The notes beneath the pieces were generated by a model that made no database searches, had not been told where the DNA came from, and worked only from the letters and a program-made list of their open reading frames with translations. A DNA stretch of 49,989 nucleotides, the filler included, from Jimgerdemannia flammicorona (lineage: Eukaryota), in the NCBI GenBank assembly GCA_003990765.1. It is 2 parts of 2 records of this genome, joined end to end, with 100 filler letters (N's around TTAATTAATTAA, not from the genome) between each part and the next. Parts side by side here need not be neighbours in the genome. Positions count along the whole stretch, not along the records: positions 1 to 24,946 come from RBNJ01000902.1; 1 more part is not named here. The stretch is one strand, 5' to 3'. The translations under genes were made by a program, and so were the position numbers. This document shows, in pieces, positions 1-49,989 of this stretch; the stretch's first letter is position 1; each line of letters starts with the position of its first letter.

Positions 1-11
1 AAAAAAAAAAA

Positions 12-406
12 GGAAGCTCGCCAAAGCCAGAGGGCCCCACCACAGGCACCGAGGACCTGCAGGTAACCTACACTGAGCACTTGATGCCCAAGGTCAGCCG
101 ACTCCCTACGTAGCCCGAGATACACCGAGACAACTCCTTGTTGGCGACGGCAAAAGGAAGAAGGTGCCGCACCAAAACAGGTACACCCCAGATGCAGCTG
201 AAGGTACCAGAATCCGCGAAAAAGTGGAGGAATCACCAATCTGAAACCGATAAAGGGGCAACTCATCACCATTGCCCTCCTCTCACCATGCCCCTACAGG
301 CACAGCAAACCAACCCGAGGTAGAGGGGGTAATATTAGGGGAAAGGGGACTCAGAAGGTCGCCTATTAAACCTTGTGACTGGTAAGATAGTGGAGAAAGG
401 AGCTGT
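12..406 (-). repeat. Inverted copy of LINE ORF2 3' segment (reverse complement of 940-1334)
   Basis: 12-406 aligns as the reverse complement of 940-1334 (395 bp each), with differences mostly transitions. It is preceded by an A-run at 1-11. Confidence 0.9.
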
Positions 407-2131
407 CTCTGGACATCTGGTTCTCAGTTTATGGGACAGTGCTGCCAAAAGAGTGGTGGTGTGGAATGATACAGAAGTGGGAGAATTCCTTGGTAGGCTG
501 GTCTGGGAGGGGCTTCTCCTTGGTTGGGAGGATTGTAGTTTTGAATGTATGTTGGTTACCGAAGCTGTGGTACTTGGGGTACCACCTGGACTTTCTAGGA
601 TAGGTGGTTCAAAAGCTGAAGAAGGTGGTCGAAGGATGGCTGTAATAGGGGAGGAGATCACAGATTAGCTGTGAAATTATGATAATGGCAAAGGTAGATG
701 GAGGTCTGGAGTTAGTGGACTTCAGAAGGCAGCTAAAGGTACTCCAAGGCTGGTGGGGTTGTCGAATGGCAGAATTAGGAGAGGAGGGCTGGAGCAAACT
801 GGCTATGGACAACTGGGATGTTTAGTTCTGCTCCCGGAGCGAGGTTCGGACGGACATGCAAGGTTTGCTCCAGGTTGGAAGGGTTAGCAAATTACGTTAT
901 AGGGGATTTTGGTGGGGTATTGTAGAAGCTTGGCTGGCAACAGCTCCTTTCTCTGCTACCTTACCGGTCACAAGGTTTGGTAGGCGACCTTCCGAGTCCC
1001 CTTTCCCCTAATATTACCCCCTCTATCTCGGGTTGGTTTGCTGTGCCTGCAGGGGCATGGTGGGAGGAGGGCAATGGTGATGAGTTGCCCCTTTATCGGT
1101 GTTGGATCGGTGCTTTCTCTACTTTTTCGCAGATTCTGGTGCCTTCAGCTACGTCTGGGGTGTACCCGTTTTGGTGCGGCGCCTTCTTCCTTTTGCCATC
1201 GCCAACAAGGAGTTGTCTCGGTGTGTCTCAGGCTACGTAGGGAGTCAGCCGACCTTGGGCGTCAAGTGCTCAGTGTAGGTTACCTGCAGGTCCTCGGTGC
1301 CTATGGTGGGGCCCTCTGGCTTTGGCGAGCTTCCCGGCGAGCGCGGTTCTGGCATAGGTGACTGCTTTTCAGGTGTTGTCGGGATGGGAGGGGAGATGGC
1401 CATCACAGATAGGCGGAAGGGCGATTACAGTGAACCAGTAGGGTGCTAGGCTGGGGGCGGTCGTCGGGGCTGGGGTAGGTGCTGCTTCGGTGGGGCCTTT
1501 TGATTGGTGCGGTGCGGTTAGGTGGTAGGTGTCACTCTCGGCTTCTTTTGACGGGTAGCGGGGTGAGGCCCCAGTCGTCAGGGGGGGTTGGGGGGCCCGA
1601 GACTACCCATTTCAGGCATCTTGGCTGCACTCAACTGGAACCGGGAGCTGACATGGCAATGTGATTGAGGCCTGCAGGCTTGAGTAGTGGGGTATTGGGG
1701 GTTTCCTCCCACCTCACGTGTAAGTCCTTTACTCACCTCGACTGGGAGAACCAGGCCCTACCCACCGTGTTGTACTTTGATGAGGGTTTTTCTTTGCCTG
1801 TCATTCTCTTTGGGATGGCAGGGGCTATTCTATTTGGCTCGGACGTGGCCTTGTACATACGTTGGGTTCGCAGGCGTATGCTTTCGGTCGTTGGCGTATG
1901 GTTGGGTTTCCCCTGGCAGTAGGGAGAGCATGGTGTGCAGAATGAGGTGCGGGCTTATCAGCCCTGCTGTACCTGGTATGGTCGAGCTGCTAGACAATAG
2001 CTAGCCTAGGTTAATGGGGGGGCAGTGCTTGGTGGGTGGTGGGGGAGGGTTTTGGCCTATATAGTCTAGGTTCTCTTCCAATAAAAATCCGCGGGACATG
2101 AGTCTGTTAAAAAAAAAAAAAAAAAAAAAAA
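407..2131 (+). mobile_element. 5'-truncated L1/Tx1-like LINE, ORF2 C-terminal part with poly(A) tail
   Basis: Translation gives the post-RT LINE motifs SLVGRIVVLNVCWLPKLWYLG...GGLELVDF and a degenerate C-terminal ET-x2-H-x-C knuckle. AATAAA at 2080 and A23 tail at 2109-2131. Related to 34550-34900. Confidence 0.8.
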
Positions 2132-4200
2132 TATATATATATAAAGTAAGGACAGCTAAGAAGATTTATCAGATCTTCAGATATGTATCATGGTTGATCC
2201 CCAACTTGGAGTATATTATAGTCTCAGACTTCAGAGATCTATCAGTCCACCATATCAATGTACTAGAAGCTAGGGTGGCTACAGAAGCCCAGTACACTAT
2301 CACTCTCAATAGTGATGAGGTAGAAGACTTCTAGCATCCCATCTTCCAGAACAACCCAGACCAATTTCTGTAAGAATTAATCTCAGTATTCCAAGGCCCA
2401 AGCATTCAGGTTAGACCTCTCCAAGATCCCACATTTGTTCCCTATTTTGTGAAAGAGAATCTCATAGATTAGAGAGCTCCTGATTTCCCCACTAAATGTG
2501 ATAATGTCATTGGTGATGATATCATCCCATATGATATATATGAAATATACAACCTACATAATGATAATGAGATGGACAAAACATTTGCAGACCTCATCTC
2601 CTTTGAAGACATCCTGACCTTGGACAAGGATGAAGTCCCTATAGTTCTGAACATTCTGCTCTAAAGTCTCTTAGTTACACTGAATAATGTCAGCACTCTT
2701 TTTCTGTATAACAGCTGTTCTTCTACTAACATTCTGATGTGATACTGAATTATTCTAGTACTATTTTTCTGTATTACTGAAATTATACCAGCATCCTAAA
2801 CCTATGCAACCATTAGTGCCAACACTGAAACTTAGCAGTTTTTCATGTTCTGGTATTTTATTTTAGTTATTGGAATTTATATTTAGCTTTATATCTTAGT
2901 AATTATTGAATTATATTTTATATAAATACTCCTCTTATTTCTTCTGAAATAAAGTCAGTCTTCTTAGTATAATACACAAAATTCCTTACAAGCAATCTAA
3001 AGAGATAACAAGATAGTTTAAAGATAAGAAGTTTGAGAACTATAAGACCTTGGGAAGGCACTCTAATAAGAACTTGCTTATAACAAACTTGAGTTAGTCT
3101 AAGAGATACACCTTGAAGAGAATCTGATGTATTTGAAGAACTTAGTAATTACTATATAACACTACTGAAAATAAAGAAGAGAAGAAATATAATTATTATA
3201 TTTATTAATTGTTTCAGTAAGTAGGCTCATTTTGTTAATAACCACTACTACAATAGCTTCAGAAATAGTATAATTATTTATTGATAATATATTCTATCTC
3301 TATAGATTACTATTAGTAATTATCTCTGATAGAGATGTGAAATTTATAAGTAACTTTTAGTAAGTACTCTTCAAAGGACTAAGAGTATAACTCAAAATAT
3401 CTACTATCTATTATCTATAGATAGATAGCTAAATAGAATGAATAAATCAAACTCTAAAGCAGATGCTTAGTATCTACTATAACTATAAGTAAAAATTGAG
3501 ATAAAAAACTAATCTTAGCCAAATTTGCATATAATAACAATATAAGTATAAGTATAAAAATAATCCCATTCTATCTGAACTATAGATAATATCTTCAAAC
3601 CTCTATAAGTATTATACATATGAGTAATAGTATCAGTAATATAAGAAATTACTAATACTATATAAGATATTATTAAGTAAGTATACAATATTCTCATAAA
3701 AGTATAAAGAATATAAGTAGTATATACTAATAAAAATAGAAAAGAAGTTACTTATGAAAAAGATGAACAGGTATTACTCACTATACAATACTTAACTCTA
3801 GATAATATAAGACTAAAAAAGAAACTTGGACCTTATTATATTAGACTATATATTTAAGATCTTAGAGAAATATAGTCTTATTATATATAAGTTGAACCTT
3901 TCAATAACTCTAGCTATATATCAAAAATACTTTTAAAGAAAAAATAGTATTACTCTAAGATCTAATTATTATCAATTAAGAACTAGAATATAAAGTCAAT
4001 TATATTCTAAATTATAAGAACTACTAATTTGGATAAGCTACTAAGTTCATCTAGTACTATTTTATAAAATGAAAAGAATACTCTAAGTATGATACTATCT
4101 GGGAAAAAGAAGATAACTTTTTGTCAAATATAGAAGAAAATATAGATATTTAGTATAATAGAAATTCTGATAAATTTCTAAAAAAAAAACAATCATATCT
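2132..4200 (+). mobile_element. Heavily mutated Ty3/gypsy pol remnant (integrase core, possible chromodomain)
   Basis: Recognisable relics FSK*AHFV (~3210), IISDRDVKFISNF* (~3320) and a decayed STAYHPQTDGQTERMNQTLEQML (3400-3470). Many TAA/TAG stops. Boundaries are approximate. Confidence 0.7.
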
Positions 4201-7151
4201 CTAAATACTTCTGATGAAGAGAAGTAAAAATAATCTGAATAATTCTATATAGATAACTTACTACAATATAAATATCTAGCAAAGATACTAAGAACAAACT
4301 AAGAATAAGATCACTATTGTTATCTTTATGACTATTGAATATCAATGAAATTTTACCAAACTACTTCTATTAATATATGAATCTCTAGAGACTCAGATCC
4401 AAATGAAGCTCAATAATATCTTAGAAGAATTCAACATTTCTAGATCTTTCACTATTAATAAGAATTAAAAAAGTACTATGAAATTAGATATCTTATCTAT
4501 CAATAGTTACTCTCAGTAGTGCTAAGTAATGAGTCTATCTTTTTTATTAACAATTATATCTATATTATTATCAAAAGACTTTATATCCTTTTTTATACCT
4601 GACTCTAAGTTCTCAACTACCTCTATAGATATCTTCTAAGAATATTGCTAATTTGAGTAATAAATAATAAAATAATATTATCTTTTAAATAGTTTAATAT
4701 ACTACTCTTCAGTTTGATGAGTATTTAGAATTTAGTACTAAATTCAATAAGTAGATTCAGATGAAGAAAAGAAGAATATAACAAATGGTTATATATTTAT
4801 AAGTTATCAGAATTTCTAACTAGCAGTTATAGATATTGAATATAATATAATTATATAGATATATATATCTTATATATTATATTTAGTTATAGCTTAAATC
4901 TATATAAATACTCTCTATAATGAAAATGTTTTAACCTCAGTTTTGCTTTCTTCAATTATAAGAATAAAGTAGTATTCTTATTATAGAACTCTCAGATTTA
5001 ACTTATTAATAATTTTGAGCCTAATTAACTTAAGATATAAGTATAGTATTTTTTACAAAAACTCAAAAGTGATACTTAGACTATACTGCTGCAATAGATC
5101 ATTAGAACTTAGTACTTCTTTATAAGAACTCATAACTTAGGACTAATAGTTATTTTGATTAACTATAATATATTAATTTTATTAATATATAGTTTTATTA
5201 TATTTTATTTCTTTATATATTATTTTTATTAGTAGTAGCTAGATTTTTATATAACCTTTTCTATATCTTTACTATAGTTTTCTATTATTTTTCTATAATT
5301 TTAATAATATTTAAAACTTATAACTAGAATTATTATTTACTATTTTTTTTTTTTTTTTTTTTTTTTTTTATCTAAATTTTAAAAAAATAAATTAATTATC
5401 AATTATATATAATATAATATTAATAAAAAAAACTTTTTACAATAATATATTAATATTTTATTTAAGTATTTCTATTTTTATATTTTTATTTTTTATATTT
5501 CTATAGTATAACTATTATATAGTAATAATTAACTACTACTATGTATATTATATTAGTTTATAATAATATATATATATTTTTTAAAAAAAAACTTCTAAAA
5601 TTTATATAATAGATTTTTTAATTTTTAATTTTAATTTTAATTTTTATAATTAATAGATAAAAATATTTAAAATCCTATAAAAAAATCTTTAATAAAATTA
5701 AAAAAACATATATATATAATAAAAAAATTTATAAACAAATTTATTTATAAAATATTACAGTATAAGAGTTAAAATAACTTTTATATATTTATTGTAATAT
5801 ATAATAAAAAATAGAAAATAGATATATATATATTTGACTATAAATCTTAAGTCTAATTTTCTAATTTAGTATAGTATTTCTATAGTTTAGAAATTATTTT
5901 ACTGTAGAATATATCTAAAATATTTATTATGATAAATAGAAGAAGTAATTTATTCAAAAAAGCCTAAGTTATATATTTTATATATTACTAATAAATAATA
6001 TAAAACTAATAGAATAGTATGTGATATAAAGTCACATACCTACATATTGAGTTACTATCTCAATACTCTCACTTAAAGAGATATATATATATCAAAACCC
6101 CCCTCTAAAAAATATCAACTATATCTAAAAAGAAAGAATGCAAACTAGAATAAAAAAGTAATACAATATATATAAAAAACTAGAACTATATATAATCCAG
6201 AATTATAACTATATAGGAATTTTTGTAGATTATAAAGTATTCTGAAATATCCAAAATATCTGCTTATAAATGAGAGATATATTTCAGATGACTATTTATT
6301 GAGATCACTAGTTAGTATCATAGAAGTCAGATAACTATATACTACTCTTACTTAATCTAATATTTTGATATTATTGGCAGATATATATATGAATGTTATT
6401 CTTAGTTAACATAGTTATCATTATTATCATCATGCTTTTAGAATATATATTATTGTTAGTAATATCTGTACTGCTGAGATTATTGGTAGTACCTATGCTA
6501 TTATATTTATACTTTTACTAACTGATTATTTATGTGAATGTTACTGGCCTTATTGGCCTTCTCTGTACTTTTGACCTTATTAGTACTTCTTATCTTATCA
6601 GTAGTATCTTATTACTGACTATATTACTGATCTTATCAGTTTTATTAATCTCATTGGTCTTCTTTGTAGCCTTATTATCTATACTGACTTCATTTGTTAT
6701 ATTGAACTCATTTAGACTTGTTGGTCTCTTTCTGATCTCATTAGTCTTATTGGCCTTTTCTATAGTCTCATCTATATTTTAGACCTTTTAGCAGCATTAC
6801 TTGTCTTGTTTATAATTACCTTGTCTGGGTTTGTTGATCTCTTCCTGATTTTGTCAGTTTTATTGACCTTTTCTATAGCCTCATTAGCTGTATCTCATTG
6901 CTGGCTATGTTACTGACCTTGTTGTAATTACCTTAACCACTTGAGAGAGCTTTATAATTGTCTTAATACCAGAGAGAATTTCACCTACTATCTAGAAAGA
7001 CTTGTAATTACCTTGAATACCTGAGTAGATACCTTTATTATAATTACTTTCTGTCATTAGAAAGGACTTTGTTATTGCTATTAGTGAGCTTTTCTTATAA
7101 TAGGGCTTCATTTTCTATTACTAGGAGACTATTATAGAGATACTCATCTTG
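4200..7151. repeat. Extremely AT-rich, TpA-rich decayed repeat DNA
   Basis: Almost no CpG, T-runs and TA runs, short degenerate repeats (TTGTAATTACCTT-like, 6800-7050). 5930-6065 recurs at ~13613-13760. No family assignable. Confidence 0.55.
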
Positions 7152-7156
7152 ATACT

Positions 7157-8649
7157 TATAAAAGGGTTGCTTTTTAGGGTAATTGTTATGTAGTTCTAGA
7201 AGGGTTTTCTAGAGGTTCTGGATATTCTGGAAGACTGTTTTCTTATGGTCAAGATCAATTTCATATGGAGTATGTCCTCTATGCTTATTGATTTCAAGAT
7301 TAGATTGATGTCTCAATCAAAGTCCTTTTTTAGACTAGTTCTGGATGTTCAGGATTTTCCATATTTCAGAAAGTTCAAGAAACTAAGACCAGCTTAGTTG
7401 AATTGGCATATCGCTGCAGACAATACCCAATTAGGAAATTTCGTAATGGGGTTAGGAGTGGGACCTAATGGGGAGTGGATTTACTTAAAAATAGTTTGTA
7501 GATTATTAAATAGGTTTATTTGCTATTCATAATATTGCTATACTAGGAGTAGTTGTGTAAAGGGATATTGTGGGAAGTGCTCAGAAGTTGTGTTCAAATT
7601 GTTCAGGTCTGAGATTCTGAGGTCTGGGGGAGGGGATATTTATACTAGTGAGGGGCTATCTGAACTATACTAGATATGGATGTAGCACTTAGTGCTTTGC
7701 TGAGTCAGAATGTAGTTACATAGTACAAGTGTGATCTGATATATCAAGAGATCGTCTGACTGCTGAGTCAGTTCACAGTCATGTTGTATAAGGCTAATCT
7801 AACTATACTATGACTGCTAAGCTATTTATAGGTTTAGGTGTTATCTGGTTAGTCTTTGATGACATCACTATTGATGACATCATCACTGGCAAAGTCTGAG
7901 CAGTTTTCTGACTTCTGACATCATCAGTTTCAAGGTATCATCATTTTTATCTCTTGCAAGATTAAGGCTGTCCTTGGTGGTGGTGGTTGTATAAGAATAA
8001 CAGGTCTTGGTTCTCTTTTTTTTTTGATCTGCTGGTACCTTTGCAAGGACTGGCTATTCTTGTCTAGAGTAAGGGCTCTCAATGTTGTAGCTAGGGGTTT
8101 GAATCTCTCGAAAATAATATTTTCTATAATCTGAGGCAATTTCTAGTAGTAATATCTGTCACATGGATGGCTTGAGATTGGTTTCGATAATGTTGGCTTT
8201 TTTGAGTTCAGATGAAGCATCCATCACTCTCTGATGGAGGTGACACAGATAGAGTGAACAGAGTTGTTCAAATGTGTTTTGCTTCTGCTAAGTAATGAGG
8301 TCTTGTATAGTCATAGTGTATCTTGGTCTTGAGTTGATAAGTGCAGTTCATGAACCTTTTGGTAGATGAGATAGAGTTCTTCTTATCTCAATTTGAGTTT
8401 GGTACCTTCGGTTTCCTTTTGTAATAGTACAGTATACCAAACTAGTTATAGCAGTTCAGAGTCTGTCTTATGGTTGTAGTACTTCTTCTAGTATTCTTAT
8501 ATCTTGGCAGTGGGTTCTCGTGCTTGCTGGCATATTTTGTGTAACCATATAATCTCTTCAGTAACTTGTTTTGTAGTCTCACATATGGTTTCCAAATTAG
8601 TTCTGAGGATATCATACAATTTTGGTAGCTTAGAGGTTGTGCACTTACA
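7157..8649 (-). repeat. Element A 3' LTR
   Basis: Begins TGTAAG after the PPT and ends in a mutated CTTACA. Direct repeat of 12043-13535. TATA-like CTATAAATA at ~7823-7831 (minus). Confidence 0.92.
7883..8314 (-). pseudogene. Decayed ~143-aa ORF in U3 of element A (second copy ~12769-13200), unknown product
   Basis: MTIQDLIT*QKQNTFEQLCSLYLCHLHQRVMDASSELKK...KLMMSEVRKLLRLCQ* in a single frame. The three internal stops are all transition-type, and one is TGG in the other LTR copy. Confidence 0.5.
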
Positions 8650-9609
8650 ACTCTCTCCTTCTTAGCTTTTGACATCCTCGTCAGGGCCTTCTAATTTTTT
8701 CTGGTGTTGTTGTACCATTTGGATGATTCTTGTGGCTATATTTGTTGAGGATTTGTTCAACTTTGTATTCTTCTTGGTCATTAATAATGACAGGTGTAGG
8801 TGGTTCTGTGGTTCAGTTTGGAAATGTGTCTTGGAATTTCTAGAGTAGTGGTCTGATATAGCTGTCAACTTTGGAAAAGTCTTCTTCAAAGTTCTCAGGT
8901 TCTCCTTTGGATGGGCAGATGGAGATGGCGAAGAGAGGGCATTTCTTGGCTAATTTCTTGAGTTATAGCTTGTTGATGTAAGTGATCTTTGGTCCAGGGT
9001 CACTAGAATTAAGTGGGTCCTTTTCGCCTTGCAGTTTGAAGTTGTAGTGTCCTTTCTTGATGGTCAGAGAATGGTTTACCCAATTGATCATGGGGTTCTC
9101 TTGTTTTAACCATAGAGTCCCAAGGATGATTTCATTGTCAGAAAGTGGTATGATTTGGAGGGTAACATGTACTCAGTAGTTGCCAATTCAGAAGGGTAGA
9201 TTGTGGACTTCTTTGCTAATAATATGTGAGGTTCCATCAGCTGTAGCAACTGCTTGAGTTTGTTGTACTGGAGAGGTGAAGACCTTGAGTCTGTTGGCTG
9301 TCTCTTCATTGATGAAGTTGCCTGAGGCACTACTGTCTATTATAATCTTGACAGGTACTCAGTTGACAAAAGCTTTAAGTGTAAGCAGTTTGTCTGATCC
9401 AATGGTGGTGATTTCAGTTGTAGGAGCTTTCCTTCTGTTGGTTCTTCTTTGAGCCAGTTCATTGATACAAGAGAAGCAATCATCAATTATTCAGAAAAAG
9501 TACATTCCAATACCATGTGGGCATTGGCCACTTGGTACATATCTGTCTTTGATCTTCTTGTAGAATTGTTCTTCTTTACTCATGGTAGGTTGGACTGGGG
9601 CCTTGTTTG

Positions 9610-10020
9610 ATGAGCCAAATCCTTTGGATCCTCAGATGATAGGTAGTAGTTCAGAGACTTCCTTGACTGTCAGGGTTGACTCAATTTTTTTGAATAGGAT
9701 CTGGGCAATGTAGAAACCTATGGGAATCTTGAAGGGTGTCCAACTATGGTTTCAGATGAGGACAATAATTTCGCCTGTGTAATCTTTGTCAATGACTCCT
9801 CCTTCTACTGAGAGTCCTTTTAATGCTAGACTACTGCAACAGCATATTCTTCTAACATATCCTTCAGGGATTTGGATACTGATTCCTGTATAGACTTATT
9901 TGACTTCTCAGTTGGAAACTGTAACTTCTTCGGCTGCATACAAATCATATCCAGCTGCCTTTTGACTTCCTTTGGTTGGGGTCTTGGCAGTTTGTCTTAA
10001 CTTGACAAAGTCCAGTGTTC
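9610..10020 (-). pseudogene. dUTPase domain of element A
   Basis: Minus strand reads LDFVKLRQTAKTPTKGSQKAAGYDLYAAEE...SSLALKGLSVEGGVIDKDYTGEIIVLI...KGFGSS, covering trimeric dUTPase motifs I-V. Confidence 0.88.
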
Positions 10021-12024
10021 TGGTGGTCAGGTTATTGAGGTGGTGCAGAGTGGTAACAGTTGCTTATATTACTGTTTGGGGTTTTCAGTTAGGGCAGGCA
10101 CTGGCCATATGTCCTGTCTTTCAGCAATAGAAGCATGCTCTACTTCTTCGAAGTTCATTTCTTTCGCCTTCAGTGAGTTTTTTGAAGGTACTTAGCTGGG
10201 TAGGTTCATGATTTCTGGGTGTCCATGAGGTGGATGTGGAGGGAGCTCGGGGTGCTTCATGCTTGGGTTCTTCTTTCTTGGTCTAAGTCTTTTTCTTGTT
10301 ATTGAATTGTCTTCAGGGCAGAATTGGTCCAGCTGTTAGGATTTGCTTGACCATAGTCTTGATTCTTGTCAGGCATCATTGTTGGTAATCACAACCAACT
10401 GGGTGGCCTTGTTCTTGGATTTTTCTAGTAAACCATTCAGGCAGTATATCGAATAAATGGTCTGCTCTTGTACCATTTTGTGCTTCATCATTGGCAATAT
10501 ATCCTAGGCCAACAGTGTTCAGGAGTGACTCGAGTTTTGTACAGAAGATTTTGAATTCTTCTTTGCTATATATATTGAATTTGAGATTGCAGAGTTTTAC
10601 TCAGGATTCAGCGATTATAATTTCACTGTGATATTGAGCAATCATGAGTTGTTTGAGTCCAGGGGCTACAGGATGGGCTCTATATCCTGGGCATTGTTTG
10701 CTACATTTTGAGCAACTACTGCAGGTCGGGTATCCCATGTAAGGAGTTTTTCAGGAAGGGTTCACCACCATTCTTCGGCAGGTCCTTAGAAGAATGTAAC
10801 AACTCAGCAGACATAGGCTGTAGTGGTAGCAAAGAGTTGTTCCAGAGTGTGGTCTTGATTGTTTGTCAGAATGCAATCAGCAACTCGCTCATTGGTCTAT
10901 TGATTGGCTTTGAAATTGGTGTCAACTATACTAATGAAGCTTTGGACCTCTTGTACAGTACCATTGAAGGTGGGTAGGCTCAGATTTTTGGTAGGTTGGA
11001 TCTGTTCAGCTAAGGCAGTAATGGTTGCTGCTATTATTACTACCTGAGCTGTAAGGTCTAGAATCTGTTGATTCACCATGTTGTTTACTGGAGGTGGTTG
11101 GACTACTGATAGTGGTGTTACTGATACTACTTGAGGTACTGGTGCAGAGTGTGATGGGGTTCTTTGGGTCTATATAAGTTGCTGAAGTAGTAGTTGTGGG
11201 TCTGGAGTGAGGGCTTGATAGATAACTGTTTATTGCTGTATAGGTGTATTCTGTCCTAATGGAGGTACTTCTCCTTCAGTGGTATATCTGGGATCAAATT
11301 TACTGAGATACTCCTCCTTCTCTTTGGTTTGGTCTCCATGTAGTTGGGTTTGCTCAGTGTCAAAGTAGACGGAATCAGTTATATATCTGATTTCAGATGG
11401 ACTTAATTCAAAGTCAAGTTCAGGTTCAGTGTTGGTTTCAGATTCAGATAGGGCTGTAGCAGGGCCTGCTTTAGGTTCAGGGTCAGGTAGTTGATGAAGG
11501 GTTTCTCTTGCTTCTTCTTTAAGAATATAGTGGGCCTTGCTGTTCTGGAATTGGTATTATAGTGCAGTCTTGGTCCTGGTATGGTAAAAGTTGGTAGAGT
11601 TGAGCCACTTGGCTACAGAGGCTTGGGCTTCATGAGGAACTAAGGCTAGAAAGACTACTGCTGGTTGTCCTAGGTCACTCAGATTTGTAGAGCTGACAAA
11701 ACTTTTATTGAGAAGAGTAAAGAAGGCTTCAATAAGACCTTCTTTATCTTGACTTGCTGGGTGTAGTACAAGGAGTTCAGTGAATAGGGTTTTGCCTATT
11801 TGCTGATTTAATTGGAGTACTTTATTCTTTGAGTGAAGTTTGTCTCACTTGTTGTAGATATGGAGGTCAAATTATCCTTGTACATCAGGTTCAATTCTCT
11901 TCAGATTGTCAGATAGTCCAGAATAAATTTCAGTTCAGAGGTTGGGCTTTATACCAACTTGTAGGAATTTGCAGAGGGGTTTTGTAGCTGAGTGAGGAAG
12001 CATCTTGAAGTGGAATTAGATTGT

Positions 12025-12039
12025 AAACTGCTGCTACCA
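12025..12039 (-). other. Primer binding site of element A (TGGTAGCAGCAGTTT, likely tRNA-iMet)
   Basis: Starts 3 nt after the 5' LTR end. TGGTAGC matches the 3' end of eukaryotic initiator tRNA-Met. tRNA identity is inferred. Confidence 0.65.
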
Positions 12040-12042
12040 AGT

Positions 12043-13535
12043 TATAAGAGGGTTGCTTTTTAGGGTAACCATTATGTAGTTCTGGAAGGGTTTTTTGGAG
12101 GTTCTGGATATTCTGGAAGACTGTTTTCTTATGGTTAAGATCAATTTCGTATGGAGTACATCCTCTATACTTATTGATTTCAAGATTGAATTGATGTCTC
12201 AACCAAAGTCCTTTTTTGGACTAGTTCTGGATGTTCAGAATTTTCCATATTTCAGGAAGTTCAAGAAACTAAGACTAGCTTAGTTAAATTGGCATATTGC
12301 TGCAGACAATACTCAATTAGGAAATTTCATGATGGGGTTAGGAGTGGGATCTAATGGGGAGCAGATTTACTTAAGAGTGATTTGTGGGTTATTAAATAGG
12401 TTTATTCACTATTTATGATATTGCTATACTAGAAGTAGTTGGGTAAAGAGATATTGTGAGAAGTGCTCAGAAGTTGTGTTTGAATTGTTCAGATCTGAGA
12501 TTCTGAGGTCTGGGAGAGGGGGTATTTATACTAGTGAGGGGCTATCTGGACTATGCTAGATATGGATGTAGCACTTAGTGCTTTGCTGAGTCGGAATATA
12601 GTCACATAGTACAAGTGTGATCTGATATGTCAAGAGATCGTCTGACTACTGAGTCAGTTCACAGTCATGTTATATAAGGCTAATCTAACTATACTATGAC
12701 TGCTAAGCTATTTATAGGTTTAGATGTTGTCTGGTTAGTCTTTGATGACATCACTATTGATGACATCATTACTGGTAAAGTCTGAGCAGTTTTCTAACTT
12801 CTGACATCATCAGTTTCAAGATGTCATCACTTCTATCTCTTGCAAGATTAAGGCTGTTCTTGGTGGCAGTGGTTGTACAAGAATAACAGGTCTTGGTTCT
12901 CTTTTTTTTTTGGTCTGCTGGCACATTTGCAAGGACTGGCCATTCTCATCTAGGGCAAGGGCTCTCAATGTCGCGGCTGGGGGTTCAAACCTCTCGGAAA
13001 TAATATTTTCTATAATCTGAGGCAATTTCTAGTAGTAATATTGGTCACATGGATGACTTGAGATTGGTTTCGACAATGTCGGCTTTCTTGAGTTCAGATG
13101 AAGCATCTGTCACTCTCTGACGGAGGTAACACAGATAGAGTGAACAGAGTTGTTCAAATGTGTTTTGCTTTTGCTAAGTAATGAGATCTTATATAGTTAC
13201 AGTGTATCTTGGTCTTGAGTTGATAAGTGTAGTTCATGAACCTTTTGGTAGATGAGATAGAGTTCTTCTTATCTCAATTTGAGTTTGGTACCTTCAGTTT
13301 CCTTTTATAATAGTATAGTATACCAAACTAGTTATAGCGATTCAGAGTCTGTCTTATGGTTGTAGTACTTCTTCTAGTATTCTTGTATCTTGGCGGTGGG
13401 TTCTGGTGCTTGCTGGCATATTTCATATAACCAGATGATCTCTTCAGTAACTTGTTTTGTAGTTTCGCATGTAGTTTCCAAATTAGTTCTGAGGATACCA
13501 TGTAATTTTAGTGGCTTGGAGGTTATGTACTTATA
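12043..13535 (-). repeat. Element A 5' LTR
   Basis: Same length as and colinear with 7157-8649. Followed on the minus strand by the PBS. Confidence 0.92.
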
Positions 13536-15342
13536 ATACTCTAGCTTATATCTATATTTATTAATATAGTATATAAACTAGAGAAGTTCTAGCTACTAAC
13601 CAGGACTTATAATCTATTGTGATAAACAAAAGAAGCAATTTATTCAAAAAAGTCTAAGTTGTATATTTTATACATTACTAATGAATAATGTAAAACTGAT
13701 GGAATGATATATAGTATAAAGTTATATACCTATATATATATTGAGTTGCTATCCTAATAATATTATTAGTAAAACTGTTCATTACCTTTATAAATTTTAG
13801 ATGAGATTTTTACATGAGATTTTACCTAAAATTATAGATGAAATTTTATTTGAAATTTTACATAAAATAAATAATTACTTAGTTTTATATTTAGTAGTAA
13901 AATTAGTATATAAATTTGTATAAGTAATAAAGTAAATAAATCTTAATCAGTTTGAGTTAATTTAAAAGAGTTCAATATCTTAATATATTTTTTTCCTCCT
14001 ACATACTTTAGGCTCAATTTGATTGAATAAGAAATTTAATATATTTATCAAACTTAATATCTACTATATTATATATATTATCTATTTGAATTATTATTTA
14101 AAAAAACTATAAATTTTATTTCTAAATAACTAAAAGCTATTAATATAACATTATAAGATTATTAAGTAAACATTCTTACTATATAACAATAATCTGTAAA
14201 TTAATCTTTTAGAATATTAATAAATAAATTTTATTATTAAACTTAAAGATAAACTCAAAAAGATTAAAAATAAATCTACAGAGTCTATTTTAATAAATAA
14301 CTACAATTTTCTTAACCAGTCTATAACTTGATTATTCTAATAGAAAACATAGTCTGAGTCTCTTAAAATTGATATCAGAGCTAAGTCTTAAAATTATTTC
14401 TATCTTTTGAGATCTTTTTGTTTTTGACTAAAAACTCTAATATAGATGAAGAGTTTATATTAAAATACTAAAGAAAAAATCAAAGTAAAGGTGAAGGTGA
14501 AGATAGAAGTACTAATATCTTATAAACTCAACATCATAAGCTCTTTATCCTAAGGAAACCCTAAATACATATATTCTGCTCTATCTATTCCTACATCAAA
14601 GTGTGCTAACTAAGATACTAAAAAGTTTAGATACTTTAAATATAAATAGCAACATATGCAAAGAGAAGGAAAAGTATTTTTATAGATAAAGGACGTGAGA
14701 GAAGTGAGTATAAATTCACATTTCTGTAGTGGGGCAAGAAAATACACAACCATAGTCAAGTCACTACCATAGCCAATCATATTCAGCCTACGTGCATGTC
14801 TATGTTCTGACCGATGACGTCATGGACAACCATAAATTGGACACCAAGAGCCGTTTTTTCTTTCAGCAACCCTCTCATGGTTGTTCCCATCCACATCCTC
14901 TGACCCTGGCATTATTAGGAAATGGTTGCTTTGAGCAAGGACGAAGCCTACTTCCTTCCTGTCGATGTTCACTAATAAAGCTGAGCCGCGACGTTGCCGA
15001 GTCTTAAAACATACCCTCGACACCTGCTCCACCTACGCAACTGGCATCCCCGATCCCCAAATCCCCACTTCCTCACCACCTTCGTCCCTTACCTCTTCCC
15101 GGTCCAATCTACCATGTTCCACGCCACCGCTAATCGGTTCAGAATACACTACTAGTATGCACGCCCTTATGAACGAGCGTATGGTGCGTGCAACGATAAT
15201 GTCGGTGTTGTGGGATTTGATGCACACATCGCTATTGACGGTGGTACATCTCTGTTGGATATCCTCTTCTTTCCTTCCCTATATATATACGACGGGGACT
15301 CGGCTGGCTTCCGATTACATCATACAACTGCATTGCCCGTTT

Positions 15343-18300
15343 TCAAAACAAGATATCCTCAAAATCCTTTGACAGCCGCCGATCGACCACAGCCGCCAGC
15401 TTCTTGCGAAAAGGGTTGAACCGCTTATCTAGGAGGGTCTTCTCTAACGTTCTCAGCACAATCGGATAGCTTGTTTGCTTTTTCAAGAGAACGATGAAGA
15501 ACGCATGGGCTCCTAACCTGGTAAAAGTCAACGCCCAATAACGCAGAAAAGTGTGAATAAAAGGTCCAGAGAAACGTAAAAGGGTTGAAACTCAAGCACA
15601 ACTTAAATAAACTGGGGAGGTTGAATGATGACGAACCATAACACCTCCAGCTCCTTAACATTGCATTCCAACTGAAATGATTTCGACATTGGTGATACGA
15701 CTCGATTTCTTAGCAGAGTGTAGCCGAAATTCAAGATATCAAAGACAGCACCTGCAAGCGTGGAGGCGTTTCAGTATCAGGATCGTCAAGTCATAAGCGG
15801 TTGTCAATGGACTTCATTCAGAGAGAAACGACAGAGCCTTACCCGTCAAGAACTTCTGGTCCTGGTGCGGCAAGCTCCGCGCATGGCAATGGAACTTCAT
15901 TGCGCAGAGCAAAAAATTTTGGTAGATGTTGCGCAGGACAGTAAAAATGGAGTTCAGGGCGGTATTGATGTAGATGGGATGACATTTAGGCTTGAGCATC
16001 CTTGGGGTACGATAAAATAATATTCCATATCGAGTGATGAGTTACGCGATTCGTCCTTTTTCGGGAGTGATGCGAATTATAAATAATAAAGCCTTAAGTC
16101 GAACGCACTGCATCATTTTGTGAACCAGCGCTTCACCGGGATGCCTTGAGTTTTCGGTCGTGATGGCGTCATTAACGTCTAAAAAGAAGCAATACAGAAC
16201 AAAGCCAAGGCAACAGACAAACGATAGAGCCATAGTTGTGAGGAATAGATGCTTGCAAAAATCACATCCGAAATTGAGTATCTGCATGACAAGGATACAA
16301 GCTCCACGATATCGCGAGTAATCAGCCTTGACATCGAGCGTTTTTGTATGCAAAAGCAGGCCGCACCAAGGAAAGTCTTGAAGTCATCATGACCGTGAAA
16401 ACATAACGTGAAGGTGTAAGATACGTGACGAAAAACCTAAAGGACCGGAAACGCTCAATTTGACTTACCCAGCGATTTTTCGAGTCTCGGAACACCGATC
16501 CCATCGATCGCGATATCGAAGTTCACCAAGCTTTTATCTTTGTTGATGAAGCAACCATAAGAGGGATGACCTGAAGCAGGAATGATAGAGCAAGTTCAGG
16601 GCGTCTGTATCTTGAATGAGGGATGAAAAAAACACAAGCGGCATTGAGGCAATACTACTGGCTATCATCACCTTTGTACATGGCCTTCAGAAAACGTGTA
16701 ACCAAATCCTTCGATAAGCTTACATACAGAAAATCGTCGACGAAGCGCAATAACATCTAGACGAAAGAAAATACCTTTCAATTCGCATGCTTAAAGCGAC
16801 GGGCATTGCACGTCTGACGCATTAATAAGTACCCCATTTGTATCCGAAGCAACAAAAGATAATTTCGTTTTTTCCAAATCTCCGTAGAAATAACTTGTGA
16901 GAATGGAAGGAGTCAACATCATGACTACGCCAAAGTCGCAACGATATTTGATGTGTGATGTCTAGCATTCTTACTTGCATAACAACGTCGATAGGCATGA
17001 CCCCTGCGGTAAACCAATAACTTGCTTGTAGTATTGCTCGCCAACCTAATTACAAGGTATGGAACGTCAGCAGGCTCCATGTTGAATGTCGATCTTGACT
17101 TAATTTCCTCGCCACATCAAGATTGAGCCTACTTTAACAAAGTTCATGCGTATATGCTCATCAAGCAATTCAAAGACGGCTTTGCGGTCCTCGTAAATAT
17201 AGACCACCTTTTAAGTTTGTTCAAAAGAAACCGGAGAAAATTAATTGCACGTTGCTCATGAAAACATAAAGTTGCCGAAAAATGAAGCAATAAGGCACCC
17301 GTACGTGGTCAACGAACACTGTTTGCCTTAACAATTGCGCCAGTTCATGGGCTAGTTCCGGAAATTCCCGAAACTTGGCTGATGATTGCAATATTGTGTT
17401 CGATGACAGAGCAGAATGCACAATGCCAAATATTATGCCCAAGGAACAATCCTTATAGGAACCGCTGTTTCATGCTTCTGTAATCACTCAAACTTCAATT
17501 ATTTGATAAGACCTACTTGTAGGATGAGCCTTCCGAATGTACGCCTTGCGTATCTTGCCAGAGGAAGGGAACATGATGGCATACCGCTGAAGCAAGTATT
17601 CATCCTAACACAAATAGCACATCGTAAAATTAGCGACAGAGCTTGTAAAAGCACCATAAGGAGACCGAATAGATATGTGGCCGATTAAGTTAGAGGAACT
17701 CTCTTACATTTTCCACCACGCTCTGCAAAATATCCAACAACTTGGCTTGATCAATAGAGTCGAAGCAGTGCGTTATATCAACCTTGGCGAAGTAGAGGGG
17801 TTCACTTTTGGAAGAGACATACATTGAAAGACGAATGTTCAACAGCGGTCGTTTCAATAAAACGCCTAAATTTCCTGCCGCCATTTTTACATACTTAGCT
17901 TTACTAGTGTTGTAAATGTGCTGCTTGAAAGTCTTGAATCTCTGATATATTTCATTCATTCCAAGCACCGACCCTCCTAAAGCCTCGGGGTGCTCGGACT
18001 TGAATTGGAAACCTGTTTCAATATCTATAAACCTCAAAGATTTCAAAGCAAGACAAAGACGGGGCTCCATTTACCTTTTCGAACGTAAGAATATGGAATG
18101 AATTCTGCAATATCATATTGATCGAACTTCCGACCCAGGGCGATGGTGTGGAAGATTTGTTGTTGAACTTGGAGGTATTCTAAATCGACGTTGTCAACAG
18201 CACCAATAACATCATCAGTTGATATAATAGCACCATTTGCATGTTACGTATATATCATCGAACATAAATTTCAGGTTCACACACCATTATCGTCTTTCGC

Positions 18301-21300
18301 CGGAGATTGATAATGGGCCGGACCCCAGTTTCTTTGGGCAGTAGCCGGATGTACGAATGGCCCAGTTTGCGCTGCGAGAGTATGCTAGAAACCTCTTCCT
18401 GAAAGCATGTAGGCAAAACAATGACATGAGATAGAATTGGCCAAAAAAAAAAAAAAAAAAAAAAATTGGAAAAAAAAAAAAAAAAAAAAAAACAGGCGAG
18501 ATGATGCGCCCGCGATAAAAGAATACTCAGATCCTCACAGAAGCCACTTCTTGAAAATTATCGGCCATTAGACGATCCAAAACTGGTTTAGAAATCTTGA
18601 CCCACAGATCATGTCTGAAATAGAAGATCCGATTGCGGTGCGGCGAGCTCTCGGTTACATAGAAATTTGTCTGAAATTATCATGTGTTAAACTGGTGTTA
18701 AGCGAGAAATATAAGCTAGTGCCACAACATTCAAACGAGAATCTGCTTCGCTACCTTGATAAGAGGAACCACAAAAGAGTCAAATAGCCAGTATATGAAT
18801 TCCATCAGCATCTCACGCCGTTTCTGTGCTTCTTCGGGCCGGACGTGCGCTTTCCGACTCGTTGGCGTCAACTTCACAGTTGCATCGGTATCAGGTTGTA
18901 CACGACTGTGGATGTCGGTGTATGATACATCCCGAGGTCTAAGCCAGAGGCAATCATTCACCTTCGATAACCAAAATAAAAGGTATGGAAGGTGGTGTTA
19001 GTATTCTACTCAATGAAATCCGACGCGTTGTAACGTAAATATCGAGGGGTTGGACAATAACTGTTACTAATATATAATAACAATTTAATAAAATAGGGAT
19101 TTCACACATGCAATTCAATCAAATCACCTTAAATCCTTGCAAAATCTCATGCAAAGAAATCGTTTCGAACTTTCTCATCCGCACAAACCGATCAACCGCT
19201 GGCGTTTATTGATAGGGCCAGACAAGAATCAAAGAAAAAGTTTTTTGTGGTGCCCGAGACCCGACGGCGATTTCAACATGCTGCACATCTGAAGAAGTCT
19301 TACCATTGAAGGTCAGCTTTCGATTGCTATCTGATCCCCAAAAATCTCGCGGGATGACAAGTTTCAATATCGCTTGAACGAACGACGATACCTAGTGGAC
19401 ATACATTATCAAAATTATAAGCATCATTTCTTGTGACAATGGTTGCATGCCTATCGTTCATTTTTTACCTGATGGTAGCTTGAGAACAGGGCAATAGGGT
19501 TTGGCGATATCTCATCATCAAGGGGCTCTAAAGCATTTCCTTGATCGGCTTCCGGTACTCTTCCATCAGTCTCGACGTGCTGTTTATTGGCAATATTTTC
19601 GACTTCCATTAAAATTTCAGCATCATTGCTATTAGTGCGATTTTGGTCGCCGTTCCATGATGCATCCGCCTGCTGCATTCCGTCAACCTGGGGTGGCGAC
19701 ACCATTATTGGCCGGGTTGATGACATTGGTGAGAGAATAAACCAAATAAAAAGAAGATATGGAGTCAGAAATGACAATCATTGAGCCTCCGTGAGTTTAA
19801 AATAGATAATGGACATAGGAATAATACTTTAGTATCAGAACGTGTAATACGCCAATTGTTCTCCACTGTATTGTTGCACCCCTATCGCAGTTATATGTTG
19901 CGATACTTCAATGTGGTATTCCACAACAACTTCTGAGATACAACATATTACAACATCCATGCATTCTTGTTGACGCTAAACAAACCTTGACAGGGCAGTA
20001 AAACATCAGCAGGTTTTTATATTGGCAACGAGAATGCAGCATCTGCATCCTTTGTACGAGCGGTTTGATGGCTCGCATGCGCCAATGGATTTTAATGGGG
20101 TTCTTTGACGCCTGGTAATGCGGGGGTATACAACATCCGTGGGTCATATAAATACACGAATGTAGCTGAACTACACCAAACGTCACATGTGTCCGCAACA
20201 AGGTCAAATACACATTGAACCCATGCGGTCCAAATCCCCTATCAGCCACATCAAACCAACCTGAATCTCCTGCGTCCTGAGAAGGAACTCCTTCGGCCTC
20301 ACAAAGCGACTGGAGGCCTCCGGCGACAAAGCGGCGGCACCAACGAACATATTCTCGAGCCCGAAATGACGTGGAAAGATGTACTTGAGGATGTGTTCAG
20401 CAGTTGCGTCCCTATTGGTGTCGCCGGAGGCAGCCGAGCCGGTGGCGGAGAGGATAATCGGATCGATGTCAGGGGAAGGGGTTACAGACGGTGGTTGTGG
20501 AGAGCGCGGGGTGGGAGATGTGCCTCTGTAACGGTTTAGGACGTCTGTGGAGAGTGTGAGCGTTTGGCAGTAATTTTGAATGCAAAACTATCTCGCGTTT
20601 CACGTATAAGCGAACAATGCGATTCTGAAAGCAGATTTTGATGAAAAGGATCGAAGCTGATACCCACGAATTTTAGGCAATCCGAAAAGAATCTCTCCGG
20701 CCATGTTGTAATTAGGTCGAGCGTAAAACATGCGCAAGCGAAAAATTTGAATCGTAGACGGAGGCTTTCCTTTTTCCGTTGTGTTAGCTCTGCTATCCTT
20801 ACATATATCCCACGTAAATGCAACCGTTAAGTCAACCGACTTGAACGAAAACGGCTCTGGAAAATGCAGCAAGCAGTACCGAAATGAGATCCTGAATTTT
20901 CTTACACGTTAGCTTTCTTTTTCTTTGCATTCCTCGCGCCTAATGCTCTATCGCTCTTAACCGCCTCTTCTATCGCGGTGTCGCTCTCACTCTTCTGTCT
21001 CTGGCTTCCACCACTGCTACTCTCGCTTTCGACACCACGATCGCTGTTTCCCACCGACCAAGACGTCTCCAAACTAGGCAAGATCTCGTTCGCCGTTACC
21101 AGTTTTACTTTCTTCTTCGGCCGCTCACCAGTCAACATCAAAACGTCGGTCGACGCTGCAACCTCAGATGGTGCCGCAATATCGCTCGTCTCCGATTGCG
21201 TGGTCTCCTCGTCTCCTCCCCGACGCTCCTCCGAAGAGCCAGCAGCACCGGCCGCAGGAGCCGTTTGCTTCTCCTTACGCTTTTTCCTTTTTCGGGATTT

Positions 21301-23247
21301 CAGCTTTTCGAACGGCACTTTGGAGGGCGGTCCCGGCGACTTGGGGGTCCCGGCTTTGCCATTCGCGTTCGTGGGCTTGACGCCCCATCCGACCGCGGTT
21401 TTCGCCCTCCTCTTCTTGGGTGGCCGGTCGATCCAGTTCAGAGCCTCGGCAGACGACAATGACTTCGTCTGCTCTTCCTCCTCTCGCTTATGCTTTCTCG
21501 ATACTTCCTCAATTTGCATTACGTTCCCCGGGCTTGTCTCGACGGACGACAACATCGTCATACACTCTTTCTCCTCTTGCTTGTGCTTTCTCAATACTTC
21601 ATCGACCTGCATATTTGTCTCAACGGATGACAACAGCGTCATATGCTCCTCTTGCTTGTACTTTCTCGATGCTTCATCGACCTGCATTGCATGTCCCAGG
21701 TTAATCTCGGCAGACAACAGCGTCATATGCTCATCTTGCTTAAACTTTCTCGATGCTTCGCCGACCTGCATCGCATCTCCTAGGTTTGTCTCGGCGGACG
21801 ACGACGGAACCGTCTGCTCCTCTTTCTTTTGTTTTTTGGGCGCCTCGACGGTCGATTTTGTATCTCCCGGACTCATCTTATCGGTTTCGTACTTCCCTGG
21901 CTCCGGAGGTGAGGCGTTAATGGTTTTCGATTTGCCCTTCCTTCGTGGCGCAGTAAGCTCGGACAAGATTGGCTGCTTAAACCGGCCTGTACGGATGCGG
22001 ACGGTCGAGTTTTGTGTGGCGGGTGGGAGCGGGAGCTCAGAGAGTTGAATGCCTATTTTCATTTTATTTATTTATTTATTTACCATTTAGGAGGTGGGAC
22101 AACGACCGGGGGGCAATGGGAGGAGTATCATTTCAAAATAAGAACACATTGTCGTTGGATTTACGTAGATCAAGTATGCACAACGAAATCTCATGAAAAA
22201 TCCACAGGGAAAGAAGATAAATGAATCCGAATTCTGTTTTGAGCGATTCTTACCCGTAAGTTGGCAGTAAGAGCCATTAGGTAACGCGAGAAAAATGAAT
22301 GTGTGCATGAGGATGTAAACCATGGCTGCGTCACCGATCCTATATGAAATGGCCAACGAGTAACGAAAATTTGTATTAAAAAAAAAAAAAAAAAAAAAAA
22401 ACCGCAAGAAGTGTGGATGAAGAAACTTGCAAGACTTCTCTTCACTTTCCTAATTTGTACATACCTCTCCAGCAGCGACGTCCAACATTGTGACTTGACC
22501 TGAGTGACAAGGGAATTTGGGAAAGGATTTTCGACGCCTTTGATACCCGAAGCGCCCGCGAGGCCGCCGTGGCCACCACCTTTTGTCATAGTTTGGAGAC
22601 GGAGCTGGATGACCAGGGTGGATTCAGTGGCCGGAATGATGAGATTGAATTATATATGTATATATATATACTCATAGTGAGGCAGATCCACCAGTCGGAA
22701 GGTTCAAAAACCGCCGTTGAGTTCTCAGCCGACTCGGAACAAAACAAAAATGCACTTTCAGCTCACCTTTTTATAACCGCGAGTCAACATGTGAGACGGC
22801 TTCCCGTTCTCCTTTTCAGAGATGCGAAATAGGGTTTCAATGACGCCATTGACAACCTGTACGATCAAAACAATCAACAAGCGTGCGAACGTTTATGATC
22901 AACATGGCATGGACCCATTATGACGTTACACACCCAGGTATCCCTGCATGTCGAACCATCCCATTATTTACACGCCCCGTCTTACCGACCTCGTTCTGCT
23001 TCCTCCCAACCTCTCCAGCGCTTCCCCGCGGGAACGCCCCCTTCGCAGCCCTCGATTCGCCGGTCGGGGACATCTCCCCAACGAGTGTCGTGTGAAGAAA
23101 TCCCTTGTAAGCCGGACAATCTGCGGTGCTGTCGACAATACGGGAGCTATCATCGAGCCTGCATACGAGGTAGTCATGCAGGGAGGTGAGGGTGTTTGGG
23201 AAGTAAGCGGAGAGGACAACGTGTTGGAGTGGGGGTAGGGGGGGCAT
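15343..23247 (-). CDS. TERT: Telomerase reverse transcriptase, ~1514 aa, 29 exons
   Basis: TEN domain (PSHMLTRGY; WTSLLERIGDAAMVYIL...QLTG). TRBD (RMFYARP..GLPKIHVLNR; YIFPRHFGL; IPRDFWGS; T-motif FIYWLFDSFVVPLIKTNFYVTES..RIFYFRHDLW). RT motifs 1/2 IRLLPKETGVRPIINL, A FAKVDITHCFDSI, B' GLPQGSCLS, C LLRFVDDFL, D GCFINKDK, E FPWCG, then CTE. Hand-called GT-AG exons: 22990-23247, 22767-22856, 22465-22604, 22254-22339, 20906-22052, 20668-20792 (or 20789), 20261-20544, 19986-20111, 19469-19687, 19304-19391, 19128-19198, 18755-18961, 18539-18670, 18285-18398, 18075-18179, 17895-17998, 17708-17804, 17517-17604, 17305-17378, 17133-17207, 16975-17045, 16833-16893, 16672-16756, 16469-16570, 16299-16376, 16109-16178, 15843-16000, 15637-15751, 15343-15517. 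These sum to 4545 nt, in frame. Confidence 0.97.
21445..21849 (-). repeat. In-frame tandem repeat (~5 units of 25-31 codons) in the TERT TEN-TRBD linker
   Basis: Consensus about RKxKQEEHMTLLSSxETNxGxxMQVDEAS, visible at both protein and DNA level. Confidence 0.9.
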
Positions 23248-23458
23248 TGTTTGTTCCTCAAGAAGAGGCGGTTATGCAAGTGATCGGCGGGCGATCAATT
23301 GGAATGGGGAATGGGGAGTGGGGAATGAGCATCAACCAAGCCACATTGGACATTCATTGGACGGACGGATGGTCACTGACGTCACTTGGTCGCCAAACGT
23401 GACGCTTCCTGTTGATGTCTGGGCTGTTTCCCGTCTGTCTGTTGTGCCAAACCTAATC
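23248..23458. promoter_or_regulatory. Putative bidirectional promoter between TERT and the 5-phosphatase gene
   Basis: 211 bp between divergent ATGs. CRE palindrome TGACGTCA at 23377-23384 and three ATTGG (CCAAT) boxes at ~23298, 23345 and 23356. Confidence 0.6.
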
Positions 23459-24929
23459 ATGCAGGAACACATTCTCGAAGCCTTGATTTCCCAGCTGCTC
23501 CGTCCCACAGAGAAGCCCATATATTGCGCATATGTGAACCGTCACGAAGAGAGTCCCCAGTCTGAGCCTAACATTTCACCCTCCATTGTGGCCATCATTA
23601 AAAGTGCACCGGCTGCCTCGAGAGCCGCTGAAGAGGCATGGTAAGTGACCCCTGAGCTGTGTGGAGTCGTGGCCTTGCAGCATCGGCCTTGCCGTTGCTC
23701 CTCCAGGATAGCATTGTATTTATCCGCTCTCCTCTCCTTTCGAACTTTTTTTAAAAAAAAAGCGTCTTTGTTTTACAGGAACGCAGCACACGCCTGACGC
23801 CAACAATCCACACATTGTTGCCGATATTCTCCGACTTTCAGCTGTCTATGGGTGGGCGTCAATCACATCCATGTCAATGCATCCTATCGCTACACTAGGT
23901 ACAGTGTCGATCGTCCCAAGTTGATAGATCATGTTCCCAATACAGCGCAAAAGCCAACCGAGCAATCACAAGGACTATCGAAATCGGGTATGTCATATAT
24001 AATCGAGAGAAAAACATTTACGAGGGCGATTTGGAAGTCGCTTGAAGGGAAGAGATCTGAAGAAGGAGGGATCTGGTCTCAGCTCTATGCAAAAATTGAC
24101 ATCCTCCCTGCGACATTGACAGAATTCGTGCTTAGCCTTACTTCCACCGCCCAAACCGTTCGTGTGGAGGTTGACAACATGGACGTGCTGCAGCGCCTGG
24201 TGAGCGAGTTGCGGAGGCTCATCGCCGTGGCGCGTAAGTTTATAGGACCTGTTCTGCTGTTTCATGTCTCATGCCCTACCGCTTGGCAGCCAGACATATT
24301 GCGTGGCACGATGTTGACCCGACATGCAACTTGATTGTGTTTTCCTTCGTGACGTAGGAGAAGAGGATTTTCGTTCGGGAGGGAACACGCACCGGTGGGT
24401 CCAGTTTTATGGCGTGTCCCGACGCCGTCGTTCGGTGCCTCACCCCGTGAGGCAGTATTCAATGCCGGTTGGGTCATTAGGTCGGTTGAGGAGCCTGAGC
24501 GACGCCGGTAAGATGGATCTGGAGGAAGGTCATTGCCCTCTTGACCTTTGCTGCCCGTTGCACAATGTTGCACTCCGTATGACCTCATCATCTAGTCATT
24601 GCCTCTAATCACGGCCCTCATTTCCACGCGCCTTTTAAACCATCCGTACCTGAAGACGAGAACACCTTGACCTCGGCCGCCTCCTCCCGTACCACCCTTT
24701 CGCGTTCCTCCACCACCTACTCCCTGTCTACTACGACCACCGACACGACCACGGCGAACCCATTCCTCACCATCGATCCGTTCGCTCCGTTGTTGGTTTC
24801 CGACAGTGCGCCGTGGTCGCCCACGGCGCTCGAGTCGCCGCGAGGGCCTAAATACGGCGTGAAAGAGCAGTGGATCGCGAAGCGGATGCGGGAGAGGGAA
24901 GGGGAGTTTGTACAGTGGGGGCATGTGCG
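23459..24929 (+). CDS. INPP5B/OCRL-like inositol polyphosphate 5-phosphatase, N-terminal exons only (truncated by gap)
   Basis: Six spliceable exons: MQEHILEALISQLLRPTE...EEACVFVLQ...IHTLLPIFSDFQLS...LVSELRRLI...THRWVQFY...VKEQWIAKRMREREGEFVQWGHVR. This resembles the INPP5B PH-like region and the segment preceding the 5-phosphatase domain. The catalytic domain is not in the window. Confidence 0.72.
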
Positions 24930-24946
24930 GTACGTTTTTTTTTTTT

Positions 24947-25046
24947 NNNNNNNNNNNNNNNNNNNNNNNNNNNNNNNNNNNNNNNNNNNNTTAATTAATT
25001 AANNNNNNNNNNNNNNNNNNNNNNNNNNNNNNNNNNNNNNNNNNNN
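24947..25046. other. 100-nt assembly gap containing an artificial TTAATTAATTAA linker
   Basis: N-runs flank an all-frame stop linker at 24991-25002. Confidence 0.95.
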
Positions 25047-27190
25047 ATGTGTTGATGATAAAGAAGCTCAAGCACTCCGAGAAATCCTGAACAATGATGA
25101 TGCAGACAAATATACCCAGTATTATCAATACTAACTGAAAGACTGCTATCTACTATAAGGACAGATTGTATATTCCAAACAATTGAGATCTCTGAAGGAC
25201 TATCCTATTTGAATCTCTTATAGCTGGAAATTTAGAATTTGATAAATACTATGAAGTTATTTCCTGAAACTTCTATTAACCCTATATGACAGATTAGCTA
25301 AAGACCTATATTACTTCTATGATACCTATCAATGTAACAAGTCCTCAATACTAGTAAAACCTGACCTACTCTATCTCATCTCAGTACTATCTGCCAATTG
25401 AGAACAAATCTCTATGGACTTTATTGTACAACTACTCTGAACCAAGAATGAGAAAGATGTAATTATTATCTTCATAGACAATTTCAACAAACAAGCCCAC
25501 TTTGTGCCAACTACTACTACTGCAATAGTACCAGATATAGTCATACTCTTGTTTGATAATATTTTCCACTATTATAATCTTCCCAAGATCATTATTAGTA
25601 ATCAAGATCTGAAATTTACTGGCCATTTTTGGAAAGTCCTACATGTATACCTTGGAACAAAACTTGTACTATCTACAACCTTTTATCTCAAAACTGATGG
25701 TTAAACTGAAAGAATGAATCAAACTCTAGAATAAATGCTAAAGAACTATGTCTCTTATAGATAAGATGATTGGTATGAACACTTTACTGTAGTTTAGTTT
25801 ACCTATAATAATAGCAAATAAGTCTCTCTTGAAATAACTTTGTTCTTTATCAATACTGGACAAAATCTAAACACCTCTCTGATACTTATCAGAACTACTG
25901 ATAAACCCTCTACTATTGAAGCTGTTGAAGAATTCCTACTCCAAATATACAACTTAAGTCAGATTACAATTGAGAATTTATTCTGAGCTCAAGAACAATA
26001 GTCACAGTATTTTAATCAGCATTACTGAGAAGAAACTTTTGATATCAGAGAAAAAGTTCTACTAGATATCTGAGGATACTAAGTTGACAACCTCAAATAT
26101 AGACTATCTATAAAGCTGAACAGCAAATTTATTGAACTATTTGAAGTTATTATACAAGTCTCTCCAACTTTCTACAAATTGGTACTACAAGATACTATTA
26201 AATTTACCTAGTCTTCAATGTCCAACATCTTAAGCAATATAATGAAAATGATGATGAGCTATTTCTGAACTAAACTGCAAAACTGCCTGCACCTGTCATT
26301 ATTAATGATCAAGAAGAATATAAAGTTGAACAAATTCTCAACAAATATAGCTACAAGAATCATCCAGAATACCTTGTCAAATAGAAAGGTTATCTGATCT
26401 ATAATGTAACATGGAAACCCAAGACCAATCTCCAGAATACCACAGATCTAGTTTAAGAATATAATTCTTTGAACAACTGAAACCTGAATACTCCAGTACC
26501 TATCAGTCTATACTATATATTACCCCTTCCAAACATTAAGTACTCTTATAATTATCATAAATAAAATCAAGAACTCAGCAAGCCAAGATAGAAGAATACC
26601 AACCCTCTAGAAAAATAGCAAAACTGAAAGCAATCTATTCTCTCTGCACCACTGGTGAGAAATAAGATATAGATATTTAAGAAGATTTCTTAGAGAAAAT
26701 TCTCTAGTAGTAAATAATATCAGAATCACTTCTGGTATAAAGCATTAAATATATGACTCTTTAATATATAAATTCAATATATTAGGCAACTATACTACAA
26801 GTATACCACTTTCTGAGAAAAATAAATATTATCAGACTTTTGATCATCTAAATAATATAACAATACTAGATCAAATTTAGAAGACCTCAATAAGAATGTT
26901 GAAAGCTAAGAAGGAGAGAGTTGTAAGCATACAATCTCCAAGCCACTAAAATCACACATCACCCTCAGAACAAATTAGGAAATTATATATAAGATCATGA
27001 AGCTGAGTCAAACTGAAGTTATAGAGCACAAAGCTGAGTCAACTCAAAGTTATAAAATACAAGATTACAAAAACAGAACCTTACTAATTAGGACCAAATA
27101 TATATATACTAAGTACTTAGATATATTGAAATGAAGAACTATAACAAACCAAACAAATAACTATAACTCTTGAATATATATATAAACATG
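25047..27190 (+). mobile_element. Decayed copy of family A/B: integrase, chromodomain, PPT and first ~270 bp of 3' LTR
   Basis: Colinear with 41963-43430. PPT at ~26908-26921 and LTR start TGTAAG at 26922. Confidence 0.88.
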
Positions 27191-30100
27191 ACAATATATG
27201 GGTCAAGAATACTATCTCCATCACTATTGGAGTCATTGTGGGAGAAATCAAAAGATGCCCTATCTGTCTCAAGAGTCACAAGTACTCTGAGCACTCTTTC
27301 AAGATTATTGGAACAAGGAATTTGTCTGGTACAGCTTGCCCTGAGTATAGAAGGAAGAAGAAGAAATGCAGACATGTTTCTAAAATACCTACAGCCAAAG
27401 CTGCAGAAGTATAAGCAATTTGGGGTCAAGAACTATCTGAGGAAACAGAAGCACCAGACTAAGAAGTTCTTGAACAAGAAGCTTCAGAAGAAGAAGAGAT
27501 CTCTGAACTCATTCTCTGAAATGACTCCCACTAGATACTACCTGAAGATAATGACCCTTGGAATATGGAAGAAGGACCCAGCATAATTCCCATTATTTTC
27601 AAGAAAGAAACTTACTAAAAAAGGGCTTTTTGGCTAGGAAGATGTCTATACCAAATAGTCTTCCACTCTCTCTAAGACTACTACTATTAATACCATCTAT
27701 TAGACCAAAAGGAGAGACAGAGATCCCAGAGACCAGAACCTCCAAATATAGTCATACAGTCAACTACATTCTAAGAAGTTACCACCAAGTTGCAAAGTCA
27801 ATTCAGAGGATAAGGTCTCTTCACCCAAACAGAAGTATACCCCTTATCTACTCTTCCTCCAACTTATGATCAAAATGGATACTGATTCCAAAGATAATAA
27901 GATATCAACAACTGGAAATATTATTTCTAAGCAATGGAATATTGTAAATATAAGAGACATCCAGACTACTGAGACTGCAGACATTAGAAGATTCACCTCA
28001 GTCATGATGTTGTGATCCATATCTTGAAGAGAGGAGATAACAGAGACCAGATCTGAAAAAGCCAGACCAAGAAGCCAGGAAGAAGGATCCTCAAGATCCA
28101 TAATTTAGGAGAAGACATTCTAGCCCTCATCAAATATACAACCTGTCAAGGATGGATAGAGAATGTCACCAACTTTATGAAAGCCCTAGACCCTATAGGA
28201 AGAAAAAGAATCAACTATCTCTGAGACCCCTCTACTGAAGCCAAGTGGCCACACCTCAATCTTAGAGCCTAGAGACTCACTGTTAGTAGAGCCTCAGCCC
28301 AAGGATAGCCTGAACTCAGTAAGGATATTGCTCAGTATGTCCTGCTATATCTCAAGGCCAAACCCTCAACCAAAGCCCACCCAGAGGACATAGAATATGA
28401 TCTTCACAGTCTGGAGGATGAATCTATTAAGCCTGGAAAAATATTCATGATCAGAACCAGACTAGCTATACAGCTATCTTAAGGAACTTACATCTAACTG
28501 ATCTCAAGGTCTGGACTTGTCAGATAAGGAAATAACCATAAAAGAAGAAACTATTGACCCAGAATATACAGCTGAAATCAAGGTCATCCTATACAATAGC
28601 AGTACAGAATGGTACTGAATTATCAGAGGACAGAAGATTGCTGAAGTAGTCTTCATGAAGGTCAAGATCTCACAATTACAAGAAGTCTCTGAACTGACCA
28701 AAGGAATAATATAAGTCAAAGGATTTAGGAGTTCAGATAAGAAGGAAGTATATCTCCTTCAAGTCAACCACCTCAAGAGGAATGTTCTCCAGCAAGTGTA
28801 CCACCAACTAGTCAAACTGTACAAAAATCTCATTATGGAGCCTAGAGAACAAACCACCTTTGAAATCTTTGCACCACCTGACCCCAGAAACCTTTTCTTT
28901 GAACCCAATGAAGATATCCTATATCTGAATATAGAAGGATATATATTCCCTAATAAGATGAACCCAGTATATTCCTGAGCAATCAACCAAAGTTGGGAAA
29001 CTATCATCTTGCCAAAAGGAACCATCATAGGGCATCTGGTGCCTTTTCTCAACTGAACTCATAGAGAAGTTTATGAACTAAACTTATCAGGAAATGGCAA
29101 AAGGTCCCAGAAGAAAGGAAAGGCCCCTTTGTGATCCAGAAGACAATGAAACCTTCCACCAATATTGAAGAAGAATTAATATCCCAATAATGGCAACAAC
29201 TAGTAGAACTCCTCAATAAATATCAAGATATCTTCACTACCAATTATGGCAACCTACCATACAACTCATTATATAAATACAGAAAATACAACACCCATCT
29301 GGCAGAAACCCTATAGAATACCCCATCATTTAAAGACATTTGAAAAAGAGTACATTCAAGAACTCCTGAACAATGGAGTCATCTGATCCTCAACTAGCCC
29401 TTGGGCCAGTCCTATACTTATTGTATCAAAGAAAGGAGGATGGAGACTCTATATAGATTACAGAAAACTCAATTCAGTTACTAAAAAGGATGCCTATCCT
29501 TTACCCAGAATTGATGACCTTTTGGACCAGTTACAAGATACTAGATACTTCAGCAGTATGGACCTTTCACAAAATTCCATAAGATCTTCATAGACCTCAA
29601 AGACATTCAAAAGATGGCCTTCCTTGCTCTAGAAAAACTGTTTGAATATCTCTAAATACCCTTTGGACTTTGCAATATATCCCTCACCTTTCAGAGGATG
29701 ATGAATTCAGTTTATGCTCTCTTGATCCATACTACCTAATTATATATATAGATGATTCCAATATCTATTCAGCAAATTTTGAAGAACACCTACACCACCT
29801 AGAGGAATTCTTCAAGCTCACCTATAAGAACCACTTGAGACTGAATACAAAGAAATGCTACTTTGGAAAACAAAAACTTGAATTTCTTAAATTCATAGTT
29901 TTGAAAGAAGAAACCTATACAGATCTAAAGAAAACCAAGAAGGTCAACAACTAGCCAGGATCTAAGACTCTGAAGGAAACACTATAATTTCTAATACTAG
30001 TATCTTACTACAGAAGGTTTATCAAGGACTTCACCCAAATTGCTACTCTAATCCAAATCCTTTTCAAGAAAGGAGTACCTTACAAATAGACAGAATTATA

Positions 30101-30290
30101 AGAGAAAGTCTTCAAAGAACTCAAGAACTACATGACTATAGCACCAATCCTTATGTGCCCCAATCTACAGAAGTCATTCATCTTGCACTAATAATATTCA
30201 GATAATATAAGACTCAGACAACACTTTCTGCAATGTTTTTGATAAAAAGAAACTATCAACATAGATAGCAATAAGTATACTAGTGAGTAT
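27190..30290 (+). mobile_element. Decayed copy of family C pol (Cys-rich region, dUTPase, RT, start of RNase H)
   Basis: 27190-27385 matches 48843-49035. RT motifs [46 protein letters not shown] and YIDD (~29745). RNase H start PNLQKSFILH (~30160). Confidence 0.88.
28325..28740 (+). pseudogene. dUTPase domain of family C
   Basis: KAHPEDIEYDLHS...LISRSGL...TIDPEYTAEIKVILYN...GQKIAEVVF...KGFRSS, i.e. decayed motifs I-V. Confidence 0.82.
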
Positions 30291-30294
30291 ATTG

Positions 30295-33200
30295 GCCAGA
30301 GAGACAGCAGTGTCTTTGGCTGGTAGTAGGTTAGGAGAAGGTGAGGAGATGGTTTGGGAATGCTGGAGCCCCCTATAGTGGATTGTGATATAGATAGTAA
30401 TGGTAGAGATAGACTGAGGCAATAAGGAGGATGGAGGATAACCTTTGCTGATAAGGTCAAGTTGGGGAGGATGGCATCTGGTCTGGATAGTTGGCTGAGA
30501 CTGGAGAAGGCATTGACAGCTTCAGCTGGGGGACAGAGAGGGGCCCCCATAGGAGGGTTGAGCAGTAGGGAGGGGGGGAGCATAGGGGCAGAAGATATGA
30601 CTGCTAATGGAGCTGTGACTAGAGATCTGAAAAAAAATCCAGATGTGATAATGGTTAGCAGATCAGAACAGGGGGTGGGTATGAGGCCTGGGGACCTAGC
30701 AGATGGCATAACTGGTATAGTGTCAGCACTATTACTCAAAAAGTCAAGGTCTGAATTTGTTATTATATTGTGCTTCCAAGGCTTAGTGGTAACTATGAGG
30801 ATAATTTTAGGGCTAGTGATACAAGAGGTGAAGGGGGCAGCTTTGGTGAAGTTTTTGAAGAGAAAAGAAGGGGTCGAGATTGGATTTGAGAAAGAGGCAT
30901 CATTGTTGGAGGTGGTGGAGAAAGGGATAGTAGTGGATGGAGTGGTAGTTCCTATAGTAAGGTATATATACTGGGACCCCTAAGTGGTACAGTTGATGGT
31001 ATTGAATTTTCTCATGGTGTCAAGGGAGAGAGTCAGGGAGCTGATTGTGGAGGAGATTAAGAGATATAGGGAGATTGTGGATATTGGGTTCTGAGTCTGG
31101 GAGAGTACTGAACTCTGAACAGGAGATATTGATATCTGGGTGAGGCTGGCTGGAAAGAAGAATACAGAGAAGATGAGGGACTGGCTAGTGACTCTTAAGT
31201 GAGGACCAGTTGAATGCAAGGTCTTGCAGGTGAAAGAGATGATAGAGGAAGAGAAGGACTTGCTAGAGGCTCTTGAAGATCTGGCAGGAGCAGTAGAGAG
31301 GAGAAGATTGGCTTGAAAGAAGTATGAAGCCAAGACAGTAGTGGAGATTGTAGATGGAAAGAGGGTCAGAATAGACCAGGTGGTCTAGGAGAAGGTACAG
31401 GGGAGACAAATTCAGAAAAAGCTACTAGAGAAGTTGGGAGGTGGTGGAGTGAGCAGTGGTACAGGAGAAGGTGGTGTGGAATTGAGGGAGAGTATCTGGG
31501 CTGGAAAGCACAGGATGGCTCAAGGTGTGGCCCAAGATGAATTGAGTGAGGAGGGACAGGGTGGCATGGTGGAGGATGCTGAAATGGGTGAGGAAGTATA
31601 CCCTTGATATGAGGTCTCATGTGGGGTAGATGGTGAGAAGAAACTATAGGATGTACTGAAGGAGGAGTGGGATAAGTCAGTGAGGAGGAGCACTTTGATA
31701 GACCCTGTGGTGGGGGTCAAAGGGGTCATCCAGAGTATTGTAGAGGCATTGGATGAGGAGAAGTGGCTGTGAAAGACTCTGGAGGGAGTGGTGGCTGAGG
31801 AGCTGGAGGGGGGAGAACTTCCAGGTTATGGGTAATAGATACTAGGAGAAAATTCTACAGGGTGAGGAGGTGCTGAGAAAGGTTAGAAATGAGATCCTAG
31901 CAGTACTCTTGGAATCAGTTGAATATCAAGTAGATGATAAGAGAGAGGAGGAACTTCAAGTGATTGCAAATGACTAGGCAGCATACTTGTGAGGTTTGAG
32001 AAAGAGATTGAAGAAGTGGAGAGTAGTGTGTATAGATTATCAGATAGAAATAGAGGTGGTGGATAGGATAGAGTGTTAGGAAATCTTGGAAGCACTAGAT
32101 GCTCAGGCTGTAAGGAAAGATAATTTAGAAGTAGAGCAGTACTTATATCTGTCTGGTGATGAGATGAATATAGAATACTAGACTGGGCTCTCAATATCAA
32201 ATATTATTCAATATGAACAGTAAAACTAGAATCTTCTCTTTGAATATGAATGGGTTGAGGGGAGTGGTATGGTAAAGGAATGTATTTGATTGATTGAAGA
32301 GACTGGATGCAGATCTCTTCGTACTATAGGATGTGTGATATGAGGTAGATGTGGACTTACAGAATTGGACTAGAGAATGGGGTAGGGTAGCTATATAAAC
32401 TGGATGGGTGGGCATTCTGATTAGAAAGGGGATAGGGGATATTAGTGATATTGGACATTGGGGGAGTAGGTTGGTGTGGGGAGTATAGAAGAGGCCTGAG
32501 TGGAATCCTTTGACTATTGGGTTGTATTATTGTCTAGCAGAGAGGGGGGAATATATATATTGGATCAGAGACTTGAGAGAGACTATGTTATGGAAGAGGC
32601 AGAGATTGATTGCCTTGGGGATGATTTCAATATAGTATATAACATTGTAGTAGACAGGACTGATAGCAGGAGAGGAATGAGGGACAGAAGTGGTGGATTG
32701 GATGATTAGATGGAGATGGAGAGGTTGAGTTCCTTGGTTGACTCAGGGCAATAGTTTTGGGAGAATTGCTGAATTTATACTCATTGGATGACAGAGCTGG
32801 GCTCTAGGATTGACTGGGCATTAACAGTGGAGTGCTGGAGAGTGAATATCTAGGATATGCTGGAGGTAGTTTGGTGCCTATGGTCAGATCACTGGGGTCT
32901 AATAGAGAGTGGGAGATTTGAGAGAAGTGGGGATGGGCCTGGACATTGGTAACTGAATTCTTCTTTGCTGGAGGATAGTTCTCTATGGATAGACTAAAAG
33001 GTAGAAGCTATTGAGAAGATTGATAGATAGTAGGAGCAGGGACTGATAATTGGAGATTGATGGTGGAGGCTGAAATTGAGTGCTCAGAGATACTGGAGGA
33101 AGGCAGGGAAAGAAAAGAGTGCTCAGTGGTGATAGTGAGTATAATGAGCTTTATAGTAATTAGCAGTACTCCTGGAGAGGTGGGTGAGATTGCTAGAGGA

Positions 33201-35274
33201 TTGAGAGGTGGCTGACTAGCATATTCTATAGATTCAAAAGGAAGTTAATAAGCTTATAGAAGTGTTATAAAGAAAGGAAGAGGTTAAGCTGAAGGAGATA
33301 GTGGTGAGGTTGTAGTGGTAGGTGTTGGAGGAGGGAGAGAGGCCCACTTGATTTTTATCATAATTGCTCCAAGCATAGAGAACTAAACAGCAGTGGGATG
33401 GTATTTTGGATAAGAACAGTGAGATGGTGGCAGAGACTCCTACAATTCTGAGATTGCTACAGACTCACTGGGAGAACTTATAGAGTAATGAGGAGAGAGG
33501 TGAGGATGCTCTGAACATTAAGCAGCAGTTAAAGAATTGGTATCTAGACCCAGCACTGGGCCTGGAGATACTGGGAGGTCTGGTGAGGGGGGAGGAAGTG
33601 TGTAAGGTTTTGGCTTCAACAAGTAAGGGGACTGCTCCAGGAGAGAATAGACTACTCTAGGATTTTTGGAAGAAGATAGCTAGAGTAGAGGTGGTTCTGG
33701 AAGAGATGATAGTGATGTATGATGAGATACTTAGATCTGGAACTTGGATTGGGGGCCAGTGTCTAGGGCTGGTCTCCTTGCTCTATAAGAATAAGAGAAG
33801 AAGAGAAGATTGAAAGAACTGGTAACCAATCATACTCCTCAATATAGACTGTAAGCTGGTGACAAAGATCTTAGTGACTAGGCTATAGGAGATTACTTAG
33901 CAGATATTAGGGGAGAAGCAGAGGGGATTTATTAGTGATTAGTTAATCCACAATAGAACTGCCTGGATCTATAGGGTGATTGAAGGGGCATGGGCAGCTG
34001 GGGTTAATGGATAACTAGTATTTCTGAATCAGGAGAAGGTATATGATAGAGTGAGGAGGTCTGGTTGGAGGGAGTGCTGAAATGTATGAGAGTTCCCCCA
34101 GAGTTTGGGAGGTCATTGATCAGTCTATTGGAGAACAGTTAAGCAGTACTGATAGTAAATGGGCACAGGAGTATGACTTTTCTGCTAGATCAGAGGGTAC
34201 TACAAGGAGATCCTTTGTCACTTATTCTTTACACCCTTTTCTTGGAGTCCCTGTTGGATAGGATCTAGTGTTGAGTTGGGGGTTTGAACATTTTGAAGAT
34301 TAACTGGAAGGTTGGGGCTTTTGCAGATGATATAGTAGTTGGACTGAGTTTATTAGGGGATGTGGAGGAATTAAGGAGGACAGTGGAGTAGTATGAGAGA
34401 GGATCTAGTACTTGACTCAACTGGCACAAGTATGAGACTATGGTGCTAGATAATGGAATAGTTAGTAGTGAAGTGATTGGAACAGTGGTTCCAGCAGAAG
34501 AACCAGTCTAGTACTTAGGAATATACTTTTTGGTATATCAGTCTCTTCTGTTCTGTACTTGGTGAGAAAGGTAGCTACTTGTGTGGGGGAATGTTCTCCT
34601 GCAGTGGGGTGGTCAGCATATATCCTTGGCAGAGAGGATGATGGTACTAAATATATATTGGCTGCCAAAGTTGTAGTATGTGGGGTATTATCTGGACTTT
34701 CTGGCATGGGTGGTCAGACAACTTCTGAAGATAGCAAGATTATGGATTTGGGCTGGATGGCAAAGTCAGATAGGCTGAGAGGTTCTCACTCTGCCTGTTG
34801 ATAAAGGCAGGCTGGGCTTGATAGACTTTATCAAGCATCTTTATTGTCTATAAGTATAGTGGCTGAAGAGAGTGAGCAAGTTGAGGGGCCAAGAGTGGGT
34901 GCCACTCATACAGAGGTTGTGGGAGGTCTGGTATTCTCCTCATAGAGTGATGGATGACCTACTTGCAATAGTGGCTATAGATGGGAGCAGGAGGATATAT
35001 TACAAAGGCTTTTGGTGAGAAGTAGTGGATAGTGTAAGGAGGATTGGACTTTGGTGAAGGGGTGATGAGGGGAAGGAAGGCTGGAGATCACCGATGTAGA
35101 GATGAGACCAGCTACTACTAGAAGGTATATTGGTGGAGAATTTTCAGCTTAGTGATGGAATGGAATATATGTAGGGGCTTGGGGGGGACATATGGCCTGA
35201 AGCATGGCAAATAGTGGAGATTGGTGAGGAGTGGGATTGGAATAGTGTTTGGTCTTGGAGTAAGTAGGCAATGC
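30295..35274 (+). mobile_element. Near full-length decayed L1/Tx1-like LINE (ORF1; ORF2 with APE endonuclease and RT), cut by element B
   Basis: ORF1 is homologous to 49119-49989. Endonuclease start SLNMNGLRG (~32236) and GDDFN/WSDH motifs. RT motifs NIDCKL, VLQGDPLS (~34200) and AFADD (~34320). Start is approximate. Confidence 0.88.
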
Positions 35275-37336
35275 TGTAAGCACACAACCTCCAAGCCACT
35301 GAAATTACATGTCACCCTCTGAACAAGCCACTGAAATCACATATGACCTCTGAACAAATCTGGAAATCACCTGCTTGATCATGAAGCTGAGTCAAACCGA
35401 AGTCACAGTGCACAAAGCTGAGTCAATATGAAGTTACAGAATACAAGATTTACACAAATGGAATCTTACCAATCAGGATCAAATGTATATATACCGAGCA
35501 CCGAGATATGTCAAATCAGAGAACCAAAACAAACAACAACTACAACTTCCAAACACACAAACATGACCACTGAGATCTATACTCATATCCGCGCTGACAT
35601 TTGGAATGCTATTTTCAACTGAGCCACACCCCCTCTACCCCTCATGAATATCCATAGCCTAGCACCCCTCTACTTCGTGGAAGCCTGATGGAATGCTCTG
35701 AACATACTTAGCAAGGCCCACTGAATTGGACAAATCTCAAGCTACTACCAGATCAGCTGCCTCCTAGAAGATATGATTGAACACCACCATGATATAGACA
35801 TCACCCAGATGTCTCAACACCAGAAGCTTATCACCCGCAAACATCGAGAACTCTTCTATCAGTATAGCACCATTATTCTCTACCTCTGAGTTACCACAGC
35901 TGAAATGGTTGCTACCCTGTCCTATGGCCAAATCGATGACATGATACAAGAACTCAACCACAAGTACCTCAAGTATATCGAAACCACAGACAGAACCTTC
36001 CCACACCCCAATGATCATATCCTGCAAATGCCCCAAGTTGGATATGCCATGAAGGACATCTATGATATAATCCACTTCAATGAAGATGAAGCAGAAGACA
36101 ATGATCCCTCTGACACCAACATGACCTCTAGCCAAGGATCTCTACCAACCCTGATCACACTACCAACCTTGCTGATGAACTTACAACAATTCATAACAGC
36201 ATATGAGACTTATTGGGACAATGACCACTGGTATGAATACTAACCTGCATTCACTCCTGATTACTTCAACTACAATGAAGAGACTGGAGAACACAACCTG
36301 TACCTCCAGACAACCCTCGAGATTGAATCAACCACTCTACCACCTGAGTACAAGCAACATGAACTACAGCCCCCAGCTTACTACAACCCCACAACTCATA
36401 GTGCTGTAACCTACAGAAGGTATGCAGATAGCGAATCTGATGAAAGTGAAGATGATGTACCCCTCCTCCACCCACCAACACCTTATCTAGCATATGAGAC
36501 AGATGATGCTATTCTGTGGGATGGTGATGAAGTTCCAATGTATTATTACCTCAGTGAATAAGGAGAAGTAATCTGCGAACCACTCTTCCTAGATGACTAC
36601 TTTATCAGAGATAATGCAATTGATGGTGATGTCATCAAAGACTACCCAGACAGTGCCTAAACCTATAAATAGTCTAGCAGTCATAGTATAGTTAGATTAG
36701 CCTTGTACAATATGACTGTGAACTGACTCAGCAGTCAGATGATCCCTTGATATATCAGATCACTCTTGTACTATATGACTGCATTCCGACTCAGCAAGGC
36801 ACTTAGTGCTACATCCATATTCAGCATAGTCCAGATAGCCCCTCACTAGTATATATACCCCCTCTCCCAGACCTCAGAATCTCAGACTCAAACACACAAG
36901 AACATTCCTGAATATTTCTCCACAATATCCCTTCACACAACTACTCTTAGTATAGCAATATCATAAATAGCAAATAAACCTATTCAATAACTACAAACCA
37001 CCCTTAAGTAAATCTGCTACCCATTAGGTCCCACTCCTAACCCCACTATGAAATTTCCTAATTGGGTATTGTCTGCAGCAATACGCCAATTCAACTAAGC
37101 TGGTCTTAGTTTCTTGAACTTCCTGAAATATGGAAAATCCTGAACATCCAGAACTAGTCTGAAAAAGGACTTTGGTTGAGACATCAACCCGATCTTGAAA
37201 TTAATAAGTATAGAGGATATACTCTATATGAAATTGATCTTGACCATAAGAAAACAGTCTTCCAGAATATCCAGAACTTCCAGAAAACCCTTCCAGAACT
37301 ACATAACAGCTACCCTAAAAAAGTAACCCTCTTACA
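35275..37336 (+). repeat. Element B 5' LTR (2062 bp)
   Basis: TGTAAG/CTTACA termini. TATA-like CTATAAATA at ~36664. The first 1.27 kb is repeated at 43632-44900. Confidence 0.92.
35563..36660 (+). pseudogene. ~365-aa ORF in U3 of element B, unknown product with acidic C-terminal half
   Basis: Single frame MTTEIYTHIRADIWNAIF...DGDVIKDYPDSA*. Most stops are sense codons in the other LTR copy (e.g. TGA 35620 vs CGA, TAA 36241 vs CAA). Confidence 0.75.
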
Positions 37337-39354
37337 ACTTGGTAGTAGCAGTTTACAACCCAATTCCACTTCAAGATGTTTCCTCACCCCACTATAAACC
37401 TCTCTGCGAATTCCTACAAGTTAGTATAAAGCCCAACCTCTGAACTAGAATTTATCCTGAACCATCTGACAATCTGGAGAGAATTGAACCTAATGTATAA
37501 GGACAATTTGACCTCTACACCTGCAACAAGTGGGACAAACTTCATTCAAAGAAAGAAGTACTCTGATTAAACCAACAAATAGGCAAAACCCTATTCACTG
37601 AACTCCTTGCACTACACCCAGCAAGTCAAGACAAAGAAGGTCTTATTGAAGCCTTCTTTACTCTTTTCAATAAGAGTTTTGTTAGCTCCACAAATCCAAG
37701 TGATCTAGGACAACCAGCAGCAGTCTTTCTAGTCTTAGTTCCTCACGAAGCCCAAGCCTCTGTAGCCAAGTGGCTCAACTCTACTGACTTTCACTGTACC
37801 AGGACCAAGACTGTATTATACTATCGATTCCAGAACAGCAAGGTCCACTATATTCTTAAAGAAGAAGCAAGAGAAACCCTCCATCAACTACCTGACCCTG
37901 AACCTGAAGTAGGCCCTGCTACAGCCCTACCTGAATCTGAAACCAATACCAAACCTGAACTTGACCTTGAATTAAGTCCATCTGAGATCAGATATACAAC
38001 TGATTCTGTCTACTTTGATACTGAGCAAACCCAATTATATGGAGACCAAACCAAAGAAGAGGAGGAGTATCTCAGTGAATTCAATCCCAGATACACTACT
38101 GAAGGAGATGCCCTTCCATCAGGGTAGAATACACCTACTCAGCAACAAACAGCTATCTATCAAGCCCTTACTCCAGATCCACAACTATTACTCTAGCAAC
38201 TTATACAGACCCAAAGAACCTCATCATACTCTGCACCAGTACCTCAAGTAGTATCAGTAACACTACTACCAGCAGTCCAATCGCCTCCAGTAAACAATAT
38301 GGCAAACTAACAGATTCTAGACCTCACAGCCCAGGTAGCCATAATGGCAGCAACCATTACTGCCTTAGCCGAACAGACCTGACCTACCAAAAATCTGAGC
38401 CTACCTACCTTCAATGGTACTGCACAAGAAGTCCAAAGCTTCATTAGTGTAGTTGACACCAACTTTGAAACCAATCAATGGACCAATGAGTGAGTTGCTG
38501 ACTACGTTCTGACAAACAATCAAGACCACACTCTGGAACAACTCTTTGCTATCACTACAGCCTATGTCTGCCGAGTTGTTATATTCTTCTGAGGACCTGC
38601 CGAAGAATGATGGTGAACCCTTCCTGAAAAACCCCTCATATGAGATACCCGACCTGCAGTAGTTGCTCAGAATGCAGCAAACAATGCCCCAGGATATGGA
38701 GCCCATCCTGCAGCCTCTGGACTCAAACAACTCATGATTGCCCAATACTGCAGTGAAACCATGATCGCTGAATCCCAAGTAAAACTAAATTCGATATATA
38801 TGGCAAAGAAGAATTTGAAACCTTCTGTACAAAACTCGAGTCACTCCTGAACACTATTGGTCTAGGATATATCGCAAATGATGAAGTACAAAATGGTACA
38901 AGAGCAGACCACTTATTTGATGTCCTGCCTGAATGGCTTACTAGAAAAATCTGAGAACAAGGCCACCTAGTTGGTTGTGACCACCAACAATAGTGCCTAG
39001 CAAGAATCAAGACAATGGTTAAGCGAATCCTAACAGCTGGACCAATTCTGTCATGAAGATAATTCAACAATAAGGAAAGGACTTGAACTAAGAAAGAAGA
39101 ACCCAAGCATGAAGCATCCCAAGCTCTCTCCACATCCATCTCTTGGATACTCAGAAATCATGAACCCACCCAGTCAAGTACCTTCAAGAAACTTACTGAA
39201 GGCAAAAGAAATGAACTTCGAAGAAGCGGAGTATGCTTCTATTATCAAAAGACAGGACACATGGCCAGTGCCTGCCCTAACCGAAAACCCCGAACAGCAA
39301 TAAGAGCAACTGTTACCACTCTGCACCACCTCAACAACCTGATCACCAGAACAC

Positions 39355-39760
39355 TAGACTTTGTGAAGTTAAGACAAACTGCTAAGGCCCCAACCAAAGG
39401 AAGTCAAAAAGCAGCTGGATATGACCTGTATGCAGCTGAAGAAGCTACAGTTTCCAACTGAGAAGTCAAACAAGTCTACACAGAAATCAGTATCCAAATC
39501 CCTGAAGGACATATTAGAAGAATATGCTGTCGCAGCAGCCTAGCATTGAAAGGACTCTCAGTAGAAGGAGGAGTCATTGATGAGGATTACACAGGCAAAA
39601 TTATTGTCCTCATCCAAAACTACAGTTGGACACCCTTCAAGATCCCTATTGGTTTCTGCATCACCCAGATCCTATTCGAAAAAATCGAGTCAACCCTGAT
39701 AGTCAAGGAAGTCCCTGAACTACTGCCCGCCATCTAAGGATCCAAAGGATTTGGCTCATC
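39355..39760 (+). pseudogene. dUTPase domain of element B (between Gag knuckle and protease)
   Basis: AAGYDLY, RSSLA, GGVIDEDYTG, ITQILF, *GSKGFGSS. Confidence 0.9.
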
Positions 39761-42700
39761 AAACAAGGCTCCAGCCCAATCTACTATGAGCAAAGAAGAA
39801 CAATTCTACAAGAAGATCAAAGATGGATATATACCAAGTGGCTGATGCCCTCATGGCATTGGAATGTACTCTTCCCGAATGATTGATGATTGCTTCTCTT
39901 ATATCAATGAACTGGCTCAAAGAAGAACCAACAGAAGGAAAGCTCCTACAACTAAAATCACCACCATTGGATCAGACAAACTGCTCACACTTAAGGCTTT
40001 TGTCAACCAAGCACCTGTCAAGATTATGATAGACAGTAGTGCCTCAGGCAACTTCATCAATAAAGAAACAGCCAACAGACTTAAGGTCTTCACCTCTCTG
40101 GTACAACAAACCCAAGCAGTGTCCACAGCTGATGGAACCTCACATGTTATTAGCAATGAAGTCCACAATCTATCCTTCTGAATTGGCAACTACCAAGTAC
40201 ATGTTACCCTCCAAATTGTACCACTTTCTGACAATGAAATCATCCTTGGAACTCCATGGTTAAAACAAGAGAACCCCATGATCGATTGGGTAAACCATTC
40301 TCTGACCATCAAGAAAGGATGCCACAACTTCAAACTACAAGGCGAAAAGGACTCACTTAATTCTAGTGACCCTGGACCAAAGATCACCCACATCAACAAG
40401 CTACAACTTAAAAAATTGGCCAAGAAATGCCCTCTCTTTGCCATCTCCATCTGCCTATCCAATGGAGAACCTGAGAACTCTGAAGAAGATTTTTCCAAAG
40501 TTGACAGCTATGTCAGACCACTACTCCAGAAATTTCGAGACATATTCCCAAAGAAACTCCCAAAAGGCCTACCTTCTAAATGAGCAGTAGACCATACCAT
40601 CAAGACTATCCCAGATGCCAAACCAGTCTTCAAGTCAATCTATCACATATCTCTGAGAGAAATCGATGTACTCAAGAAAGAAATTGATGAACTTCTAGAA
40701 TAAGGATTCATCAGACCCAGTGTATCACCCTATGGTGCACTGGTCCTCTTTGTTGTCAAAAAAGGAGGAGACCTGTGAATGTGCATTGACTACCATGATC
40801 TCAATGAGCAGATCATCAAGAACTATTGCCCACTACTGAGGATCAATGAAATATTCAATAGACTTACCAACCCACAATTCATGAGCTCTTTTGACCTGTG
40901 AAATAGCTATTGGCAAATTGCTATAAAAGAAGAAGATATCTACAAAACAGCTTTCCGAACTCGCTATGGACACTTCAAGTTCCTGGTTATGCCCTTTGGC
41001 TTAACTAATGCTCCAGCAATCTTCCAGACACTAATGAATACCATTCTGCATTCATACCTAGACAAATTCATTGTTGTCTACATTGATGACATCCTAGTCT
41101 TCAGCAAAACACTGGAGGAACATCTTGAACACCTTGAACTAGTACTACTGAAACTCCAAGAAAACTGACTCTTTGCAAAACTCAGCAAATGTGAATTTCT
41201 TCTAATTCCTTGGACACATTGTCACTCCAAATAGAATCAAAGTGGACTCCAGCAAAATCTCTGCAATCAAGGATTGGCCCAGACCCAAGAAGCTGAAAGA
41301 TCTCCAGTCATTCCTGGGATTAGCAAACTATTACAGGCAATTTGTTGCCAACTTTGCTAAAATCACTACCACCCTCACCCAAATAACCAAGCATAGCAAG
41401 AAACAAGAACAACCCTAGATAATAAAACAAGAGAAAGACTTCAACAATCTTGTAACTTGGGGACCTGAGCAAGATACTACCTTTCAAGCACTAAAGGATG
41501 CCCTGATAACCACTCTAGTACTTCAAGCGACAAACCCTACACTGCCATATGAAGTTATCACTAATGCCTCTGACCTAGCCCTTGGAGCAGTACTCATGCA
41601 AGAAGGACACCCTGTGGCCTATCACTCCTGCAAGTTCAATGATACTGAAATTAACTATGCAACCCATGAGAAGGAAATGCTAGCCATTGTAGATACTCTG
41701 ATCAAATGGCAACCCTACCTAGAAGGAGCATACTTCACTGTATTGACTGACCAAAAATCATTAGTCAATATCAAGACACAGGCTACCCTTTCTTGAAAGC
41801 AAGCCAGATGGATGAAAGTTCTCACTAACTTTGACTACAAAATCCAGTACCACCCTGGCAAGGAAAATATTGTTGCCGATGCAATCTCCAGACCACCAAT
41901 CAAAGAGGTTATCCAAACTCTCACCTTGGTTACAAACTCCATCATAGAACAAATTATCACAGTATGTGCCAATGATAAGGAAGTTCAAGCACTACAAGAA
42001 ATCCTGAATAGTGATGATGCTGATAAGCATATACAGTATCATCAATACCAACTGAAGGATAATGCTATCTACTACAAAGACAGACTATATATCCCAAACA
42101 ACCGAGACCTCCGAAGGACTATCCTATTCGAATGTCATGATACCCCTCCCCTACAGCTGGATATTTAGGATTTGATAAATGTTACGAAGTTATCTCCTGA
42201 AACTTCTATTGGCCCCACATGGCAGATCAGCTCAAAACCTACATCACTTTCTGTGATGCCTGCTAATGAAATAAGTCCTTAACACTAGCAAAACCCATCT
42301 TACTTTACCCTATCCCAGTACCATCTGTGAATTGGGAACAAATCTCTATGGACTTCATTGTACAACTACCCTGAACTAAGAACAGGAAAGATGCAATTGT
42401 TGTCTTTGTAGACTATCTCAGCAAACAAGCCCACTTTGTGCCTACTACCACTACTGCAACAGTACCAGACATAGCCACACTCTTGTTTGACAACATCTTC
42501 TGCTATTATGGTCTTCCCAAGATCATCATTAGTGACTGAGACCCAAAATTCTCCAGCCATTTTTAGAAAGCCCTTCATGCATACCTTGGAACAAAACTTG
42601 CACTATCTACAGCCTTTCATGTCGAAATGGATGGTCAAACTGAAAGAATGAACTGAACTCTGGAACAAATACTAAGGAGCTATGTTTCCTACAGACAAGA

Positions 42701-43631
42701 TGACTGGCATGAACACCTCACTGCAGTCGAGTTTGTTTATAACAACAGCAAGCAAGCCTCTCTCGGAATGACTCCATTCTTTGCCAATACTGGACAAAAC
42801 CCAAACACCCCTTTGACACTTATCTGAACCACTGAAGAACCCTCTACAGTCGAAGCTGTTGAAGAATTCTTACTCCGAATGCACAATCTAAGCCAGATTG
42901 CCATTGAGAATTTATCACGAGCTCAAGAACAACAGTCACAGTATGTTAACCAATACTGCCAAGAAGAAACCTTTGATATTGGAGAAAAAGTTCTACTGAA
43001 CATCAGAGGATACCGAATTGACAACCTCAAGCACAGACCATCTACGAAGCTGAACAGTAAGTTCATTGGACCATTCAAAGTCATTGCACAAGTCTCTCCA
43101 ACCTCCTACAAATTGGTACTACTAGATACCATTAAGATTCACCCAGTCTTTAATGTTCAACATCTCAAGTAATATAATGAGAATGATGATGAGCTATTTC
43201 CAAACCAGACTACTAAACTACCTGCACCTATCATTATTAATGACCAAGAAGAGTATAAAGTTGAACAAATCCTCAACAAATGTGGCAACAAGGGCCACCC
43301 TGAGTACCTTGTCAAATGGAAAGATTACCCAATCCACAATGCAACTTGGGAACCCAAGACCAATCTCCAGAATACTACTGACCTAGTTCAGGAATATGGT
43401 TCCTTGAACAACTAGAACCAAATACTCCACACCTATCCATACATACTATGTATATATTATCCTCCCGAACATTATAATTATTGCAAACCAAACCAAGAAC
43501 TCAGCAAAACAAGACAAGAATACTGACCCTCTGAAAAAATGGCAAAACTAAAAGCAAGCCTATTCTCCCTGTACCACTGAACAAAATTAGAAGGCCCTGA
43601 TGAGGATGTCAAAAGCTAAGAAGGGGAGAGT

Positions 43632-44900
43632 TGTAAGCACACAACCTCTAAGCCACTGAAATTACATGTCACCCTCTGAACAAGCCACTGAAATCACATA
43701 TGACCTCTGAATAAATCTGGAAATCACCTGCTTGATCATAAAGCTGAGTCAAACCAAAGTCACAGCACACAAAGCTGAGTCAATATGAAGTCACAGAACA
43801 CAAGATTTACACAAATGGAATCTTACCAATTAGGATCAAATGCATATATACTGAGCACCGAGACATGTCGAATCAGAGAACCAAAATAAACAACAACTAC
43901 AACTTCCAAACACACAAACATGAACACTGAGATCTATACCTATATCTGCACTGACATTTGGAATGCTATTGTCAACCGAGCCACACCCCCTCCGCCCCTC
44001 ATGAATATCCATAGCCTAGCACCCCTCTACTTCATGGAAGTCTGATGGAATGCTCTGAACATACTTAGCAAGGCCTATCAAATCGGACAAATCTCAAGCT
44101 ACTACCAGATCGGCCACCTCCTGGAAGATATGATCGAACACCACCATGATACAGATATCACCCAGATGTCTCAACACCAGAAGCTTATCACCCGCAAACA
44201 TCGAGAACTCTTCTATAAGTATAGTACCATTATTCCCTACCTCCGAGTTACTACAGCTGAAATGGTTGCTACTCTGTCCTATGGCCAAATCGATGACATG
44301 ATACAAGAACTCAACCACAAGTACCTCGAGTACGTTGAAACCACAGACAGAACCTTCTCACACCCCAATGATCATATCCTGCAAATGCCCCAAGTTGGAT
44401 ATGCCATGAAGGATATCTATGATATAATCCACTTCGATAAAGATGAAGCAGAAGACAATGATCCCTCTGATGCCAATATGACCTCTAGCCAAGGATCTCT
44501 ACCAACCCTGATCACACCACCAACCTTGCCGATGAACTTACAATAATTTATAACAGCATACAAGACTTATTGGGACAATGACCACTGGTATGAATACCAA
44601 CCTGCATTCACTCCCGATTACTTCAACTACAATGAAGAGATCAGAGAATACAATCTGTACCTCTAGACAACCCTTGAGATTGAACCAACCACTCCACCAC
44701 CTGAGTATAAGCAATATAAACTACAGCCCCCAGCTTACTACAACCCTGCAACTCATAGTGCTGTAACCTACAGAAGGTATGCAGACAGTGAATCCGATGA
44801 AAGTAAAGATGATGTACCCCTCCTCTGCCCACCAACACCTTATCCAGCATATGAGACAGATGATACTATTCTGTAGGATGGTGATGAAGTTCCAATGTAT
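43632..44900 (+). repeat. Element B 3' LTR (partial)
   Basis: Direct repeat of 35275-36543. Similarity stops abruptly at TGTGAC 44901. Confidence 0.92.
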
Positions 44901-45048
44901 TGTGACAAACCAAGACATACTACCCGAATCATATCTTTACCAGATGATGTGAACAAGATGACATGAATACTCAGCTTAGTAACCAGTAACCATTTGCTGT
45001 GGAAACTGTATAAATAGCTGGACATACCAGAAAGGGTCTGTTTACCTA

Positions 45049-45119
45049 TACAGACTCTGTACACTGTACAGACTCTGTACACTGTACAGGTCCTGTACAC
45101 CATACAGACTCTGTACACC
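45049..45119 (+). repeat. 4 x 18-bp tandem repeat (TACAGACTCTGTACACTG) in element C LTR
   Basis: Directly visible, lying between two TATA-like boxes (~45010, ~45177). Confidence 0.85.
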
Positions 45120-46288
45120 TGCCATAAGTAGCAGATCTATAGTTAGCCACATAGTAACCAGATAGCAACCAACTTGTATAAATTACCCCAGTGGCGAGAG
45201 TGAATAAAACCTCAGTCCGAAAGTTGAATACAAACCAAAGCAAAAGTCAATTGTCTGGTACACTTAGGAGAAACGCCTGCCAAAAGCCACTTGATCTAGG
45301 AAGGATTGCAACACTTAGGAGATACGCCTGCCAAAGAGCCACTGCCAAGAAGTTGTGAGCTTGGTTCTCTTCTCTTCCACTCCGGTCCACTTTCCGATAC
45401 AAAGCTTAAAGATTTGCCACCAAGTTCAAGGAAGAACTTCGCTGCCTTTGGAACTATTGGTTCGCTTGCCAGATAAGCCTGAAGTTTGCAACCCAAGTTC
45501 AAGGAAGAACTTCGCCGTCGTTTCCCAGTTAGAAGCCCGCCGATCTGGAAGAACTCGCGCCACCCAAGTAGTATTCCCAGTTGAAGCCAAATCTGCGCCA
45601 CCCAAGTTATCTGAGTTATCCGCCGCCTTCTGAATTATCCGCCATATTCCCAGTTAAGCCGCCGTTTTCAAGAAGTCTGCCGATTCAGGAAGAGTCTGCG
45701 TCGTCCGCCATTTTCAAGTTATCCGCATTCCTAGAAGAACCATCTGAGTTATTCGTTATTCCCAGTGAGCCCGAGAAGAATCCGCCGCCTGTACTATTTC
45801 CAGTAATAAGAACCCGTGCCATATATTCCCAGTAAGCCAAATCGGATTATCTGCCGAATTATCAGAATATCCGCATAAGGAACCCATCGCGCTACACAAG
45901 AAATCGCCCACCACCCAAGAAGGAGAACTGCTAAATTACCAGACCGTCACGCACAGAGATCGTCGTGCTACACAGAGATCATCACGCAGAAATCGCATAC
46001 TTTTGGAAATTATCTCACTACACAAAATTGTACCATTCCCAGTTGACCCAAGAAGGAAAGGATACACACAAATCACCGCTACACCCAGAGAACTGTCCCA
46101 ATAAGGAAATCGCTCACACAGTATCCAGATCTTGACTATTATACCGCTAAACACCAAGAACATTTTGTTGCTTTTAACAAAGTAACTGGGGGCTCAAGCC
46201 AAACTACATCAACCCCCAACCTTGTAATTTGCCTCCATTGAGCCAGCATGTTACATTTGGGGGCTCAACTGGGAAGATTTCAAAATCG

Positions 46289-49039
46289 ATGTGACTTTTC
46301 AGCTCACAAGAACCCACAGTCAAACTGGATACATTTGATATAACACCAATCTCTGCCACTATAGGAGAACCAGTCATCACTAGCATTTGGACAGGAAGAG
46401 AAGTAATCACCTCAAGACTTGCCAACTACCCAGCATCAGAAGGATCCCAACCAGAAGCAGGAGGCAGTACAGCCCGAAATCCTCAACCAGACCAACCAGA
46501 CAATACAGACAGCCCTGCTAGAGTTTTTGGAGAACTTGCACAAGAACTAGACGAACTTATTACCCGGGCTCAACATTTTACAGCCAGACAGCATACACCA
46601 GCCCCACCAATCTCACCAATAGAACCCCTACCACAACCTCTTGCAGAACAAGAAGTAGCTCCCACAAGGATACCTAGGCCTACTCCACCTCATCCAAGGA
46701 CCAGAACACCATCTTCAATATACCCAAGCACCCTGGTCTCTAGTGACAGTTCAGAAAGTGAATCAGAATCAGAATCCGAATTTGAATCAGAACCAGAAGA
46801 AAGTGACGAAGAAATGGCCACCTCATTGCCAATCTTTGCAGGATACCCAGAGGAAGACCCCAGAGAATTTCTTGATGGAATTGAGGGAATTGCAGCCCTG
46901 AGGAATCTCTCAGATGAAAGGAAAATCGCCATCTACAAAGCTCAGCTCAGAGAACCAGCCAGAGGGATTTTCTATCGAACAGCAAATGACCCAGACTCCG
47001 AGCTAGCAAGGCAGATACAAGCAGCAGCCTCCTATGAGCTAGAATATCAGGCCATGGTCTACTGGCTCATAGAAAAGTATGCAGGAAATGAAACCCGCCA
47101 CAAGGCCCAGGAATCCATCATGGGAATGAAGATGAATCTTGGAGAATCACCCAGAGCCTTCTTCACAAGAATCCAGAAGAGGATGCACTCTGCCGGGTTC
47201 AGTGCCACCAACCAAGACATCATAGGTCCAATGACCTTCATGAATGGGATTCCTCCGAATATCGCCCAGCATGTCCACACCCTAGGCATCAGAAGGTCTG
47301 AAGAGCAAGTGGATGCAGCCCAAGGATTCTTTGATGTCAGGCAAGGAACTACCTGGAGTGACTATGACAAGAAGGAAGATAAAGAAGATATCCTGGTCAA
47401 AGCCCTACAGGGACTCCTTCAAGGACAAGACAGGTCTGAAGAAAGAAGGCCAGCCAAGGAAGAAAAGAAGGACAGAAGTGAAATTCAAGACCTCAGCTCC
47501 AAGTTGGACCGATTGGTTGGGCAGATTGAAAAACTCACCACACGTGAAAATCGGAATTACCAAAACAACAGAGGATACCCATCACAGAGGAGCCAAGGTT
47601 ATCCACCAAGAGATAACAGAAATTACCAGCAAGAAGAAAGAAGGTACCCTGCCCGAGACAGAGCCCAAGTCCAATGCTTCCACTGTGGACAATTTGGACA
47701 CTATGCCACTGAATGTGACAACAAAAGAAGTGACCGAAGGGACTCAGAACCACTAAACCGAAGGAATGACACCCAGTACAAGAAGACTGAAGCCCATCCT
47801 GTTGAAGATTTCGAGGAAGCAAGCAACAGTGAAGACTACAGTGACCTAGACTTGTACCCCACCAAGGTTACCACCTGAAAGACAGTCTACCCAGCCGAAA
47901 AAAGAAAGAGACCTGTGGGAAGACCATCCAGGAACATCAGCAGAAGAATCATTCAAGAAGAAGATGAGGAACATGAGGAGGAACAAGTTGAAACATCTCC
48001 CCGAACTCCCTCACCTTTTGTGCCTGAGACAAACGAGTTGCCACCAGAAGATGAAGAAATGGAACAAGAAGAATGGGAACTTGCTGCCCCAAAGTCTAAG
48101 AAGAAGTACACCCTGAAGACCATGCCTAGGGATATTTACAATGAAGCCTGGCAGAAGATTCAAGAAGCCAAGATGGAAGTTCCTCTCCTGCAGTTCTTGC
48201 AACTGACACCAGCTGGAGTCCGAAACAAATTGCTGAGAACCACTAGGTCTAGCACTGGCCGAGTCCCAATCCCACAGCAAGAACCAGCCTCCATCCCAGT
48301 GCAAGCAGCCGAAAGACATGTTAGCACCTACTTACATGGAGATATTGGAGGACAAAAAGCGAAAATCCTCATAGATACAGGAGCAGCTGTCTGTGTCATT
48401 GCCAAACGATTCCTGGACACCCTCCAATGGCCCATTGATGGACCATCAAACCTCAGCATCATAGTAGCAGATGGAGCCCGAACTCAACCCCTTGGAGAAG
48501 TACGAAATATCACCATCTCCCTTGGACACATTCAGTTCTCCATCCCCAAAGCTGTTGTCACCGAAGCTGTCACCTATGACATGATTCTTGGCACCAACTG
48601 GATGAAGGAAATGAATGCAGTTGTTGATATTGACCAACAAGTACTCAAGTTTGACTACCGAGGCAAGAAGTATAGAGTCAAGGTGACCAGCTATGAGCAA
48701 TCGAAGAAGAAGAAGAAGGTCACCATTCAAGAAGAGTATGCCAGCAGTGAGGAGTCTACTACAGAAGATGAAGAAGAATCCGAAGATGGAAATGATCCCA
48801 GACTCAATCCACGAATTAACCTGGTGGATGACAGACCAGAAGACAATGTGTGGGCTAAGAACACCATCCCCATCACTATTGGAGCCATTGCAGGAGAAGC
48901 CAAAGGATGCCCCACATGCCTCAAGAGACACAAGTGTCCAGAGCACTCCTCCAAGATCATGGGAACAAGAAAATCGCCTGGCACAGCCTGCCCAGAATGT
49001 AGGAGAAAGAAGAAGAAATGCAGACATATTCCAGAAACC
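46289..49039 (+). CDS. Element C gag-pol polyprotein, 5' part (Gag, CCHC knuckle, aspartic protease); two in-frame TGA
   Basis: One frame from ATG 46289 through ORFs 46814-47878 and 47915-49114. Motifs LPIFAGYPEEDPREFL, CFHCGQFGHYATEC, ILIDTGA and ILGTNW. TGA at 46292 and 47876. Confidence 0.88.
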
Positions 49040-49989
49040 ATCTCTCTCCACTACAATTCATGTTACACACGCTTTTCAACACCTTTCGAAGCATTTATTG
49101 GAGAAAGATACTAAGGCAATGTCAACCAGCAAGCAAGCCGACGTGCGTACTAGGTCGGGTGGACCTGGGGCCTTCGACTGGCAGACTGTTGGGAGAGGGT
49201 ATGGTTTGGGGATGGGGTCTTTCGGTGGCTCGAGTGGGCAGGGTGGCTCAGGCAGTGGAAGTGGCACTGGTGGGGGGGCTGGAGGGAAGCAGGGGAGGAG
49301 CTTTGCGGACACGCTGAGGGGTGGGGGCTGGCCATTGGGCACTCGTGGTGGACCGGCGGGAGGAAAGGGAAAGCAGAAGGATGGAACCGCTGGGGGAGCT
49401 GGACCTTCGCTGGGGGGAGGTGGGGGAAGTGGAGGGACGGCTGGGGGTAGGGGTGGGACTGCTGATGGTGGCGTGACGGCGAATCTGGAGAAAAAAAGAG
49501 ATGTGACAGTTGATGGCCAGGGGGGGCAGGGGCTCCCGATGCGGAAGGGGGACCTGGCTGATGGTGTAACGGGACTGGCGGTGGCCCCATTGCTCAAGAA
49601 GTCTATCTCGGAGTTCGCGGCTACCTTGTGCTTCCAGGGCTTGGCGGTGACGGCGAGGATGGTCCTGGGGCTTATCTCAAAGCAGGTGGCTGGTGCGGCC
49701 TCGGTGAAGTTCTTGAAGGGCATGGAGGGGGTTGAGGTGGGCTTTGAGGAGGCGGGCCTACTGAACGAGGCCATGAAGACAGGCGTGGTGGTTGGGGAGG
49801 TGGTGGTCCCCATGGTGAGGTGCTTGAGGTGGGACCCCAGAGTGGTGCAGCTTCTGGTGAGGGGGGTGCCCACAGTGACTAAGGAGGAGACGAGGAGGAG
49901 GGTGGAGGAGGTGATGGTTGAGTATGGGGACGTGGTGGACATCGGTTTTCAGTTGTGGGAGGGGACTACTTTCAGGACAGGTGACGTTG
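49040..49989 (+). mobile_element. Young L1/Tx1-like LINE, 5' UTR and intact ORF1 from ATG 49119, running off the window
   Basis: Open frame MSTSKQADVRTRSGG...(Gly-rich)...GDLADGVTGLAVAPLLKKS...RWDPRVVQLLVRGVP...YGDVVDIGF, homologous to the decayed ORF1 at 30460-31150. Family C homology ends at ~49038. Confidence 0.85.

Follow-up and report, generated by a model that had tools for sequence, protein, structure and literature searches.

A repeat-restricted, context-specific C-to-T footprint in a 50-kb window of Jimgerdemannia flammicorona, probably driven by cytosine methylation

Repeat-directed mutation of C to T is, to our knowledge, regarded as a speciality of the ascomycetes, with a CpG-only relative in the rust and smut fungi. 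In the RIP of Neurospora crassa and the Pezizomycotina, C>T and G>A changes are limited to repeated DNA with an abrupt edge to unique DNA, stops are made (CAA/CAG>TAA/TAG, TGG>TAG/TGA) and AT-rich relics with a TpA excess are left behind. The context order of Neurospora RIP is CpA >> CpT > CpG > CpC, changes of one type run along a strand, the process is said to stop below a certain sequence identity, and Neurospora has a second RIP pathway which is DIM-2-dependent. RID-1 is reported in Pezizomycotina only (PMC9963178). Zymoseptoria tritici, an ascomycete that also has RID, shows transposon-confined methylation linked to the DIM-2-class enzyme Dim2, with levels of 43-61% at CG, 10-22% at CA, 3-8% at CC and <0.01% at CT (PMC8016269). 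A dim2-dependent repeat mutator is documented in the same work, where >98% of C>T changes in an evolution experiment were at CA, with CG spared. RIP-like transposon hypermutation outside the Ascomycota, CpG-centred and of a TpCpG type, is described for Pucciniomycotina by Horns et al. (2012, PMC3318451). Within the Mucoromycota, Phycomyces blakesleeanus has both DIM2 and DNMT1 genes, and the methylome results of Lax et al. (2024, PMC11258239) place its 5mC almost only in repeats, highest on LTR elements, in CG and CHH but not in CHG contexts. The newest kingdom-wide screen presents ascomycetes as unique and scores J. flammicorona as 'no_rip' in its S14 table; by its stated design, repeats were compared with all non-coding DNA and only scaffolds >50 kb were used (PMC12543289). 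The S1 table of that screen lists for this species a genome with 73% repeats and a fragmented assembly with an N50 of ~10.9 kb, and given both this design and these properties a signal of the kind described below could easily be missed. The literature surveyed, which did not cover the genome paper (Chang et al. 2019), gave no report of RIP for Mucoromycota, Endogonales or Jimgerdemannia.

All evidence presented here derives from a single 50-kb window, the whole stretch of 49,989 nucleotides that was analysed, and from the five repeat pairs that it contains (Table 1). The TERT exons located by tblastn onto the window are 94-100% identical to J. flammicorona protein P0001, and the TERT introns are skipped at CT..AC joints by contigs of two runs, X1 and X2, whose type was guessed. 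Judged by these matches the source of the window is J. flammicorona or a strain nearly identical to it, which belongs to the Endogonales in the Mucoromycota and lies outside the Dikarya. A first-pass annotation of this DNA had proposed TERT as a check on taxonomy and had held its observation to be of interest only in an early-diverging fungus, an ascomycete host making it ordinary RIP; the host is of the early-diverging kind, and RID is not to be expected in fungi of its lineage.

Table 1. Features of the analysed window, in order of position
Feature	Positions	Strand	Description
Inverted repeat in GC-rich repeat DNA	12-1334		Arms 12-406 and 940-1334; spectrum like other repeats
AT-rich hypermutated block, left part	2990-7155		GC 6.5-34.5% per 200 bp; CpG absent; remaining C mostly CpT
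Integrase catalytic-core relic, most degraded element (D)	3149-3545	+	Frameshifts, many stops; found by R/Y-recoded BLAST
Integrase motif of the first-pass annotation	3409-3450	+	Canonical YHPQTDGQTER.NQ, now Y Y L stop I D S stop I E stop I N Q
Element A, chromovirus-like, moderately mutated	7156-13542	-	1501-bp repeat at each end: 7156-8656 and 12042-13542
AT-rich block, right part	13543-14700		Composition as left part; abrupt end at ~14700 beside TERT transcript
Single-copy gene region, composition control	15000-24900		CpG o/e 1.07; CpA+TpG o/e 1.08; TpA o/e 0.67
TERT gene	15346-20731	-	Located by tblastn with P0001 (J. flammicorona TERT); marks the host and is the single-copy control free of the mutations
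Element C, incomplete B-family copy of greater age	25047-27159	+	Integrase to LTR start; CpG o/e 0.02
Element B, Ty3/gypsy chromovirus	35275-44901	+	LTRs 35275-36544 and 43632-44901; Pfam: dUTPase, protease, RT, RNase H, integrase, chromodomain

Sister repeats in the window differ by 20-27 transitions for every transversion. Under a counting rule that takes C or G as ancestral, by which parallel hits go unseen and any genuine T>C is entered as its reverse, the pooled mutated fractions are 166/280 for CG (0.59), 209/981 for CA (0.21), 108/734 for CC (0.15) and 41/893 for CT (0.05). The mutated fraction of CpA is 4.6 times that of CpT (odds ratio 5.6, p 3e-28), and that of CpC 3.2 times (p 2e-12). 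The tabulation of dinucleotide contexts between repeats, which had been suggested as a check with a lack of CpA bias as the refuting outcome, yields the order CpG > CpA > CpC >> CpT. The label 'RIP-like CpA>TpA' that had been attached to the locus holds for the CpA bias among non-CpG contexts but not for the most mutable context, which is CpG. Polarisation with element B as outgroup gives 38 GC>AT against 16 AT>GC changes, and the 16 of 54 sites that are discordant with the outgroup show the size of the error arising from the counting rule. A paralogue contig described as expressed, which covers 2781-3048, has 19 supported differences from the window among the rows listed (40 of 444), taken from X2-supported rows in 2781-3086; in 15 of them the window has AT where the paralogue has GC (CA 9, CC 5, CT 1), one is the reverse and three are transversions. 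The X1 and X2 contigs give no cover on 3167-3833. Per-site rates on the two strands are near-symmetric (CG 0.36/0.32, CA 0.144/0.108, CC 0.094/0.105, CT 0.039/0.039), and by a runs test the order of changes is random in nine of ten copies, which thus lack single-strand runs. No preference was detected for CHG/CAG, and a TpCpG preference is absent, TCG being mutated at 60/121 sites (0.50) next to 24/29 for ACG (0.83), 58/80 for CCG (0.73) and 0.48 for GCG.

The same spectrum recurs in each repeat at a different depth of decay. The LTRs of element B are 93.3% identical with 82 transitions to 3 transversions, and their mutated fractions are 0.59 for CG, 0.154 for CA (34/221 sites), 0.063 for CC and 0/153 for CT. 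The arms of the inverted repeat (92.4% identity, 28 transitions to 2 transversions) have fractions of 0.33, 0.15, 0.06 and 0/53 in the same order of contexts. The repeat pair of element A is 91.5% identical (121 transitions to 6 transversions); its interior has 89% identity to element B, and A and B differ by 368 transitions to 34 transversions. Element C, compared with 41964-43579 of element B, has dropped to 79.6% identity (259 transitions to 35 transversions), with 189 GC>AT changes on the C side, 59 on the B side, and mutated fractions of CG 0.82, CA 0.45, CC 0.34 and CT 0.20. The copies labelled A to F form a decay gradient of E < B, A < C, F < D.

Element D, at the far end of this gradient, has no definable LTR pair, and its stop-riddled Ty3/gypsy integrase is still legible in X-translations. 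Pfam recovers no family in any of the six X-translated frames of 2400-7201, nor in the six of 1-2801. Plain BLASTN of the relic against the other elements gives no match besides that of 5922-6065 with 13612-13759. Because the relic is too degraded for Pfam, purine/pyrimidine recoding was used, by which 3149-3542 matches the element B integrase at 42355-42750 with 83% over 398 columns (E 1e-64) and the element C integrase at the same level. The base matrix of the relic against B is asymmetric, with 44 C>T versus 15 T>C and 30 G>A versus 13 A>G. The relic was further compared with the majority consensus of 60 intact homologues at conserved codons only, of which 85 could be evaluated and another 7 were gapped. 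Of these, 43 are unaltered and 31 are explained by one transition (C>T or G>A) on the D side, the remainder comprising one reverse transition, four transversions and six codons with at least two changes; C>T or G>A thus accounts for 31 of the 36 single-change differences. As the sequence now stands, 20 of the 31 lie in CA, 4 in CG, 3 in CC and 4 in CT. The 42-base integrase string reported by the first-pass annotation lies on the + strand within this frameshifted relic, and eight of its codon changes (at 3412, 3416, 3418, 3422, 3427, 3430, 3434 and 3439) were all recovered as single C>T or G>A changes; its ATG>ATA codon was left out of the scoring as it falls in a non-conserved column.

The relic is embedded in an AT-rich block into which element A inserted at a later time, splitting it in two; 5922-6065 in the left part matches 13612-13759 in the right part with 97% identity after R/Y recoding and 82% base by base. 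GC content is lowest in 5201-5800, at 6.5-10%. In 2990-4400 CG is absent (count 0), CA+TG number 81 (o/e 0.65), CC+GG 21 (0.57) and CT+AG 219 (1.77), with a TpA o/e of 1.22, and the remaining C of the block is concentrated in CpT (o/e 1.55-1.77). RIP indices of the 3-7 kb block are 1.11-1.29 for TpA/ApT and 0.13-0.84 for the composite index, whereas the latter is negative in the younger copies A, B and C. The boundary is sharp, the block ending within ~100 bp at ~14700. Beyond it the single-copy genes keep CpG and CpA, as had been claimed, at the ratios given in Table 1 against 0 and 0.65 in 2990-4400. The window shows these C>T and G>A transitions in its repeats only, and unique DNA is compositionally untouched; equal occurrence in unique DNA, which had been named as a refuting outcome, is not seen in the tests made here.

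As judged from the sequence, the footprint is that of a repeat-restricted, cumulative C-to-T process that hits the two strands of the genomic DNA alike and prefers its targets in the order CpG > CpA > CpC >> CpT. Since the transposon copies are hypermutated and adjacent genes untouched, a repeat-directed and probably methylation-driven process seems to act here, and the context order without strand clustering fits methylation better than RIP of the ascomycete type. The profile points to non-CG methylation of the DIM-2 type, its order and approximate ratios on both strands being those of Zymoseptoria Dim2 5mC: the mutated fractions of 59 : 21 : 15 : 5% parallel the methylation levels reported there for the same four contexts, likewise confined to transposons and with CT essentially spared. 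The best reading, and on balance a probable one, is that transposons are targeted by CG and non-CG methylation followed by deamination, a mechanism that we infer. It is proposed that cytosine methylation would mark transposons in CG and non-CG (CHH-type) contexts, the marks being laid by DNMT1-class and DIM-2-like methyltransferases, and that 5-methylcytosine would turn into thymine by spontaneous or enzyme-promoted deamination, roughly in proportion to the methylation frequency of each context. In young copies, B and A for example, it is chiefly CpG that has been lost; older ones such as C have lost much CpA and CpC as well, and the end state is the two parts of the AT-rich block, including the reported integrase, in which C survives only in CpT. 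For J. flammicorona AD002, a published table (PMC9963178, Dataset S1) gives proteins 471264, 479070 and 483080 as DIM2 homologues that carry BAH and C5-methylase domains. Phycomyces offers a Mucoromycota host with DIM2 and DNMT1 genes in which CHG contexts are not methylated, just as CAG is not preferred here; methylation was measured there, in the results cited above, whereas here the footprint alone is seen. DIM-2-like genes are also carried by Glomeromycotina, and Mucor and Rhizopus lack 5mC enzymes. The CpG-centred hypermutation of the Pucciniomycotina resembles the present case in affecting transposons outside the Ascomycota but differs in its TpCpG preference, in place of which a strong CpA and CpC component is found here. 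The per-site rate of CpA is ~30-60 times that of transversions (authors' arithmetic), a high figure if decay were passive only, and one that may hint at an active mutator. The CpC fraction of 0.15 is also relatively above what CC methylation in Zymoseptoria would predict.

The first-pass annotation had left the choice between a repeat-targeted mutator and heavy non-CG methylation, and the transition ratios, the CpA/CpT difference and the clean unique DNA support this pair of options. The former would be a true mutator of the RIP kind in the Endogonales, in which duplicates are sensed by homology, perhaps premeiotically, and actively deaminated. This is considered unlikely, in spite of several observations that it would accommodate: the mutation load far exceeds that of transversions (82:3 in the element B LTRs), the two members of each pair are about equally mutated, an inverted repeat that is not an LTR has the same spectrum, the edge against unique DNA is abrupt, and the species has DIM-2-like genes according to the published listing, with DIM-2-dependent mutators of repeats known from Zymoseptoria and, as the second RIP pathway, from Neurospora. 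As in classical RIP, the changes are limited to repeats and produce stops and TpA-rich relics. However, CpG is the top target, in keeping with methylation level and with none of the RIP preferences described, CpA coming first only among the non-CpG contexts and CpT being nearly immune; decay goes on to the very low GC of 5201-5800, far below the identity at which RIP is said to stop; and the younger copies have negative composite indices. The lack of single-strand runs in nine of ten copies implies that they are not the product of one or few RIP passages, although superimposed rounds could erase such runs, so that their absence weakens membership of RIP without excluding it. The reported restriction of RID to Pezizomycotina and the 'no_rip' score in the table of the kingdom-wide screen argue in the same direction. 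Nor does the mutator of Zymoseptoria provide a match, as its C>T changes in the evolution experiment fell nearly all at CA with CG spared and its host has RID, while here CpG is most mutated and the host belongs to the Endogonales. The same Zymoseptoria result indicates that methylation level and mutation need not track one another. Any active, repeat-directed cytosine mutator of the Endogonales, which is suggested only tentatively, would be RID-independent, would work via DIM-2-like methyltransferases and/or heterochromatin, and would prefer CpG > CpA > CpC >> CpT.

It is very unlikely that old, pseudogenised transposons simply decayed neutrally under an AT-biased spectrum and CpG-only methylation with no non-CG component. 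CpG is indeed the most depleted context throughout, and the block with the strongest decay is the oldest as well, given that element A inserted into it, but neutral decay of this kind would explain neither the excess of CpA and CpC over CpT nor the 0/153 CpT sites against 34/221 CpA sites in the element B LTRs. The transition:transversion ratios are likewise far from an ordinary spectrum, and C concentrated in CpT is unexpected from a context-free AT bias. Editing of retrotransposon RNA or cDNA by an APOBEC-like deaminase during reverse transcription is a still fainter prospect. It would agree with the predominance of transitions and with the fact that, wherever domains can be recognised, the affected sequence is a retroelement; yet copies would be mutated on arrival, whereas sister LTRs of one insertion differ at 82 transition sites, the near-equal rates on both strands contrast with the one-strand G>A of cDNA editing, and an inverted repeat of other repeat DNA has the same pattern. 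An artefact of collapsed repeats or of cytosine damage in field-collected material, to which the fragmented published assembly and an 88-N gap inside the window might lend themselves, is hardly credible given that the changes obey the context rule and spare CpT, the same contig carries unique DNA that is clean, the independent X1 and X2 contigs agree with the unique part with zero differences, and paralogue variation in these contigs is itself dominated by transitions (318:44 in X1 and 146:19 in X2).

Copy-by-copy comparison exposes a strong, context-specific and repeat-restricted footprint in a species of the Mucoromycota. If it were genome-wide, it would allow the methylation system of unculturable fungi to be read inexpensively from sequence alone, move methylation-linked transposon mutagenesis back before the Dikarya, and raise the question of why the process has not kept a genome of 231 Mb small. 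If an active mutator were true, RIP-like genome defence would, in its DIM-2 branch, be older than the Dikarya, and its coexistence with a genome of 73% repeats would mean that it cripples copies without preventing expansion.

A minor observation concerns the LTR termini, for which conversion of TGTAAG/CTTACA to TATAAG/CTTATA had been noted. In the AT-rich block TATAAG occurs 19 times and CTTATA 9 times, and with hexamers so frequent TATAAG alone is no proof of an LTR terminus there. The element B LTRs start with TGTAAG, at 35275 and at 43632, and the change itself can be read in element A, where CTTACA at 8644-8649 corresponds to CTTATA at 13530-13535 in the sister repeat.

The 42-base integrase motif at 3409-3450 (+ strand, sequence read directly) lies within element D, a ruined Ty3/gypsy integrase at 3149-3545. 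None of the six frames of this region matches any Pfam family (0/6); the integrase is nonetheless readable in X-translations, and in an alignment recoded to purines and pyrimidines 3149-3542 matches the integrase of element B (42355-42750) at 83% over 398 columns (E 1e-64); for a third copy (25421-25816) the match is 82.9%. For each conserved codon of 3149-3545 it was asked which single change brings the conserved residue back, using a majority line from the first 60 homologues by id among 120 listed (608 were collected). Among 85 evaluable codons (another 7 are gapped), 43 are unchanged; a single C>T or G>A accounts for 31, the reverse transition for one and a transversion for four, and six need at least two changes. 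By present-day neighbour the 31 fall into CpA (20), CpG (4), CpC (3) and CpT (4). Eight codon calls made for this motif in the first-pass annotation, which had proposed RIP-like CpA>TpA hypermutation, are recovered by this test; its ATG>ATA codon falls in a column that is not conserved. At the base level the relic differs from element B by 44 C>T versus 15 T>C and 30 G>A versus 13 A>G, and cytosines of B are still present at 15 of 69 CpA sites as compared with 29 of 59 CpT sites.

The layout of the repeats was derived from self-comparison of the window and Pfam (table); the evidence base is five pairs within one 50-kb window, and their differences are nearly all transitions.

Elements and regions of the window, with differences between sister copies and observed/expected (o/e) CpG ratios
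Feature	Position	Strand	Description	Transitions:transversions	CpG o/e
Inverted repeat	12-406 and 940-1334		Repeat within GC-rich DNA	28:2	
AT-rich block	2990-7155 and 13543-14700		Contains the reported relic		0
A	7156-13542	reverse	Relative of B, interior 89% identical; 1501-bp repeat at each end, 91.5% identical	121:6 (repeats); 368:34 (vs B)	0.15
Unique region	15000-24900		Single-copy control		1.07
C	25047-27159		Partial, older copy, 79.6% identical to B	259:35 (vs B)	0.02
30-35 kb					0.02
B	35275-44901	+	Ty3/gypsy chromovirus: dUTPase, protease, RT, RNase H, integrase, chromodomain; LTRs of 1270 bp, 93.3% identical	82:3 (LTRs)	0.20
E	about 46-50 kb		Element whose gag and protease frames are open		0.41

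Context rates were obtained by assuming C or G to be ancestral at each transition site and pooling four non-overlapping pairs, C versus B being omitted. CpG is mutated at 166 of 280 sites (0.59), CpA at 209 of 981 (0.21), CpC at 108 of 734 (0.15) and CpT at 41 of 893 (0.05); CpA exceeds CpT with an odds ratio of 5.6 (p 3e-28), CpC exceeds CpT (p 2e-12) and CpA exceeds CpC (p 5e-4). The proposed CpA bias thus holds relative to CpT, but the leading context is CpG and not CpA. In the B LTRs, 0 of 153 CpT sites are changed versus 34 of 221 CpA sites. Neither a TpCpG preference (TCG 0.50, ACG 0.83, CCG 0.73) nor a CHG preference (CAG 0.19, CAA 0.17, CAC 0.30, CAT 0.24) is seen. Outgroup polarisation in a 740-bp triple alignment gives 38 GC>AT versus 16 AT>GC changes; parallel hits at hot sites should produce such a minority, which also gauges the error of the ancestral rule. 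Contigs of two public sequencing runs, X1 and X2, add paralogues that differ from the window across 20 kb by 318:44 and 146:19 transitions to transversions, respectively. For one such contig at 2781-3048, called expressed on a guessed RNA type, 15 of the 19 supported differences among those listed are AT in the window and GC in the paralogue (CpA 9, CpC 5, CpT 1), one is the reverse and three are transversions.

Along the gradient of CpG loss (table), CpA+TpG and TpA o/e shift later than CpG o/e: from B through C to 2990-4400, CpA+TpG goes from 1.25 through 1.06 to 0.65 and TpA from 0.79 through 0.99 to 1.22. The stretch at 3-7 kb lacks CpG altogether; its GC content is 11-27% per kb, its TpA/ApT ratio 1.11-1.29, (CpA+TpG)/(ApC+GpT) 0.38-1.00 and the composite RIP index 0.13-0.84; elsewhere in the window this index is mostly negative. 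The cytosines left in the AT block are mainly CpT (of 321 dinucleotides containing C, 219 are CT+AG, o/e 1.77), the inverse of the mutability order in the young pairs. At 14700 the block gives way within about 100 bp to sequence with 3-8 CpG per 100 bp, as against 0-1 inside it. An 88-N gap (about 24957-25044) falls exactly where the CpG-rich unique region meets element C, so that this junction is unusable for gauging how sharply mutation stops.

The host is neither an ascomycete nor another member of the Dikarya, which removes ordinary ascomycete RIP as an explanation and leaves the early-diverging host that the first-pass annotation had made the point of interest. A database query with one TERT exon returned one significant protein, annotated as the telomerase reverse transcriptase of Jimgerdemannia flammicorona (Mucoromycota, Mucoromycotina, Endogonales), which aligns to a gene of several exons at 15346-20731 (minus strand) with 94-100% identity in exon-only HSPs and 57/57 over the last 57 residues. 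The few genuine residue differences suggest a different strain or allele. Contigs from X1 and X2 jump across the TERT introns at CT..AC joints and show no difference from the unique region.

Sense and antisense strands change at nearly equal rates per site (CG 0.36/0.32; CA 0.144/0.108, p 0.016; CC 0.094/0.105; CT 0.039/0.039), and no strand clustering is seen, top- and bottom-strand changes following one another at random in nine of ten copies (the exception has 11 events). The process therefore works on genomic DNA in its double-stranded form and by many small increments, with neither cDNA as the target nor one or two strand-specific sweeps. On the sense strand of B (36000-45000) and A (8000-13000) TpG o/e is 1.3-1.8 and CpA o/e only 0.9-1.2, an asymmetry that seems inherited by the family, since post-insertion changes are nearly strand-symmetric.

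The simplest account of the spectrum is that transposons would be targeted by CG and non-CG cytosine methylation and the methylated cytosines then deaminated in proportion to methylation. In Zymoseptoria strains with functional Dim2, transposon 5mC is reported to be 43-61% at CG, 10-22% at CA, 3-8% at CC and <0.01% at CT, the same CG > CA > CC >> CT order as the mutability found here (PMC8016269); these levels give a CA:CG ratio of 0.23-0.36, and the mutated CpA:CpG ratio per copy in the window is about 0.26-0.36. Phycomyces, a member of the Mucoromycota with DIM2 and DNMT1, is described as having 5mC nearly confined to repeats, at CG and CHH and not at CHG (PMC11258239). A Mucoromycota survey restricts RID-1 to Pezizomycotina and names Endogonales and Glomeromycota as having DIM-2-like homologues (PMC9963178), and its Dataset S1 contains three DIM-2-like proteins for J. 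flammicorona AD002; such enzymes would be candidates for the methylation step.

An active homology-triggered mutator acting on the repeats is possible. Per site, CpA changes are roughly 30-60 times as frequent as transversions, and Zymoseptoria provides a precedent for a dim2-dependent mutator; that mitotic mutator spares CG, whereas CpG is the most mutated context here (PMC8016269). The Pucciniomycotina TpCpG rule does not describe the window pairs (PMC3318451). The outcome resembles RIP in that C>T changes occur only in repeats and leave stop codons and AT-rich relics. In Neurospora the context order is CpA-dominant; the process in the window differs from Neurospora-type RIP in lacking both CpA dominance, as CpG leads, and strand runs. 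A 2025 kingdom-wide screen reports the signature in ascomycetes only and scores J. flammicorona as no_rip (PMC12543289), and a literature search, which did not extend to the species' genome paper, found no report of such a process for Mucoromycota or Endogonales.

Both parts of the AT block are alike in composition and share a 148-bp repeat (97% in purine/pyrimidine code), and A therefore inserted into a block that was already old. Judged from its sequence, A looks like a recombinant, or a tandem LTR-internal-LTR-internal arrangement with an internal deletion, rather than a simple insertion, because its 1501-bp terminal repeat combines an LTR with about 740 bp of sequence internal to B (36599-37337). 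Contigs of the two runs accumulate on its repeat ends (7169-7835 and 11838-12504; summed word depth 211-1102), as would be expected of plentiful LTR-derived transcripts or of a large number of near-identical copies, the RNA run type being a guess. The dUTPase domain of B (39381-39760; PF00692, E 2e-28) lies upstream of the protease; several database homologues also carry the domain. In the unique region, a 389-aa K/E/S-rich open frame (20902-22071, minus strand) has no Pfam family, contains internal repeats (21445-21718 is like 21538-21802) and is matched by one X2 contig with one difference.

Two stretches, 30001-35274 and 48687-49988, have a marked excess of purines and of G on the + strand: at 30-35 kb each kb is 29-37% G and 9-14% C, and at 49-50 kb the values are 42% and 18%. 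CpG o/e is about 0 in the first of them. These stretches carry long open frames on both strands with no Pfam match, 30599-31000 and 49457-49858 match at 64%, and they probably represent another repeat family, possibly reversed, inserted into E. Element E itself (45500-49114) has a gag of 527 aa with a zinc knuckle and a protease of 411 aa, both open despite CpG o/e of 0.22-0.26, and may be a recent copy, or one that is still active, of a lineage that has lost CpG; upstream of it are 500 bp of normal CpG density (45500-46000; 6-8 per 100 bp).

Follow-up and report, generated by a model that had tools for sequence, protein, structure and literature searches.

The window, by which we mean the whole stretch of Jimgerdemannia flammicorona DNA that was analysed (49,989 nucleotides including filler, in two joined parts), contains two LTR retrotransposons, A and B, which belong to one Ty3/gypsy chromovirus family, and a fragment, C, of the same family. 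The interiors of A and B are 89% identical over 3.2 kb, and transversions separate them at 20 of 3215 sites. The components of the three copies are the following:

35275-37336, plus strand: 5' LTR of B, 2062 bp, TGTAAG...CTTACA
37337-43631, plus strand: interior of B, with PBS, gag, dUTPase, protease, RT, RNase H, integrase, chromodomain and PPT
43632-44901, plus strand: 3' LTR of B, incomplete, cut short at ~44901 by D, a nested LTR element
13535 to 12043 (12043-13535), minus strand: 5' LTR of A, 1493 bp, with the A-specific block at about 12782-13460
8650-12042, minus strand: interior of A, with gag, dUTPase and protease only
8649 to 7157 (7157-8649), minus strand: 3' LTR of A, 1493 bp
7152-7156, with its partner at 13536-13540: target-site duplication of A, AGTAT, 5 bp
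25047-27189, plus strand: fragment C, comprising the pol 3' end, the PPT and 270 nt from the start of a B-type LTR

The Pfam domains of B (dUTPase, Asp protease, RVT_1, RT_RNaseH, Integrase_H2C2, SH3_Tf2-1 and Chromo) stand in chromovirus order. The 3' end of B falls outside the window. In A, Pfam recognizes dUTPase and protease alone; RT, RNase H and integrase are missing, the region equivalent to 40553-43195 of B having been deleted, and ~290 bp more is gone near the chromodomain. The LTRs end in the inverted termini TG...CA (TGTAAG...CTTACA), A is flanked on both sides by AGTAT, a PBS-like TGGTAG(T/C)AGCAG starts 3 nt past the LTR, and all three copies have AAGCTAAGAAGGGGAGAG ahead of the 3' LTR. 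In the window the A type is represented once and the B type twice (B itself and fragment C), and two LTR types are compared throughout. Divergence between LTRs was dropped as a measure of age, more than 95% of the differences being transitions in CpA/CpG contexts.

An earlier note on this DNA had described LTRs of 1493 bp in A and 2062 bp in B that match in roughly the first 60 nt and again from the GATGTCATCAAAGACT motif to the end, with a non-homologous block in between, and this description proved accurate. The lengths are exact; 40-44 of the first 60 nt are identical, with weak similarity up to about nt 110; and positions 755-1493 of the A LTR correspond to positions 1325-2062 of the B LTR, ~740 nt at 88% identity. 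Homology resumes ~30 nt upstream of GATGTCATCAAAGACT, a motif that occurs three times in the window, once per complete LTR, where 0 occurrences are expected. The resulting segments are:

36599-37336, plus strand: part of the B LTR common to A, with the ORF tail, TATAAATAG (36664), GTATATATACC (36849-36859), AATAAA (36973) and the putative R-U5
35381-36598, plus strand: B-specific U3 block without similarity to A, ~1220 nt, its left edge fuzzy (35332-35381)
7896-8574, minus strand: A-specific U3 block, ~680 nt, single in the window save for its twin in the 5' LTR

Comparison of the two blocks gave no blastn match below E 0.019 and no tblastx match below E 0.099, and with these sensitive searches empty we rejected the idea that the A block is a diverged B block. 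Three other origins were also discarded: a copy of another sequence in the window (its own twin is the sole match), a nested element (neither inverted nor direct terminal repeats stand at its bounds), and an RNA gene or SINE (no Rfam match, no tRNA). Between the two types compared, the interior and R-U5 are shared and U3 is unalignable. The edges of the A block are identical in both A LTRs and, together with the target-site duplication, this means that A transposed with its altered U3; the A version of U3 has been through reverse transcription at least once and so reached both LTRs. These observations support the view that, within one family, the central part of U3 can be dispensed with and replaced.

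The same note had assigned an ORF of ~143 aa to the A block and one of ~365 aa to the B block, and had read U3 as a modular slot in which accessory genes are exchanged. The replaceable middle and the ORF of B bear out part of this reading; in the A block no gene was detected. The proposed frame in A lies as follows:

8314 to 7883, minus strand: the 143-aa frame, with 3 internal stops in this, the 3' LTR copy
12769-13200, minus strand: its twin in the 5' LTR, with 5 stops and no ATG

The frame is not open in either copy, and 2 of the stops are common to both. When the block is given the same deamination treatment as the B ORF (below), the best of its six frames has 5 stops and its longest ORF is 87 codons, within the range of shuffled sequence (mean minimum 7.8 stops, mean longest ORF 78). 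The chi-squared values for three-base periodicity are 6.5 and 11.4 for the block and 4.9 for the proposed frame, which found 0 homologues among 7 candidates. Pfam returned nothing significant for that frame or for the two longest ORFs of the block, one per strand (best E 0.14). The A block is thus non-coding in every test run, tests which a highly diverged or very short gene may escape. Hence there are not two U3 blocks that each hold a conserved open frame, and the A block shows precisely the want of a frame conserved across copies that the earlier note had named as counting against its model.

In B, the frame is found in both LTRs:

35563-36660, plus strand: U3 ORF of B, 365 codons plus stop, on the sense strand, LTR positions 289-1386
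43920-44900, plus strand: second copy, in the 3' LTR, 327 codons with 4 stops

The terminal stop codon stands 3 nt ahead of TATAAATAG (36664), and the 5' LTR copy contains 6 in-frame stops. Broken as it is in both places, the 365-codon frame is genuine by its relatives, its periodicity and its stop counts. The two LTR copies differ by 0 indels over the 327 codons that they have in common, and where one copy has a stop the other has a sense codon; the copies are broken by C-to-T and G-to-A transitions of RIP or methylation type. When sites at which the copies differ by a transition are given the undeaminated base, 1 stop remains in 327 codons; the lowest count among 300 shuffles is 5. The coding signal that the earlier note had proposed to seek in each cassette, absent from A, is present here: periodicity chi-squared reaches 68.9 and 53.0 for the B ORF, compared with 48.7 for gag, 51.6 for RNH and 1.7-12.5 for non-coding controls, and in base composition the ORF is equal to gag and pol. 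Since both LTRs receive their U3 from the 3' end of the RNA, a gene in U3 would be duplicated at every insertion.

A search of 1.84 billion representatives with the B ORF gave 4 matches at E<=0.001, of which 2 are convincing. P0004 (128 aa, 82% identity) starts at the Met of the B ORF and reads sense codons where B has its four stops within B codons 1-128, and P0003 (247 aa, intact, 61-65% identity) continues beyond the B stop at codon 333 and finishes, like B, in ...YPDS; each is a single-member cluster on a contig of ~1 kb. The remaining two, P0005 (E 4e-6, a protein with a six-fold internal repeat) and P0006 (E 3.5e-4), were set aside as spurious, the matched stretches being short and the proteins repetitive. 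Further searches for relatives yielded 1 match among 380 candidates at 'near' lengths and 1 among 29 at 'shorter' lengths. The B ORF is a real protein gene, now decayed in both copies in the window.

Its product resembles nothing in the resources consulted: Pfam gave 0 families at E<=10 for P0007, P0003 and P0004, a PDB profile search gave 0 matches at E<=1, and the ESM Atlas offered no usable feature match, with structure rows at TM <=0.30. An AlphaFold2 model built from a 4-row alignment reached a pLDDT of 33, too low for use. The protein would be acidic, rich in Tyr and Pro and probably largely disordered, and may serve the element as a trans-acting accessory factor.

The history of the two LTR types can be approached through the right edge of the blocks. 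Homology between A and B restarts at 36599, 62 nt before the stop of the B ORF and hence inside it, leaving in A one further feature:

7837-7893, minus strand: what A keeps of the end of a B-type ORF (LTR positions 757-813), matching P0003 over its last 18-19 residues and containing an in-frame stop

These last 18-19 residues are all of P0003 that aligns to the A LTRs. Since an ORF with this tail is common to a relative at 61% identity, the ORF predates the split between A and B; and since A keeps the last ~20 codons of a B-type ORF, A is a derivative that has lost the gene and not a parallel cassette. The comparison indicates that change ran from the B type to the A type, with A as the derived state, and supports a view of the A/B difference as the loss or replacement of a repeat-borne accessory gene instead of a swap of two genes. 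Fragment C departs from B 5 nt after the ORF ATG, at which point an unrelated gypsy interior starts, and an open frame of 132 codons lies past the junction. A third cassette was rejected as the likeliest reading of C: 3 kb of other gypsy interior (dUTPase, RT) follow the junction, with no R-U5.

The position of the B ORF within U3 depends on where transcription begins and ends. If the ORF does lie in U3, the promoter would be one of two TATA-like boxes downstream of it and the poly(A) signal would be the AATAAA at LTR position 1699; fixed transversions between A and B cease at LTR position 1745, just past AATAAA. The U3/R boundary was placed from the TATA-like boxes, AATAAA and the transversion pattern only. 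Upstream of the ORF there is a second set of motifs:

35388-35495, plus strand: candidate promoter module 5' of the B ORF, with TGAGTCA at 35388 and 35419 and GTATATATACC at 35485-35495

This GTATATATACC stands 77 nt before the ATG and, purely as a hypothesis, it and the two TGAGTCA motifs might form a promoter module. The likeness of the two promoter-like modules as an inverted repeat is not beyond that of shuffled sequence, of which 7 in 60 reach the score. On this best arm score the same inverted repeats, which flank the ORF (35386-35448 and 36699-36795), were also rejected as transposon ends or as an RNA clamp; their right arm, besides, lies within the part common to A.

Taken as a whole, the explanation that we prefer, with a probability of roughly three in four, is that A and B are one family in which B carries a genuine U3 gene and A is a non-autonomous derivative with that gene replaced. 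B would be the autonomous-type form, its accessory gene situated wholly in the LTR between a U3 leader of ~290 nt and the promoter-proximal part of U3. In A, the putative non-autonomous derivative from which RT, RNase H and integrase were deleted, an unrelated non-coding sequence of ~680 bp would have taken the place of ~1220 bp of U3 (the ORF from codon 1 to codon ~345 and most of the leader), and the altered U3 would have passed through at least one cycle of reverse transcription, presumably mobilised in trans. The needs of U3 in cis may be confined to the 5' end recognised by integrase (the common ~60 nt) and the promoter-proximal 3' part, likewise common, and replacement would be tolerated because these needs sit at the ends of U3. 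The segment between could be gained, lost or exchanged through template switching of co-packaged RNAs, or through deletion and insertion, and the ORF might be expressed from a subgenomic transcript started at the second promoter-like module or from the 3' part of the element RNA. A bolder extension, which we find somewhat doubtful, would make the B LTR a self-contained gene carrier: a conserved 365-codon orphan gene lying wholly in U3, with its own copy of the promoter module (two TGAGTCA and GTATATATACC, an A/C-rich leader and the ATG) and the poly(A) signal of the element, could be expressed independently of gag-pol from each LTR of a pair and even from a solo LTR, and be shed or replaced in non-autonomous lineages.

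It is a realistic possibility, if a tentative one, that A is a recombinant, in which template switching joined a B-like body to the U3 of a more distant subfamily, the A block being a long-diverged regulatory U3. Transversions rise toward the block, from 20 of 3215 sites in the interior to 12 of 735 in the shared LTR part (Fisher p 0.011) and 6 of the first 60 nt, with 0 fixed transversions in the last 317 nt, and TGATGTCA occurs before TATAAATAG at three sites in A and one in B; the same mechanism is proposed for crapaud and for Ty1/Ty2 hybrids in excerpts of PMC10787394. However, the pol 3' end and PPT beside the block show no clear rise in divergence (2 transversions in 146 sites), and weaker constraint on U3 and R would explain the gradient equally well. 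Recombination of this kind is compatible with our preferred explanation and refines its mechanism. A separate objection concerns the ORF itself, which would lie outside U3 if transcription began at the upstream TATA-like box (LTR position 212), making it the first ORF of the genomic RNA within a very long R or leader. The spacing of GTATATATACC and the two TGAGTCA ahead of the ATG and the A/C-rich leader would suit such an arrangement, as would a TATA-like box at a similar LTR position in A, but an R of ~1.5 kb would be required, and both the sole AATAAA and two more TATA-like boxes are found downstream of the ORF, in sequence that A and B conserve. The end of fixed transversions at LTR position 1745 fits an R/U5 border, while admitting other explanations; we consider this arrangement unlikely.

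That the B ORF is foreign cargo, either a transduced fragment of a host gene or a one-time insertion from another mobile element, is in our judgement decidedly unlikely. That LTR retrotransposons capture gene fragments is known, 20 elements in a 22-Mb maize region being recorded in excerpts of PMC2773423, and the ORF has no recognisable retroelement domain. Yet no cellular homologue was found among the 1.84 billion representatives, base composition and codon-position pattern fit gag and pol and not the host TERT gene, and the block is bounded by neither a TSD nor terminal repeats; the relatives at 82% and 61-65% identity keep their start and their end next to the TATA region, which argues for long residence. 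The exchange of a 143-aa gene in A for a 365-aa gene in B within a U3 cassette slot, as the earlier note would have it, is very improbable. It accommodates two non-homologous blocks between common LTR ends, the reality of the B ORF, and the open frame that follows where C leaves B, but C continues past that junction as another gypsy interior, and the A frame, with its 3 and 5 stops, has neither periodicity nor a homologue, and its stop count is within that of shuffles. The B ORF tail retained in A likewise speaks against parallel cassettes and is accounted for by the loss or replacement of the gene that we prefer.

Should the B ORF work as an accessory gene, non-retroviral LTR retrotransposons can carry genes in a segment that is duplicated with each insertion and left behind in solo LTRs. 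The annotation of long LTRs, usually taken as non-coding, would then change, and one more orphan protein family would be added to the accessory factors of retroelements. The A/B pair offers a natural comparison, with and without the gene, of its role in the element.

Variation in U3 between subfamilies, and a deleted non-autonomous copy, are already well known. The earlier note did not recognise the arrangement as described in fungi, and for the diversification of U3 beside a conserved R-U5 this does not hold: crapaud, of the Podospora anserina complex, is a chromodomain gypsy element in which U3 varies before the TATA box while R-U5 and the interior are conserved, with recombination and template switching discussed as the source (excerpts of PMC10787394). 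Like the A/B family, it is a fungal chromodomain gypsy element with variation confined to U3, as far as those excerpts describe it, whereas its LTRs measure 339-443 bp with a variable part of <200 bp, compared with variable blocks of 0.7-1.2 kb in A and B, one of them a gene; no U3 ORF is reported in the excerpts, in contrast to the B LTR. In the Solanaceae, Tnt1, Retrolyc1 and Retrosol are subfamilies with a common coding region, told apart by the regulatory region in U3 (PMC1838419), a modular evolution like that of A and B, although these are plant copia elements and their U3 modules are short non-coding regulatory repeats. Extra genes beyond gag-pol are also familiar, both as the aORFs of plant LTR retrotransposons (excerpts of PMC7264820) and as the ORF3s of bdelloid rotifer elements (excerpts of PMC5408684); they are lineage-specific, often orphans, and gained or lost between related elements. 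Such genes are reported from the interior of the element, either up- or downstream of gag-pol or in the stretch from pol to the 3' LTR (excerpts of PMC7264820), whereas the B ORF is inside the LTR; a term search of that review for ORFs in, within or inside an LTR returned 0 places. A literature search for a gene inside U3 found retroviruses only and none for LTR retrotransposons. A gene so placed has a counterpart among the animal retroviruses. In the betaretrovirus MMTV, sag is a superantigen ORF in the U3 of the LTR, on the sense strand, so that both LTRs contain it and the genomic RNA has it downstream of pol. Its host element is an animal retrovirus, its splicing, promoters and function are known, and it bears no sequence relation to the B ORF; the two are alike in that each is, or in B probably is, a sense protein gene within U3.

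Comparison of the window with itself, together with a four-way LTR alignment, identified one family represented by two full LTR elements, the Ty3/gypsy chromoviruses A and B, and by a fragment, C. The layout is as follows.

Layout of the A/B family and of the B open reading frame (ORF)
13540-13536 and 7156-7152: 5-bp target-site duplication AGTAT, both sides of A
13535->12043, minus: A 5' LTR, 1493 bp
12042->8650, minus: A interior (self-comparison and LTR alignment)
8649->7157, minus: A 3' LTR, 1493 bp
25047-27189: fragment C, pol 3' end, polypurine tract and first 270 nt of a B-type LTR
35275-37336, plus: B 5' LTR, 2062 bp
35563 (ATG) to 36658-36660 (stop), plus: B U3 ORF, frame 1 of the LTR, 365 codons
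37337-43631, plus: B interior (self-comparison and LTR alignment)
from 43632, plus: B 3' LTR, broken at ~44901 by nested element D
39381-39761, plus: dUTPase (Pfam) of B; the A equivalent lies within 8650-12040, minus

LTR termini in this family are TGTAAG...CTTACA, with the polypurine tract AAGCTAAGAAGGGGAGAG before each 3' LTR and TGGTAG(T/C)AGCAG after each 5' LTR. B carries dUTPase, aspartic protease, RVT_1, RNase H, Integrase_H2C2, Tf2-type SH3 and chromodomain matches, and A only dUTPase and protease. A is a non-autonomous deletion derivative, because, besides ~290 bp, it has lost the coding stretch equivalent to 40553-43195 of B, the junction of that deletion showing a 9-nt overlap. The dUTPase domain is located between gag and protease in both A and B (Pfam E 1.5e-28 and 1.8e-29), and also occurs in an unrelated gypsy fragment at 27190-30300.

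An earlier note on this DNA proposed that the U3 is a slot for swappable ORFs, of ~143 aa in A and ~365 aa in B, on the grounds that LTRs of 1493 and 2062 bp, in elements with a common interior, share their ends around a non-homologous block. The lengths are exactly as it stated, and alignments, blastn and tblastx confirm the structure. Between 40 and 44 of the first 60 positions are identical, with weak similarity to ~nt 110 (70% over 115 columns), and A LTR 755-1493 corresponds to B LTR 1325-2062, the last ~740 nt being alignable at 88% identity. This right-hand homology starts ~30 nt upstream of the motif GATGTCATCAAAGACT, present in three copies in the window, one per complete LTR, where none is expected by chance. 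The middle blocks of A and B gave no match to one another below E 0.019 with sensitive blastn (word size 7) or below E 0.099 with tblastx. Since the ends align, the motif count exceeds chance, the middle blocks lack similarity and the interiors are 89% identical, the pattern of shared LTR ends around a dissimilar middle is correct and beyond chance.

Putative promoter and processing signals of the B LTR (plus strand, LTR positions)
114 and 145: TGAGTCA, before the upstream GTATATATACC
211-221: second GTATATATACC, upstream of the ORF
1390: TATAAATAG, after the ORF, within the A/B-conserved part
1450, plus the equivalent of 1513 in A: TGACTCA, in the shared part, before the downstream GTATATATACC
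1576: GTATATATACC, after the ORF, within the A/B-conserved part
1699: AATAAA, single copy, after the ORF, within the A/B-conserved part

As TATAAATAG, the later GTATATATACC and AATAAA all lie downstream of the ORF, which stops 3 nt short of TATAAATAG, the usual model would place the ORF in U3. An A/C-rich leader separates the upstream GTATATATACC from the ATG, 77 nt further on. Ten of the 13 TGASTCA sites in the window fall in these LTR copies, yet they represent only four distinct sites, and the longer inverted similarity between the upstream and downstream modules does not exceed that of shuffles; for these reasons the idea that the LTR holds a self-contained gene driven by a promoter of its own is put forward as a hypothesis and not as a result. 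The ATF/CRE-like TGATGTCA just upstream of TATAAATAG occurs three times in A (LTR 727, 768 and 783; window 7867-7923 region) versus once in B (LTR 1353), which suggests that regulatory inputs may differ between the two LTR types.

The ~365-aa frame in the B U3 is upheld as coding, although its copies now carry six in-frame stops (5' LTR) and four in 327 codons (broken 3' LTR). No indels separate the two copies and, bar one shared stop, wherever one copy has a stop the other has a sense codon. Transitions, mostly in the contexts CpA and CpG, make up over 95% of LTR-pair differences, and CpG observed/expected is 0.15-0.20 in A and B versus 1.07 in the adjacent host gene region (15000-24900); such stops are thus what RIP-like or methylation-driven decay is expected to leave. 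Decay throughout A and B consists almost wholly of transitions in these contexts, and LTR divergence is therefore unusable as a measure of age. When the undeaminated base was chosen wherever the LTR copies differ by a transition, the B ORF retained one stop in 327 codons, against a minimum of five over six frames in 300 shuffles. Three-base periodicity (chi2 68.9 and 53.0 for the two copies) compares with 48.7 for gag, 51.6 for RNase H and 1.7-12.5 for non-coding controls, while base composition and codon-position pattern are like gag and pol, unlike the host gene.

A full HMMER scan with the B ORF returned four proteins at E<=0.001 among 1.84 billion representatives, two of them convincing; word-based searches added no further relatives. 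P0004 (128 aa, 82% identity) begins with the same methionine, and at each of the four B stops that it covers (B codons 1-128), the one common to both copies among them, it has a sense codon. P0003 (247 aa, intact, 61-65% identity) aligns from B codon 115, passes the B stop site at codon 333 and ends in the same ...YPDS. Each is a single-member cluster on a ~1-kb contig. On these coding signals, the B block holds a real gene. With a pI of 4.1-4.3 the predicted product is acidic, and it is rich in Tyr (8.6-9.3%); a low-confidence model makes the N-terminal third helical and the rest rich in Pro, Tyr, Asp and Glu. No family, fold or structure match to it was found.

Tested for coding signal, the B block is positive and the A block negative. 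The ~143-aa frame proposed in A (8314->7883) is broken by three internal stops in the 3' LTR copy and by five in the 5' copy, which has no ATG, two stops being common to both. After transition correction, the best of six frames across the ~640-nt block still has five stops, its longest ORF reaching 87 codons; shuffles average a minimum of 7.8 stops and a longest ORF of 78 codons (maximum 141), and lying within this range counts against the block being a gene. Periodicity is absent from the A block (chi2 6.5 and 11.4; 4.9 in the proposed frame), compared with 25-51 in 429-nt windows of the B ORF. None of seven candidates was homologous to the read-through translation of the proposed frame at E<=0.1, Pfam gave nothing significant for that frame or the two longest block ORFs, one per strand (best E 0.14), and no Rfam family or tRNA was found in the region. 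No other part of the window matches the block, which is A-rich and G-poor, resembling the element's own non-coding leader. By stops, shuffles, periodicity and homology, then, the A block does not appear to be a gene, and two swappable ORF cassettes are unsupported.

The right-hand homology between A and B resumes at 36599, 62 nt before the B ORF stop. The last 18-19 residues of P0003, and nothing else of it, align to the A LTRs (LTR 757-813, 47-50% identity), collinear with the nucleotide homology and containing an in-frame stop. As the ORF, this tail included, is common to a relative at only ~61% identity, it arose before A and B separated; given this remnant, A is the derived state. Some ~1220 bp (the leader remainder and codons 1 to ~345) have given way in A to ~680 bp of unrelated sequence. 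The block has identical boundaries in the two LTRs of A, which is flanked by a target-site duplication, and thus the altered U3 has been reverse-transcribed at least once.

Transversions, which deamination affects less, separate A and B at 20 of 3215 interior sites, at 12 of 735 sites of the shared LTR part (Fisher p 0.011) and at 6 of the first 60 nt; their share climbs towards the A block. Those fixed in the shared part fall within LTR 1335-1745, and the last 317 nt contain none. This pattern would fit acquisition of the A U3-R from a somewhat more distant relative by template switching near the R/U5 border, the proposed crossover falling just after AATAAA at LTR 1699. However, relaxed constraint on U3 and R accounts for it equally well, and the pol 3' end and polypurine tract are not clearly more diverged (2/146 transversions). 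We regard recombination, at clearly less than even odds, as a tentative refinement of the best explanation, replacement of the ORF in A.

Several neighbouring features were also recorded.

Features of nested element D and of the host telomerase gene
46295-47875, plus: D gag with zinc knuckle, long open frame
47879-49111, plus: D protease, long open frame; a single in-frame stop separates it from gag
18734-18997: Telomerase_RBD (Pfam, above cutoff)
22090-22449: TEN_TERT (Pfam, sub-threshold match)

The B-type LTR of C stops 5 nt past the U3 ORF ATG (junction 27186-27190, 3-nt microhomology GAC), beyond which lies the interior of another gypsy element (27190-30300) with homology to 48842-49030. 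The same ATG opens a 132-codon frame that crosses the junction, the break coinciding with the start codon. Element D (44902-49100, plus), nested in the B 3' LTR, exceeds A and B in GC content and so may be much younger. A LINE-like element at ~30330-35270 (+), with two RVT_1 matches and an extreme excess of G over C on its plus strand (GC skew up to +0.57), received B directly; the 5' end of a second copy (~49330-49989, +) interrupts D. A very AT-rich stretch at 3001-7000 (GC 11.5% in 5001-6000) adjoins A, and a repeat at 5922-6065 matches 13612-13759 across A at 82%. The host telomerase reverse transcriptase gene (~15000-22650, minus) has both strands open for ~386-389 codons at 20888-22071 and an internal direct repeat at 21445-21802. 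An inverted repeat of ~395 bp (12-406 and 940-1334, 92% identity) occupies the left end of the window.

The MMTV sag gene is located in U3. In open-access literature, a few phrasings for ORFs in LTRs or U3 returned, from the text available, retroviral cases only, e.g. MMTV and foamy viruses. The extra ORFs described for plant elements belong to the interior, most of them sitting between pol and the 3' LTR, and the available portions of that review contain no mention of ORFs 'in', 'within' or 'inside the LTR' (PMC7264820); bdelloid elements have varied ORF3s (PMC5408684), and the accessible part of a fungal LTR-retrotransposon survey does not mention extra ORFs (PMC3248453). The earlier note considered the arrangement undescribed in fungi. 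Its diversification aspect is known: fungal crapaud comprises 14 subfamilies with U3-restricted diversification and conserved R-U5, its LTRs being 339-443 bp with a variable part of <200 bp before the TATA box (PMC10787394), and Tnt1, Retrolyc1 and Retrosol have long been known for the same modular U3 (PMC1838419). The available crapaud text reports no U3 ORF (PMC10787394), in contrast to the gene in B. Subfamily-specific U3 and a deleted non-autonomous copy are already known, whereas the gene in the B LTR is real and unusual, and the part worth pursuing is this conserved orphan gene, which probably resides in the U3 of a chromovirus.
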